This document shows positions 1 through 60,098 of a stretch of 60,098 nt of DNA, piece by piece (the stretch's first letter is position 1; every line of letters starts with the position of its first letter). A program made the translations under genes and the position numbers. The DNA comes from Spirochaetaceae bacterium (GTDB taxonomy: Bacteria; Spirochaetota; Spirochaetia; DSM-27196; SLAA01): assembly GCA_003552985.1 (NCBI GenBank), contig PUPD01000227.1, positions 1 to 60,098 of the forward strand, in the 5' to 3' direction. The notes below the pieces were generated by a model. The model saw only the letters and a program-made list of their open reading frames with translations, was not told the origin of the DNA and did no database searches.

Positions 1-118
1 GTATCTTTACTACTTCGAGCTTCAACTTCGACGTAGGGATATCCACCTTCTCGAACCGCGCACGACTACCGTTGCGGATCTTGGTCAGCATATCAGCTAA
101 CGGATCAGATACGCTCAT
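1..118 (-). CDS. rpsH: 30S ribosomal protein S8 (uS8), 5' part, runs off window
   Basis: Manual translation [39 protein letters not shown] is the uS8 N-terminus; lies after S14 in spc order. Confidence 0.95.
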
Positions 119-134
119 TACAATTCTCCCTCTA

Positions 135-320
135 CTACCAGCTCGATTTCGTAACGCCGGGAATCAGCCCATCGCTGGCGAGTTTTCTAAAACAGATTCT
201 GCACATCTGAAACTTGCGCATATAGCCTCGTGGCCGACCGCAAATGCGGCAGCGATTGACCTTCCTGGTCGAGAACTTCGGCCTCTTCTGCGCTTTAACG
301 ATCATCGATTTTTTCGCCAT
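135..320 (-). CDS. rpsN: 30S ribosomal protein S14, 61-aa Zn-binding (C+) type
   Basis: CRICGRPRG...CRIC zinc motifs, C-terminal GVTKSSW. Confidence 0.97.
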
Positions 321-332
321 GGAATCCTCGCT

Positions 333-908
333 TTACTTGCTAAACGGCACGCCGAACTTCGTCAGCAAGCTCTTCGCTTCCTGATCATTTTCCGCCGTAG
401 TGACGATTGCGATATTTAACCCGCTTATCTGATCAATCTTGTCGTAATCGATCTCCGGGAAGATAATCTGTTCGGTCACTCCCATCGAAAAGTTCCCGTG
501 TCCATCAAACGCGTTAGGGTTGACCCCGCGGAAGTCCTTCACCCGCGGGAGCGCAACGTCAATCAGCCGCCCGAGAAACTCAAACATTCGGTTCCCACGC
601 AGCGTTACTTTCGCGCCGATTTCGTAGCCCTGACGCACCTTGAAGTTTGCGATCGACTTGCGTGCCTTCGTTTTCACCGCCCGCTGCCCGGCTATCAGTG
701 AGAGCTCCTGCACCGCTGAGTCGAGCGCCTTCTTGTTCTGAATAGCCTCGCCAACGCCCATGCTCAGCACGATCTTCTCGAGACGCGGTACCTGCATTGG
801 ACTCTGATACTCGAACTCCCCCATCATCGCCGGTCGTATACTCTCGAGATACATCTTGCGGAGCGGCGGCACATATTCCTGTACCTCGGCTTGCTGCTTT
901 TCCGCCAT
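333..908 (-). CDS. rplE: 50S ribosomal protein L5
   Basis: [42 protein letters not shown]; spc order. Confidence 0.97.
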
Positions 909-1264
909 TACAACGCCTCTCCAGTCTTGCGCGCAACTCGCACTTTCTTGCCGTTTTCGACTCTGTATCCAATCCGGGTGGCATCGCCGGACTTGGTCAT
1001 GACCGCCACATTCGACACGTGTATCGGCGCTTCAATCTCGACAATACCCCCGCGGTCATTCTGCCTACGCTTCTTCATCGCCTTCTTGACGATGTTCACC
1101 CCTTCCACCAGCACACGGTCCCGCTTGCGGTCCACCCGCAGCACCCGCCCGACTTTTCCTTTGTCCTTGCCGGAGAGAACCTTTACCTGATCCTCTTTGC
1201 GGATCTTGAATCGCTTGCGGTGATGCGCCGGGCTCGCTTGAGCCTTTCTTCTTACGCTTCTCAT
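908..1264 (-). CDS. rplX: 50S ribosomal protein L24
   Basis: KOW motif [29 protein letters not shown]; basic N-terminal extension. Confidence 0.96.
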
Positions 1265-1275
1265 CGCGAACCTCC

Positions 1276-1644
1276 TTACAGCACCTCAGGAGCAAGCGAC
1301 ACAATCTTCATATACCCACCCTCGCGGAGCTCGCGAGCGACCGGTCCGAAAATGCGCTTTCCTTTAGGATTGCTCGTCGCATCGAGTATGACGCATGCAT
1401 TGTCGTCAAAACGGATGTAGGTCCCGTCCGACCGGCGATGCTCTTTCCTGCATCGCACTATCACGGCGCGCTCCACATTCCCCTTCTTGACCGGGGCGTT
1501 GGGAATTGCGTTCTTCACCGCCACAACGACCAGATCGCCGATACCGGCAGACTTGCGCTTGCTTCCCCCAAGGACCTTAATGCACTGCACCTTTTTCGCA
1601 CCGCTGTTGTCAGCGACATTCAGATATGAGTTCATCTGTATCAT
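1276..1644 (-). CDS. rplN: 50S ribosomal protein L14
   Basis: [36 protein letters not shown]. Confidence 0.98.
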
Positions 1645-1655
1645 CGTTCACACCT

Positions 1656-1934
1656 CTATTTCGCGCGTTCGACGATTTCCAAAAGGCGCCAGCACTTGTC
1701 TTTGCTGATCGGACGAGCTTCCTCCACTCGCACCCGGTCACCAACCCGTGCATCGTTACTCGCATCGTGAGCCTTCACCTTCCTGGTACTGGTCACGTAC
1801 TTCTTATACAGCCGATGTACGGCGCGTTTGGTAATCGCAACGACTATTGTTTTGTCCATCTTGTCGCTGACTACAACGCCGGTAAACACCCGCTTTCGCC
1901 TTGCTTTCGTTTGCGCGCTCGTCTGCGTTTCCAC
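1656..1934 (-). CDS. rpsQ: 30S ribosomal protein S17
   Basis: GVVVSDKMDKTIVV, KAHD, RPISKDKCW. Confidence 0.97.
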   Translation of the reverse strand: METQTSAQTKARRKRVFTGVVVSDKMDKTIVVAITKRAVHRLYKKYVTSTRKVKAHDASNDARVGDRVRVEEARPISKDKCWRLLEIVERAK

Positions 1935-1943
1935 GAGAAACTC

Positions 1944-2147
1944 CTACTCTCCCTGCTGCGTAACTTCAGGGTGGTTATAAATTAGCGTATTCAACCGCGC
2001 AATCTGCCGCCGCAATGTACGCTTCTCCAACTGATTGTCTACGTGTCCGATGACCATATTGAACCGTACGTCGAGGTAGCGCTTCTTCAGCTCTTCGCGT
2101 TTGACGACCAGTTCCTCAAAGGTCAGGTCTTTGAACGAGTTCCTCAT
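1944..2147 (-). CDS. rpmC: 50S ribosomal protein L29
   Basis: Start reset to ATG at 2147 (MRNSFKDLTFEEL...LRRQIARLNT); lies between rplP and rpsQ. Confidence 0.92.
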   Translation of the reverse strand: MRNSFKDLTFEELVVKREELKKRYLDVRFNMVIGHVDNQLEKRTLRRQIARLNTLIYNHPEVTQQGE

Positions 2148-2148
2148 C

Positions 2149-2571
2149 CTACGCCCCCTCCCACGAGACCACCTTCGCACGAATCGGCAACTTGCTGGCG
2201 GCAAGCCGCAGCGCGTCATGCGCAAGCTTCTCATTGACACCGGACAACTCGAACATCACGCTTCCGGCCCGTGCAGCCGCCACCCAGTGCTCCGGACTAC
2301 CCTTGCCCTTACCCATCCGGGTCTCAGCCGGCTTCTTGGTATAGGGAATATCCGGGAACAGCCGGATCCACACCTTCCCGCCGCGCTTGATATGACGCGT
2401 CATGGCGATACGGGCCGCCTCTATCTGGCGCGCGGTGATCCAGCTCGACTCCAATGCCACAAGGCCGTACTCACCGAACGAAATCCGATTCCCGCGTCCG
2501 GCCTTGCGACCGAGTGTTGTTCCAATCTTGCGTTGCCGTTTCCTGTATCGTACGCGTTTAGGACTCAGCAT
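2149..2571 (-). CDS. rplP: 50S ribosomal protein L16
   Basis: [31 protein letters not shown]. Confidence 0.97.
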
Positions 2572-2574
2572 TGT

Positions 2575-3276
2575 CTAGCTCCTCGTATCGGCCCGCTCAC
2601 GCTGTCGACGCACCAGCGCACCAGCATCTTCTTTGCGGCTGTACTTCAGCACCTCGCCGTGGAACGCCCACACCTTGACACCGATGGTACCGAACGTCGT
2701 CTTCGCTTCGGCGAAACCGTACTCGATATTTGCCCGCAAGGTATGCAGCGGCACCCGGCCTTCACGCTGCGTCTCGGTCCGCGACATCTCGGCGCCGCCG
2801 AGCCGTCCCGACACCTTGATCTTGATTCCCTGCATGCCGGTCTTCATCGCGCCGGCAACCGCCATCTTCAGCGTTCGCCGAAACGAGGCACGAGAGCGCA
2901 GCTGCCGGGCAACGTTCAGCGCGATCAACTGCGCGTTTGTCTCCGGGCGCTTGATTTCCTTTATCTTTATCTGCAGCTTCTTGCCTACCGCCTTCTGCAG
3001 CTTCTGGCCGATCTTCTCGATATTCGCACCACGCGTGCCGATGATTACTCCCGGACGCGAGGTATGAATCACCAATGTCACCCTTTGCGGATGGCGAATG
3101 ATCTCCACCTCCGCAAGCTCGGCGTTACGGGTCTCCGGCAGCGTGTCCAACAACCTTCGCAGCCGCAGATCTTCGTGCAACGTATCGGCGTACTCCCGAG
3201 GGTCCACATACCATTTCGACCGCCAGGTTTTGTTGATCCCTAATCGAATGCCTATCGGATTTACCTTCTGTCCCAC
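2575..3276 (-). CDS. rpsC: 30S ribosomal protein S3
   Basis: [16 protein letters not shown] motif [17 protein letters not shown]. Confidence 0.98.
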
Positions 3277-3277
3277 G

Positions 3278-3649
3278 TTACTCTCCCGATCTCGCGATCT
3301 CGTCCACCACCGCGGTGATGTGGCTCATCCGCTTATGCAGAATGTCCGCCCGCCCCCGTGCCCGCGGCCACAAGCGCTTCATGCGCGGCCCCTCGTTTAC
3401 CAGCAGCTCCCGGAGGTACAGCATGTCCTCGTCCATCTGTTTGTTCTGAGCAAGCGCATTTGCCGCAGCCGACTCAATTACCTTCCGGAGCACGCGGGCG
3501 CCCTTCTGCGGCGCGTTCTCGAGCACCGAAATCACCTCCGTGTAAGGCTTGTTGCGCACCTTGTCGGCGATCGGACGAAGCTTGAACGGTGAGATCAGTA
3601 TGTAACGCGCATGCGCGCGGTATCCGCTCTTCTCTGCTGTCTTTGCCAT
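3278..3649 (-). CDS. rplV: 50S ribosomal protein L22
   Basis: ISPFKLR, SAAANA, PRARGRA, SHIT. Confidence 0.97.
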
Positions 3650-3660
3650 GCTCTCCGCTC

Positions 3661-3945
3661 CTATTTCCGCTTCCCGGCCTTCTTGTCGGAGCCGGCATGC
3701 CCGCGGAAGATACGCGTCGGCGCAAACTCACCCAGCTTATGCCCTACCAGGTTCTCGGTGATGTAAACCGGCACCCAAGTCTTGCCGTTGTACACCGAGA
3801 TGGTGAGCCCGACCATCTCCGGGATGATCGTCGAACAGCGCGAGTAAGTCTTCACCATCTTGCGGTCGCCGCTTTTGTTCATCTGCACGACCTTGGAGTA
3901 CAGACTCTTTTCGATAAACGGACCTTTCTTAATCGATCTCGACAC
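3661..3945 (-). CDS. rpsS: 30S ribosomal protein S19
   Basis: [22 protein letters not shown]. Confidence 0.98.
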
Positions 3946-3955
3946 GAGACTACTC

Positions 3956-4783
3956 CTACCTTCTTCGCTTCACGATATGCTTGTCCGAATACTTCCGCTT
4001 GCGCCGGGTGCGATAGCCCTTGGTCGGCTGCCCCCACGGCGTAACCGGATGACGCCCACCCGACGTACGTCCTTCACCACCGCCATGCGGATGATCGACC
4101 GGGTTCATCACGACGCCCCGAACCTTGGGTCGGCGTCCGAGCCAGCGTGCGCGTCCGGCCTTGCCGAGTGCCACATTCATATGGTCTTCGTTGCCGACGG
4201 CCCCTACCGTCGCGCTGCACCGCTTGAAAACCAGCCGAGTCTCTCCCGACGGCAGCCGCACCGTTACGTAGTCCTTCTCCTTGGCAACCACCGTAGCGCG
4301 CGCCCCGGCCGAACGGGCAAGCTGTCCGCCCTTGCCGTGTTGCAGCTCTACATTGTGCACTACCGTACCCATCGGAATGCGCTCCAGCGGCAACGAGTTC
4401 CCCACCGTCGGGGGCGCGTTCTCGCCGCTCATTACGCGGTCGTTCTCACGCAGGCCCTTGGGCGCCAGAATGTAGCGACGCTCTCCGTCGCGATACTGGA
4501 CCAGCGCCACGTTGGCGCTACGATTCGGGTCATACGCGATGCCGACTACCTTGCCTTCGATTCCGTGCTTGTCACGCCGAAAGTCTATTTCGCGCAGCTT
4601 GCGCTTGTGACGTCCGCCCTTGCGGCGTACACTGATGCGCCCCTGCCCATCGCGGCCCGCACCGAACCCCGTACCTTTGGTCAACGACTTCTCGGGACCG
4701 TCGAGCGTGATCTCATCAAATGTCAAGCCGGTACGAAACCGTGTACCCGGCGTGCGCGGTCTGTATTTCTTCACACCCACCAC
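3956..4783 (-). CDS. rplB: 50S ribosomal protein L2
   Basis: [31 protein letters not shown]. Confidence 0.98.
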
Positions 4784-4791
4784 TGACTCCT

Positions 4792-5076
4792 TTACGCGCC
4801 TTCGAACACTTCGATGGTCTCACCCGGGGAGAGCTTCACGATGGCCTTCTTCCAGGTCGCAGTGCGGCCGCTCTTGTAGCGAACTCGCCGCGGTTTACTC
4901 TTGACGGTGCTGATATTGCAGCGCACCGGGTTAACCTTGAACAACTCGCGCACGGCCTCCATCACCTGAATCTTGTTGACTCGGGGGTCGACCTGAAACA
5001 CGTACTTGCTCTCTTCGCGCAAAGCGTTCGTTTTCTCACTTAGCACCGGTCTGATAATCACTTGGTCGGCTCTCAT
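4792..5076 (-). CDS. rplW: 50S ribosomal protein L23
   Basis: Start reset to ATG 5076 ([15 protein letters not shown]...WKKAIVKL); the longer ORF call overlaps rplD. Confidence 0.94.
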
Positions 5077-5090
5077 TGTCTCCAACCTCT

Positions 5091-5744
5091 CTATTTCTTC
5101 CTGGCGTTGCCGTTCTTCCTGGCGTTGCCGTAAAGCTCGGCTAACCCGGCAGCTGCGGATTCCATCAAGATCACACGCTCTGCATAGTACAGGTCGTGAG
5201 CGCACAACCGCTGGTAAGAAAGAAAACGAAGCCATGGAATATTGCGCGCCGCCCGTTTGACCATCGGGTCGTCGTCCTTCATGATCAATACCGTGCGCTT
5301 TCCCTCGCTGATCGGCCCGAGGATTCCGGCCAGGTCCCGGGTCTTACCCGATTCCACCGTGAAGTCCTCGATCACCCGAAGCGCATCTTGTCGCGCCTTC
5401 ATGCTCAGAATCGACTTCAACGCCACACGCTTCATTGTGCGCGGCAGCTTGTATCCGTAATCGCGGACCTGCGGCCCGAACACCACGCCGCCGCCGACCC
5501 AGATGGGTGACGATCGCCGTCCGGCCCTTGCTCGGCCGGTGCCCTTCTGCCGCCATGGTTTGCGCGTGCTGCCCCGAACCTGGCTTCGCGTCTTGGTGGA
5601 AGCGGTCCCCACCCGGGCGTTTGCCAGCTCATTGCGTATCGCGTGATATATTGAGCCCTCACTGACTTCACGGCTGAACACCGCATCATCGAGTGAGATC
5701 GTCTGCTTAGGCTCTCCGTCCACAGAAAGTACTTGTGTATCCAT
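5091..5744 (-). CDS. rplD: 50S ribosomal protein L4
   Basis: GTASTKTRSQVRG, KPWRQKGTGRARAG, GGGVVFGP. Confidence 0.97.
   Translation of the reverse strand: MDTQVLSVDGEPKQTISLDDAVFSREVSEGSIYHAIRNELANARVGTASTKTRSQVRGSTRKPWRQKGTGRARAGRRSSPIWVGGGVVFGPQVRDYGYKLPRTMKRVALKSILSMKARQDALRVIEDFTVESGKTRDLAGILGPISEGKRTVLIMKDDDPMVKRAARNIPWLRFLSYQRLCAHDLYYAERVILMESAAAGLAELYGNARKNGNARKK
5095..5130. repeat. Perfect 18-bp tandem duplication at the 3' end of rplD
   Basis: ttcttcctggcgttgccg x2, giving C-terminal GNARKN-GNARKK. Confidence 0.9.
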
Positions 5745-5770
5745 CCTCAACGCCCTTTACTACTGCGCCG

Positions 5771-6391
5771 CTACTTCTTCGTCGCGGAGCGGATCTCGAG
5801 ATACCCCCCGCGGCGGCCCGGAACCGCACCGGTGACGAGCATTGCGTTGCGCTCAGGATCAACTCGCACAACTCTCAGATTCTGCACCGTAGCGCGCTCG
5901 CCGCCCATGCGCCCCGGCATCTTGGTTCCCTTGTGAATGCGCGACGGGGTCGCCGCCATCCCGGTTGCCCCGAGCCCACGCTTGAACTTCGACCCATGCG
6001 TCTTGCGCCCGCCGTGAAAACCATGCCGGCGCATCACGCCCTGATACCCTTTCCCTTTCGTGATACCGGCCACGTCGACGAACGCTGCGTTCTCGAGGGA
6101 CTGTACCGTGAGCGTGTCGCCGACGCTGCAGTCCAGATCGAAGTCGCGAAATTCCCGCACATAGCGTTTCGGAGCGACACCATCGGGGTACTGACCCCGC
6201 ACCGGCTTGGTCACCCGGTTCTCTTTCGCGTCGAACGCACCGACCACCACAGCGTTATAACCGTCACGCTCGGCGGTGCGCTGCCCAATCACGACGTTCG
6301 GCTCGACCTCAATCACCGTTACCGGTACCAGCGTGCCGTCGTCATCGAACACCTGCGTCATACCGATCTTTTTTCCGATCAGCCCAATCAT
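5771..6391 (-). CDS. rplC: 50S ribosomal protein L3
   Basis: Start reset to ATG 6391: MIGLIGKKIGMTQVF, TKGKGYQGVMRRHGF, KMPGRMG. Confidence 0.96.
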   Translation of the reverse strand: MIGLIGKKIGMTQVFDDDGTLVPVTVIEVEPNVVIGQRTAERDGYNAVVVGAFDAKENRVTKPVRGQYPDGVAPKRYVREFRDFDLDCSVGDTLTVQSLENAAFVDVAGITKGKGYQGVMRRHGFHGGRKTHGSKFKRGLGATGMAATPSRIHKGTKMPGRMGGERATVQNLRVVRVDPERNAMLVTGAVPGRRGGYLEIRSATKK

Positions 6392-6458
6392 TTGCTTCAC
6401 CTCAACTGCCGCTCGAACTCGCCCGAAGCAGACCCGCCCCGGGCACAACAACGGACTG

Positions 6459-6767
6459 CTACTGTTTGATCTCGACGTCAACGCCGGCCGGCAACTCCAG
6501 CTTCATAAGGGAGTCCATGACCGCGGAGCTCGGCTGAATAATATCAATTAGCCGCTTGTGTGTGCGCATCTCGAACTGCTCGCGCGCCTTCTTGTTCACG
6601 TGCGGCGATCGCAGCACCGTAAACTTGTTGATGCGCGTAGGCAACGGGATCGGGCCCGAGACGGTTGCACCCGATTTGTGCACCGTATCGACGATCGCCC
6701 GTGCGCTCTGGTCAATCAGCTCTACGTCGAATCCGCGCAAGCGCACTCGAATCTTGTTGCTCGCCAT
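6459..6767 (-). CDS. rpsJ: 30S ribosomal protein S10
   Basis: Start ATG 6767 after GGAGG; [31 protein letters not shown]. Confidence 0.98.
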
Positions 6768-6776
6768 CGTTCCTCC

Positions 6777-6814
6777 AAAAAAGCGGAGCCCGGCCGCGAA
6801 CGGCAAGGCCCGCT
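6777..6814 (-). terminator. Intrinsic terminator/attenuator between tuf and rpsJ
   Basis: Minus strand AGCGGGCCTTGCCG-TTCG-CGGCCGGGCTCCGCT followed by a U tract that abuts the rpsJ SD. Confidence 0.7.
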
Positions 6815-6823
6815 ATCCCGGTC

Positions 6824-8014
6824 TTAGTCGACAATATCGATGACCTGACCGCTGGCAACGGTCCGGCCGCCCTCACGGATGGCGAAACGCAGCCCCTTCT
6901 CCATCGCGATGGGATGAATAAGCTCTGCCTCGATCTCAGTGTTATCGCCGGGCATCACCATCTCTTTTCCTTCCGGCAGCATGACCGTCCCGGTAATGTC
7001 GGTGGTACGGAAATAGAACTGGGGCCGATAACCGGTGAAGAACGGCGAATGACGACCACCCTCTTCCTTGCTCAGGCAGTAGATCGTACCTTTGAACTTC
7101 ACGTGCGGCGTGATCGAGCCCGGCTTCGCAAGCACCTGACCCCGCTGCACATCGTTCTTATCTATTCCGCGCAGCAGGGCGCCGATATTGTCGCCGGCCT
7201 CGCCTTGATCGAGCAGCTTATTGAACATCTCAACGCCGGTGCAGGTGGTCTGCTGGGTATCGCGAATACCAACGATCTCGACCTTGTCGTTGACCTTCAA
7301 CACACCGCGCTCGATTCGGCCGGTGACAACCGTACCACGACCCTGAATCGAGAAGATGTCCTCGATCGGCATCAGGAAGTCCTTGTCTTTGGCCCGCTCC
7401 GGGATCGGGAAGTACTCGTCCATCGCGTTCAACAGATCAACGACGCACTTGGTCTGCTCGTCGTCATCCGGATTCATCATCGCGTCGTACGCGCTGCCGC
7501 GCACAACCGGAACCTCATCGCCCGGGAACCCGTACGAGTTGAGGATGTCACGCATCTCTTCTTCAACGAGATCGATGAGGTCGGGATCGTCGACCTGATC
7601 GGTCTTATTGATAAATACGATCAACGCCGGAACGTCCACCTGCCGCGCGAGCAGAATATGCTCTTTAGTCTGCGACATCGGACCGTCGGTGGCGGACACT
7701 ACAACCACCGCACCGTCCATCTGCGCCGCGCCGGTAATCATGTTCTTGATGTAGTCGGCATGTCCGGGGCAGTCGACGTGGGCGTAATGCCGGTTTGCGC
7801 TCTGATACTCGACATGGCGTGTGTTGATCGTAATACCGCGCGCCTTCTCCTCCGGAGCATTGTCGATATCCTCATACTTCATCACTTTGCCGCCGGTAGT
7901 CTTAGCCGACAGCATGGTGATCGCCGCCGTCAACGTCGTCTTGCCGTGGTCAACATGACCGATGGTGCCGACGTTAATATGCGGTTTCGTCCTCTCAAAT
8001 TTTGCCTTTGCCAT
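6824..8014 (-). CDS. tuf: Elongation factor Tu
   Basis: [43 protein letters not shown]. Confidence 0.99.
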
Positions 8015-8064
8015 TACGTCCTCCTTGCGGCATCGTAACTACAGTTGATCAGAATTATCTGCGT

Positions 8065-8165
8065 TGCTACTGACTGCCCGTGCGACAGCCTGTCGGCACA
8101 CGGATCAGTTGCACCTGGTTTCTACATCTCACAGCGCTTCGACGAAGCGAACCACTGCTGCTGTG
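8065..8165 (-). promoter_or_regulatory. Structured 5' leader of the tuf-S10 transcript (two stem-loops)
   Basis: Hairpin A 8130-8165 (CACAGC...GCTGTG enclosing GCTTCG/CGAAGC); hairpin B 8065-8113 (TGC-ACTGA-CCGTG-CGACA / TGTCG-CACGG-TCAGT-GCA). Confidence 0.5.
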
Positions 8166-8176
8166 TGGGAGTGCGG

Positions 8177-8205
8177 ATTCTAATTCGGAGCAGCCCTTCT
8201 GTCAA
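8177..8205 (-). promoter_or_regulatory. sigma70-type promoter for tuf
   Basis: TTGACA-17 nt-TAGAAT on the minus strand. Confidence 0.75.
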
Positions 8206-8364
8206 GGACATGCGATAAGAGTGGAGTCTTGCAACTATGACTGCAAGCGTACTCGCAGCCGGCCACCTTACCACCCCGTATCTCCGACAACAGCGATACA
8301 GTCTGGATGATCGGTTTGGCACTATACGATCAAGCCGGCAACCCTTGCGCGTACGGCTCAGGCG

Positions 8365-8862
<498 letters not shown>

Positions 8863-9237
8863 TTACGCCTTCGGGCGCTTCGTACCGTACTTCGAGCGCG
8901 CTTTGCGTCGATCATCGACACCCAGGGTGTCCTTAGCGCCGCGCACGATGTGGTAACGCACACCCGGAAGGTCCTTCACACGGCCGCCGCGCAGCAGCAC
9001 AACCGAGTGCTCCTGCAGATTGTGCCCGATTCCCGGGATATAGGCGGTCGCCTCAATTCCGTTCGTCAACCGCACACGCGCGACTTTGCGGAGCGCCGAG
9101 TTCGGTTTTTTAGGGGTAATCGTCATCACACGCGTACAAACCCCCCGCTTCTGCGGACACGCCTGCAGCGCCGGTGATTTCGTTTTGCGCGTTATAGTCT
9201 TGCGACCCTTGCGGATCAACTGATTAATTGTAGGCAT
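8863..9237 (-). CDS. rpsL: 30S ribosomal protein S12
   Basis: [31 protein letters not shown]. Confidence 0.99.
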
Positions 9238-9297
9238 AACAGTTAGTTACAACTCCTCGGTGTCTATTCCAACGCTTCGTCTGCTCGGTGAGCCCGT

Positions 9298-9322
9298 ACT
9301 GTACCAAGCACCTGCAAAAAAG

Positions 9323-9326
<4 letters not shown>
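9298..9326 (-). promoter_or_regulatory. sigma70-type promoter for rpsL-rpsG
   Basis: TTGACT-17 nt-TACAGT with TGn extended -10; the -35 overlaps the rpoC stop codon. Confidence 0.6.
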
Positions 9327-13555
<4,229 letters not shown>

Positions 13556-13593
13556 TTTGGGGCCTCCTGAAACGAAGCATCCGGGCCGGTCTC

Positions 13594-16500
13594 TTAGAAA
13601 TTGCTGCCCTTGCGATTGATCAGCTCCTCATCCCGCTCGGTCAAAGCTATTTGCTTTCCTTTGGTGTCGTAGATCGAGATGTCGAGCGCCAGGCCGCGGA
13701 GCTCCTGCACCAGCACATTGAACGATTCCGGAACACCTGCCGAGGTCGCGGGCTCACCCTTGACGATGCTCTCGTAGATTTTCGCCCGGCCGTTCATGTC
13801 GTCACTCTTGATTGTAAGCAGCTCCTGAAGGGTGTTCGCCGCGCCGTAGGCCTCGAGCGCCCATACCTCCATCTCGCCGAGGCGCTGCCCGCCGAACTGC
13901 GCTTTGCCGCCGAGCGGCTGTTGGGTCACCAACGAGTACGGACCGGTCGAACGAGCGTGCATCTTGTCGTCTACAAGGTGATGCAGCTTCAGCATGTACA
14001 TGTAGCCTACCGTCACTTCGTTTTGGAAGCGCTCACCGGTACGGCCGTCGTACAGCACGGTCTTGGAGCTGGCGGGGAGCCCCGCCTCCCGCAGCTTCTC
14101 GGCGATCATCTCGTTGGTCGCCGACTCGAAGACCGGGGTGGCATACCACTCGTTCAACACCGCCGCCGCCCATCCGAGCTCAGCCTCGAGTATCTGACCA
14201 AGGTTCATACGCGAGGGGACGCCAAGCGGGTTCAGGCATACGTCAAGCGGCGTGCCGTCCGCCATGAACGGCATATCTTCCTCGGGAAGAACACGCGCAA
14301 TGACGCCCTTGTTTCCGTGCCGTCCGGCCATTTTATCGCCCTCACGCAGCTTGCGCTTGGTGGCGACGAGCACCTTGACCACTTCGTCGACGCCCGGGCT
14401 CAGGTCGTCGCCTTCCGAACGCCTGAGGCGCTGAATGTCGATGACGGTCCCGTCGGTGCCGTGCGGCACACGCAGGCTTGTATCACGCACCTCTTTCGCT
14501 TTCTCACCGAAGATCGAGTTCAGCAGCTTGAACTCGGGAGTCGTCTCGGTCTCGCTCTTCGGCGTAACCTTACCGACCAAAATGTAGCCGCTGCCGATCG
14601 TGGCTCCGACGCGAACGATGCCTTCCTCGTCCAGCTGATCAAGGGCCTTCTCCGAGGTGTTCGGAATGTCCCGGGTAATCTTCTCCGGTCCAAGCTTGGT
14701 CTCGCGGACCTCGACCGTGAACTCTTTGATATGGATCGAGGTGAAGATATCGTCTTTGACAATCTTCTCCGAGACGAGAATGGCGTCCTCGAAGTTATAG
14801 CCGTTCCAGGGCACGAACCCTACCAACACGTTTCGACCGAGAGCCAGCTCGCCCTGATAGGTCGAGGGCCCGTCGGCGAGCACATCACCGGTCTTCACCT
14901 TCTGTCCGGTCTGCACCACCGGTTTCTGCGTGTAGCAGGTGTCCTGGTTGGTCCGTTGGTACTTCATCAACTGGTACAGATCAACATCGTCGCCACCGTC
15001 CTTCGACCCGTTGGTCTGCACCTCGATGTGTTGCGAGGTCACCCGCTTCACTACGCCGTCGCGGCGCGCCTTCAGCAGAACGCCGGAATCGTAGGCGGTT
15101 TTCGCCTCCATCCCGGTTCCCACGCGCGGCGGTTCGGGGAACACCAGCGGAACAGCTTGCCGTTGCATGTTCGAGCCCATCAGGGCGCGGTTGGCGTCGT
15201 CGTGCTCCAGAAACGGGATCAATGACGCCGAAACCGATATGACCTGCTTGGGAGAGACGTCCATGTACTGGATATCCTCAGGCGGCTTGGTTGTGTAATC
15301 TCCGGACTTGCGAACCGAGATCATTCGGCTGAGAAACTGCCCGTTGCTGTCGATCTCAGCGTTCGCCTGTGCGATGTAGTGTTTCTCCTCATCCATCGCC
15401 GAGAGGTACTCGATCTCTCGCGTCGCCACCCCATCGATCACTCGGCGGTACGGTGTCTCAAGAAACCCGTACTCATTCACCTGGGTGTAGTTTGCAAGCG
15501 AAACAATCAGACCGATGTTCGGGCCTTCCGGAGTCTCAATCGGGCACATGCGGCCGTAATGGGTGTAGTGCACGTCGCGCACCTCAAACCCGGCGCGGTC
15601 GCGAGACAGCCCGCCGGGGCCCAGAGCGTTCAAGCGTCGCTTGTGCGTCAACTCAGCCAGCGGATTTACCTGGTCCATGAACTGTGACAGCTGGCTCGAG
15701 CCGAAAAACTCCTTGATCGCGGCAACCACCGGCTTGATCGAGATCAGGTCCTGCGGCTTGATGGTGTCGGTCTCTTTCAGCGACATCCGTTCTTTGGCGA
15801 TGCGCTCCATGCGACTGAAGGCGGTCTTCATCTGATTTGCGAGCAGCTCCCCGACCGAGCGCACCCGCCGGTTGCCGAGATGATCGATGTCGTCGACATT
15901 CTCTTCGCCGATATACACCTGCACGAGGAATCGCATGGTGTTCACCATATCTTCGCGAGTCAACACGTGATCCTCGACCGGCTCCTCGTAGTCGAACTTC
16001 TTGTTCAGCTTGTAGCGGCCCACCCGTCCCAGATCGTAACGGCGCGAGGTGAAGAACATCGCGTTGAAGTCCTTCTCCGCGCTCTCCACCGTAATCGGCT
16101 CACCCGGCATGATCACCGCATAGACCGCCGACAGCGCATCGTCCTTCGACGGCTCGTCCTTATCGACTTCGTCCTTGGTGAATTTGACCTCCTCACGCTC
16201 AAAACAGTTGAGGATGATCTCGGAGTGCAGCGAATCCGGATGAGCGAGATCGATGATCGCTATCTCGGCCACACCGGCATGAATCAGCTGGTCGATGTCG
16301 TGGGGATGCAGCTTCTCACCGGCGCGGTAGAGTTTCTTGCTCTCGCCCGCGTCGGTCGTCCAAACCGCTTCAGCGAGCACCGCCCCCACCAAGGCTTCCT
16401 TATCCTCCGGCGTGTCTTTCACCTCTACCGGCTTGGTCTGATAGAAGAGCTCGATCAGCTTCTCACGCGAGTCGTAACCGAGAGCCCGGAGGAAGATTGT

Positions 16501-17103
16501 ACCGAGGATGCGCTTCTTGCGGTCGATCTTGGCGTAGATCAGCTCTTTCTTCTGATCGATCTCGAACTCCAACCAGGAGCCGCGGTACGGAATGATCCGT
16601 GACGAGTACACACCTTTCTCGTGCGAGAATATAACACCGGGACTGCGGTGAATCTGGCTCACCACGACCCGTTCGGCACCGTTGATGATGAAGGTTCCCC
16701 GATCGGTCATCAACGGGATGTCACCCATGTAGATATCTTTCTGGCGGATTTCCCCGGTCTCAAGGAAGACCAGGTTGATCCGTGCCTTGATCGGGATCGC
16801 GTAGGTGTGTCCCTTGTACTTACACTCCAGCTCCGACATCTTGATGCCGGCTTCATCGAGGATATAGTGATCATACTCCAACCGCATATCCCCGTTCTGG
16901 CTCTCGATCGGGAACACGGCCTGAAACACTTCCTCGAGACCCTGATTCAAGGGAGGCTCACCCGATATTACGCGATTCCACTGCAAGAAACGCTCGAATG
17001 AGCGCACCTGAATATCAACGAGATCGGGCAACTCCATAACGGTTGCCCCGCGCGTTCCGACGAATACGCGGTTAACATCGGTGGTTCTGTCAAACATTCT
17101 CAC
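13594..17103 (-). CDS. rpoB: DNA-directed RNA polymerase beta subunit
   Basis: [57 protein letters not shown]; start may be ATG 17097. Confidence 0.99.
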
Positions 17104-17135
17104 CTACCTCCCATGAATCATGAAGAGCGCACACG

Positions 17136-17178
17136 AAAAAGCGACACCATCGTCAAGCCCTCTTGCCGATGGCATCGC
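17136..17178 (-). terminator. Terminator/attenuator between rplL and rpoB
   Basis: Minus strand GCGATGCCATCG-GCAAG-AGGG-CTTGA-CGATGGTGTCGC-TTTTT. Confidence 0.7.
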
Positions 17179-17211
17179 GTTGAGTAACTTAAGTTGTACG
17201 TAGCCGCAAGG

Positions 17212-17607
17212 CTATTGAACCTCAATAGCAGCGCCCGCCGCTTCAAGCTTCTCTTTGATCTCGTTCGCCTCTTCCTTACTGACGCCTTCTTTGACCGGTC
17301 GACCGCCGGCCTCAACCATCTCTTTGGCCTCTTTGAGGCCCAGCCCGGTGATTGCACGGACTTCTTTGATGACCGGAATCTTCTTGCCGTCGTCAAAGCT
17401 CTTGAGGATGACGTTGAACTCGGTCTGCTCCTCAGCTGCCTCGGCAGCCTCACCACCGCCTGCAGCAGCGCCGGCGCCGGCCACAGCTACAGGGGCGGCA
17501 GCGCTAACGCCGAACTTCTCCTCCATAGCCGTCACCAGCTCGGAGACCTCGAGTACCGTCATGCTTGAGATGGCCTCGATGATGTCGTCTTTTGTGAGTG
17601 TCGCCAT
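17212..17607 (-). CDS. rplL: 50S ribosomal protein L7/L12
   Basis: Start ATG 17607 after GAAAGGAG; [10 protein letters not shown], Ala-rich hinge, [20 protein letters not shown]. Confidence 0.97.
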
Positions 17608-17700
17608 ATTACCTTCTCCTTTCTGTTTTGCTCCGAAGCGATAGCATGGCACACGGACGGAAGACTAACGCTTCGGTTATTGACATTGGTTTGCCTCGGG

Positions 17701-18240
17701 CTATTTGCCCGCTTTCTGATCGGCCACTGCCTGCAACGTGCGCACAAGCTTCTGCGGCACCGCGTTGAGCACGTAGACGAAGTTCTGCAGCGGCGCCTGC
17801 ATTGAGCCCATCAACTTTGCCAGCAGCTCATCGCGCGGCGGCAACTTCGAATAGGCCTCGGTCTGTTCTCGATCGAAGACGTTTCCTTCGATCAACGCCC
17901 CCTTGATCTCAAGCGGCGTGTCTCTACCGAAATCAAACAATGCCTTCACGAGCGCATTGGACTCTGCGCGCGCAATCGCGACCGCTGTGGGCCCTTCAAA
18001 GAACTGCCCCAACTTTTCCGGAGCGCCCAACTGAGAGAACGCGAGCTGTGCAAAGCTGTTCTTGATAACGCGGTACTCCGCCTGCTGCTCCGCGAGCTTT
18101 CCACGAAGCTCGGTTATCTGTTTCACGTTTAGACCGCGGAAGTTGGTAAACACAAAATCCTTTGCGTCTCCGAAACGCTCCTTATACCGGTCAACCGCGT
18201 CTACCTTGTGCTGCTGCACTTTGGTTTGGTACTCAGACAT
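17701..18240 (-). CDS. rplJ: 50S ribosomal protein L10
   Basis: FRGLNVKQITELR, VIKNS, KLPPRDELLAKL; lies between rplA and rplL. Confidence 0.95.
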   Translation of the reverse strand: MSEYQTKVQQHKVDAVDRYKERFGDAKDFVFTNFRGLNVKQITELRGKLAEQQAEYRVIKNSFAQLAFSQLGAPEKLGQFFEGPTAVAIARAESNALVKALFDFGRDTPLEIKGALIEGNVFDREQTEAYSKLPPRDELLAKLMGSMQAPLQNFVYVLNAVPQKLVRTLQAVADQKAGK

Positions 18241-18267
18241 ATCGTTTCTCCTACTCGACGTCCCGCG

Positions 18268-18954
18268 CTACGGTGCGCCCACCGCACCGGCGGCGAACCA
18301 CACGCCCGGCCCCATGGTCGACGCTAGCGCCGACGACAACACGAACTCACCCTTGGTATCGGCCGGACGACGCTTGCGCACCTCAGAGACTACCTCGTGA
18401 ATGTTCTCCACAATCTTGGCTGCTTCCATCGAAACCTTCCCGACCGCGAGGTGGAGCACGCCGGTTTTGTCGGAACGAAACTCAACCCGCCCTTTCTTGA
18501 GCTCGGCGATCGCGGCCGTAAGATCAAAGGTCACCGTCTGCGTCTTCGGATTGGGCATCAGCCCGCGCCGTCCGAGCACCGGACCAAGCCGCCCGACGTC
18601 TTTCATCATGTCCGGCGTGGCAACCGCGACGTCGAACTCGAGCCAGCCGCCCTTGATCTTCTCGATCAGATCCTCGTCACCCACATAGGTGGCCCCGGCC
18701 TCCTCGGCCTCCTTGGCTTTCTCGCCCTTGGCGAACACCAGGATACGCTTGTCGGCCCGGAACTGATGCGGAAGCACCAGCGTGTCGCGAACGTTGACGC
18801 TCTTCTTGAGATTCAATTTAAGCGCGAGCTCAATTGTCTCGTCGAAACCGGCAAACGAGATCTGCTGCACAAGCTCGACCGCTTCTTGCGGGCCGTAGAG
18901 ATGCGTCCGATCTACCTTCTCGAGCGCTGTTCGATACTTCTTACCACGCTTCAT
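18268..18954 (-). CDS. rplA: 50S ribosomal protein L1
   Basis: [31 protein letters not shown]; spirochete-like [11 protein letters not shown]. Confidence 0.97.
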
Positions 18955-19388
18955 ACCGACGCCTCCGTTTCGACACCCATGCTCCGAGCCGTGCCGGCGA
19001 CAATCTTCATCGCCGCGTCGATGTCATTGGCGTTCAAATCAGGCATCTTCGTTTCGGCGATCTCTCTGAGCTGAGCGTTGGAGAGCTTACCGACTTTGAC
19101 GCGCCGCGGTTCAGCGGACGCGGTTTCAATACCGAGCGCCTTCTTGATCAACACCGCCGCCGGCGGCGTCTTGGTGATGAAGGTGAAACTCTTGTCCTGA
19201 TAGACCGTGATCACGACCGGAATCAGAAGCCCCGGCTCGATGTTCTTGGTCGCGTCATTGAACTGCTGAACAAACTGCGGCGCACTCACCCCGTGCGGCC
19301 CGAGCGCCGGACCTACCGGGGGCGCCGGCGTCGCTTTGCCGGCGGGCACTTGCAGCTTGATCTCCGCTGCAATCTTCTTCTTAGCCAT
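18951..19388 (-). CDS. rplK: 50S ribosomal protein L11
   Basis: [30 protein letters not shown]. Confidence 0.98.
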
Positions 19389-19402
19389 ACTGTACTCCGT
19401 TG

Positions 19403-19444
19403 GTGGTACTAACGTTGCCGCCCGTCGCGGTCGGCAACTCCCAG
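19403..19444 (-). promoter_or_regulatory. Probable uL1-binding autoregulatory leader of rplK-rplA
   Basis: Minus strand tGGGAG-TTGCCG...CGGCAA-cgttagt-ACCAC just upstream of the rplK SD; matches the GGGAG...ACCAC 23S-mimic pattern. Confidence 0.6.
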
Positions 19445-19465
19445 CTTTGGCCAGCGCGAACCGCG

Positions 19466-20020
19466 CTAGATTTTTTCAACCTGGAGAAAGTCAATCTCCA
19501 CCGGCGTCGATCTTCCGAAGATACCGACCATGACGCGGAGCTTGCCTTTCTCGAGATTGACCTCCTCGACGGAACCGGTGAACGACTCAAAAGGTCCCTC
19601 GATAATGCGGACAGTCTCGCCCACAACGAACTTCTGCTTCGGCCGCAGACCCTGGTCTCCCTTGATCTCGCCCGACTTCTGCAGTATCTCCCGCGCCTCT
19701 TCGGAAGAGATCGGCTGCGGCTTCATCCCCGGACTGGCACCCACGAAGCCGGTTACGCCGTTGATTTTCTTTATCTTGGAACAGACCTGCTTCCAACCGA
19801 TATCAGGCAGATCCATCTCCAGCAGGATATACCCCGGCAGGAACTTCTTCGAGGACACCTTTTTCTTGCCTTCGCGAATCTCAACGACCTGCTCCGACGG
19901 CACCTTTACATCGGTCACCACATCGTCGAGCTGGCCCTCGTTCATCATCACGCGAATCGTCTTTTCGATCTTATTCTCATACCCTGAGTAGGTATGCAGA
20001 ACGTACCAGCCTTTTGCCAT
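19466..20020 (-). CDS. nusG: Transcription termination/antitermination factor NusG
   Basis: [40 protein letters not shown]. Confidence 0.98.
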
Positions 20021-20125
20021 ATTTGTCTCTTAACCCTCGCGATGATTACGAGCAAAACCCGGCGAGATCAGCAACCCGCCGACCAGAGCAGCTGTCACCC
20101 AACCCGGAACCCAAAGGAACTAAAA

Positions 20126-20305
20126 CTAGAAGATGAAGTCGACTGCAGAGAGAAGCAGGAAGTCAGCCAACCCGAGTATGGCAGCGAAGATTGCCACGGA
20201 CACGAGCACCACCTTGGTGTTCGACACAACCTCATCACGCCCGGGCCAGATCACTTTCTTCAACTCGGCATAGCTGTCCTTGAAAAAGGTTACGATTCGT
20301 TTCAT
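20126..20305 (-). CDS. secE: Preprotein translocase subunit SecE (59 aa, below ORF-track cutoff)
   Basis: Manual translation MKRIVTFFKDSYAELKKVIWPGRDEVVSNTKVVLVSVAIFAAILGLADFLLLSAVDFIF; ELKKVxWP motif plus one TM helix; lies between tRNA-Trp and nusG. Confidence 0.95.
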   Translation of the reverse strand: MKRIVTFFKDSYAELKKVIWPGRDEVVSNTKVVLVSVAIFAAILGLADFLLLSAVDFIF

Positions 20306-20345
20306 TCGATACTCCCGCAGGTCTACCCACAGACAAAAAAGGGAA

Positions 20346-20419
20346 CAGGCCAGGTAGGATTCGAACCTACAACATCCGGTTTTGGAGACCGGCGCTCTAG
20401 CCGTTGGAGCTACTGGCCT
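20346..20419 (-). tRNA. tRNA-Trp (CCA anticodon), 3' CCA not encoded
   Basis: AGGCCAGTAGCTCCAACGGCTAGAGCGCCGGTCTCCAAAACCGGATGTTGTAGGTTCGAATCCTACCTGGCCTG folds as a cloverleaf. Confidence 0.96.
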
Positions 20420-20425
20420 ATGGTT

Positions 20426-20608
20426 TTACTTCACCTTCGTTTCTTTATGCAGCGTGTGCTTACGCTCGAAGCGACAATACTTCATCAGCTCAAGCTTGCC
20501 TTGAATATTGCGCTTATTCTTCTTGGTGGTGTAGTTGCGGCGCTTACAGCTCTCACATTGCAGCGCGATAAGCTCGACAACTTTTCCCTTCGCCTTGTTT
20601 CCTGCCAT
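20426..20608 (-). CDS. rpmG: 50S ribosomal protein L33
   Basis: Start ATG 20608: [18 protein letters not shown]...[18 protein letters not shown]. Confidence 0.96.
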
Positions 20609-20642
20609 TGATTTCTCCCGAAAACGCCGCCGTTGGCTGGTA

Positions 20643-20672
20643 AGTATACAAAAACGCACAAAACAGTGTCAA
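20643..20672 (-). promoter_or_regulatory. sigma70-type promoter for rpmG-tRNA-Trp-secE-nusG
   Basis: TTGACA-18 nt-TATACT. Confidence 0.7.
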
Positions 20673-20699
20673 CAGATCAACCGCAGCACGGTTTAGGAC

Positions 20700-20772
20700 A
20701 GCCCCCGACCGGACTTGAACCGGTGACCCCATCCTTACCATGGATGTGCTCTACCGACTGAGCTACAGGGGC
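20700..20772 (-). tRNA. tRNA-Thr (GGT anticodon), 3' CCA not encoded
   Basis: GCCCCTGTAGCTCAGTCGGTAGAGCACATCCATGGTAAGGATGGGGTCACCGGTTCAAGTCCGGTCGGGGGCT cloverleaf. Confidence 0.96.
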
Positions 20773-20788
20773 ACGTTCGCGTGGCTGC

Positions 20789-20817
20789 ACCATATCAAAC
20801 CCGGATAGTTTGGTCAA
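20789..20817 (-). promoter_or_regulatory. sigma70-type promoter for tRNA-Thr
   Basis: TTGACC-17 nt-TATGGT; the spacer contains the stop codon of the upstream ORF. Confidence 0.6.
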
Positions 20818-22217
20818 CACCACACCGCAGAGATTCGTTTACTGCGGCAGGTGGCAAGGCAATCTCATCGATAACGTGTCCCGCCGGCCCGCCTGAAAGC
20901 CTCACGCCGTTGATACGAGCCCACACCAACAGGGAAACGCCTTGAGTTCCCGCTGTCGTGGTGGCGGGATTGCCACGTGTCACGGTAAGAAATCGAACGT
21001 GGCGTGCACTCATGCGCTCGCATTGGGATAGTGGGGCTCGACACGCCGCTTCTTGGTCGGCAGTCTCCGCATCCTGCAACGGTGACGGCAGATCAGGACC
21101 TCGGAATCTCGGCTCCACAGCGTCAATGAAGCCGTCGCTTATGCCAAACTCGACCTCCCAGTCCTGCCGTTTACCGCGTGCGCCCCAGCCTACCTCGAGG
21201 TGAACAACGCTCTGCAGTTCCGACCCCAATGCATCGCTCCCCTGCAGTTCAGGAACCATATCCACCGGCGAAAACCGCCGTAACATGCGATCGCGCTGAA
21301 CGATATCCAGGTAATCAATCGCGGCTCCGCCCGTGACAACCGCCCGCAAACATTTAAACGGCCCGGGCGATCGAATACCCCCCATTGGGGTTCCGTCGAG
21401 CTCGAAGTCCACCTCCAACTTGTTACCGGTCAGGGCGAATGTGCGTCGGGCAGCGATCGCGTCCCACAGCGCGTCGCGTTTGCACGTCGTCGCCCACACT
21501 CCGGTCATACCTTGGCCGTAGCTTCCGGGATGAGCACTATGGTGGTCCGTATTGGCGCAAAACCCGAAGACATGCCCGCGCGCGAGGCCGTACTGTACGG
21601 TACTCATGCAGTCGGCCGGTCCCATAGAATGGAGGTACGGCACCGGACCCTCGCTGGTCTCGGATGCACCGTGCATTGAATATACCTCAACTACCGGCGA
21701 CACCTGTTCGTCGAAACTGTCCCAATTGATTCCGCGCAAGCCTTTTCGATACCCGATATGGTGTGGCAGCGCGGTTGCATTGTGCCCCGTCTGGTTCCAG
21801 CGTCTCAGCTGCGCATGCAGCTGTTCGACCGTTGCCGGGTAAATCAATTCGCCTTCAAGGTGTTTGTAGACAATCGCCCGATCACCGTCGGCCGAAGAGT
21901 GGATCTCAAAACTTGGGAACGCGACGAATTGCCCCGGCGAATCAACATCTCGCAAAGCCCGCAGGAGATCCTGCCATCTATGCCGTAGCCTCCGAAAACC
22001 TCGCCGGTGAAAATCGATAATGTGACCAATACGCTCGTTCGCCACGGGCATATCACACCAATCGGCGTGTCCGGTAACCGAGCAAAAATCTAGTCTTTGG
22101 CGGGCGTTATGAACTGCATCGGCAACGGTTCCCTGTCCGTACGAGACGCTACAGTGATTGTGGATATCACCGTAGTACGCGTTCTGATCAAGTATTACGT
22201 CCCTGCCCCCTTTTCAT
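20795..22217 (-). pseudogene. PHP-like metallohydrolase (DUF3604-like), start frameshifted or non-canonical and C-terminus probably truncated
   Basis: In-frame extension upstream of 22051 reads YYGDIHNHCSVSYGQG...DFCSVTGHADW without an in-frame ATG/GTG/TTG; also EVYSMHG and TDHHSAHPG motifs; ORF ends inside the tRNA promoter. Confidence 0.55.
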
Positions 22218-22285
22218 CGGGCCGCAACCCAACAGCCACGGACCTAATACCGGCCAACCGGTACAAGGCGTTGCCCTTTGACTGT

Positions 22286-23569
22286 TCAGGCCGAAGAGCC
22301 GCGTTCAGACGCGCCGAGGATGCGCTCGAGCCCTTCCGAACTGCGAATAAGCGCCCGTGCGACATGGAACGCTGTCTTCCACTCACCACCCTTGTCGGTG
22401 GTTACAGGCCGGAAAGAGGCAGGGTCAACCTCCGAATACCAGTCACCGTGATCGTGATCGATTTGAAAAGCCCGGATCCAGTTCCACTCCGTCAGGACAG
22501 CTTCGACATACCTGTCTTCGGAAGTCAGCTCAATCATATCTACCAGAGCGTTCAACAGCTCGGCCTGCGTCCACCAGCTGCGGACCATCCGGTCGTCTGC
22601 AAGGTTTGACGCATGCTCTACTCGGCCGGCCATGGGACCATAACTCGCCAAGCCCCCGTTGTTGGGGTCGAAACCGTACTCCAAGGCGTGGTCAACCAGT
22701 CTTTGAACCGGGCCGCCGTAATGGTTCCACGATACGTGCAGCAATTGTCCAGCTTTAATCAGCAACCATGCTAACTCGACGTTCAGCCCATACGATGTTG
22801 TAAACCTACCCTGCGAATCGGGGACTGCATTCCACTGCGAATCGAACGCGGTCACGGTGCCTCCGTGGTTGGGATCAAGACCTTTTGACAAGATCAGGTT
22901 GAAGACCTTGCGCAACGCAGCGAGGTGCCGGTCATCCCCGGAGACCTCCGACAGATACGCGATTCCTTCGAGGACGTTCGTATGCATGTCAATGGTTTTG
23001 ATCGCTCCGTTCTCACTCAAATGCATTTGCTCGGCGTTTAGGACCGGCCAATCTTGTCCGTCAAAATCCTCCCTGTAGCCCATCTCGCCGTCGGCCGCTT
23101 CGATCTGAAGCAATTCAAAAAGCCCTCCGGCCGTCTCCAATACATCCGGCCGTCCCGAGCTGTCAGCGTACGCCGACAATCCAGTGAGGGCATACGCATG
23201 CACGTCGGTGTTCTTCCGTCGCGACAGCGGTTTGCCGTCGCGCGTCACTGTGAAGTAGTACCCGCCGTTTTCCTGATCACGGAAACACGTCTCAATGAAC
23301 TCGAAGGTTGCAGCTGCGAGATCGAGATAGCCTCTATCGTTCAGTCCAAAGTCGTGTGCCCAGGACAGCGCCGCAAGCATGCGAACCTGCATCATAAGAT
23401 ACTTCGGAGCAGTCTCCAATCGGCGTCCGAGTCGATCCACACGTGTCAAGAACCCGCCGTGATCGGCATCCCAGGCGTGCTCCGCCCAAAAAGGCATCAC
23501 ACTGTCCGCCAGGTTCGCCCTTGCCTCCCTGCGACACTGCTCCAACGCTGCGCTTCTGCTGTGATCCAT
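22286..23569 (-). CDS. AGE-family (N-acylglucosamine/cellobiose 2-epimerase-like) epimerase/isomerase
   Basis: FW..HAWD..HGGF, QVRM, DMHTNVLE, SYGLNVELAW, WWTQAE, WKTAFHVAR. Confidence 0.85.
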   Translation of the reverse strand: MDHSRSAALEQCRREARANLADSVMPFWAEHAWDADHGGFLTRVDRLGRRLETAPKYLMMQVRMLAALSWAHDFGLNDRGYLDLAAATFEFIETCFRDQENGGYYFTVTRDGKPLSRRKNTDVHAYALTGLSAYADSSGRPDVLETAGGLFELLQIEAADGEMGYREDFDGQDWPVLNAEQMHLSENGAIKTIDMHTNVLEGIAYLSEVSGDDRHLAALRKVFNLILSKGLDPNHGGTVTAFDSQWNAVPDSQGRFTTSYGLNVELAWLLIKAGQLLHVSWNHYGGPVQRLVDHALEYGFDPNNGGLASYGPMAGRVEHASNLADDRMVRSWWTQAELLNALVDMIELTSEDRYVEAVLTEWNWIRAFQIDHDHGDWYSEVDPASFRPVTTDKGGEWKTAFHVARALIRSSEGLERILGASERGSSA

Positions 23570-23604
23570 AGCTCTACCTCACAACTCTCTTTGAAGTTTG
23601 CCGC

Positions 23605-24849
23605 TCAATGCCGACCATCTGCAGGGGGAACGCCATTGTCACGGTGGCGTCGCATCTCTTCCAGCAGTTGGTAGCAATACAACTGCATGCGGGGCAGATG
23701 GAAAGGCCCCTTCCAGAGATTGCCTTTCAGTGGTGTCGAGAGGCGCCCGTCGCGGTGAAAATACCCGAACCATTCGCCGTACTCATCGTCCGGGAACAGT
23801 GAGTACGTCCAATCGTGAATCTGCTCGTGCATTCGTTGATACTTGGGGTCATCGGTCAGGAAATAAGCCAGTAGCGTCGCGATAATCGTCTCGTTCTGCG
23901 GCCACCAAAACTTCATATCGTGATGGTACTCGGTACACGGCCGATTCGTGACGTCCCGGAAATAGATTATCCCTCCATATTCCTGATCCCATCCCAAGTC
24001 CCAGGCCCAATCGAGCATTTTGCAGCCAAGCGCGATCAGCCGCGCGTCACCGCCTCGCAGCCGTGCTTCGTGGAGAATGAACCATGCAACTTCGATTACG
24101 TGCCCGGGGGTTACAAGCCTGCCGTCGAAGTGGTCCAGGTACTCTCCGTTGCTGCCCACATGCTCAAGTACGATACCCTCATCTTCACGCACGAACTCGG
24201 TGGCAACTTCGGCTATTGCGTCGTCTATCCAGGCATCGCAGGATGAATCGGGCCGCGCCAGACGGAGCACCTGTGCGATATTGATCCTCAGCATGCACGA
24301 CCCGAGCGACTTCATCGGCCGCGTCGAGGCGTCGACCTTTGGCGACAGCCGCGTTGGGTTATTGGAATAATCCAGAATGAACCGCATCAGATCAAAGGCT
24401 CGGTCTATTTTCGCCTCATCACCGGCGGCCCTCCCGTAGGCAGCAAACGCCGACACCGCAAATCCTTCGGTCGCCAGATACCGTCGCTTGCGCAGCGGTT
24501 TTCCCTCTCGCGTAACCTGAAAGAACATTTTGCCGTCGTCGTCGAACCCAAAGCGTTCGATGAACTCCAACCCATGTTTCGCGGCGTCAAGCCATTCACG
24601 GCGGGGCTCGACCTCCGCATAGAGAGTTGACAACAGCCAAACGAAGCGCGATTGGATCCACATGCCTTTGTCGGTGTCAAGAACAGACCCATCACGATCA
24701 AGGCAGAACAAGAATCCCCCGGCTTCCCTATCCACGCTATGACGCAGCCAGAACGGAACGGTATCCTCCAAGAGACCGCTTCGGTATACCCGGAGAAGCT
24801 CTTCCATGCGGGCCGTTGTCAAGGCCTGGTAGCGTGCGTCGTTTCTCAT
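23605..24849 (-). CDS. N-acylglucosamine 2-epimerase (AGE family)
   Basis: CLDRDGSVLDTDK, QSRFVW, PGHVIEVAWF, KFWWPQNETIIA, KGNLWKGPFHLPR. Confidence 0.9.
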   Translation of the reverse strand: MRNDARYQALTTARMEELLRVYRSGLLEDTVPFWLRHSVDREAGGFLFCLDRDGSVLDTDKGMWIQSRFVWLLSTLYAEVEPRREWLDAAKHGLEFIERFGFDDDGKMFFQVTREGKPLRKRRYLATEGFAVSAFAAYGRAAGDEAKIDRAFDLMRFILDYSNNPTRLSPKVDASTRPMKSLGSCMLRINIAQVLRLARPDSSCDAWIDDAIAEVATEFVREDEGIVLEHVGSNGEYLDHFDGRLVTPGHVIEVAWFILHEARLRGGDARLIALGCKMLDWAWDLGWDQEYGGIIYFRDVTNRPCTEYHHDMKFWWPQNETIIATLLAYFLTDDPKYQRMHEQIHDWTYSLFPDDEYGEWFGYFHRDGRLSTPLKGNLWKGPFHLPRMQLYCYQLLEEMRRHRDNGVPPADGRH

Positions 24850-24940
24850 CTCTTGTCTCCTGTTTACCGCTGCTGTGAGTCTGTAGGTGCCGTGCGCATA
24901 TTCTTGCCGCAGAACAAGGCGACGTTCAGAGCACGGCCGC

Positions 24941-25786
24941 TTATCCCTTTACGGCCCCCGCGGTCATTCCCTGGATGATCGTTCGCTGCGCAACGAAAAT
25001 GAAGATCATCGTCGGTATACTCGCCATCGTAATCGCAGCCGCCATAGGTCCCCAGGCGACAGCGTAGGATGTAATAAAGAACGAGGTCCCTACGGGAGCA
25101 GTGATCACCCGGCGGAAGCTAAGCACTACCGCAAATATGAACTCGTTCCAACTCAGGATAAAGCCCAGAATCGCAACCGCCGCGATTCCCGGTTTGATCG
25201 TCGGTATAAGAATGCGAAACAGCAACTGCGGAGTGGTAGCGCCATCGACGATTGCCGCTTCCTCGAGCTCTTTCGGCAACTCCTGAACGAACCCTACCAG
25301 CAACAGCAAAGCCGTCGGCGAAATGAAAAGCGTATGCATCAGTATTATCGCGAGGTGCGTGTCGATAAGGTTGAAGCGGCTGAAAACCACGTACACTGGA
25401 ATGGCAAAGCTTAACGCCGGCATCAAGCGCACAAGCAAGGTAGTACCAAGGACGAAATCACCGAGCCCCCGGTATCGAACAATGCTGTACGCAGCCGGTA
25501 CGGTAATAAACAATGCTGCAGCCACTGAGCCCAACGCAATCACCAGACTGTTATACAGATAGACGCCGAAATTATACCCCCCGGTTGCTATCGCTACGAG
25601 ATAGTTGACCATTGTGGGCTCGAATATCCATTTCGGCGGCGAGACCGAGATATCGGCCGGCGTCATAAACGAGGTTCGTATGTTGGTTATGATCCCGATC
25701 AGGAAGACCAGAATGACGATGAGAACCGTTAGTGCGGTCAATCCGGCCCCGATTCGCCGGCGTGTAGACTTGGTCATGTTGATCAT
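24941..25786 (-). CDS. Carbohydrate ABC transporter permease (MalG-like)
   Basis: EAA loop LPKELEEAAIVDGAT, SWNEF, C-terminal GMTAGAVKG. Confidence 0.93.
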   Translation of the reverse strand: MINMTKSTRRRIGAGLTALTVLIVILVFLIGIITNIRTSFMTPADISVSPPKWIFEPTMVNYLVAIATGGYNFGVYLYNSLVIALGSVAAALFITVPAAYSIVRYRGLGDFVLGTTLLVRLMPALSFAIPVYVVFSRFNLIDTHLAIILMHTLFISPTALLLLVGFVQELPKELEEAAIVDGATTPQLLFRILIPTIKPGIAAVAILGFILSWNEFIFAVVLSFRRVITAPVGTSFFITSYAVAWGPMAAAITMASIPTMIFIFVAQRTIIQGMTAGAVKG

Positions 25787-26655
25787 CGCACCCCCCTGAT
25801 CATCCGTCTCACGAGCAGGAGCGCCGGTATCAGCAGCATCAAGGCGATAAGGAATGAAGCAGCATTCGCCACACCGAAATCACTGCGCTCGAACGCCCGG
25901 CGATACACAAAAATACTGACGCTCTGCGTAAACGTGCCGGGCCCACCTCCTGTGAGGGCGAAAACCATCTCAAAGATCACGAAGTTCTGCAGCAGACGCT
26001 CAGCAAAGGTTATACCGAGAATCGGAAAAATCGACGGCAAGGTGACGTTACGCCACCGCTGCCAGACACTGCAGCCGTCCACCGTAGCGGCTTCCAGCGT
26101 GTCTCGATTCACTCCCTGCATTGCCGAGTATGCATTCAGGAACACCATCGGGGTTCTGTTCACGACGTTCGCCCAGACCAAGGTATAGAAGACAAACCGC
26201 ATTCCGAGCAGTGCCGTCGTTCCCGTTATGCCACTCAGCAGATACGACACCGGCCCGACAGCCTCGTGAAACAACAAACGGAACATCGTTCCCATCAGCA
26301 CCGGCGAAATCATCAAAGGCAACATGTAGAGCGTTATGGCAAGCCCTTTCGCCGGAAACCGGCGGTTGTAAAGAGTTGCAACGCTGACGCCGATTAGCAT
26401 TTCCACAGCCACTGAGCTCAGCGCAAAACCCAGACTCCATCTGAGCGCGTACCGAAACCCGCTCGACTCGAGTATCAATAGGTAATTGTCAAACCCTACC
26501 CAACTCGGCCGATGCAAGGTAGCCAGCCTGGCATGATGCAGGCTCAGCCAAGCACCGTAGAGCATCGGAACGAGTGAAAACGCCAATAACCATAGAATCA
26601 GGGGCATAAGCAGGAGTATTGAAACCCGCCGACGATGCCTGCTTAAGTCCTGCAT
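25783..26655 (-). CDS. Carbohydrate ABC transporter permease (MalF-like)
   Basis: Start ATG 26655 after GAGGTG; VGFDNY, LEAATVDGCS..QRWRNVTLP, LTGGGPG. Confidence 0.92.
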   Translation of the reverse strand: MQDLSRHRRRVSILLLMPLILWLLAFSLVPMLYGAWLSLHHARLATLHRPSWVGFDNYLLILESSGFRYALRWSLGFALSSVAVEMLIGVSVATLYNRRFPAKGLAITLYMLPLMISPVLMGTMFRLLFHEAVGPVSYLLSGITGTTALLGMRFVFYTLVWANVVNRTPMVFLNAYSAMQGVNRDTLEAATVDGCSVWQRWRNVTLPSIFPILGITFAERLLQNFVIFEMVFALTGGGPGTFTQSVSIFVYRRAFERSDFGVANAASFLIALMLLIPALLLVRRMIRGVR

Positions 26656-26892
26656 TTCAAATAACACCTCGCTGTTCTTGGGGGATTCTGGAGTTCCCGT
26701 GGGATCAAAGGCCTGCAATGCGCACCACCGCGCATGCTGCATGCAAGGCCACCGCACCGCCTAGGGAACACGTTAAGTATACCACAATTTCTGATGCTGC
26801 GACTCAGCTACTTACGGCGGATCACCGTTCAATCCGCAATCCGGTCCGGGGCCGAGCTGAGGTCTCAGCGGTAAGCCCGTTTGCGCAATGAT

Positions 26893-26942
26893 CTGAGCCT
26901 GCCTTCACTGGCGAGGATCACCCCCGTGCGAGGCAGGCCCAG
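26893..26942. other. Intergenic stem-loop downstream of the SBP gene
   Basis: ctgagcctgccttcac...gtgcgaggcaggcccag imperfect inverted repeat; the loop reads GGGGGTGATCC on the mRNA strand. Confidence 0.5.
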
Positions 26943-27016
26943 ACGATCTTGAACGTCAGCACGCCTTCACGCCGGCTCCGGGCAGCACGGCGTTCAAGCG
27001 GGATGCGGCATCGTGC

Positions 27017-28432
27017 TTAGTCAGCAGCCAACTCTCCTGCTTCGATATCGGCCATCACCTGATCTATTTCCCGCTGGGCTTCCCTTTGCAGACCCGAAAG
27101 CGCGGTATCAAAGTCGACACTACCGGTCCAGGCATCCGAAAGATACTCCGCAGCCATCACCTCGATTGCGCCGGTTTGCGGCGGCAAGGCCCGGCCATAG
27201 CGTCCGAGCACGCCGGCCATGACGTCAAAGTCAGGACGAAGGTCGGTCAGCCCGGCCAATATGTCTTCGACCGGAGGTATACCACCCGCTTCGCCATAGA
27301 TCTGGTTCGCTTCGTCGGTGAAGAGCCAGGTCAAGAATATCGCGGTTTGCTCCTTGTGGCGTGAGTTCGGATTGAGCGCATAACCGAGCGAGTGGTTGTA
27401 GCTGAAGCGGCCTTCCGGACCAGCCGGCGGCGCAACAATACCGAACTTGCCCTGCATCGGTGAGTCCTCGGTTTCGATAACGGTCGAGTAAGCAGCGTTC
27501 CAATGGACGCCCATCGCAACCTGACCGGCGAGCATCGCCTCGTTAGCTTCCGGATACTCCCCTGTGACAGACCCGGGAGGAGTGAGCCCCTGGTCGAACT
27601 TGGTATGCCAGATGCGCAATGCTTCGCGCGCCGCGTCGGTGTCAAACACGACGTTCCCGTCGTCATCATACCAATCACCACCGTAACCCCAATACGCGTT
27701 GGTCCACAGGAAACCGGTGGGCCCCATCACCCGTCCGTGCGTAAATGTTCCGTACTCAGTTGGGGAGTCCGGGTTGTACTCTTGCGTAAAGAAGTAAGCT
27801 GCGGCCAAATAGTCATCCCAGGTCCAATCATCAGGATCCTTGGGGTCAAGCGCTTCACCGACATACTCTGCGCTGATCTCCCGATACAGCTCCTGCCACT
27901 CCTCGTTCTCAAGCAGTTCTTCAATGAGGTCCCGGCGATAGTACAGGTAATGAACGCTTACATCGCGCGGGACACCCATCAGTTGGTCGCGATAATAGTA
28001 AGGCGACATAACGCCGCTCATAAAGTTGTCCGGAGAGGCGCCCCACGGGTTAGTTTCAGGATTCTCGATATACTCATCGAGCGGCTCCAAGAACGGCAGA
28101 TAGCGGCCGTAACGCACACTTCCTATCTGAAACACATCAACTTCGGAGCTCCCGGCGGCCATGATCGCTTCCTGCCTCAGATGCATTTGATCACGTCCGA
28201 ACAGGACCACCGACACGTAGATGCCTTTTTCAGGGCCGATCTCACTGTTCCAATGGTTGGCAACGGATTCAAACGCATCGGATTCGGGTCCGGGCCACAG
28301 GATGATCTGGACGGTCACATCACCGTCCACCTCCTCTGCGGCACCACGCGCAAACAGCGCAGCCACTGCAAAGACCGAAACCATCACAACGACGCCGGCA
28401 ATTAGCAGGCGACGCAATCGGTATCTTTTCAT
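27017..28432 (-). CDS. Sugar ABC transporter substrate-binding protein
   Basis: Signal peptide ending FARGAAEE, YLYYRRDL, WTWDDYL, GQVAMGVHW; very acidic; upstream of two permeases. Confidence 0.9.
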   Translation of the reverse strand: MKRYRLRRLLIAGVVVMVSVFAVAALFARGAAEEVDGDVTVQIILWPGPESDAFESVANHWNSEIGPEKGIYVSVVLFGRDQMHLRQEAIMAAGSSEVDVFQIGSVRYGRYLPFLEPLDEYIENPETNPWGASPDNFMSGVMSPYYYRDQLMGVPRDVSVHYLYYRRDLIEELLENEEWQELYREISAEYVGEALDPKDPDDWTWDDYLAAAYFFTQEYNPDSPTEYGTFTHGRVMGPTGFLWTNAYWGYGGDWYDDDGNVVFDTDAAREALRIWHTKFDQGLTPPGSVTGEYPEANEAMLAGQVAMGVHWNAAYSTVIETEDSPMQGKFGIVAPPAGPEGRFSYNHSLGYALNPNSRHKEQTAIFLTWLFTDEANQIYGEAGGIPPVEDILAGLTDLRPDFDVMAGVLGRYGRALPPQTGAIEVMAAEYLSDAWTGSVDFDTALSGLQREAQREIDQVMADIEAGELAAD

Positions 28433-28666
28433 GTTTCTGTCCTCCTTGTTTCTTCCTTACTTTCACACACCTTGGTGTTTTTAGGCGGAATCCGCACCCC
28501 GCCCCTTCTCAGACCAGCTGTTACTCTACCCGGATCACCTCCCCCGACCGGTTCGGCTCGGACCGCAAAGCAGCTTGCTTACCCTGGTTTGCCGCCGCCT
28601 GTCTAACCGGCCGCCACATTCTCAGTAATATTTTTCTAACTGTTTTGTCAACTTCTATATGAACAA

Positions 28667-28695
28667 ATACTACAATTGAGCTGAGCCGCTGTCAA
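28667..28695 (-). promoter_or_regulatory. sigma70-type promoter for the SBP-permease-epimerase operon
   Basis: TTGACA-17 nt-TAGTAT in an AT-rich island; implies a ~230-nt leader. Confidence 0.65.
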
Positions 28696-28836
28696 TGTGA
28701 TTTCGGCAAATGGCCGGCGCATCATTTTGTAAGAGCTCCAACCACCCACGAATTGGGTTGCACATCGCGAGATCGCGTGACATTATCATCGATGCAGTGT
28801 TACAGATCACCACGATGCAGTGTACAGCGGAGTGAT

Positions 28837-30969
28837 ATGACGGTAAAGACGCCCCTCGAACGCCTCGGGTACGGGTTCATCCCGGAACAGTACTTACCCC
28901 CAGGCCGAGATGAGTATTATCTACGGAATGAACAGTCGAACGGCGTACGGTACCGCGATCTCACCACTGCCGAGATCGCCCGGCTTGAAGCGAACGGCAA
29001 CCGTGCCGTCCACTGGGGAGACGTGAAGGTTGAGGACGGGTTTGACCCCGATCTGATACAGGGCAGCCGGTTCTACGGATTGGTCCGAATTCGAAGCCTC
29101 GGGCAGTACTATCTTACTTTTCACGACCTAAAGGCGCCGGTCGGTATCTATGACAGCACGATCATCTCTTCCGACATCGGCGCCGACACTTCAATCACGA
29201 AGGTCGGATACCTGTCTCATTACATCATCCGCGACCGGACGGTTATCGCGCAGGTGGACGAGATTGCCTGCACCAATCATAGCAAGTTCGGCAATGGAAC
29301 CTTGAAAGAAGGGGAGCCCGAAGACGTCCGCATATGGATTGAGCTAGGCAACGAAAACGGCGGCCGCAAGGTACTTCCGTTCAACGGCATGACATCAGCC
29401 GACGCTTACCTATGGTACAAATACCGCGACGATGAAACCCTCATGCAACGCTTTAAGGCGATGACAGAGCGGGAACTCGATCCGCGACGTGGCTACTACG
29501 GCGTAATCGGCAGCGGTTCCGTGATTAAGAGCTGTAGGATAATCAAAGACGTCTTCATCGGTGACAGCGCGTACATCAAGGGCGCGAACAAGCTCAAGAA
29601 TCTTACGATCAACAGCAACCCCAAGGAGCCCACTCAGATCGGTGAAGGGGTGGAACTGGTCAATGGCATTATTGAAGCAGGATCTCGAGTCTTTTATGGG
29701 GTCAAAGCGGTGCGGTTCTATCTGGCTGCTCACGCTTCACTGAAGTACGGCGCACGGCTCCTTAACTCTTATCTAGGAGAGAACTCCACCATTTCATGCT
29801 GCGAGGTGTTGAATTCCTTGATTTTCCCGGCGCATGAGCAACACCACAACAACTCCTTTCTCTGTGCCGCCGCGGTGCTCGGCCAGTCTAACCTCGCTGC
29901 GGGGGCCACGCTCGGCTCAAACCACAACTCGCGTAGCAATGACGGCGAAGTGCTGGCAGGCCGAGGCTTTTGGCCCGGGCTATGTGTCAGCATCAAACAC
30001 AATTGCAGGTTCGCATCTTTTTCGTTGCTCACCAAAGCCGATTATCCGTCAGAGATGCTGATACCTCTGCCATTTGCACTCGTTTCGCGCGACGAGACCG
30101 AGAACCGCCTCCTTATTCTTCCGGCTTACTGGTTTCGGCACAACATGTATGCGCTCGCCCGAAACGCCTGGAAGTTCAAAGCCCGTGATAAGCGAGTGGT
30201 CCGCAAGCTCCTGATTGAGACTGATTATCTTGCACCGGATACAGCTGAGGAAATGTTCGCGGCCTTGGAGTTTCTCGAACAACACATTGGAACTAAGCGT
30301 CTACATTCAGCGGAAGGCGATGAACCGTTCACGCTGCCGGCAGGGCTGCTCGAACGGTCTAACCAATCGCCGCTACTGCTGAAGGCACGGACCGGATACG
30401 AAACGTACCGAAAGATGATACATCTGTACGCGATGAAGTCACTGGTGATCTGGGCCGGCGAGACCGGCAGAGAGTTGCCGGAGATTCCGGCTGAGCTCCG
30501 GGATGCAACGCGTGATTCGTGGGTCAACCTGGGCGGTCAGATGGTTCCCAGCGCACGTGTTGCTCGGTTGCGCGAAGACGTAAAGGAAGGCGTTCTTGCA
30601 ACCTGGGAAGCGCTCCACCAGCGGTATGAGGAGCTCGCAGGGCTGTACTCCATCGACAGAGCGCGACATGCTTTTGCATCGCTCTGCGCTTTGCATGACA
30701 CCTCACCCGAGACTCTCGCTCCCGGCGAGCTGGTCGGTCACCTGCGAGACGCCATACAGTTCAATCGTGAATTGGTAGCCGGGGTTCGCGAGAGCCGCGC
30801 CAAAGACTACACTGAGCCGTTTCGCGCAATCACGTATGATTCTCCGGAAGAGATGGCTGAGGTGATCGGCACGCTCGAAAGCAACGAGTTCATTCGCCAC
30901 GCCGAAGCCGCGGCGCGGGATTTCGAGCGGGAGGCAGGCCGGGTATGCCCGGATTTCGTCTCGCCATAA
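28837..30969 (+). CDS. DUF4954-family protein (left-handed beta-helix-like repeats), function unknown
   Basis: Start ATG 28837 after GGAG; GYGFIPEQYLP..RDEYYLRN, NENGGRKVLPF, HEQHHNNSFL, GSNHNSR recalled as DUF4954 signatures; hexapeptide-like repeats. Confidence 0.7.
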   Translation: MTVKTPLERLGYGFIPEQYLPPGRDEYYLRNEQSNGVRYRDLTTAEIARLEANGNRAVHWGDVKVEDGFDPDLIQGSRFYGLVRIRSLGQYYLTFHDLKAPVGIYDSTIISSDIGADTSITKVGYLSHYIIRDRTVIAQVDEIACTNHSKFGNGTLKEGEPEDVRIWIELGNENGGRKVLPFNGMTSADAYLWYKYRDDETLMQRFKAMTERELDPRRGYYGVIGSGSVIKSCRIIKDVFIGDSAYIKGANKLKNLTINSNPKEPTQIGEGVELVNGIIEAGSRVFYGVKAVRFYLAAHASLKYGARLLNSYLGENSTISCCEVLNSLIFPAHEQHHNNSFLCAAAVLGQSNLAAGATLGSNHNSRSNDGEVLAGRGFWPGLCVSIKHNCRFASFSLLTKADYPSEMLIPLPFALVSRDETENRLLILPAYWFRHNMYALARNAWKFKARDKRVVRKLLIETDYLAPDTAEEMFAALEFLEQHIGTKRLHSAEGDEPFTLPAGLLERSNQSPLLLKARTGYETYRKMIHLYAMKSLVIWAGETGRELPEIPAELRDATRDSWVNLGGQMVPSARVARLREDVKEGVLATWEALHQRYEELAGLYSIDRARHAFASLCALHDTSPETLAPGELVGHLRDAIQFNRELVAGVRESRAKDYTEPFRAITYDSPEEMAEVIGTLESNEFIRHAEAAARDFEREAGRVCPDFVSP

Positions 30970-31050
30970 CGCCGGTGCTTGGCTGTCCGCATGAGTCCCA
31001 ACGCCGATTGAGCCGTTGTGCAGCGTAGGGATCCTAACTATGATCGATTC

Positions 31051-32397
31051 ATGACTTCACGTCCGAATATACTCCTATTTCACTGCCATGATCTTGGTCG
31101 ACATCTCGGCTGTTACGGAATACCTACAGTGCACTCGCCAAACATCGACCGACTGGCGCACGAAGGGGTTCTGTTCTCTAGCAGTTTCTGCGTAGCGCCC
31201 CAATGCAGCCCCAGCCGGGCGGCGATGTTCACCGGCCGCTACCCGCATAGTAACGGGGTGCTCGGCCTGACTCACGAACGGTTTGCGTGGGAGCTGAACC
31301 GCGATGAGTTGCACCTGGCTCAGCTTCTGCAAGACGCCGGCTACCGCACGGCCTCGCTCGGCGTAGTCCATGAGACGCAGCGTAATCCGAGCGACTGGGG
31401 ATACGAGCTGCGATACGAAGCGCGTGAATCCGCGGCTACCGCGACCAGGATCTGTGACGAAACGATTGAGCTTCTCCGGCGGTTTACCAATCACCGCGAT
31501 ACACCGTTCTTCATCTGTGCAGGCGCCTATGAACCGCATCGCCTGTTCGCGACTGACGAAAGCGATTACATGGGGTTTGTGGGAAACGAAATTGAACCGG
31601 ACAGCGATCGCGGAGTATACGTGCCACCCTACCTTAGGACCGATCCAGGGACGATTACAGAGCTTGCCGAGCTCCAGGGAGCAATTCGATACCTCGATCG
31701 GCAGTTCGGGCGCGTACTGCAAGCCATCGACCAACTCGGATTGCGAGACAACACGTTGGTTGTCTTCACGACCGACCACGGCATCGCCATGCCCCGGGCC
31801 AAGTGCTCCTGTTACGATCCCGGACTCGAGATTGCCTTCATACTCCGCTTACCAAGCCGGAATGGGTGGCACGGAGGAAGGACTGTTCACGAGTTGGTCC
31901 CCAATATCGATCTTGCTCCCTCTCTATGCGAACTGATCGGTGCCGAGGTTCCCGAAACTGTCCAGGGTCGAAGCTGGGTTCCGTTGCTCGACGGCGCCGA
32001 TTCCTATGAGCCCAACCGGGTGTTCTTCCCTGAGCTCACGTATCACGACTATTACGACCCGATCCGCGGTATCCGGACTACCGATCACAAGCTGCTCGCG
32101 TTCTTCAGCGCCGCACACAGTTTCATGCCCCCGAATCAGAGTTGGAAGCGCCGATCGTCACCGCGACAACCCGAAAGGCCACCCTTGAGCTATCACCCTG
32201 AGTTTGAGTTATACCACCTGCTGACAGATCCATGGGAACAAGTGAACCTAATTGATGATATGTCCTGTGCCGACGTCAAACGGACTCTCATGCAACGCTT
32301 ATGGCAGCACCTGGTGGCAACGGATGACCCAATCATTCACGGTGCGATCACCTCGCCCATGCACCAATCAGTCGTCAGAATGCTGGGCGAAGCATAA
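31051..32397 (+). CDS. Cys-type formylglycine sulfatase (sulfamidase-like)
   Basis: PNILLFHCHDLG, CSPSRAAMFTGRYPH, TTDHG, ELYHL..DPWE..NL. Confidence 0.92.
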   Translation: MTSRPNILLFHCHDLGRHLGCYGIPTVHSPNIDRLAHEGVLFSSSFCVAPQCSPSRAAMFTGRYPHSNGVLGLTHERFAWELNRDELHLAQLLQDAGYRTASLGVVHETQRNPSDWGYELRYEARESAATATRICDETIELLRRFTNHRDTPFFICAGAYEPHRLFATDESDYMGFVGNEIEPDSDRGVYVPPYLRTDPGTITELAELQGAIRYLDRQFGRVLQAIDQLGLRDNTLVVFTTDHGIAMPRAKCSCYDPGLEIAFILRLPSRNGWHGGRTVHELVPNIDLAPSLCELIGAEVPETVQGRSWVPLLDGADSYEPNRVFFPELTYHDYYDPIRGIRTTDHKLLAFFSAAHSFMPPNQSWKRRSSPRQPERPPLSYHPEFELYHLLTDPWEQVNLIDDMSCADVKRTLMQRLWQHLVATDDPIIHGAITSPMHQSVVRMLGEA

Positions 32398-32446
32398 GCG
32401 ATTCGTCGGGCAGGATCATCGGACCGCTTCGGCACCCCGGAACCGG

Positions 32447-33307
32447 CTACTCGGTGAAATCGAACAGCTGTTCGAGTTCCTCTGCGGCAGGCTGCGCACC
32501 GTATTCGCACAGTTCAAAGGCTTCCGCCTCGATTACCGCCTCTCCGTCGGCCCCATAACGTTCGCGCAACTGCTCACGAAAGCGCTCGGCCACCGATGGC
32601 GTGGCTCGCAGCTTGTAGCGGCCTCGGAGCCAGTCCTTGCGTTCGTCGGATGGAACCGGAACCTCGTGGCTGTAGCCTCCTACCCACGGCAACCATTCAT
32701 ACATCTGGCTCTCATGCTGGTGCAGCATCTCAAGCTTTTCCTCGAAGGTCGCGTCGACCGAAACGACGATCGCCGGATCAAACGGCAGCGGCTGCTTGAA
32801 CGAATCCCACCAGTACAGGATTACAGGATTGAACGGCATAGCCGCTACGTCCGGTGCGATGTTGGGAACCATCAGAGAGTACGCGGCGTCCTGTACCAGC
32901 TGCGAGGTGTAACGGTGGTCGGGATGGTAATCGTTAGGTCGGTTCGTTACGATCATATCCGGTGACACTACGCGGATCGCCCGTATGAGCATAAGCCTGT
33001 TATCGACAGAAGGAACCAGGTACCCGTCAGTCAGCGGCAGAATGTGACTGTCCGCGCCGATAATGCTCGCGGCGCGCCGCGCTTCCTCGGCGCGCCGCGC
33101 AATCAGTTGCGGACCGCCCTGTTCGTGATGTCCTGACTGACCGTTGGTGACGCTCAGGAAGGTAACTTCGTGTCCGTGCCTGCTCCACAGTGCGGCCGTG
33201 CCACTGCACGAAAACTCACAATCATCCGGGTGGGCTCCGATGCACAGGATTCTGAGGCGCCTCGATACCCCGGCGCCTTTGGGCTTGCTGTTGGTATTCG
33301 TCATCAT
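32447..33307 (-). CDS. PIG-L/LmbE-family de-N-acetylase (1)
   Basis: GAHPDDCE, RRAEEA..AA, DYHPDH, HESQ. Confidence 0.9.
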   Translation of the reverse strand: MMTNTNSKPKGAGVSRRLRILCIGAHPDDCEFSCSGTAALWSRHGHEVTFLSVTNGQSGHHEQGGPQLIARRAEEARRAASIIGADSHILPLTDGYLVPSVDNRLMLIRAIRVVSPDMIVTNRPNDYHPDHRYTSQLVQDAAYSLMVPNIAPDVAAMPFNPVILYWWDSFKQPLPFDPAIVVSVDATFEEKLEMLHQHESQMYEWLPWVGGYSHEVPVPSDERKDWLRGRYKLRATPSVAERFREQLRERYGADGEAVIEAEAFELCEYGAQPAAEELEQLFDFTE

Positions 33308-33465
33308 TCACCCCCACGCGTATTGCCTGTAGCAAAATAAGATGAAACCTGATCCTGGATCGTACACTTCAAGGAGAAACTCACGCAACACCTCGGCGAT
33401 GCGAGTGCTGATGGCCACAGAGCCATGCAGGACCGGAGTTTCGGCTATCCACTGTGCAGCAAAGA

Positions 33466-33494
33466 TTGCTTTAACTATTAGTATAATGTATAAT
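33466..33494 (+). promoter_or_regulatory. sigma70-type promoter for PIG-L(2)-ROK-ROK
   Basis: TTGCTT-17 nt-TATAAT in an AT-rich island. Confidence 0.65.
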
Positions 33495-33531
33495 TTATTG
33501 GGTTGTGGGACAGACTTGATCGCGGAGGTTT

Positions 33532-33555
33532 CTTGCCATGGGACTTGCCATGGGA
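33532..33555 (+). repeat. Perfect 12-bp tandem duplication in the leader
   Basis: cttgccatggga x2. Confidence 0.9.
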
Positions 33556-33608
33556 GTAGAGGCGCCACGGTAGCGGTGCCTCATCGAACAACAGTGAAAG
33601 GGTGTTGG

Positions 33609-34382
33609 GTGAGTGTCGAACACTACACACAGCTGCGAGCTCTTCTTGATCCGGTGCCTCAGCTAACTGAGGCACGGCGTGTCCTGTGTATTCAACCGCA
33701 TCCCGATGATACCGACATTGCCTTGGGAGCTACCATCGCGCTTCTGGCTGCACAGGGAACTATTATCACGTATCTCTCGGTTACCGATGACGCTGCCGGC
33801 CTGACGAACGCCGACGCTGAGCTTCCCTATGAAGCCCGAGTCCGGCTTCGCAGCAGCGAGCAACGTGAGGCGGCATCCATCCTCGGCGTAGCAGAGGTGC
33901 GCGAATTGGGGTTCGCCGATGCGGGTGATTGGTCGGTCCGAGAACTCCGCAATTGCCTTGTCGACGCCATACGAACCGACGAGCCGGACTTTGTGCTTAG
34001 TTGCGATCCATGGCTCCCTTACGAGGCCCACGCCGACCACGTGCGCACCGGGCTTGCCGTTGCAGAGGCAGCTATCCTGTACCAGTTCCCCAACACCGCA
34101 ACCGCGCACTACCGGGCCGAGTATCGTCTGAACGCAGTCGGCTTCTTTTTCACCGACAAGCCAAACCAGTTTGTCGACGCCGCAGCATACCGTGAGTTGA
34201 AGCTGGAGGCCATTTCGGCTCACAAGTCGCAGTTCACTAGCGAACAGATCAACGCACTCGATGCCGTCGACCACGAGCGAGGGCAGCGCCTCGCAGAAAC
34301 AACCGGGGCTGTATGGGTGGAAGGTGTCAAGTGTTTGCGCCCGGAGTGGCTGCATGTGCTTCCGGAGGCACAGTGGCTATAG
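33609..34382 (+). CDS. PIG-L/LmbE-family de-N-acetylase (2)
   Basis: Start reset to GTG 33609; QPHPDDTD, DPWLPYEAHADH, AHKSQF. Confidence 0.88.
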   Translation: MSVEHYTQLRALLDPVPQLTEARRVLCIQPHPDDTDIALGATIALLAAQGTIITYLSVTDDAAGLTNADAELPYEARVRLRSSEQREAASILGVAEVRELGFADAGDWSVRELRNCLVDAIRTDEPDFVLSCDPWLPYEAHADHVRTGLAVAEAAILYQFPNTATAHYRAEYRLNAVGFFFTDKPNQFVDAAAYRELKLEAISAHKSQFTSEQINALDAVDHERGQRLAETTGAVWVEGVKCLRPEWLHVLPEAQWL

Positions 34383-34490
34383 TAAGAGGTGCGGAGCGCT
34401 GCTGCGCAAGACTCGTCCGCATTGGCTTGAACAGCGGCAGGGTCTAACCGGCAGAGTTTCAGCTCCGGAGACGCTGACAGCGAGGTTGGG

Positions 34491-35663
34491 ATGGCGCGTA
34501 AATCCATAAGCGTTAATACAGTGAAGATCCAGAACCGGCTAGCCGTGTTTCGGGAGCTCGCGAACGGTGAGCGGCTCACACGCGGCGAGCTGGCCGAGCG
34601 CTGCGGCGTCAGCCTGGGGACGGTGGTAACAATTCTCGATGAGCTTGCAGGTCAGGGACTCGTTGTTGAGGCCGTGGACACCGGAACACTCGTCGGGCGG
34701 AAGCCGAACCTGGTTCAATTGGTCGGTGGACCTAAGCGCATCGTTACGCTAGACCTCTCGTCGAAGAACTTCGCGTTCTCCATCATGGACCTCAAACTCG
34801 AAACCTGCGCGGAGGGCCGGCACCGCTTTCAATCCACGAAGTCTTTCGAAGAGAATCTGCAGGACGCACTGGCTGAAATGAAAGCCGTGACGGGCGAACT
34901 AGGCCTTGAGGACGATCAAATTGTGGGCGTTGGGATCTCGGTACCGGGACCTTACAACGCATCTTCAGACCGTGTGTCGCACGCCTCGTATCCCCAGCTT
35001 GAACACATTCCTATCAGCGCGACCATTCGCCAATACTTCGGTCAACCGATGCAGATCGAGCACGATGTGTTTCTGGCGGCTCGAGCTGAACTGCGCCATG
35101 TTCCCGACAACCAAGCAAAGAACATTTACTACATCTTCCTCGGCGAGGGTGTAGGCGGGGCCTTGGCCACTCAAGGCGAGATTTACAAAGGATCGCGACA
35201 GGAGGCCGGTGACCTCGGCAGAATGTACATGACCGAGCGTGAAACGCTGGAGGAGCTCGTCTCCTGGACCCGCGTCGGCTCCGCGCTGACGACTGAGTTC
35301 GCCGACCGGTACGATACCCCGTATCAACCGGCTCGATCCGACGGTAGAGACGGCTCGACTGTGGCGAACCCGCCGATGCTTGGGCTCCCTGCTCCGATAC
35401 AGGAGGCCACACGCATGATTGCGCGCGCATTGCACAATGCGTTCTGGGTTCTTGACCCCGATTGCTTCGTAATCGGTGGGGAGTACCACCGATTCGGAAA
35501 CGCCTTCCTGAGCTGCCTGGTTCAAGACTTAAGCGCCTACCTTCCGTCGGAGGTCATGCGAACCCTGGAAGTACGTCTCGCCCGTCACGGAAGCCGGGGC
35601 GCTTTGCTGGGCGCAGGCGAGGTTGTGCGCGAAAACTGGTTGTCGACCTTGACCACCGGGTGA
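34491..35663 (+). CDS. ROK-family transcriptional regulator (1)
   Basis: N-terminal wHTH (TRGELAERCGVSLGTV..IL.EL, GRKP), GVGISVPG, LGEGVGG. Confidence 0.9.
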   Translation: MARKSISVNTVKIQNRLAVFRELANGERLTRGELAERCGVSLGTVVTILDELAGQGLVVEAVDTGTLVGRKPNLVQLVGGPKRIVTLDLSSKNFAFSIMDLKLETCAEGRHRFQSTKSFEENLQDALAEMKAVTGELGLEDDQIVGVGISVPGPYNASSDRVSHASYPQLEHIPISATIRQYFGQPMQIEHDVFLAARAELRHVPDNQAKNIYYIFLGEGVGGALATQGEIYKGSRQEAGDLGRMYMTERETLEELVSWTRVGSALTTEFADRYDTPYQPARSDGRDGSTVANPPMLGLPAPIQEATRMIARALHNAFWVLDPDCFVIGGEYHRFGNAFLSCLVQDLSAYLPSEVMRTLEVRLARHGSRGALLGAGEVVRENWLSTLTTG

Positions 35664-35694
35664 GACCAGCACATTTCCGCAGGAGGACTTAGAT

Positions 35695-35835
35695 ATGGAG
35701 AATGCGCACAGCATAAGTGAGCGGCGTGGCAACGGACCTCGGGACGGCCGGCACCTCTTGTGTTTGATCAGCGTTACCAGTATTCTGCCGGTGATATGGC
35801 CATTTCTGTGTTCCTCTCGCGACGGGTCTAGATGA
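35695..35835 (+). CDS. Putative 46-aa small protein/leader peptide coupled to ROK(2)
   Basis: AGGAGG SD; MENAHSISERRGNGPRDGRHLLCLISVTSILPVIWPFLCSSRDGSR; stop overlaps the ROK(2) start (ATGATG). Confidence 0.35.
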   Translation: MENAHSISERRGNGPRDGRHLLCLISVTSILPVIWPFLCSSRDGSR

Positions 35836-36983
35836 TGTCGAAAACGATTAGCGTCAATACGGTGAAGATTCAGAACCGCCTTGCCGTGTTTCGCGAGTTA
35901 CGTAACTTCGGCGAGACTACGCGCACGCAACTGGCTCGGCGCTGCAATCTCAGCCTCGGTACGGTCGTAACAATCCTTGAGGAGCTCGCCGGGCAGGGCG
36001 TGGTGGAGGAGACGCTTGATCAGCGAGCTACCGTCGGGCGCAAGCCCCACCTCGTACGGCTCGTAGACGGAGGCAAGCGCATTATCGCGATCGATCTATC
36101 CTCGCGAAACTCACTGTATGAGATCTTTCCCGTGCATTTGCAGGGGGGCGTTGGCGCGAAGCATCGGTTCCGGAGCGCTCAATCGCTGGAGGCCAACGTC
36201 CGCGCCCTGTTTGAAGAGGTTCGCCGGCATGTGGAAGACCTGAGAATCAAGGACGAGGACATCATCGGGATCGGCGTATCTGTTCCGGGGTCGTATCGCT
36301 ACACTTCAGACAGCATCGAAAACGCGCCGTTCCCGGAGCTCCACCAGATTGGCCTGAATCGATTGCTCAAGGAGTACTTCGACCAACCGGTGACCATAGA
36401 CCACGACGTGTTTCTTGCCGCCCACGCCGAAATTCGGTACATCTCCGCATACCATGACAAGAACATCTTTTACATGTTCCTCGGTGAGGGTGTTGGCGGT
36501 GCACTCTCGGCACATGGCGAGCTCTATCGCGGATCACGTGAGGACGCGGGTGATATCGGGCGAATGTACATCACCGCCGACGAAACGCTCGAGGATCTCG
36601 TCTCCTGGAACCGCGTCGAGGCTGCCCTAGCGGTCGAGGGCACTACGCCGCTGGAAGCACAGAGCCCTGACGGTAGCAAGGGCTCAGCTGCGACCGAAGG
36701 CCCGCCGCGTGACCTCCCTGCTCCGGTGCAGGAAGCAACGCGCGTGATCGCACGTGCGCTCCAGAACACATTCTGGGTTGTCGATCCCGACTGCTTCGTA
36801 GTAGGCGGTGAGTATCAGCGTTTCGGCACCCCATTCGTCGAGTTGATCACCCGCGAGCTCCAACGATACCTTGAGCCCTCGGTGATGGAAACGCTCGAGG
36901 TGAGGCTCTCCCAACATGGCGCACGAGGAGCACTCCTTGGGGCGGCACAGATCGCGCGCCGCCAGTGGCTCGTTTCTCTGTGA
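35832..36983 (+). CDS. ROK-family transcriptional regulator (2), tandem paralog
   Basis: Same architecture as 34491..35663 with shared blocks (SVNTVKIQNRLAVFREL, HDVFLAA.AE, LPAP.QEATR). Confidence 0.9.
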   Translation: MMSKTISVNTVKIQNRLAVFRELRNFGETTRTQLARRCNLSLGTVVTILEELAGQGVVEETLDQRATVGRKPHLVRLVDGGKRIIAIDLSSRNSLYEIFPVHLQGGVGAKHRFRSAQSLEANVRALFEEVRRHVEDLRIKDEDIIGIGVSVPGSYRYTSDSIENAPFPELHQIGLNRLLKEYFDQPVTIDHDVFLAAHAEIRYISAYHDKNIFYMFLGEGVGGALSAHGELYRGSREDAGDIGRMYITADETLEDLVSWNRVEAALAVEGTTPLEAQSPDGSKGSAATEGPPRDLPAPVQEATRVIARALQNTFWVVDPDCFVVGGEYQRFGTPFVELITRELQRYLEPSVMETLEVRLSQHGARGALLGAAQIARRQWLVSL

Positions 36984-37075
36984 GCCCCAGCTCACACTAC
37001 TGGGAAGGAGCACTTTCGAACCCGACGAGGATATCGACTGCACGAACCACTACTGCACGGCCCTCACCCGTCGGT

Positions 37076-38395
37076 TCATGTGATCGCCAGGCCCTGCACC
37101 AACGCGATCAGATTATCACGCAGCGTTTCGCCCGCCCCAGGTGCAAGTGCGGTGGCCTCCACCTCGAACCCTCCCTCTTCATAAGCCGCTGCGTTGGGAA
37201 GATAACCGACATGACCGTTTGCAAGCCCCATCAAGACGGTTGATACCCCTTTCGTGGCGTCAATGACCTCGCGGCCTAAAGCGTTGAACAGCTCTCCGGG
37301 GATCGTGACCATAACCGTGTCGTTGATCCGCAATGCGGCAATCTCGGCCTCGATAGAGTGCCCGCACCCTTTACGTCGTAAATGGCGCAGCAGCAGAACG
37401 GAATGATCCATCTCGCACTGCAGTAGTCCTTCAGCTCGCTCAGCTCGAGCCGCCCGGCTTTCCTGGTTAAGGTGCTCAAGCAGTTCCGCCTCTTGTGCGA
37501 GACTCGGACGCTGACGAAGCGGAAGAGACACCAGGGCGCGCTTCTGCCGCAGGATCTGCACGTCTTCCGGTTGCAACCGTTCAACCGCTTCAATCACTAC
37601 GCTCCCTAAGCGCCGCCCAAGGCGTTCGGCATCCTCACGGGTGCCGGGATGGATAATCGGATTGCTGTCACCTTCGGCCCCGTTGGTGAACATGACGGTC
37701 GTATCAGCACCAAGAGCGCGCTCCGCGAAGCGTTGCATTGCACCCGGATAGTCAGAGGAGATCTCGATATTCGGCCCGAGCACTACCGCGTGGCAGGCGT
37801 AGTTTACTACGATTGCGCGTTCGCCCATGGAGTTCTCGAACCCCAACACGGCGACCGTCCGATCTACCGGTGCTTCCCAGTTCTGTCCGAGATACGGCAA
37901 CGGTTTGAACCGTCCTTCCGCGTCACGCTGCCTTCGAACAACATTAATATCAGATTGGGTGCGTGCAAAGCCGAAACGAGCCGGGCAGGCGCGGCGCTGC
38001 GCCAGTTCCACCGCGCTCGCGAGCTTGCGCATCAAAACAGTACGGTATTCGAAATCAAGCACGCCGGCGAAAAGATTATGTCCTTCAGGTAAGGTGTCGA
38101 TCATCGGTCCGGAGTGGTTATGGGAGGCCGTTAGAATGATCGATTCAGCCGGAATCCCGGTACGCTTCGATACGGTCGTTACGGCTTCGGCGAAGAAGGA
38201 GTCGGGCATTCCAATGAGATCGGTTGTCACCAGAACTACCGGACCGTCGTCGTGTTCGAGCACCAGAGCCTTGGCGTGTAACTCATCGAAGACCTCAGAG
38301 GCCCCTGCGGTACGCCCTTCACTGACGTAGTACCCCGCGAGAGCGACTCCAAGCGGCGGTGTGATGTTGACAGTTGCCCAGCCTGCTGAGAACAA
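37076..38395 (-). CDS. Neutral/alkaline ceramidase-like hydrolase (1)
   Basis: NITPPLG..LAGY, ASHNHSGP, NYACHA, ISSDYPG, NGAEGD, PGELF, GYLP. Confidence 0.8.
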   Translation of the reverse strand: MFSAGWATVNITPPLGVALAGYYVSEGRTAGASEVFDELHAKALVLEHDDGPVVLVTTDLIGMPDSFFAEAVTTVSKRTGIPAESIILTASHNHSGPMIDTLPEGHNLFAGVLDFEYRTVLMRKLASAVELAQRRACPARFGFARTQSDINVVRRQRDAEGRFKPLPYLGQNWEAPVDRTVAVLGFENSMGERAIVVNYACHAVVLGPNIEISSDYPGAMQRFAERALGADTTVMFTNGAEGDSNPIIHPGTREDAERLGRRLGSVVIEAVERLQPEDVQILRQKRALVSLPLRQRPSLAQEAELLEHLNQESRAARAERAEGLLQCEMDHSVLLLRHLRRKGCGHSIEAEIAALRINDTVMVTIPGELFNALGREVIDATKGVSTVLMGLANGHVGYLPNAAAYEEGGFEVEATALAPGAGETLRDNLIALVQGLAIT

Positions 38396-38407
38396 ACTGC
38401 TTCCCCG

Positions 38408-39280
38408 TCATCCCTTCGTAGCGCCTGCGGTCATACCGGCGATAAGGTGGTGCTGCAAAGAAAGGAAGAAGATTACCGCCGGCAGCGTCAGAATCACGCC
38501 TCCTGCCAGAAGCCCCCCGTAGTTTGTACCCGCAAACTGTGAGTGAGCGAGGTTGTTTAACACAACGGCCGCCGGGACGACGCTTGCGCTTCTCGCAAGA
38601 ATCATCGCAAACAACAGGTCGTTCCACGCCAGCACGAACGCAAATAGCCCGGTCGCGATAATACCCGGCACGATCAACGGCAAAACGATTCGGAAGAACG
38701 CCTGCAACCGGCTCGCTCCGTCAATCCAGGCCGATTCCTCCAGCTCTACCGGGAAGCCTGCGAAAAAACCCCTCAGCATCAGAATCGCGAAAGGCGCTGC
38801 GAAGGTCGCGTATCCCAGCACTAACCCTAGGTACGTATCTACCAGACGCAGCCGCGTGAAGATCACAAACAGAGGAATCGCAACCAGGACCCGCGGCAGC
38901 ATCTGCGTCGAGACGAAGAAGGTCATAATCGATTTCTTGAACCGATAGCGGTACCGCGCCAGACTGTAGGCCGCCGCTGCACAGATCGTCATCGCCAGCA
39001 ACGCAGTAGCTCCGGCCACAACAAACGAGTTCAATAACCCCCGCATGAAGCGCGCATTGGTGAATGCCCAGTAGTAGTGCTGCAATGTCACGGGATTCGG
39101 GAGCAAGGTCGGGACGCGCGAGAAGATCGCATCTGCTGTTTTCAGGGAGGAAATGAGGCCCCATAGAAACGGGAACGCGATCCACGCCAACAGGATGACC
39201 GTTACGAGGTCGCGTGCTCGGCGGAATACGAATGAGCCTTCGATTTGCCTACCGGGACGACTTCGGCGACGGCGCATCAT
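38408..39280 (-). CDS. Carbohydrate ABC transporter permease (MalG-like)
   Basis: PVELEESAWIDGASRL, AWNDLLFA, GMTAGATKG. Confidence 0.93.
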   Translation of the reverse strand: MMRRRRSRPGRQIEGSFVFRRARDLVTVILLAWIAFPFLWGLISSLKTADAIFSRVPTLLPNPVTLQHYYWAFTNARFMRGLLNSFVVAGATALLAMTICAAAAYSLARYRYRFKKSIMTFFVSTQMLPRVLVAIPLFVIFTRLRLVDTYLGLVLGYATFAAPFAILMLRGFFAGFPVELEESAWIDGASRLQAFFRIVLPLIVPGIIATGLFAFVLAWNDLLFAMILARSASVVPAAVVLNNLAHSQFAGTNYGGLLAGGVILTLPAVIFFLSLQHHLIAGMTAGATKG

Positions 39281-39300
39281 GGTTCCACACCCTCCCTGAC

Positions 39301-40251
39301 TCAGATATCAAGCCTGATTCGGCGCATGTAGACGCCGGTAAACACCAGCATGAAGGCCATCAACAGCACACCGATGCTCGCACCGTACGCAACTCGGTAA
39401 AACTCGAACCCAACTCGGTACGACAGAATGGCCAGAGTTGTGGATTGTCCGCCCGGCCCACCTCGGGTCAACGCCCACAACAGGTTGAAATCGTGGCTGC
39501 GCCAGATAGTCATCAGCAAGGTCACAACCACCAGCACCGGCCGCAACAGCGGAAGCGTGATCATCCTAAATCGGTGCCACAGCGACGCTCCGTCGACTAT
39601 AGCCGCTTCGTAGAGCTCCTCCGGGATCATCTGCAGCCCGGCCAGTAGATTGACGAATGAAAACGGGATGCTTTTCCACCAGCTTATAACCAATATGCTG
39701 ATCCACATGGTACTGCGATTGGTAAGCCACGAGATCCTGCTCTGAATAATCCCCAAGTTCATAAGAACGTAGTTGAGAATCCCCCATTCGCCGTCGAGGA
39801 TCCACCGCCACACGATCGCTACCACGACTGGGGGCATCAGCCACGGTAGGATTACGATTCCCCGCCAAACGGGACGAAACGGGATTCGCCGGTTCAAGAG
39901 CAAAGCGAGCAACAGTCCGAGCCCCACCTCACCAACCACCGAGCCGAAGGTCCAGATCACCGTATTGCGGACGTAGAGCGTCCACCGCGGATCGGCGAAA
40001 AACCGCCGGAAGTTCCCGAACCCATACGGCTCAATTGAGTCGATCCCGCGCATGAGATAGAGGTCCTGAAAGCTCAGCCACACGGCGTGCAAAATCGGAT
40101 AGATGATGAAGACGGCAAAAAACGTGAACGCCGGAAGGAGTAACGCGATACCTACTACCGCTTGCGAACGGCTTGCCCTCGTCAGCAACTTACGCAGCCG
40201 ACCGCTGTTTTGATTATGGTCTCTGTCCATGCTCGTTGTCGGGCCTGTCAT
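39301..40251 (-). CDS. Carbohydrate ABC transporter permease (MalF-like)
   Basis: GFGNF, LPWLMP, LQMIPEELYEAAIVDGAS, LTRGGPG. Confidence 0.93.
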   Translation of the reverse strand: MTGPTTSMDRDHNQNSGRLRKLLTRASRSQAVVGIALLLPAFTFFAVFIIYPILHAVWLSFQDLYLMRGIDSIEPYGFGNFRRFFADPRWTLYVRNTVIWTFGSVVGEVGLGLLLALLLNRRIPFRPVWRGIVILPWLMPPVVVAIVWRWILDGEWGILNYVLMNLGIIQSRISWLTNRSTMWISILVISWWKSIPFSFVNLLAGLQMIPEELYEAAIVDGASLWHRFRMITLPLLRPVLVVVTLLMTIWRSHDFNLLWALTRGGPGGQSTTLAILSYRVGFEFYRVAYGASIGVLLMAFMLVFTGVYMRRIRLDI

Positions 40252-40422
40252 CGCTTAAACCGTTTTAGTTGCGCAAAGCAGTTCTCTTATCAACGCCGCC
40301 AACGGAACGCTGTCGGTATCGCAACCTACAGGGCAGTTGCTTAGAAACCGGCGCAGGACAGCGACCTGCCGTCCCGCGTCCGATTCCGGTAACCGTAGTT
40401 AAGCTTAGGCGTTATGACAGCG

Positions 40423-41748
40423 TCACCCTCGTATGGCCTCGACTCGCTCCTTGAGCTGATCGTACGCCTCTTCCGGACCGATACGTCCGCCGAGAAGATC
40501 ACCGATGACCTCGGCTTTGACGGAGTCGATCTCGCTCGTTGGTGAGTACGGCGGGATGGAGAGAAGATCAACATCACCGCCGCCGGCGAACAGTGCACCC
40601 CACTCTTCTTCCCACCAGCGAACCTGGTCACCCAGGGCGGCCACGCGGTCGTCTATCGTCACACCCTTGTGTGGAGAAACGTTCATAGCCCATTCGACCG
40701 CTACGTCTCGGTCAGCCATAAACTCAATGAACCGGCCCGCCGCTTCCTTGTTCTGAGCGGCTCGCAGAATGGAGTAGCCGACCGTGTATGCCGACGCGTG
40801 CGGATTCCCACCGGGGACGGCGGTCGGAACCGGCATGATGGCGGTAACATCCGGCTGTGCCATTTGCGGGGCCAACCCGGCGAGGTCTCCCTGGAAGTAC
40901 GAGCCCTGCAACGCAACTGCTACAACACCTTCTGTGTAGGAGATGATGCTGTCGCGATGCGTCCAGCCTTCCTGCGCCGGCGGCATGTATTCCGCAAGCT
41001 CCTGCATCTGCGTCAACATCTCGATGTAGTTGTCGCGCATTTCGTCGCGGAAATCGACCGCATTCCTCAGACCGAACGCGGGGGCATAGTAATGGTGCAG
41101 CGCCGCCCCCACCATACGATCCTCGGCCAGCGTAATCGTGGTGGCGTACCGTCCGCGTTCCGGATCGTATACTGCGGCGGCCGCCTCCATGAACTGGTCC
41201 CAGGTGCGGATCTCTTCGGGTGGGTACCCTACCTCTTCGAACCAGTCTCGTCTGACGATGAATGCGCGGGAGGCCTGAGTAAACGGAGCTCCGTATAGTT
41301 GGCCGTCCTGCACGATCTCGTTGGACTCATCAACGATGTGGTCCAGGTACTGGTCGAGCAAGTCCTGAGACACCCAGTCGTTGATCGGCTCGAGAATTCC
41401 CATCTCCATCCAGTCGTTGATCTGAGCGTGCCCGTACCATACAACGTCCGGCGGGTTTCCGGCGCCAAGGTCGGCATAGAGGCGGTCGAAGATGTCAGCC
41501 CAGGTGGTGAGCTGGTAGTCGACATATATCTCGTCCTGCATCTCGTTGAACTCACGCACCCATTTCTGATCGTGTGCCTGTTCAACCTCCGCACTACCGG
41601 AGCTCAAGTAGACGATTGTTACCGTTTCGTCTTCCTCAGCAGCCCCACGTGCAACAGCAAACCCGACAACCCCAACAGCTAAGACCACGGTTATCGCCAG
41701 CATAACCGGCGTACGCCACCCTAGAACCCACTGCTTCCCCAAAGGCAT
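40423..41748 (-). CDS. Sugar ABC transporter substrate-binding protein
   Basis: Signal peptide ending AVARGAAEE, AGNPPDV, DGQLYGAP, RRDWF, TWDQFMEAA; acidic; AGGAGGTG SD. Confidence 0.9.
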   Translation of the reverse strand: MPLGKQWVLGWRTPVMLAITVVLAVGVVGFAVARGAAEEDETVTIVYLSSGSAEVEQAHDQKWVREFNEMQDEIYVDYQLTTWADIFDRLYADLGAGNPPDVVWYGHAQINDWMEMGILEPINDWVSQDLLDQYLDHIVDESNEIVQDGQLYGAPFTQASRAFIVRRDWFEEVGYPPEEIRTWDQFMEAAAAVYDPERGRYATTITLAEDRMVGAALHHYYAPAFGLRNAVDFRDEMRDNYIEMLTQMQELAEYMPPAQEGWTHRDSIISYTEGVVAVALQGSYFQGDLAGLAPQMAQPDVTAIMPVPTAVPGGNPHASAYTVGYSILRAAQNKEAAGRFIEFMADRDVAVEWAMNVSPHKGVTIDDRVAALGDQVRWWEEEWGALFAGGGDVDLLSIPPYSPTSEIDSVKAEVIGDLLGGRIGPEEAYDQLKERVEAIRG

Positions 41749-41795
41749 AAGACACCTCCTTGAGTGATATCGGCTGCAATGCAGCCCAACAACTT

Positions 41796-41824
41796 ACCTT
41801 AAGCTGCTTCCTATTTTCTGTCAA
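41796..41824 (-). promoter_or_regulatory. sigma70-type promoter for the second ABC operon
   Basis: TTGACA-17 nt-TAAGGT with an A/T-rich UP-like tract upstream. Confidence 0.6.
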
Positions 41825-41881
41825 TGATTGATTTAATTATTTTTTTTGATAGTGGTTTTTCGAGCTGCTCCGTATCACCGG

Positions 41882-42913
41882 CTATCCATCCCTTGGTGCC
41901 CCTGGCGCCACAGACACCACCCCACCGGTGCGGGACGACTCATAGGCAGCCTCAAGAATGCGCATGTTGACGATCCCCTCGTCCGGACCGGGAGTTGGAG
42001 CCCGGTTCTCGCGAATGGCGGAGACGAACTCGGCCATCTGGGCGGTGTACATGTGTTGGTCGCAATGCCCGAGGCGCGGTGGGAACTCCGGCGTTATCAC
42101 TATCTGCCCCTCAGGACCATGCCTTTTGACCAGGGTGGGGTATAACGAAGCGTAGCCCCCGGCGCCGTACAGACAAGTAGCCGCCTCGGGTCCGTCCATG
42201 TGCGGCTGCCACCAGCCGCTCTCGACCACCGAGGCGACACCGCCGGCCCATTCCACCACCACTATTCCGGTGTCGTCGAGCTCGGTCTTTCCCATGTTCG
42301 AGCTGATGCGAGCATACACCTGAACCGGCTGCGGATCGCCTAGCAGAAAGCGGGTAGTATCGATAGCGTGGATCCCCATATCCGCCAGCGCTCCACCACA
42401 GGCGAGCGAAGGGTCGGTGAACCAGCCGCCTGGTCCCCAGTTAACGTGTATTCCGTAAGCAGTCGTCCGAAAGATCTGTCCGATCTCGCCCTCGGCAACT
42501 CTCCGCCTGAGATCCAGCACCTCACGATCGAAGCGCCACATGTGCCCGACCATGAGCACACGCCCTCCCCGCTCGGCGGCCCCGGCGAGCTCCTCCGCCT
42601 CGGCGGTTGTGCAGGTCATCGGCTTCTCAACGAATACATGCTTCTCGGCCTCCAAAGCCTGTAGTGCATACGGATGATGATACACGTTCGGGACCGAAAG
42701 AATGACCGCATCCAGCGACCGGTCGCTCAGCAGCTCTTCGGCAGTGCGGTACGTTTTGGGAATGCTATGTCGCTCAGCAAACCGCTTGCCCTTCTCCAAC
42801 CCCCGGTTCTGCGCAGCCGCCAACTCCACTCCGGGCTGCTCAGCCAGCCCCACGGCGTGAAACTCGGCTATAAAGCCGGTTCCGACAAATCCAACACGCA
42901 GCCCTTCGGTCAT
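41882..42913 (-). CDS. Gfo/Idh/MocA-family oxidoreductase
   Basis: VGTGFIA Rossmann motif, HVFVEKPM, GGALADMGIHAID. Confidence 0.92.
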   Translation of the reverse strand: MTEGLRVGFVGTGFIAEFHAVGLAEQPGVELAAAQNRGLEKGKRFAERHSIPKTYRTAEELLSDRSLDAVILSVPNVYHHPYALQALEAEKHVFVEKPMTCTTAEAEELAGAAERGGRVLMVGHMWRFDREVLDLRRRVAEGEIGQIFRTTAYGIHVNWGPGGWFTDPSLACGGALADMGIHAIDTTRFLLGDPQPVQVYARISSNMGKTELDDTGIVVVEWAGGVASVVESGWWQPHMDGPEAATCLYGAGGYASLYPTLVKRHGPEGQIVITPEFPPRLGHCDQHMYTAQMAEFVSAIRENRAPTPGPDEGIVNMRILEAAYESSRTGGVVSVAPGAPRDG

Positions 42914-44187
42914 CCTCGTTCTCTTTGCCGGAGCTCTTTCTTGTTGTCGATCACCTTACGCACCGCCTCGGCGATCTGCTCCATATCCTCGGATGATCCC
43001 ATCAGAACCCGGTGTGTCAGCGCTACCGATGTGTGGTGAAACGCCTGCTGCGATTCCGGCAGCTCAAAGCGGGCAGGATTGAGTGCATCCCAGTACTCGT
43101 CGTTCAATCGATGCCGCTTCTTGGTCTGCGGGCGATAGAGCATACAATCGTTTAACGGCTGATAGCATGCATTCACGCCGATACCGAGCTCGGCGCTCAA
43201 CGCCTGGCGAAACAAACTCACCGAAATGCCGAGCTCCTTTTCGTCGATACGGAACGCGTAATTGAAGTAGCTTTTCTTCGTCTCACGCGGGTCGTCCTTC
43301 ATTGGGTGACAGCCGGGAACCGCGCTGAGCAGTGAATCGAGGTAGCGACCGTTGGTCTCGCGCGTACGGTTCAACGACTCCAACCGAGTGAGCTGCCCGA
43401 GGAGGACCGCCGCCTGAAACTCGGTGATCCGGTAGTTGCCGCTTTGAATCAGGTCACCTTCTTCTCCGTAATCCCCCGAGCTCTTATCTGTTTCGGTATT
43501 CTCCGGGCGCCGCCCGCAATTGCGCAGAGCGTCCAACCGGTACCAGAGCTCGTAGTCATTGGTGGTAACCGCGCCGCCTTCGCCCGCCGTCATGATCTTG
43601 GAAAGCTGCATACTGAAGCTGCCGATGTCACCCAGCCCTCCGACCCTTATCCCGTTCCACTCCGCCCCGTGTTTGTGCGCGGCGTCCTCAATGACGTGTA
43701 GGCCGTGTCGTCGGGCAATCTCGACAATCGCATCCATATCGGCAATGTTGCCGTACAGATGCACCGGGATCACGGCTCGAGTACGCGAGGTTATCGCCGC
43801 CTCGAACGATTGCGGGCTCATGCACCACGTATCCGGCTCAACATCAACCAGCACCGGCACCGCGTTTACGTCCGCCACCGCGGCTGCAGTCGCCTGCCAA
43901 GTGATCCCCGGAACGATCACCTCATCACCGAAACCGATGTCGAGCGCCTCAAGCGCAAGCTGCATGCTGACCGTCCCGTTCGCCACCAGCAGCGCGTGCT
44001 TCACACCCAGGTACTCCTGGAAGCGTCTGAGAAACTCCTGCTCCTTAGGTCCGTTATACGACCAAACCCCGCTCTCCAGCACCTCAAGCAGCCCAGTTCG
44101 TTCTTCGTCGCCCCACATCGGCCAGGCGGGCCAGGGGCTGTTTTGGACATCGCGGACAGGCGTCCCTCCGTTGATTGCGAGCACCAT
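42910..44187 (-). CDS. DegT/DnrJ/EryC1/StrS PLP aminotransferase, inosose-aminotransferase (StsC/BtrR)-like
   Basis: Start ATG 44187 after GGAGG; IEDAAH, FSMQLSKIMTAGEGG (PLP Lys), NYRITEFQAAVL, ALSAELG..PLND..LYRP..KKR..NPARFELP. Confidence 0.85.
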   Translation of the reverse strand: MVLAINGGTPVRDVQNSPWPAWPMWGDEERTGLLEVLESGVWSYNGPKEQEFLRRFQEYLGVKHALLVANGTVSMQLALEALDIGFGDEVIVPGITWQATAAAVADVNAVPVLVDVEPDTWCMSPQSFEAAITSRTRAVIPVHLYGNIADMDAIVEIARRHGLHVIEDAAHKHGAEWNGIRVGGLGDIGSFSMQLSKIMTAGEGGAVTTNDYELWYRLDALRNCGRRPENTETDKSSGDYGEEGDLIQSGNYRITEFQAAVLLGQLTRLESLNRTRETNGRYLDSLLSAVPGCHPMKDDPRETKKSYFNYAFRIDEKELGISVSLFRQALSAELGIGVNACYQPLNDCMLYRPQTKKRHRLNDEYWDALNPARFELPESQQAFHHTSVALTHRVLMGSSEDMEQIAEAVRKVIDNKKELRQRERG

Positions 44188-44258
44188 ACTTCCCTCCACT
44201 CGATTCGTTCGTCTCGTCAAACCTCATCATACAAGCGCCTCTGAGGCGCAAGCTCGTC

Positions 44259-45266
44259 TTACCTCGTAAGCTCCCGGAACGCGCTCACGAGCTTTTCGGC
44301 ATCCGGCGCATGATAGTCTATCGCCGAATACCACAGGCGAGCGTCACGGACGAAATCGCCCAGCGTCTCCAACGCTTTACGGAACTCGTGGTGTTCAAGG
44401 CCTATCGCTTCCGGGCGGTATTCAACACCCGCCTGGTCCAGCGTCTGCTTGATGGTTTCGGGGGCGTTGTCCTGATGGAGCGACATCACGAGAATTCCGA
44501 GCGCAACAAGCTCGCCGTGAACGAAGTGTCTGCGGGTGATTCGCTCGACGTTGTAGGCGAAGAAATGCTCAGACCCTTCTTCCATCCGCGCCGAACCCCA
44601 GCTCAACGTCAGATCATTGATCGCGCAGAAGCCCTCGATCATCGCGCGAATTCCGACCGGACTCACCTCCCGGATTTCGCCTGCTTGCGCGCTGCAGCAC
44701 TCCATCACTTCCTTCGCGATTCTGCTCACGCGCTCATCACGCACGTCCTGTTCCTGCTCCTCGGCCAGGCGCCAGTCGAACTGTGCGGTGTGGCAGCTCA
44801 AGACGTCGGAGATACCAGCACGGTTGAGCCGCGCCGGCGCGGCCCGCACGATCGGGTCAGAGACGATCACCTCCTTGGGCGCACAGCTACCGATATACTT
44901 CACGATGCTATGCGTCCGCACCGCGATCGCCGGTGTGACCATTGCGTCCACCGACGCGATCGTGGGAATCGCGGTCACGGGAAGCTCGTACGCCCATCCG
45001 AGGTACTTCGCGGCGTCAATCGAAGAGCCGCCGCCGATACCGACGATGCGCCGGGTTCCCGGCGGCAGGCTGAGCGCTCTCAGATACCCGATTCCCATCT
45101 CGCTGATATAGTGAAGCTGCAGGGGCGTTACTCTGATCACGCCCTGGACGAGCTCCCACGGCTCTTCCATCGTGCAAACCACGGCGCTGGGCCACTCGAT
45201 GTGAGCTACATCGTCCTCGAGATTCTCACTGTACCGCACTGACTCTGCCGTTGTTCCGATCATCAC
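44259..45266 (-). CDS. Metal-dependent dehydrogenase, glycerol-1-phosphate dehydrogenase (EgsA/AraM)-like
   Basis: GIGGGSSIDAAK, PTIASVDA, AGISDVLS, GSEH, HGELVALG. Confidence 0.75.
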   Translation of the reverse strand: MMIGTTAESVRYSENLEDDVAHIEWPSAVVCTMEEPWELVQGVIRVTPLQLHYISEMGIGYLRALSLPPGTRRIVGIGGGSSIDAAKYLGWAYELPVTAIPTIASVDAMVTPAIAVRTHSIVKYIGSCAPKEVIVSDPIVRAAPARLNRAGISDVLSCHTAQFDWRLAEEQEQDVRDERVSRIAKEVMECCSAQAGEIREVSPVGIRAMIEGFCAINDLTLSWGSARMEEGSEHFFAYNVERITRRHFVHGELVALGILVMSLHQDNAPETIKQTLDQAGVEYRPEAIGLEHHEFRKALETLGDFVRDARLWYSAIDYHAPDAEKLVSAFRELTR

Positions 45267-45284
45267 CGTCCTCTCTTGCGATCA

Positions 45285-45313
45285 ATTATACCTTACCAAC
45301 CGATTTCTGTCAC
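45285..45313 (-). promoter_or_regulatory. sigma70-type internal promoter for dehydrogenase-aminotransferase-oxidoreductase
   Basis: GTGACA-17 nt-TATAAT with AT-rich upstream DNA. Confidence 0.7.
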
Positions 45314-45375
45314 GACTTAATTTAATATCTAGATTATACTCGCCGCTCGTCTACTCCGGATTGCCGGCTCCGCGC

Positions 45376-46644
45376 CTACTCATTAGCAACACCGCACCAC
45401 CGTGCCGCGGCGACGGCCAAAACTTTGGCACAGGTTACGACCTGCTCGAACTCTACATATTCGTCCGTGCTGTGGATCATTCCACCTTTCGGCCCGAACA
45501 CCATCGCCGGCGTATCGCCGTACAGGACCGGCAACCTCAGATCGCACCCTCCCCCGCCCACGGTTCTCAGATCCCTGCCGGTAAGCTCCCGACTCACGCC
45601 TCTCATTGTGGTTACAAACGGATGGCCCGGGTCGATCTCGGCAGCCTCGAACCACAGCCCGAACCATTCCACTGTGGGCGGGTTGTGTTTCAGCCATGGA
45701 TCCTTGGAGGACCACTCCATCAGAAACCGCTTAAACCCCTCTTTCACGACGTGAATATCCTCGCCCGGCAGGCACTCGATGGTGCCCTCCATGACGCACC
45801 GGGACGGGACCGTGGAAGGCCACTCACCACCCCTGATGGTGCAGATCCCGAGCGGAGCCTTGGTGACGCCGTACTCGTCGTAAAGCGGGTGACGAGCTAC
45901 GGACTCGCGCATGATCGAATACTCCTCGATCGCCCGAAAAACCTCCATCGCTTTTCCGATAGGGTTCACCAGCTCATGCTTGTACTCCGTTCCGCCCTCC
46001 TGCCCCGGGACAGTGATGCGAAAATACTGAGCTCCGCGACTCGACACCGCCGCCTTGTCCAGGCCGGTCGGCTCGGTGAAGTTACACGCATCGGCACGGT
46101 AGCCCCTGATAACACAAGCCAGCGTCCCGTTTCCGCCGCTCTCCTCATCGACCACGCTCTCCAGTATCAGATCGCCGCGCAGCCTCACCCCGGCTCGCAT
46201 TAGCGCCTTGAGTGCACTGATATTGGCGACGCATCCGCCTTTCATGTCGGCGGCTCCGCGTCCGTATACTCGCCCGTCAACGAACTCCGCACCCCACGGA
46301 TCGAAGCTCCAGGCGGTTTGAGTCCCGGTCGGCACTACGTCGACATGCCCGTTGAGGATCAACGACCGTCCCCCGCCGGTTCCACGGGAAACCGCCACTA
46401 CGTTCGGCCTGTTCCGATAGTCGAGCTCCACCGGCACGTACGCTGGGTGTGCCCGAAGCTCTTCATCCGGAGGGTCCCAGACGTCGAGATCCAGATCCAT
46501 GCTTCGCAGCTCACGTTCCACAATCGCCTGTACGTCCGCCTCGTCGGGGTGCAGAGACGGCGTGCGAACTAGTTCCTGCAGGAGCGCCAGCATTTCGTCC
46601 CGTTGCGCTTCGACTGCCGCCAGCACGCGTAACTGCCATTCCAT
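45376..46644 (-). CDS. M20 ArgE/DapE-family deacylase
   Basis: Start reset to ATG 46644; LNGHVDVVP, GRGAADMKGG, DEESGG, TEPT, HSTDE. Confidence 0.9.
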   Translation of the reverse strand: MEWQLRVLAAVEAQRDEMLALLQELVRTPSLHPDEADVQAIVERELRSMDLDLDVWDPPDEELRAHPAYVPVELDYRNRPNVVAVSRGTGGGRSLILNGHVDVVPTGTQTAWSFDPWGAEFVDGRVYGRGAADMKGGCVANISALKALMRAGVRLRGDLILESVVDEESGGNGTLACVIRGYRADACNFTEPTGLDKAAVSSRGAQYFRITVPGQEGGTEYKHELVNPIGKAMEVFRAIEEYSIMRESVARHPLYDEYGVTKAPLGICTIRGGEWPSTVPSRCVMEGTIECLPGEDIHVVKEGFKRFLMEWSSKDPWLKHNPPTVEWFGLWFEAAEIDPGHPFVTTMRGVSRELTGRDLRTVGGGGCDLRLPVLYGDTPAMVFGPKGGMIHSTDEYVEFEQVVTCAKVLAVAAARWCGVANE

Positions 46645-46645
46645 C

Positions 46646-47452
46646 TCAGTTGTCCACTGCTGCATGCTCGAACCAGTCATCCAATGCCCCGAAGCGCAAC
46701 ACACGAAAGGGCTCGGCTGCCGTAACGCCGCAGAGACCGCCGCTTCGGTGTCCCTGTTCACGGATGATCCGAGCGATAACGGGTTCATAATCGCCTTGGT
46801 GGGCCTGCTCGATCTCAGGGACGCTTCGGCCCCAGGTCTTTGTCTGCAGCCACAACTGATGCACGATGTGCGTCATCATCAGTTGATGAGCACAGGCCGC
46901 ACGAATCTTGGTCTCAACGAGATCTGAAATGTCTTCGTAGCGGTTCACTTCAAGCAAGCGACGCGCGAAGTACCAGCGCTCGCAAACTGCGTGCGGTTCC
47001 AATCCCGACTCGAGGTGCTCGGGATGGTGTTTGTCGAACATTGCGGTCCAGAACGCCTCGTCTACCGCCTGCGCGATACGTACGTGGTCCTGATTGTTCT
47101 CATACAGGACTCCATACGGATCAAACGAGAATACCGCGTAGGGCCGGTGCTCGCGATAGAGCCGGATAAACCGCTCGCGAAGCTCGACCTCCGATACCTC
47201 GGCCAGGCAGTCCGAGGGGTAACCAAGCTCGACGATCTCGGAAACCCCGAGAATACGGGCCGCCTCGGCAAACTCAGCCGCGTTACGCTCGATCGTCTCT
47301 TCAACGCCCAGCGCCACCGAGTCCTTGTCGTCGATCGTCACTCTGACGACCACCACGTTCCACCCCTCGCGCGCACGCTTTGCGAGCGTGCCGCCGCAGA
47401 ATAACGCCGCATCGTCGGCGTGCGGCGCAATCATCATCAACGTTCTGCTCAT
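46646..47452 (-). CDS. PIG-L/LmbE-family de-N-acetylase (3), variant motifs
   Basis: APHADDA, E..EAARILGV, FDPY..YENNQDH (first His of HxDH absent). Confidence 0.8.
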   Translation of the reverse strand: MSRTLMMIAPHADDAALFCGGTLAKRAREGWNVVVVRVTIDDKDSVALGVEETIERNAAEFAEAARILGVSEIVELGYPSDCLAEVSEVELRERFIRLYREHRPYAVFSFDPYGVLYENNQDHVRIAQAVDEAFWTAMFDKHHPEHLESGLEPHAVCERWYFARRLLEVNRYEDISDLVETKIRAACAHQLMMTHIVHQLWLQTKTWGRSVPEIEQAHQGDYEPVIARIIREQGHRSGGLCGVTAAEPFRVLRFGALDDWFEHAAVDN

Positions 47453-47470
47453 AGACTCTTACACTCCTTC

Positions 47471-48958
47471 CTAAGCACGCAAAACCGGCGCACTGCAGAT
47501 CTCCTCAGCGGTATCAAGTAAAATCTCGGTTGCTTCCGGAGCCAGGTCGTTCGCTATGGTCTCGTACTTTCCCCACCAGTCGCGTTCCCCAAACTGCGTG
47601 GGGTGCGGCAGATACTGAAAATGACTGTTGGCATACCCGATCACGAATCCGAGGTCAGAGGAACAGCGACGCTGCCAATCTCGGCCCACGGCAACCAAGG
47701 GCTCGCCCGGCAATGCGACGAACCGGAACTCACCGAGTTGCATAACCTGAACCGGAACCAGGTGCTTCTGTGCCGCATCGCGCTCGCAACGCGAGCGTAT
47801 CAAACGGTACCGACAGACTGCAGCCATGAGCCGGCACATCTCCGATTCGGGTAACCTTCGCCTGATTACGACCTCCGAAGCTCGCGCCCAGAGCGCGGTA
47901 CTCTCCAGGTGGGCATCTGCGGTCGTCACACCGGTCTCCGCACCGAGGAACTCCATGATGACCGTCGCCTCGTGCGTCAGCTGCTCCTGGAGCTCATCCG
48001 CAGACCAGCCACTTCGGCTCGCGTCGCCGGAATGCGCACGCGCCCGCAGTGCGGCCCCGGAGCCCAAATAGGCGTCGGCGATCCGGCACTCTCGCTGGAC
48101 GCACCGAGGCTGCGAATCAGTTACCGGAGAGGCGTCCGCGATGACCCGGATAACCTCTGCGGCCAGCCGGCCTCCAAGATCGGCCGCTTCGTCATGCAGA
48201 ACGTCGGCATACCCACGCGGGTCGAGCGCATCGGCGTTTGGGCGACTCCGCGGTATTACGTCCCCGGAAGCTACGTTGACAAACAAGGCGACCGTTCCCG
48301 GGAATGCCCGCTCCACTGCCGACTGAGCGTGACCCGGGTAGTCGGCGCTGATCGCCATGTTGCGCCATCCGAGCGTCACGGGATGGCAGGCGCATCCGAA
48401 TACCACCGCGACCGGCAGGGACGAATGCCGTTCCACAATCTGAAGAACCGGGATTCGGTGATCCACGTCGTTCGGCCTTCCGCGGGTCCGGCGGTTACGC
48501 ATAAGCTCCGCTTTTCCAACACCGGCATGTAGCCGAGCCGGGCGCGCGGTTTGCACAGCCTTCAGTCCGGTCCGGACCACCGCCTCCGTCAGCCCGTTCA
48601 AGTACCGGCGATGCCGCTCATCGCGCGGCCTGAGGTCCGGTCCTGAATGAGTATGCGACGCTGCGATGCAGATCGCCTCACTGGAAACCGCAGCTTGGCT
48701 TGCGAGCCTCTGCTTAATCGCGCGAGCCAACGAGCCGGGTACATGGATAAGATCAAGGCCGATCAATAACAGGCTGCCGCGGGGGCCTCCGAGATACACC
48801 GCTTTTGCGCTGAGGGGATCAAGCACACCGCTGCTCGGCGAGGTCCGCTGTCCGAAACCACCCATGTATAACTCTTCTCGCGGAGTGATGTCCGTCCAAG
48901 CGCTCCCGGCAACGAGCTCTGCCCGACCCGCCATGCTCGCCATACTATAGATCCCCAC
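47471..48958 (-). CDS. Neutral/alkaline ceramidase-like hydrolase (2) with a long central insertion
   Basis: DITP..MGGF..R, ASHTHSGP, ACHPV, ISADYPG, LPGEP, GYAN..YLP; start codon uncertain. Confidence 0.75.
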   Translation of the reverse strand: MGIYSMASMAGRAELVAGSAWTDITPREELYMGGFGQRTSPSSGVLDPLSAKAVYLGGPRGSLLLIGLDLIHVPGSLARAIKQRLASQAAVSSEAICIAASHTHSGPDLRPRDERHRRYLNGLTEAVVRTGLKAVQTARPARLHAGVGKAELMRNRRTRGRPNDVDHRIPVLQIVERHSSLPVAVVFGCACHPVTLGWRNMAISADYPGHAQSAVERAFPGTVALFVNVASGDVIPRSRPNADALDPRGYADVLHDEAADLGGRLAAEVIRVIADASPVTDSQPRCVQRECRIADAYLGSGAALRARAHSGDASRSGWSADELQEQLTHEATVIMEFLGAETGVTTADAHLESTALWARASEVVIRRRLPESEMCRLMAAVCRYRLIRSRCERDAAQKHLVPVQVMQLGEFRFVALPGEPLVAVGRDWQRRCSSDLGFVIGYANSHFQYLPHPTQFGERDWWGKYETIANDLAPEATEILLDTAEEICSAPVLRA

Positions 48959-49000
48959 TCATATATAAACTACATATTGCGTTAATTATTATATGAATGT

Positions 49001-49029
49001 ACTATTAAATAGAAACCGGATTCTGTCAA
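49001..49029 (-). promoter_or_regulatory. sigma70-type promoter for the hydrolase operon
   Basis: TTGACA-17 nt-AATAGT in a strongly AT-rich divergent intergenic region. Confidence 0.5.
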
Positions 49030-49080
49030 CCGGTTGGTGACGCACTATCGCCGGTTTTAGATATTTTAGACTTTGAAAGG

Positions 49081-50322
49081 ATGGTGCAACGAATGCAGCG
49101 GGCAAACATGCTAATCGGCCAGTCCGGCGGACCCACCACGGTCATCAACGCCAGTCTGGCGGCTGTGGTGGAGCACGCGCGCCGGTCGGAGCTTGTCGAC
49201 CGCGTCTACGGTATGCGCTTCGGAATCGAAGGACTTCTGAGCGGGCACCTTATTGACCTCACCGGGTTGTCGACCGAGCGCCTTACGCGCCTGGCACGAA
49301 CTCCGTCGTCGGCTCTCGGCTCTTCGCGACACAAATTGAGCGATGACGAGCTGCCGCAACTCCTTGAGCAGTTGCGTAGTTTCAACGTCCGGTACCTGCT
49401 CATGATCGGTGGGAACGACACCATGGAGACCATACAGCGCGTAGAACAGTACTGCGCCGAAGAGCACTACCCGATTCATGGGGTCGGCATCCCCAAAACC
49501 GTCGATAACGACCTGTTCGGAACCGATCACACCCCGGGGTTTCCCTCAGCGGCGCGTTATCTCGCGCTCTCCGCACTCCAGGGCGGGTGCCTCGCCCGCG
49601 ATATGCGGCGCGTAGATCAATACCTGATCCTGCAAACCGTCGGACGCGACGCCGGTTGGCTCCCGGCCGCCACCGCCGCCGCCCGGCAACGGGAAGGTGA
49701 TGCTCCCCATCTGATCTACGTGCCGGAAGTGCCGATGAACCGGGATGCGTTCCTCCGGGACGCAACTGATTGCATCGATCGTCACGGTTGGGTATCAATA
49801 GTCTGTGGCGAGGGGGTTGCCTGGGACGACGGTACGCCGGTCTCAGCCAGCGCAACACTCGACCGTTTCTCGAACATCGAGTACGGCGCAATGGGCGGAA
49901 CCGGGGCTGCGCTGCATCTGCATCGGATTCTCGCAGAGCACACCGGCTTGCGCGGCGAATTCCAGATTCCGGAGTCCTTGCCGATGTGCGCCGCCGATCG
50001 AACCAGCGAGATCGACCGCAAAGAAGCGGCCGCCTGCGGCCGTGAGGCTGCTCGCCTCGCGCTCTCCGGCGCCTCCGGCATTATGGTTGGAATGAAACGT
50101 CGATCCGGCAGCTATGCTGTGGACTACATTACCGTGCCGTTGCAGGAGGTCGCTCGGCGGACTAAACCGATGCCGCCCGAGTATCTCGCCGGAGATAAGC
50201 GAGACGTCTCACCGGAGTTCCTCGCGTATCTGCGCCCGCTCATCGGCCCGCTGCCCGAGCACGAATCTCTCGACGACCTCGAACGGTCGTGGGCAGAGGC
50301 AGCCCGCAAAACCGACAGATAG
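49081..50322 (+). CDS. Phosphofructokinase family, predicted PPi-dependent
   Basis: GQSGGPT..INASL, IGGNDT (Asp) and PKTVDND (Lys) are PPi-type signatures; VGR replaces MGR. Confidence 0.85.
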   Translation: MVQRMQRANMLIGQSGGPTTVINASLAAVVEHARRSELVDRVYGMRFGIEGLLSGHLIDLTGLSTERLTRLARTPSSALGSSRHKLSDDELPQLLEQLRSFNVRYLLMIGGNDTMETIQRVEQYCAEEHYPIHGVGIPKTVDNDLFGTDHTPGFPSAARYLALSALQGGCLARDMRRVDQYLILQTVGRDAGWLPAATAAARQREGDAPHLIYVPEVPMNRDAFLRDATDCIDRHGWVSIVCGEGVAWDDGTPVSASATLDRFSNIEYGAMGGTGAALHLHRILAEHTGLRGEFQIPESLPMCAADRTSEIDRKEAAACGREAARLALSGASGIMVGMKRRSGSYAVDYITVPLQEVARRTKPMPPEYLAGDKRDVSPEFLAYLRPLIGPLPEHESLDDLERSWAEAARKTDR

Positions 50323-50326
50323 GAGC

Positions 50327-51337
50327 ATGAGCATGAATCTACAGTCCGAACAGTACCGGCGCTTCAAGCTGGTTCGTGAAATGGAGCAAACCGGAAACGT
50401 CATCTCCGGGCTGAGCCGTGACCAAATCGAGCATACCCCGGTACGCTATCCGAAGATCCTTTTGACCGGCGAGGGTTCTTCGCGCATATTCCCCGGCAAG
50501 CATGCGGTCAACGACGCGCACCGCTTTGGGTATCACGATCAGGTCTTCACCGAGACCGCCGCGAACAGCGCCGATCTCGACCACACCGGCGAGAGCCTGT
50601 TCGTCGCGTCCAACTCCGGCCGCACCGCCGAATGCGTACGCCTGATCCGGCAGCTTGAAGAGCGCTCCGACACACACACGGTCGGACTAACGACGAATCC
50701 GGACTCTCCCGTCGCGACCGAGTGCGACGCACACTACATACTCACCTGTGGAAAAGAGGAGGCGGTTGCAGCGACCAAGACCGTCGTGGAGCAGGCGTTG
50801 TTCCACGACATTCTGTTGCGCTCGCGCAACGGCCGGACACCTGTGGAGCTCCGCGCCCTTGCCGAAGCGTTTCGCGACACGTTGGCCGCCACGGTACCCG
50901 AATCCGTGCTCAGGCCGCTCGCGGGCGCATCGCTCGTCTACTTCACCGGGCGCAACGACGGGGTTGCCGAGGAACTGACGCTCAAAACCAACGAGATTAC
51001 GCGTAAGAAGGCTGACTTCCTGGAAGGAACCTACGCCGTTCACGGCATCGAAGAGGTCATGGACCCTGGCGAGGCGGTGGTGCTGATTGACCCGCCTGCA
51101 AACGAGGAGCAGAAGTTCAAGGAGGTGTTACGGGAGGGTGTAGGTGTGTCGGTCATTGCAATCAGCACGCGAGACACCGCGTTCCCCACCTTCCGGATTG
51201 CCGATGCGGGCGAGCTCCAGCCGTACCTCCTGCTCGCCGCCGGCTGGAACCTGCTGGTTGAGCTCGGACTTCAGCTGGAGGTAGATCTCGACAAACCCCA
51301 GCGGGCGCGCAAGGTGGGCAATGAGTTTGTAGGGTGA
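50327..51337 (+). CDS. Double-SIS sugar-phosphate isomerase/deaminase (GlmS C-terminal-like)
   Basis: Start ATG 50327 after AGGAG; TGEGSS, SNSGRTAE, EEAVAATK, ELTLKTNEI, DLDKPQRARKV. Confidence 0.8.
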   Translation: MSMNLQSEQYRRFKLVREMEQTGNVISGLSRDQIEHTPVRYPKILLTGEGSSRIFPGKHAVNDAHRFGYHDQVFTETAANSADLDHTGESLFVASNSGRTAECVRLIRQLEERSDTHTVGLTTNPDSPVATECDAHYILTCGKEEAVAATKTVVEQALFHDILLRSRNGRTPVELRALAEAFRDTLAATVPESVLRPLAGASLVYFTGRNDGVAEELTLKTNEITRKKADFLEGTYAVHGIEEVMDPGEAVVLIDPPANEEQKFKEVLREGVGVSVIAISTRDTAFPTFRIADAGELQPYLLLAAGWNLLVELGLQLEVDLDKPQRARKVGNEFVG

Positions 51338-51423
51338 CTCCGTGGGCGCCGGCACCCCCGGGTTCAAGCCGAGCCGGTTTCCACCAAGCCCGCCTCAGCC
51401 GGGCGCGCCTCGGAACAGCGCGC

Positions 51424-51930
51424 TTAGGCGAAACGTTTGCGAAGGTCGCGAACCCACGCGCTGATACGCTTCTGGGTGAGGTCGGGCTGGTTGTCCTCGT
51501 CGATCACGAGCCCGAGGAACCGGCCGTCGCGCACCGAGCCGGAACCGGTAAAGGCGTAGTTCTTGACCTCGGTTCGACCGACGAGGCCGGCGCCGCACGC
51601 ACTCACCTTGTCTGCCATCTGCCCCATCCAGCCGGCGAACGTATCCGGATAGTTCTGTTGGTCGCCCACAGCCAGGAGCGCGACCCGTCTGCCAGTCAGA
51701 TCAAGCTCATCGAAGGCCGGAAAGAAGGCTTCCCAATCGTCCTGAAGATCACCGGTGCCCCAGGTGGAACCGGCAAGAACCAGATTGCGGTACGCGAGCA
51801 TCTGCTCCGGCGTCGCCTCAGCAATGTTTAAGAGATCCGCCTTGTCATGCCCGAAGGTGTCACGCAGCCGCTGCGCGACATCACGAGTGTTGCCGGTGGA
51901 CGACCCGTAGAAGATGCCGACCTTATCCAT
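51424..51930 (-). CDS. Long-chain flavodoxin
   Basis: GIFYGSSTGNT, STWGTGDLQDDW, GDQQNYPDTF, FLGLVIDEDNQ. Confidence 0.93.
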   Translation of the reverse strand: MDKVGIFYGSSTGNTRDVAQRLRDTFGHDKADLLNIAEATPEQMLAYRNLVLAGSTWGTGDLQDDWEAFFPAFDELDLTGRRVALLAVGDQQNYPDTFAGWMGQMADKVSACGAGLVGRTEVKNYAFTGSGSVRDGRFLGLVIDEDNQPDLTQKRISAWVRDLRKRFA

Positions 51931-52006
51931 GCCAGAAACCTCAAGTCGGAGAGAGTCTTGCCACGTCGTCGATTAATGGAGACGATACCCAATTGGTCGG
52001 ACGCTG

Positions 52007-52957
52007 TCAATCAGCCCGCAGCGCCTCGATCAGCTCAGCGAGCACATCTGCAGCGCGATCGTTGGCCACCTGACAGGTTCCGGCAGCTGCGTGACCGCCG
52101 CCCCCGTAGCTGTGCATGAGATCGCCGACATTCGTCTTGCATGTCTTGTTAAAGATGGACTTCCCGAGTGTAAACACAGTGTTTTGCTTCCGAAAGCCCC
52201 AGATTATCTGAATGGAAACGTTCGTCTCGGGAAACAGCGCGTACTTGATGAATCGGTTTCCGGCGTAAACCGTCTCTTCTCCACGCATATCGATCACCAG
52301 TACGCTGTCCTCAAGGCGCGCACAGTTGCGGATTTGCTTCTTGAACATCTGCTCGTGCTCGAAATAGAGCTTCACTCGCTCGGCGACATCGGCTAAATCC
52401 AGAATCTCTTCGATCGCCAGCTCGCGGCAGTACTCGATAAGATCCAGCATGAGTTGATAATTGGAAATGCGAAAGTTCTTGAACCGTCCCAACCCGGTGC
52501 GGGCGTCCATGATGAAGTTGAGCAGGTCCCAGCGCTCGGGATGCAGTACTTCGTCCCTTGTAAAGCTTGCACTGTCGGCTTTGTCGACTGCCTCCAGCAT
52601 CTCGGCGGAAATATTCTTAAACCGGTCGGCGCCGCCGTAGTACTCATACACAACCCGCGCCGCCGACGGTGCGTCCGGGTCGATAATGTAATTCTGATAA
52701 CGATCCGCACGACGGGCTTCAGAATGGTGGTGATCGAATGCCAGGTGCACCCCTTCCACATACGGTAGATTGGTTATGATATCGTTTTCAGTGACCGCAA
52801 TCAGCCCATCCTGCATATCCTTGGGATGGACAAACTTGATCTCATCGATCACTCCGAGCTCGCGCAGTAACACGGCGCAGACTAGGCCGTCGAAGTCGCT
52901 GCGTGTCACCAGTCGATATCCCGTCCGCTGCTCGTTTGCGCTTTCAACTCTGACCAT
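52007..52957 (-). CDS. DHH/DHHA1 phosphoesterase (exopolyphosphatase/nanoRNase-like)
   Basis: Start ATG 52957; TRSDFDG, FDHH, APSAA, GGGHAAAG. Confidence 0.85.
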   Translation of the reverse strand: MVRVESANEQRTGYRLVTRSDFDGLVCAVLLRELGVIDEIKFVHPKDMQDGLIAVTENDIITNLPYVEGVHLAFDHHHSEARRADRYQNYIIDPDAPSAARVVYEYYGGADRFKNISAEMLEAVDKADSASFTRDEVLHPERWDLLNFIMDARTGLGRFKNFRISNYQLMLDLIEYCRELAIEEILDLADVAERVKLYFEHEQMFKKQIRNCARLEDSVLVIDMRGEETVYAGNRFIKYALFPETNVSIQIIWGFRKQNTVFTLGKSIFNKTCKTNVGDLMHSYGGGGHAAAGTCQVANDRAADVLAELIEALRAD

Positions 52958-53132
52958 GCCGGGGCCTCCTGCAACGGGTGCTATGCTATCCCATACTCGG
53001 GCAGTGGGCAAGCAAAAACTTACTCTGCAGCGCCGCGACTCTTCACGATCTCGCGCACCGGCTGTACCGGCACCTACCCAGACGTAACAAGCCTTGATCC
53101 CCGCTCGTCTGCATAGTATATAAGAACATGCC

Positions 53133-54218
53133 ATGTTGAGACGAGCCTCGCCTGATTATGACGGACTGATCCTGGCAGCGGATATCGGCGGCACTAACAC
53201 GCGTTTAGCGATAGTAGCCAAACAAGATAACAGCTTCCGGATCCTCGGACGCTTTCAAACCGCGACGCCGGAGCATGAACGCTTCGAGGATGTATTGACG
53301 CTTGCCTTGCAGGAGATGGGCAAAGAAACCGACCTCAGAGAGCTGTCGCTGTGCTGTATCAGTGCCGCAGGCCCGGTGGTAAATGATGAATGCCGTCTTA
53401 CCAACGCTCCCTGGACGATTCGGCGCAACTCCATCGAGCAGACGACCGGAGTACGTACCTACCTGGTCAATGATTTCAGCGCAATCAGCTATGCCCTGCC
53501 GCTCCTCGACCGCGAGAACCCTGATCAGGTGCTCGACCTCCCAACCGTCGAAGGAAACCACGCAGTACCGCAGGAAGGAATCGCGGCGGTAGTCGGCGCC
53601 GGAACGGGCCTGGGAGTGGGCTTCATCGCGACCGACAACGGGAGCTACCGTGCCTGGCCGTCGGAAGGAGGGCACACAGACCTTACCCCCTGCGACGAGC
53701 GGACTGATGCGCTGGTACGACATCTGCGTGCCGAGCTCGGCGGGCATCCTGACTGGGAGCACGTCGTCTCAGGTGCCGGAATCGCCAACGTGTTCGGTTT
53801 TCTGCGCACCCACGAGTTCAGCGACTATTACGCCGAGATCGTAAACCGGGTTCTCGAGCTTCCGGCGCGCGAACGCGCGGCGCAGATCTCGGCGGCAGCC
53901 CACCATGACCCGCTGTGCCGTGCTACGATGGAGTTTTTCGTTGAGCTTTATGCGCGAGCAGCGGCCGGGGTCGCGCTCCAGTTGCTTCCCACCGCCGGGC
54001 TTTATCTCGGCGGCGGCATCGCGCCCAAGAACCTGCGCTTCTTCACGGAAGAACACCGCTTCATGCGCAGCTTCTGCGGCAGTTTCCACGCCAAGTTTCG
54101 CAATATCCTGAGCTACACGCCGGTCAGCATCATAACCGACCCCGAGGTGTCGCTGTACGGGGCGGCACACGCAGCCACAACCCTCGATCGTGTAGCGGCA
54201 GCCGACCGGCCGCTGTAA
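53133..54218 (+). CDS. glk: Glucokinase
   Basis: DIGGTNTR, AGPV, LTNAPW, VNDF, GAGTGLG, SEGGH, GGGIAPK. Confidence 0.9.
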   Translation: MLRRASPDYDGLILAADIGGTNTRLAIVAKQDNSFRILGRFQTATPEHERFEDVLTLALQEMGKETDLRELSLCCISAAGPVVNDECRLTNAPWTIRRNSIEQTTGVRTYLVNDFSAISYALPLLDRENPDQVLDLPTVEGNHAVPQEGIAAVVGAGTGLGVGFIATDNGSYRAWPSEGGHTDLTPCDERTDALVRHLRAELGGHPDWEHVVSGAGIANVFGFLRTHEFSDYYAEIVNRVLELPARERAAQISAAAHHDPLCRATMEFFVELYARAAAGVALQLLPTAGLYLGGGIAPKNLRFFTEEHRFMRSFCGSFHAKFRNILSYTPVSIITDPEVSLYGAAHAATTLDRVAAADRPL

Positions 54219-54261
54219 CAATGGAAAGCACACTAGAGCCCTTGCTACGGAGGTGTTGACC

Positions 54262-55860
54262 ATGGCAGTCAGTGAAGCCTTACGACAGAGTATGATCGAA
54301 CAGGGAATCGATATCTCGTTGACCGAACAGATACTCGAGAACTACAACGCCGGACAGTACGATCACGTCACGCCGGTGGAAGTGAAGGACCTTCCCGAGA
54401 TCGACGGTGGCACCGTGATCGACATGACCGGCGATCTCGTGCTGACCGTTCCATGCGATGAGGCCGATCAGCGCCTCATCCGACTGGAGCCGGCTGTGGG
54501 CGAGCGTCTGCGCGTTGCTACGTTCGGCACCGTCGCCGCCGATGGTAAGGCCGCTCGTTTCACCCGCGCTCAGCTGCACGATCTCGGGCTTCGCATCCTG
54601 CCCGCGGTTGCATTCGGAGTGCTCAACGGAGGCTCGGCGACAAGCTACGCCGACGGCAAGAAGAACGCCGGCTTCAATTCGGAGCTGTTCGAGCTGCTGC
54701 ATCCGGAGTTCGAGCCGCTCGCCGCAGCAGTCCGCGGAAAGGCGAAAGGGATTACACCGGCCTTTCTGCAGCCTGACGGCAGCCCGGGACCGAGCTTCCT
54801 GGAGCTCAAGATGCGTAGCCTACTGATTCAGGCGCTGGAGTTTTCAGACCGTTTCGGGCCCCGCGAGGCTTTGTCCCCTAATGCGCCAATGTTCCAGATG
54901 ACGAGCGTGTACAACACCGAGGAGCTGACGGCTGCCTACCGCAGCTACCGGCACGAGTCACCGTTGCTGGCCGAGCTGATCGAAGCCACCGGCATCGATA
55001 TCACCGAGCCCCTTACAGGCGTACAACCGCTGCTCGCAGCGCTCACGCACTCCGACTATGGCAAACCCAAGCAGATCTTCGCCCAAGCCCACGGGCAACC
55101 CGAGACCGCGCTGCCGATTCCGGGTGGGCACGGGCAGAACTTCCATGTGCTGAAGAACATCTACCGTGATCTTTACCGCTCGGGTAAGCGGTTCGCCTAC
55201 CTCGGCAATGTCGACAACCTCGGGGCTACCGTTGATCCGGCCGCAGTGGCGTACCTGGCGCTATCCGGCAGACAGGCCGGATTCGAGTTCGCTTTCCGCA
55301 CCCCGGTCGACGTCAAGGGTGGTATACTCGTGATCGACCAGCACGGCCGCTATAACTGCGCCGATATCGGCCCTGCGATCAGCAGGGAAGAGGTTCTGAG
55401 AGCTGAGCGCTCCGGCAAACCTATACTGTTCAACTGCGCCACCGGTCTCTTTGATTTGGAGTATCTGGCCGAGAACATCGAAACGATCGCCGCTCAGCTG
55501 CCGATGCGGATCTCCGACCAGGACAAGGATGCCGGCAAATACGCTCAGGCAGAGCAGGTAACCTGGGAAATCATCGGGATGCTCGACGACTTTCTGGTCT
55601 TCGGAATCAACAAGTACGACCGCTTCCTGGCCGCAAAGCTCTTGATCGAGACCCTAATGACGAGCGGGATTAAGCTCGACCACCCACGCTATCCCCGCTC
55701 CGACGCCCCGACGCACGACCTGCAGGCCACGGCTGCAAAGCTCCACGCCGGGTTGCAACGGGTCCTGCATGGCCCGTACGGCATGCGGCTCGAGGGCGAC
55801 CGTTGGAGACCGATGACGGTCGATGAGCTGCGGGCGGCGCGCACCGCCCGGGGGGAATGA
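54262..55860 (+). CDS. UDPGP-family sugar-1-phosphate uridylyltransferase
   Basis: Start ATG 54262 after GGAGGTG; [36 protein letters not shown]. Confidence 0.8.
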
Positions 55861-56270
55861 GGATGAGCGATGCAGACCCGGCCCGGTCCCAAACACCGGG
55901 CTCCGAGCGCGAGGAAGGCTCCGCGTTGGCTCTCGATTTCGACAAGCTCGGGGGCCTGATCACGGCCGTCGCGCAGGACGCGGTGAGCGGTGAGGTGCTG
56001 ATGGTGGCGTTCATGGACCGCAATGCCTTCGCCGCGACCCGCACCAGCGGCTACGCGCACTATTACAGCCGCTCCCGCGGTCGACTCTGGCAGAAGGGCG
56101 AGAGCTCCGGGAACGTCCAGGAAGTCGAAGAGATCCGTGTCGACTGCGATCAGGATGCGGTGGTGCTGCGAGTCCGGCAGCGCGGCGGCGCCTGCCATAC
56201 CGGCCGCTCAACCTGCTTCTACCGCCGTCTTGACGACACGAAGCTGGTCTTACGGGACGAAGGCGCATAG
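55857..56270 (+). CDS. hisI: Phosphoribosyl-AMP cyclohydrolase
   Basis: [43 protein letters not shown]. Confidence 0.93.
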
Positions 56271-56341
56271 CATCACCCCGAACACTCGTACCGCGGCCGT
56301 TGCGGGAACACGTTCCGCCTCCCGTTCCTCCCGTATGGCGC

Positions 56342-56866
56342 TCAGTCCGCGGTGAGCTCCTTATACAACAGGCTGTGTTGGATACCGGTATTGTTCTGAT
56401 ACTTGCCGGAGCGATAGCTCTCGTACTCGCCGTGGATGGTATGATAGAAGATCTGGCATATCTGAATGCCGGCGTAGATGCGGATCGGCTGTACGCAGAA
56501 TATCTCCAGCGTCCAGTACCCGCGGAACCCAACGTCTCCAAACCCGGCGGTGATATGCACAAACAGGCCTAGCCGCCCGATCGAGGAACGGCCTTCCAGC
56601 ATCGGCACCAACCCGTTCGTTGCGGTGTACTCCACAGTGCGCCCGAGGTACAGCCGGTTAGGCTCCAGCACCAGCCCCTCCGGCGGTATCCGCAGTACCG
56701 AGGACGTGTTCTCGACCCTCATATCGAGCTCACGCGAGTCGTAGCACCGTAGCTCGTCGTGGAGGCGCAGGTTGTAGCTATTGGGGTTCAGTTGCTTTGG
56801 GTCAAACGGCTCGATCACGATCTCGCTGCCGAGCGCCGCCTGTATCTGTTTTCCGGATAGAATCAT
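56342..56866 (-). CDS. dcd: dCTP deaminase
   Basis: MILSG, QLNPNSYNLRL, EGRSSIGRLG, AGFGDVGFRG..TLE, ICQI, GKYQ. Confidence 0.92.
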   Translation of the reverse strand: MILSGKQIQAALGSEIVIEPFDPKQLNPNSYNLRLHDELRCYDSRELDMRVENTSSVLRIPPEGLVLEPNRLYLGRTVEYTATNGLVPMLEGRSSIGRLGLFVHITAGFGDVGFRGYWTLEIFCVQPIRIYAGIQICQIFYHTIHGEYESYRSGKYQNNTGIQHSLLYKELTAD

Positions 56867-56868
56867 AT

Positions 56869-56895
56869 AAAAAAACGCGCCGTCTGAGCGGCGCG
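56869..56895 (-). terminator. Intrinsic terminator after the 56-aa gene
   Basis: CGCGCCG-CTCAGA-CGGCGCG-TTTTTTT. Confidence 0.8.
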
Positions 56896-56903
56896 CTGAG
56901 GAA

Positions 56904-57074
56904 CTACATCAGGTCGCGGGGTTTGCGACCCTGGTTCCCTGTCTTCTCACAGACTGCGAAATGGCGCATTCGTCCGTTTTCGAAGACCGACTTCATGATG
57001 ATCTTCCCGCCCCATTTACTGATCAGATCCTGGGAGCCTTCACGACGTGCGTTCTTGGATACCTTGGCGGCCAT
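56904..57074 (-). CDS. Small basic protein (56 aa), candidate spirochete bL38-like ribosomal protein
   Basis: Manual translation MAAKVSKNARREGSQDLISKWGGKIIMKSVFENGRMRHFAVCEKTGNQGRKPRDLM; AGGAGG SD, own promoter and terminator. Confidence 0.8.
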   Translation of the reverse strand: MAAKVSKNARREGSQDLISKWGGKIIMKSVFENGRMRHFAVCEKTGNQGRKPRDLM

Positions 57075-57094
57075 ACATTTTCCTCCTGTGAACG

Positions 57095-57123
57095 AAACTA
57101 TTCGTCACATACCGTTCCGTCAA
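57095..57123 (-). promoter_or_regulatory. sigma70-type promoter for the 56-aa gene
   Basis: TTGACG-17 nt-TAGTTT. Confidence 0.65.
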
Positions 57124-57287
57124 GTAGTTTGTTTTCTAATCAGGCTCGGTCCGGCCCTGCCGAAACCGCCGTTCCTCGCCACCGGCACGGCCGGTAGATG
57201 CGTGTTATATCACACGGTTCGCCCGTGCATCAACCCTGAGCTCTAGGCGCTGTGGCACGCGCGGCCCGCCAAAACGCAGCCATGACG

Positions 57288-57677
57288 CTACCGACGTCGG
57301 GTGACCCTCACCGTTGTGCGGTCGACGCCGGGCGGCATCCCCGGCTTGCTGACCGCAACCGACACCGTATGCACCGGCCGATAGGCGGACAAGACCGCAT
57401 CGGCGCATTCCGCCGCCGCGGTTTCCAGCAGATGCCGCGGCCTTGCGCGCATCACATCCCGTAACGTCTCGGTGACCGCCGCATAGTCTACGGCGTCCTC
57501 AAGTCGGTCGCTCCCGACCACCGAACTCGCGTCATAGCGCAGTTCGCAGTCAAGGCGCAGCCGCTGGGGAACCGCCCGCTCACCGGGCAGCGCGCCGATA
57601 AATGCCGTCAGCACCACACCGGTGAGCGTAATCGCAACATCAGCGGCACCGCGCTCGTATGATTTCGGTTCCGCCAT
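57288..57677 (-). CDS. folB: Dihydroneopterin aldolase
   Basis: IGALPGER..PQ, SDRLEDAVDYA, LLETAA, VSKP. Confidence 0.85.
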   Translation of the reverse strand: MAEPKSYERGAADVAITLTGVVLTAFIGALPGERAVPQRLRLDCELRYDASSVVGSDRLEDAVDYAAVTETLRDVMRARPRHLLETAAAECADAVLSAYRPVHTVSVAVSKPGMPPGVDRTTVRVTRRR

Positions 57678-57683
57678 CTTACG

Positions 57684-58505
57684 CTAGATATTGTGCGTCA
57701 AGAAGCCGCCGTCAACCGGAATCGTCACGCCGGTGATGAATCCCGAGGCTGCGTCGCTGGCAAGGAACACCGTGACTCCTTCCAGGTCGGCGGCCCGGCC
57801 GAAGCGCCCAAACGGAGTACGGTCGATCACCTGCCGGCCGCGCGGCGTCAGCTCACCCTTATCCTCATCGGCGATAAGCAGCGCCTTGTTCTGGTAACCG
57901 ATGAAGAACCCGGGCGAAATCCCGTTGACGCGAATCCCATGGGGTGCCAACTCGCGGGCAGAGCTGACGGTGAGATTCAGCACCGCGGTCTTCGCCGCGG
58001 TATAGGCATCCACGCCGGACAGCGGCGTGTACGAAGACATTGATGCGATATTGATGATGCTCCCCCCGCTTTGGCGTTCTTTCCAGGCATTCGCGCAGAT
58101 CTTGCTGGGAACAACCAAGCCCGCCAGCAAGTTCAGGCGCAGCACCTGTTCGAACTCATCGTTATCGATCTCGGTAAACGGCCGCTTGCCGATATTGCCC
58201 CCAACCCCGTTCACCAAAATCGTTGGATAGCCGACCAGCCGTTCGGTCTCGGCGAACGCCTCAGAGACGGCTCCGTCGTCGCCGGTGTCGACGGTTACAC
58301 CCTGAATGCGTTCGCCCGCGTCGGTCTGCCGACGCAGTCCCTCAACCGCTTCGGGAATCGGGTGGCTCCTGCCACGGCCCCAGAGACAAACCGAGGCGCC
58401 CGCCTTCAGAAGCCCCTGGGCCATCGCGCCGGGGATGACTCCCGCCCCGCCGGTAACAATCGCCGTTTTACCCTCGAGTGAGAACAGTTGCTCAAGACCC
58501 TGCAC
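57684..58505 (-). CDS. SDR oxidoreductase (D-mannonate/fructuronate reductase-like)
   Basis: TGGAGVI, INIASMSS.TPLS, YTAAK, PGFF..QNKALL, TPFGRFG, VDGGF. Confidence 0.8.
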   Translation of the reverse strand: MQGLEQLFSLEGKTAIVTGGAGVIPGAMAQGLLKAGASVCLWGRGRSHPIPEAVEGLRRQTDAGERIQGVTVDTGDDGAVSEAFAETERLVGYPTILVNGVGGNIGKRPFTEIDNDEFEQVLRLNLLAGLVVPSKICANAWKERQSGGSIINIASMSSYTPLSGVDAYTAAKTAVLNLTVSSARELAPHGIRVNGISPGFFIGYQNKALLIADEDKGELTPRGRQVIDRTPFGRFGRAADLEGVTVFLASDAASGFITGVTIPVDGGFLTHNI

Positions 58506-58604
58506 CTTGTACCTCCTGTGAATAGTCGTAATTGTCCAGGCGTCGGTCGGCAGATCATACGGCGGCCGAGGTGGCCGGGCCGGTCTCTCGGCGGCCGCTT
58601 CCGG

Positions 58605-59357
58605 CTAAACCGACACCACATCAAAGCCGAGGTCACGAAGATCCCGGCACTCGGCCTCGCCGAGGTCAGTGACGATCACATCGATCATTCCCGGTCGTGC
58701 AAACACCGCGAACGCCTCGGTCCGGAACTTAGAGGCATCCATCAGCATGATTCGCCGTTTCGCCGCCCGGCAGGCGGCTTCCTTGATCTGGGCTTCGTTC
58801 AGGTTCTGGGTCGTGAACACGCCCTGCTCCGAGAGCCCGCTTGTGCCGAGAAACGCCACATCGATATGAAACCGGGCGAAGGCATCAAGAGCGAGCGGGC
58901 CGACCAGGCTCCCCGCGTCGCGGCGAAACGCCCCGCCGACCGAGTGCAGCGCCACCGAGTCCGACTCGGAGAGCGCGAGCAGCACGTCGATGGAGTTTGT
59001 CACCACGCGCAGGCTCATCGGCACGAGCATCGCGGCAAAGGTGGCGCAGGTGGTCCCTGAGTCAAGGTACACCGTCTCGTCGTCACGCACGAGGCGGAGC
59101 GCCCGCTCAGCGATCCTTTGCTTTGCCTGGCGATGCTCCGAGCGCCGCATCCGCAACGGTCGGCTCGCGAGCCGGTTCTCGGCCGGCACGGCTCCGCCGC
59201 GTGTTCGCATGAGCAGCCCCATCTCCTCGAGGACCGTGAGGTCTTTGCGAATCGTGACCTCGGAGACACGCAGGCGCTCGGTTAACTCGCCGATGGTAAT
59301 CGCTTTCCGCGCCTGCACCATCCGCAGGATTGTGTCGTGGCGCGAGTTGCCCGCCAT
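58605..59357 (-). CDS. DeoR/GlpR-family transcriptional regulator
   Basis: Start ATG 59357; VSEVTIRKDL, RTRGGA, YLDSGTT, VTNS, DASKF. Confidence 0.93.
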   Translation of the reverse strand: MAGNSRHDTILRMVQARKAITIGELTERLRVSEVTIRKDLTVLEEMGLLMRTRGGAVPAENRLASRPLRMRRSEHRQAKQRIAERALRLVRDDETVYLDSGTTCATFAAMLVPMSLRVVTNSIDVLLALSESDSVALHSVGGAFRRDAGSLVGPLALDAFARFHIDVAFLGTSGLSEQGVFTTQNLNEAQIKEAACRAAKRRIMLMDASKFRTEAFAVFARPGMIDVIVTDLGEAECRDLRDLGFDVVSV

Positions 59358-59370
59358 ATGCTTACGTTTC

Positions 59371-59413
59371 CTTTCAGTTATACGTATATACCGAAAGTAA
59401 CGCTCCAAGTCAA
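59371..59413 (-). promoter_or_regulatory. Promoter with overlapping palindromic operator upstream of the DeoR gene
   Basis: TTGACT-17 nt-TATATA; inverted repeat CTTTCGGT-A-TATACGTATA-ACTGAAAG over the -10. Confidence 0.6.
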
Positions 59414-59444
59414 CCTGCGCGCGCAAGCCGTCGGCCGTAGCCGG

Positions 59445-60098
59445 TCACTCGTCCAGGAACACCATATCTTCGGGGCGAGCAACGATACCGGTGGCCTCCG
59501 GCCCCAGAAGCTCCCGCACCTCGCGGCTCTGCTTGCCGGCGATGGTCCGTAGCTGCACGCTGTCGAAACTGGACACGATCTTGGCTGCATCATTCACCAG
59601 GACGACCGCCCCGGCCGGAAAGACCCCCTCAACACCGCGAACACCCGAGACAAGCAGGCTGTTGCGGCGGCGGATCGCGGCAAGCGCGCCGTCGTCCACC
59701 AGAACCCGCCCCTGTGGTTCACTGTGCAGCAGCCAGCGCAGTCGGTTCTTCACACGCGGTCCGGCTCCGAACACGGTGCCAAGCTCTTCGCCGGCGATGA
59801 TTCGCTCCAGGACCCGGGTTTCCCTGCCGTGGGCAAGCACGGTGCGACAGCCGGCGTTACCCGCCACGCGGGCGGCCTTGAGTTTGGTGCGCATTCCTCC
59901 GGTGGCGTGCTCGGAGCCTGCACCGGCGGCACTCTGTTCTATTGCATCGGTCACCGTCTCCACTTCGGGCACCAGCTTCGCTTCGGAGTCGCGCCGAGGA
60001 TCGCGGTCGTAGAGGCCATCGATATCCGTCAGCATGATCAGGAGGTCTGCATCGAGCTTGCTCGCGACCAACGCGCTCAGCCGGTCGTTGTCCCCGAA
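59445..60098 (-). CDS. proB: Glutamate 5-kinase (3' part, with PUA domain)
   Basis: FGDNDRLSALVA, LTDIDGLY..DP, TGGMRTKLKAA, PUA VDDGA..SLL..G. Confidence 0.93.
   Translation of the reverse strand, partial: FGDNDRLSALVASKLDADLLIMLTDIDGLYDRDPRRDSEAKLVPEVETVTDAIEQSAAGAGSEHATGGMRTKLKAARVAGNAGCRTVLAHGRETRVLERIIAGEELGTVFGAGPRVKNRLRWLLHSEPQGRVLVDDGALAAIRRRNSLLVSGVRGVEGVFPAGAVVLVNDAAKIVSSFDSVQLRTIAGKQSREVRELLGPEATGIVARPEDMVFLDE

Follow-up and report, generated by a model that had tools for sequence, protein, structure and literature searches.

The interconversion of C-OH, C=O and C-NH2 groups on sugars is the work of enzyme pairs such as NtdC/NtdA, RifL/RifK, GnnA/GnnB and WbpB/WbpE, in which a Gfo/Idh/MocA oxidoreductase is coupled to an aminotransferase of the DegT superfamily. 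Aminotransferases of 2-deoxy-scyllo-inosose and scyllo-inosose (BtrR, RbmB, KanB and StsC) frequently have a Gfo/Idh/MocA dehydrogenase and a PIG-L deacetylase as partners. The rhizopine (scyllo-inosamine) moc and iol pathways handle a cyclic polyol or amine with an importer and a Gfo/Idh/MocA dehydrogenase. The chitin pathway of the Thermococcales comprises the diacetylchitobiose deacetylase Dac, the exo-beta-glucosaminidase GlmA and the glucosamine-6-phosphate deaminase GlmD. Here we describe a block of ten genes in a 60,098-nucleotide stretch of DNA (hereafter the window) from a Spirochaetaceae bacterium, which has elements in common with each of these systems. Our searches of the literature found no described pathway of such composition, in agreement with the preliminary description of this DNA. 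We tentatively propose, at a probability a little short of even, that the block encodes a cytoplasmic pathway for the salvage or catabolism of glucosamine-type, N-acylated amino sugars that are imported as monomers or short oligomers.

Layout of the block and its importer

Positions 37076-48958 of the window are filled exactly by ten co-oriented minus-strand open reading frames, and Pfam and NCBIfam confirm for their products the families listed in the preliminary description. From the upstream end these are the ceramidase-like Cer1 (47471-48958), a PIG-L deacetylase (46646-47452), an M20 deacylase (45376-46788), a G1PDH-like dehydrogenase (44259-45266), a PLP aminotransferase of StsC/BtrR/RbmB type (42910-44220), a Gfo/Idh/MocA oxidoreductase (41882-42913), a CUT1-type ABC substrate-binding protein (40423-41748), two ABC permeases (39301-40251 and 38408-39280) and a second ceramidase-like protein, Cer2 (37076-38395). 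The M20 protein probably starts near residue 45, since its listed frame shares 143 nt with the PIG-L gene. Upstream of Cer1 lies an AT-rich intergenic region (48959-49080), divergent to a PPi-phosphofructokinase gene, with a minus-strand promoter-like site (TTGACA-17-AATAGT, 49029-49001) from a scan whose site counts did not exceed shuffled expectation.

The substrate-binding protein (SBP_bac_1, 106.4 bits) has an N-terminal membrane or signal segment and no close solved relative, the best being Lin1841 (E 2e-13); the permeases (BPD_transp_1, 65 and 58.1 bits) give weak NCBIfam matches of UgpA/MalF and GlcU/MalG type, and the block includes no ATPase gene. None of the ten products matched a glycosyltransferase, exporter or resistance family in Pfam or NCBIfam, again as first described. 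On inspection of their N-termini the enzymes have no evident signal peptide and so would act on an imported solute.

Gaps of 109 nt before the G1PDH-like gene, 133 nt before the substrate-binding protein gene and 171 nt before the first permease gene, two of them with promoter-like sites, raise the question of whether this is one pathway at all, or two or three adjacent transcription units with unrelated substrates (Cer1/PIG-L/M20, G1PDH/aminotransferase/GFO and SBP/permeases/Cer2). The transporters adjoining related aminotransferases in other genomes (loci that we label L or G) are not orthologous, and G1278 has the G1PDH/aminotransferase/GFO three-gene core with no amidase within the 20 kb examined, as such a division would predict. 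Against it, the promoter-like counts do not exceed those of shuffled sequence, and amidases and aminotransferase recur together in many lineages, their frames sometimes overlapping (aminotransferase and ceramidase-like frames by 4 nt in L094 and L100; in L010 they abut). Furthermore, the genome's only two PF04734 matches (Cer1 and Cer2), the PIG-L homologues that tblastn detected in it and its sole aminotransferase of StsC-like type are all concentrated in one 17-kb stretch here. We therefore consider separate units very unlikely.

The aminotransferase and its dehydrogenases

The aminotransferase frame encodes 436 aa (425 aa, starting at M12, in its database form) and matches DegT_DnrJ_EryC1 (PF01041) with 326.1 bits. 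Against the 2-deoxy-scyllo-inosose aminotransferases of PDB entries 5w70, 5w71 and 2c7t its scores are 331, 293 and 292 bits, compared with 213 bits for AHBA synthase, at most 187 for NDP-sugar enzymes and 100 for NtdA. In a tree with NDP-sugar types as outgroup it joins, in a clade with 98% support, an aminotransferase of the Sodalis plasmid pHS1 that adjoins a 2-DOI synthase, a PIG-L gene and a glycosyltransferase. Scores and tree thus uphold the earlier assignment to the StsC/BtrR type rather than to NDP-sugar DegT enzymes, and every motif quoted in its favour is literally present (WPAWP at 30, FSMQLSK at 202, ALSAELG at 340 and, towards the C-terminus, PLND at 355, KKR at 367 and RFELP at 384). 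The clade of the block enzyme forms an orthologue group of its own, with identities of 48-89% and members in many phyla; homologues at ~60% identity number in the thousands and come from Flavobacteriaceae, Acidobacteriota, Ignavibacteria and Spirochaetia, with 11 matches in one Acidobacteriota genome, and the closest named homologue, from Salinispira pacifica (62% identity), is in keeping with a spirochete host.

Aminotransferase and Gfo/Idh/MocA dehydrogenase form a conserved module, because the stop of the one overlaps the start of the other as ATGA, coupling their translation, and orthologous pairs recur in other loci: in L004, L061, L068, G1278, G1368 and G1343 the gene after the aminotransferase is an orthologue of this dehydrogenase (42-52% identity). 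The dehydrogenase matches GFO_IDH_MocA (98.8 bits) together with its C-terminal domains. IolG (TIGR04380) is its top NCBIfam model at 149 bits, far below the cut-off of 355, and its top PDB matches are an aldose-aldose oxidoreductase (113 bits) and 1,5-anhydro-D-fructose reductase (112.6 bits). On the other side of the aminotransferase, the NAD(P) dehydrogenase of G1PDH/glycerol-dehydrogenase type (335 aa; Fe-ADH_2, 39.8 bits) reaches 127 bits with its best NCBIfam model, G1PDH NF002022, under a cut-off of 413, and matches a G1PDH (5fb3, E 6e-25) and a glycerol dehydrogenase (3ce9, E 3e-24) in the PDB. Genes like it directly precede the aminotransferase in G1278 (58% identity), L062 (35%) and L073 (33%).

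One use of such a pair would be to aminate an imported sugar or cyclitol for the cell's own needs, a salvage-and-modify pathway leading to a cell-envelope sugar, compatible solute or signal, as with NtdC/NtdA, RifL/RifK or StrI/StsC. We know of no characterised dehydrogenase and aminotransferase pair of the NtdC/NtdA kind that is not anabolic; the glutamine-dependent relatives of the aminotransferase favour amination, and a UDPGP-family nucleotidyltransferase gene (54253-55860) lies 5 kb from the block. However, it is not obvious what the importer and the four deacylases would contribute to the synthesis of an amine, the block is without a glycosyltransferase, acyltransferase or exporter, and glycoside hydrolase, sulfatase and sugar-regulator genes abound in related loci. 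This makes amination the least probable of the accounts weighed here, and a highly improbable one.

The preliminary description had proposed uptake and catabolism of an aminocyclitol (an inosamine, 2-deoxystreptamine or N-acetylated aminoglycoside fragment) by biosynthesis-type enzymes run in reverse, so that the compound would be deacylated, transaminated to an inosose and finally reduced or oxidised. The aminotransferase's scores against 2-deoxy-scyllo-inosose aminotransferases, its place beside the pHS1 enzyme and the rank of IolG among NCBIfam models all speak for such a substrate; a diamino-cyclitol would go well with two dehydrogenases and an aminotransferase of possibly dual function, and the xylose-isomerase-like TIM barrel encoded between two aminotransferase genes in G1167 has the fold of IolE and IolI. 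Yet no known route would be left for the ring carbon, because neither IolD nor IolE was found above cut-offs in the genome (91.5% complete), and the IolG match itself falls well short of its threshold. Annotated orthologue loci contain no inosose-forming or inositol-specific gene, although glucosaminidase, GH84 and chitobiose-deacetylase-like genes are present, and the wide spread of homologues would be hard to square with such scarce compounds as aminoglycosides or rhizopines. Of the original proposal, a catabolic or salvage role is plausible, given the importer, four amidases, ROK neighbours and lack of a glycosyltransferase; the aminocyclitol is not supported by these results, nor by the PIG-L protein's likeness to diacetylchitobiose deacetylases, and we hold it to be unlikely.

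The amidases and the proposed class of substrate

Cer1 (495 aa) matches the N-terminal ceramidase domain PF04734 with 51.6 bits (Pfam cut-off 32.1) and appears from its sequence to be a short, cytoplasmic metallo-amidase of neutral-ceramidase type. Its AlphaFold model (pLDDT 89.5, pTM 0.90) has the catalytic-domain fold of neutral (non-lysosomal) ceramidases, with Foldseek matches to 2zws, 2zxc and 4wgk (E 5e-27 to 1e-24, TMq 0.63-0.67) and nothing better than E 6e-4 outside them. In the family alignment H102, R156, H192, D206, E419 and E466 are invariant and H104, Y449 and Y465 nearly so, conserving the His/His/Arg/His/Glu/Tyr set of ceramidases, which we take to map to the zinc site of the Pseudomonas enzyme. 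Cer2 (439 aa; 27-30% identical to Cer1) keeps the invariant residues in its row of the alignment (A2), although its 31.6 bits fall slightly below the PF04734 cut-off. Unlike solved neutral ceramidase chains, of 630-690 aa and 15-18% identity, the Cer proteins show neither a C-terminal domain by Pfam nor an evident signal peptide. Their bacterial family is very large, counting 10344 representative clusters at E<=1e-3, and its fusion partners include a CE4 deacetylase and a gluconolactonase, with an N-acylglucosamine 2-epimerase as an Atlas lead.

The PIG-L/LmbE-family N-deacetylase (268 aa; PF02585, 82.9 bits) fell under every NCBIfam cut-off for BshB1, BshB2, Mca and MshB, and its best solved relatives are archaeal diacetylchitobiose deacetylases (3wl4, 3we7 and 8bgn; E 4e-18 to 1e-13). 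The M20 protein (Peptidase_M20, 108.4 bits; M20_dimer, 35.7 bits) passes the 217.6-bit cut-off of the DapE-ArgE subfamily TIGR01910 with 266 bits, and its top PDB match is a putative acetylornithine deacetylase (3pfo, 204 bits).

The grouping of amidases with the aminotransferase is more than chance: among fetched loci, which are not phylogenetically independent, short ceramidase-like genes occur in 12 of the 55 with a full-length StsC-like aminotransferase and in none of the 44 with an NDP-sugar type, and PIG-L genes and ROK genes each in 4/55 against 0/44. In L061 and L068 the gene immediately upstream encodes an exo-beta-D-glucosaminidase of CsxA type, which scores 447 bits with 2vzs and 115 bits with beta-mannosidase, and the upstream frame of L004 has an Ig_GlcNase domain only. 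L069 (the same locus as G1361) combines a GH84 N-acetylglucosaminidase with PIG-L, ROK and GlmU-like genes, G1368 has PIG-L and ROK genes near the aminotransferase, and heparinase II/III-like genes stand beside ceramidase-like and aminotransferase pairs in L135 and L010. Of 17 related loci whose aminotransferase shows 46% identity or more, many of them on contigs under 5 kb, only four carry a hexosaminidase-type gene. The flanks of the block itself hold two more PIG-L genes, two of the N-acylglucosamine-2-epimerase family, a signal-less sulfamidase-like sulfatase whose C-terminal domain is of N-sulphoglucosamine-sulphohydrolase type, a glucokinase and a SIS protein that resembles the GlmS isomerase and NagB-II. 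Convergent with the block on the plus strand are two tandem ROK-family regulators (34491-36983; ROK and N-terminal HTH by Pfam), 54% identical to each other and weakly matching NagC and Mlc, which probably regulate it; ROK genes also adjoin related aminotransferases in L068, L069 and G1368.

Other neighbours point elsewhere. L061 and L068 also carry GDPD genes, G1278 a GSA-aminomutase-like class III aminotransferase and L062 a GH30, from the family that includes glucosylceramidases, together with a ceramidase-like gene; amino-acid (APC) permeases occur in L062 and L067, and gamma-glutamyltransferase-like genes beside the aminotransferases of L177, L152 and L093. The substrate might then be some other N-acylated amine with a 2-amino-1,3-diol or aminopolyol motif (a serinol-like or sphingoid-like head group, a hexosaminitol or a gamma-glutamylated amine), freed by the ceramidase-like enzymes and passed as a ketone to the G1PDH/glycerol-dehydrogenase-like enzyme. 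The conserved ceramidase fold and catalytic residues would accord with this, as would the G1PDH-like gene's standing as the aminotransferase's closest partner in its nearest relatives. Weighing the other way are the sugar-type CUT1 importer, the apparently soluble and cytoplasmic nature of all the enzymes, the ring ketones that are the known substrates of the aminotransferase clade and the higher frequency of hexosamine-related neighbours; such an amine is, in our view, decidedly unlikely.

We favour N-acyl hexosamines because ceramidase-like and PIG-L amidases are tied to StsC-like and not to NDP-sugar-type loci, because of the PIG-L protein's solved relatives and the flanking hexosamine-type genes, because orthologue loci carry glucosaminidase, GH84, PIG-L, ROK and heparinase-like genes, and because solved relatives of the Gfo/Idh/MocA protein act on sugars, 1,5-anhydrofructose reductase reducing a 2-keto sugar. 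From the observed gene content, order and coupling, the family and fold assignments, the aminotransferase clade and the recurrence of the gene set, we infer a direction of reaction, a substrate and a role for each dehydrogenase and amidase. The compound would be taken up by the CUT1 system and its N-acyl groups removed by four amidases of three folds, exposing the ring amine. The aminotransferase would pass this amine to a keto-acid acceptor, leaving a keto-sugar (for glucosamine a 2-keto sugar, the oxa-analogue of scyllo-inosose), which the coupled Gfo/Idh/MocA and G1PDH-like dehydrogenases may reduce to a neutral sugar for glycolysis.

Several points count against the hexosamine proposal, which we accordingly rate just under the midpoint of likelihood. 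To our knowledge no homologue of the aminotransferase acts on free glucosamine, and its nearest characterised relatives aminate inososes with glutamine as donor, which makes the reverse unfavourable. No homologue of CsxA-type GH2, GH84, GH30 or GH4 was found in the block's own genome, and a second glucosamine route would be redundant, because NagA-like and NagB-like genes exist elsewhere in it. The GDPD, GH30, class III aminotransferase, gamma-glutamyltransferase-like and APC contexts, the share of loci with hexosaminidases and the top rank of IolG are reckoned on the same side. Two dehydrogenases and four amidases exceed the needs of a single N-acetyl hexosamine and would be better matched by a diamino sugar or one with several N-acyl groups.

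Comparison with described systems

The block has an importer and a Gfo/Idh/MocA dehydrogenase in common with the moc and iol pathways; it differs from the latter in a genome that yielded no IolD or IolE, and we know of no StsC-type aminotransferase, ceramidase-like, PIG-L or M20 gene among the moc genes. Pairs of the NtdC/NtdA, RifL/RifK, GnnA/GnnB and WbpB/WbpE type are anabolic, with phosphorylated or nucleotide-linked sugars as their substrates, whereas the context here is one of uptake and hydrolysis, with a second dehydrogenase of G1PDH/glycerol-dehydrogenase type. With BtrR, RbmB, KanB and StsC the block aminotransferase has the PF01041 fold in common and aligns over its full length, C-terminal extension included; unlike their settings, the block is without 2-DOI synthase, glycosyltransferase, resistance gene and exporter, and has in their place an importer, ROK regulators and extra amidases.

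The block resembles the chitin pathway of the Thermococcales in a PIG-L protein closest to Dac structures and in the adjoining SIS protein and glucokinase. An exo-beta-glucosaminidase is likewise found in orthologous loci, but of family GH2, and none was found in the block's own genome. Where the Thermococcales employ a kinase and a deaminase, deamination by the block would be a transamination of the unphosphorylated sugar followed by ketoreduction.

Composition and surroundings of the block

Ten minus-strand open reading frames (ORFs) tile positions 37076-48958, and every family that the preliminary description had named among them was recovered with Pfam and NCBIfam models. Two proteins carry the N-terminal Ceramidase_alk domain (Cer1, 47471-48958, and Cer2, 37076-38395; one at 51.6 bits, the other at 31.6 bits against a cut-off of 32.1), and between them lie a PIG-L deacetylase (PF02585, 82.9 bits against a cut-off of 28.2), an M20 deacylase of the ArgE/DapE subfamily, a dehydrogenase resembling sn-glycerol-1-phosphate dehydrogenase (G1PDH) and glycerol dehydrogenase, a DegT-superfamily aminotransferase (PF01041, 326 bits), a Gfo/Idh/MocA oxidoreductase, and a CUT1-type substrate-binding protein (SBP) with two permeases. 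By inspection the SBP has a signal-like N-terminus and none of the block enzymes does. The ArgE/DapE subfamily model was the only curated NCBIfam cut-off reached by any block protein, and the module belongs to no curated equivalog family tested.

Cer1 and PIG-L are separated by 18 nt, the G1PDH-like and aminotransferase genes by 38 nt, the two permeases by 20 nt, and the second permease and Cer2 by 12 nt, while the aminotransferase and Gfo/Idh/MocA ORFs share the 4 nt ATGA; longer gaps precede the G1PDH-like (109 nt), SBP (133 nt) and first permease (171 nt) genes. A TTGACAGAA/GTGACAGAA box beside AT-rich sequence is common to the gaps ahead of the Cer1, G1PDH-like and SBP genes (49001-49029, 45285-45313 and about 41810-41830, respectively). 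These three boxed sites may be three promoters, with promoter-like counts that do not exceed shuffled expectation; no ROK operator common to the intergenic regions was found, the TTGACAGAA-type -35-like box being the only shared element.

The flanks of the block are hexosamine-flavoured, with two more PIG-L genes, arranged divergently at 32447-34382, and two NagC/Mlc-like ROK regulators; the three PIG-L homologues detected in the genome by tblastn all fall within the window. On the minus strand lie a second CUT1 ABC importer (SBP 27017-28432, permeases 24941-26757), two adjoining N-acylglucosamine-2-epimerase-family genes (22286-24849) and a DUF3604/CehA-McbA-like metallohydrolase (20795-22051), and this importer and epimerase set (20795-28432) may be part of the same amino-sugar island. 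The plus strand at 28753-32397 encodes a 738-aa DUF4954/DUF6819 protein followed by a signal-less sulfatase with an N-sulphoglucosamine-sulphohydrolase C-terminal domain and a CSPSR motif; the genome holds a 59% identical paralogue of this sulfatase on contig C59 and several more on contig C82. Beyond a 122-nt AT-rich spacer, and divergent from the block, a plus-strand set (49081-55860) begins with a PPi-dependent phosphofructokinase scoring over the NF010675 cut-off. Next comes a SIS protein of GlmS-isomerase/NagB-II-like type, the ORF of which, as listed, overlaps the phosphofructokinase by about 200 nt; two ORFs that match no family, then a glucokinase and a UDPGP-family protein complete the set. 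Further away, two very long minus-strand ORFs of 1410 and 1169 aa occupy 9323-17103.

Relationships and neighbourhoods of the aminotransferase

All the motifs quoted for the aminotransferase in the preliminary description are present, at residues 30, 202, 340, 355, 367 and 384, and the PLP-lysine motif FSMQLSK spans residues 202-208. Its top PDB matches are three L-glutamine:2-deoxy-scyllo-inosose aminotransferases (5w70, 331 bits; 5w71, 293 bits; 2c7t, 292 bits), followed by AHBA synthase at 213 bits and NDP-sugar aminotransferases at no more than 187 bits, and the alignment with 5w70 covers residues 14-425, including the C-terminal extension. In a quick IQ-TREE analysis of 55 sequences the protein falls in a 17-row orthologue clade (100% support) nested in a 21-row clade (98%), with NDP-sugar-type enzymes as the outgroup (99%). 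The larger clade includes an aminotransferase encoded on plasmid pHS1 of Sodalis praecaptivus, where it adjoins a 2-deoxy-scyllo-inosose (2-DOI) synthase, a PIG-L protein and a glycosyltransferase, and another from a Streptomyces biosynthetic cluster. Tree and PDB scores together therefore place the enzyme with the 2-DOI/inosose aminotransferases and not with the NDP-sugar types, as had been expected from its motifs, the tree's biosynthetic references being only these two, both assigned by gene context. The gene setting differs: family searches of the ten products and the flanks show neither an inosose-forming enzyme (2-DOI synthase or true inositol dehydrogenase) nor a glycosyltransferase.

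Members of this family are numerous: 7575 of 8000 scored candidates reach E<=1e-20, and the best 120 homologues from that search, 58-100% identical, include named members from Flavobacteriaceae, Ignavibacteria, Chlorobi, Acidobacteriota and Salinispira (S. pacifica, 62%). Across species-representative genomes the distribution of orthologues is patchy. Eight of 401 Spirochaetia genomes carry one, the window's own counted; among 401 Acidobacteriota genomes the single match at E<=1e-110 is the search's centre genome itself. For the Vicingus metagenome-assembled genome G301, source of locus L016, none of 301 genomes of its class matched at E<=1e-120 and none of 87 of its order at E<=1e-100, and among 300 other genomes sampled across the phylum of the window none has an orthologue more than 45% identical. 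A related-locus search of genome contigs with the aminotransferase alone returned a single close orthologue, in locus L004.

The 112 loci fetched around related aminotransferases were divided by alignment to the window's protein into 55 StsC-like (full-length alignment) and 44 NDP-sugar-like (core only). Ceramidase-like neighbours, recognised by BLAST clustering, occur in 9 of the 55 StsC-like loci and PIG-L, ROK and CUT1 permease neighbours in 4 each, with none of these in the 44 NDP-sugar-like loci, while Gfo/Idh/MocA neighbours number 10 and 7, respectively; these figures are counts and not probabilities, since short contigs are frequent and the loci mutually related. When a profile derived from 41 ceramidase-like sequences is used instead, 13 such ORFs are recognised in 12 loci, every one of them StsC-like. 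In L094 and L100 the ceramidase-like ORF shares 4 nt with that of the aminotransferase, and in L010 the two abut. The association between amidase and aminotransferase is specific and recurrent. A further amidase type accompanies this family in L152, L093 and L177 (the last from genome G1343), where gamma-glutamyltransferase-family genes adjoin StsC-like aminotransferases. In the Halosolutus haloarchaeal plasmid locus L154, an StsC-like aminotransferase is accompanied by three Gfo/Idh/MocA genes, two that encode TIM barrels, genes for PIG-L, RidA and a class III aminotransferase, and sulfatase genes; the module therefore also occurs in archaea.

Closer relatives, with an aminotransferase sharing 46% identity or more with the window's, come from 17 other loci (L004, L061-L066, L068, L069, which is the same locus as G1361, L084, and contigs of genomes G1278, G1368, G1343 (two), G1167, G1121 and G1090). 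A Gfo/Idh/MocA gene follows or adjoins the aminotransferase in 7 of the 17, the L069 copy being only 24% identical to the window's, and a G1PDH-like gene precedes it in two, G1278 (58% identity) and L062 (35%); PIG-L occurs in two of the loci, ROK in three and a ceramidase-like gene in one. The closest complete genome, G1278, keeps the order of the window for its G1PDH-like (58%), aminotransferase (67%) and Gfo/Idh/MocA (52%) genes, beside an ABC importer. From this pattern it follows that the conserved core is one aminotransferase with one or two NAD(P) dehydrogenases, around which amidases and transporters vary. That the block is not one pathway, a reading to which so variable a periphery would lend itself and against which the recurrent amidase association stands, is quite improbable. 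The closest homologues of the G1PDH-like protein (P0300, 80%; P0302, 57%) and of the aminotransferase (P0002, 89%; P0003, 74%) share longest-contig figures pairwise, 7126 bases for P0300/P0002 and 10325 for P0302/P0003, and these shared figures, the sole ground for the statement, suggest that the two genes are neighbours in those sources too.

Amidases and dehydrogenases of the block

A structure model of Cer1 built from a 41-sequence alignment (pLDDT 89.5, pTM 0.90) found convincing Foldseek matches only among neutral ceramidases (E 5e-27 to 1e-24, TMq 0.63-0.67, identity 15-18%), with the neutral-ceramidase catalytic-domain fold present in the model (E 5e-27, TMq 0.67 against 2zws). Across the 41 sequences H102, H104, R156, H192, E419, Y449 and Y465 show either no variation or conservation of 90% or more, a pattern that may correspond to the zinc-binding and catalytic site of the Pseudomonas ceramidase. 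Unlike neutral ceramidases, Cer1 and Cer2 match only the N-terminal Pfam model and lack the C-terminal ceramidase domain, measure 439-495 aa as against 630-690 aa, and to the eye have no signal-like N-terminus for secretion. We read them as predicted soluble N-deacylases for small polar substrates, and not as ceramidases. They belong to a very large family, with 10344 representative clusters at E<=1e-3 and 4187 at E<=1e-10, and in ten long members the fusion partners include CE4 polysaccharide deacetylase, gluconolactonase, class A beta-lactamase-like, pectate-lyase-like beta-helix and SCP2 domains. A mostly spirochaetal 752-aa cluster in the ESM Atlas, with Ceramidase_alk present in 39% of its members and N-acylglucosamine 2-epimerase in 39%, offers a lead only, and a long-fusion search with Cer1 gave only Planctomycetes-type fusions (DUF7133, HEAT, cytochrome c), which are uninformative on substrate.

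The best solved relatives of the PIG-L protein are diacetylchitobiose deacetylases of Pyrococcus and Thermococcus (E 4e-18 to 1e-13), with BshB behind; as a thiol-biosynthesis equivalog it falls short of BshB1 (74.5 against a cut-off of 182.5), Mca (33.6 against 277) and MshB (22.3 against 224). The M20 protein passes the ArgE/DapE subfamily cut-off (TIGR01910, 266 against 217.6) and is neither a specific ArgE nor a specific DapE equivalog. Assignment of the G1PDH-like protein as a true G1PDH fails (NF002022, 127 against 413), and it is about equally related to solved G1PDH and glycerol dehydrogenase. The Gfo/Idh/MocA protein, at 149 bits against the TIGR04380 cut-off of 355, is not assignable as the IolG myo-inositol 2-dehydrogenase; among solved structures it is closest to aldose-aldose oxidoreductase and 1,5-anhydro-D-fructose reductase, with inositol dehydrogenases behind. 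1,5-Anhydro-D-fructose reductase reduces 2-keto sugars, glucosone among them.

Substrate, direction and comparison with known routes

The block had been read in the preliminary description as a pathway for the uptake and catabolism of aminocyclitols, and both the clade of the aminotransferase and the catabolic logic of that interpretation hold; the proposed substrate is not supported. No IolD or IolE scores over its cut-off anywhere in the 91.5%-complete genome (best 202 against 715 bits for IolD, 30 against 290 for IolE), the IolG score is as low as noted, and the neighbours are of hexosamine type. Hexosamine-type amino sugars are favoured over aminocyclitols because the PIG-L protein is closest to diacetylchitobiose deacetylases, because the flanks are hexosamine-flavoured, because hexosamine enzymes adjoin orthologues, and because of the missing IolD and IolE, the weak IolG score and the sugar-acting solved relatives. 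Among those orthologues, L061 and L068 have a CsxA-type exo-beta-D-glucosaminidase directly upstream (447 bits against 2vzs, 115 bits against beta-mannosidase), L004 has an ORF with only an Ig_GlcNase domain at the same position, and L069 carries a GH84 beta-N-acetylglucosaminidase, a GlmU-like gene, ROK and PIG-L; two more distant loci with ceramidase-like and aminotransferase pairs have heparinase II/III-like genes. Pyranose beta-D-glucosamine can be viewed as an oxa-analogue of scyllo-inosamine, so that activity on glucosamine would be a small step for an enzyme of this clade. Aminocyclitol catabolism, for which the 2-DOI affinity of the aminotransferase speaks and these neighbours do not, is unlikely.

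Other observations weigh against hexosamines. The window's genome has no homologues of CsxA-type GH2, GH84, GH30 or GH4 enzymes (no PF18368 match; tblastn), its only GH2 matches by tblastn being 21-23% identical, and NagA-like and NagB-like genes are already present on other contigs. Only 4 of the 17 related loci have a hexosaminidase-type gene. Contexts pointing elsewhere are the glycerophosphodiester-phosphodiesterase (GDPD) genes of L061 and L068, the pairing of GH30 and APC permease genes in L062, the three loci with gamma-glutamyltransferase-like genes, the gene for a xylose-isomerase-like TIM barrel that separates two aminotransferase genes in G1167, and a class III aminotransferase by the G1278 core. 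The last is GSA-aminomutase-like (251 bits, against 105 bits as an aminoglycoside C-6' aminotransferase), and so lends no support to an aminoglycoside reading. The GDPD-family genes lie inside or just after the aminotransferase-Gfo/Idh/MocA pair (L061 5194-6018, L068 13777-14616) and are not explained by the hexosamine model. Some other N-acyl aminopolyol as the substrate, with which the GH30, APC permease and gamma-glutamyltransferase-like contexts would agree and the glucosaminidase-bearing loci would not, is distinctly unlikely. Four amidases and two dehydrogenases exceed the needs of N-acetylglucosamine alone, and a better fit would be a sugar with two amino groups or several N-acyl groups, or else a set of related substrates.

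The best explanation, held tentatively and at a little under even confidence, is deacylation of N-acyl hexosamines followed by transaminative deamination. Mechanistically, the module would be the dehydrogenase and aminotransferase pair of amino-sugar and aminocyclitol biosynthesis, probably run in reverse and fed by amidases and an importer. The characterised relatives of the aminotransferase take glutamine as donor, which favours amination, and the direction proposed is therefore read from context only. An anabolic direction would suit that donor; against it stand the four deacylases, the importer and the lack, in family searches of the ten products, of any glycosyltransferase, and we consider it very improbable.

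The claim that no pathway of this composition has been described agrees with the literature search, which covered openly accessible articles and found none. On scyllo-inosamine catabolism it returned only rhizopine-related work, and nothing relevant on aminoglycoside or 2-deoxystreptamine degradation, on glucosamine transamination or glucosone, on an aminotransferase with exo-glucosaminidase and oxidoreductase, or on catabolic 2-DOI or DegT aminotransferases with chitosan; clusters of neutral ceramidase, aminotransferase and deacetylase for glucosamine were likewise not found. The accessible text of the rokL6 preprint calls Streptomyces glucosamine metabolism largely unknown, and that of a 2026 aminocyclitol review (PMC12904256) describes no such catabolic pathway. 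A broader proposal, possible but speculative, is that short cytoplasmic ceramidase-like N-deacylases, StsC-type aminotransferases and Gfo/Idh/MocA or G1PDH-like dehydrogenases form a widespread, undescribed, phosphorylation-free route from N-acyl amino sugar through free amine and keto-sugar to neutral sugar, with the nitrogen kept as amino acid, and that the aminoglycoside 2-deoxy-scyllo-inosose aminotransferases are an offshoot recruited from this catabolic radiation. If true, it would supply a function for the very large bacterial 'ceramidase-like' family of 10344 representative clusters and for many 'glutamine-scyllo-inositol/2-DOI aminotransferase' annotations in organisms without antibiotic production, and would hint at the origin of the aminoglycoside aminotransferases. 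Unprotected sugars might also be aminated or deaminated regiospecifically with the block enzymes as biocatalysts. In soils and sediments, amino sugars form one of the major reservoirs of organic carbon and nitrogen. To our knowledge, every textbook route for their use proceeds by way of phosphorylated hexosamines and enzymes of the NagA/NagB type; should the module transaminate free sugars, it would be a new entry point to amino-sugar catabolism.
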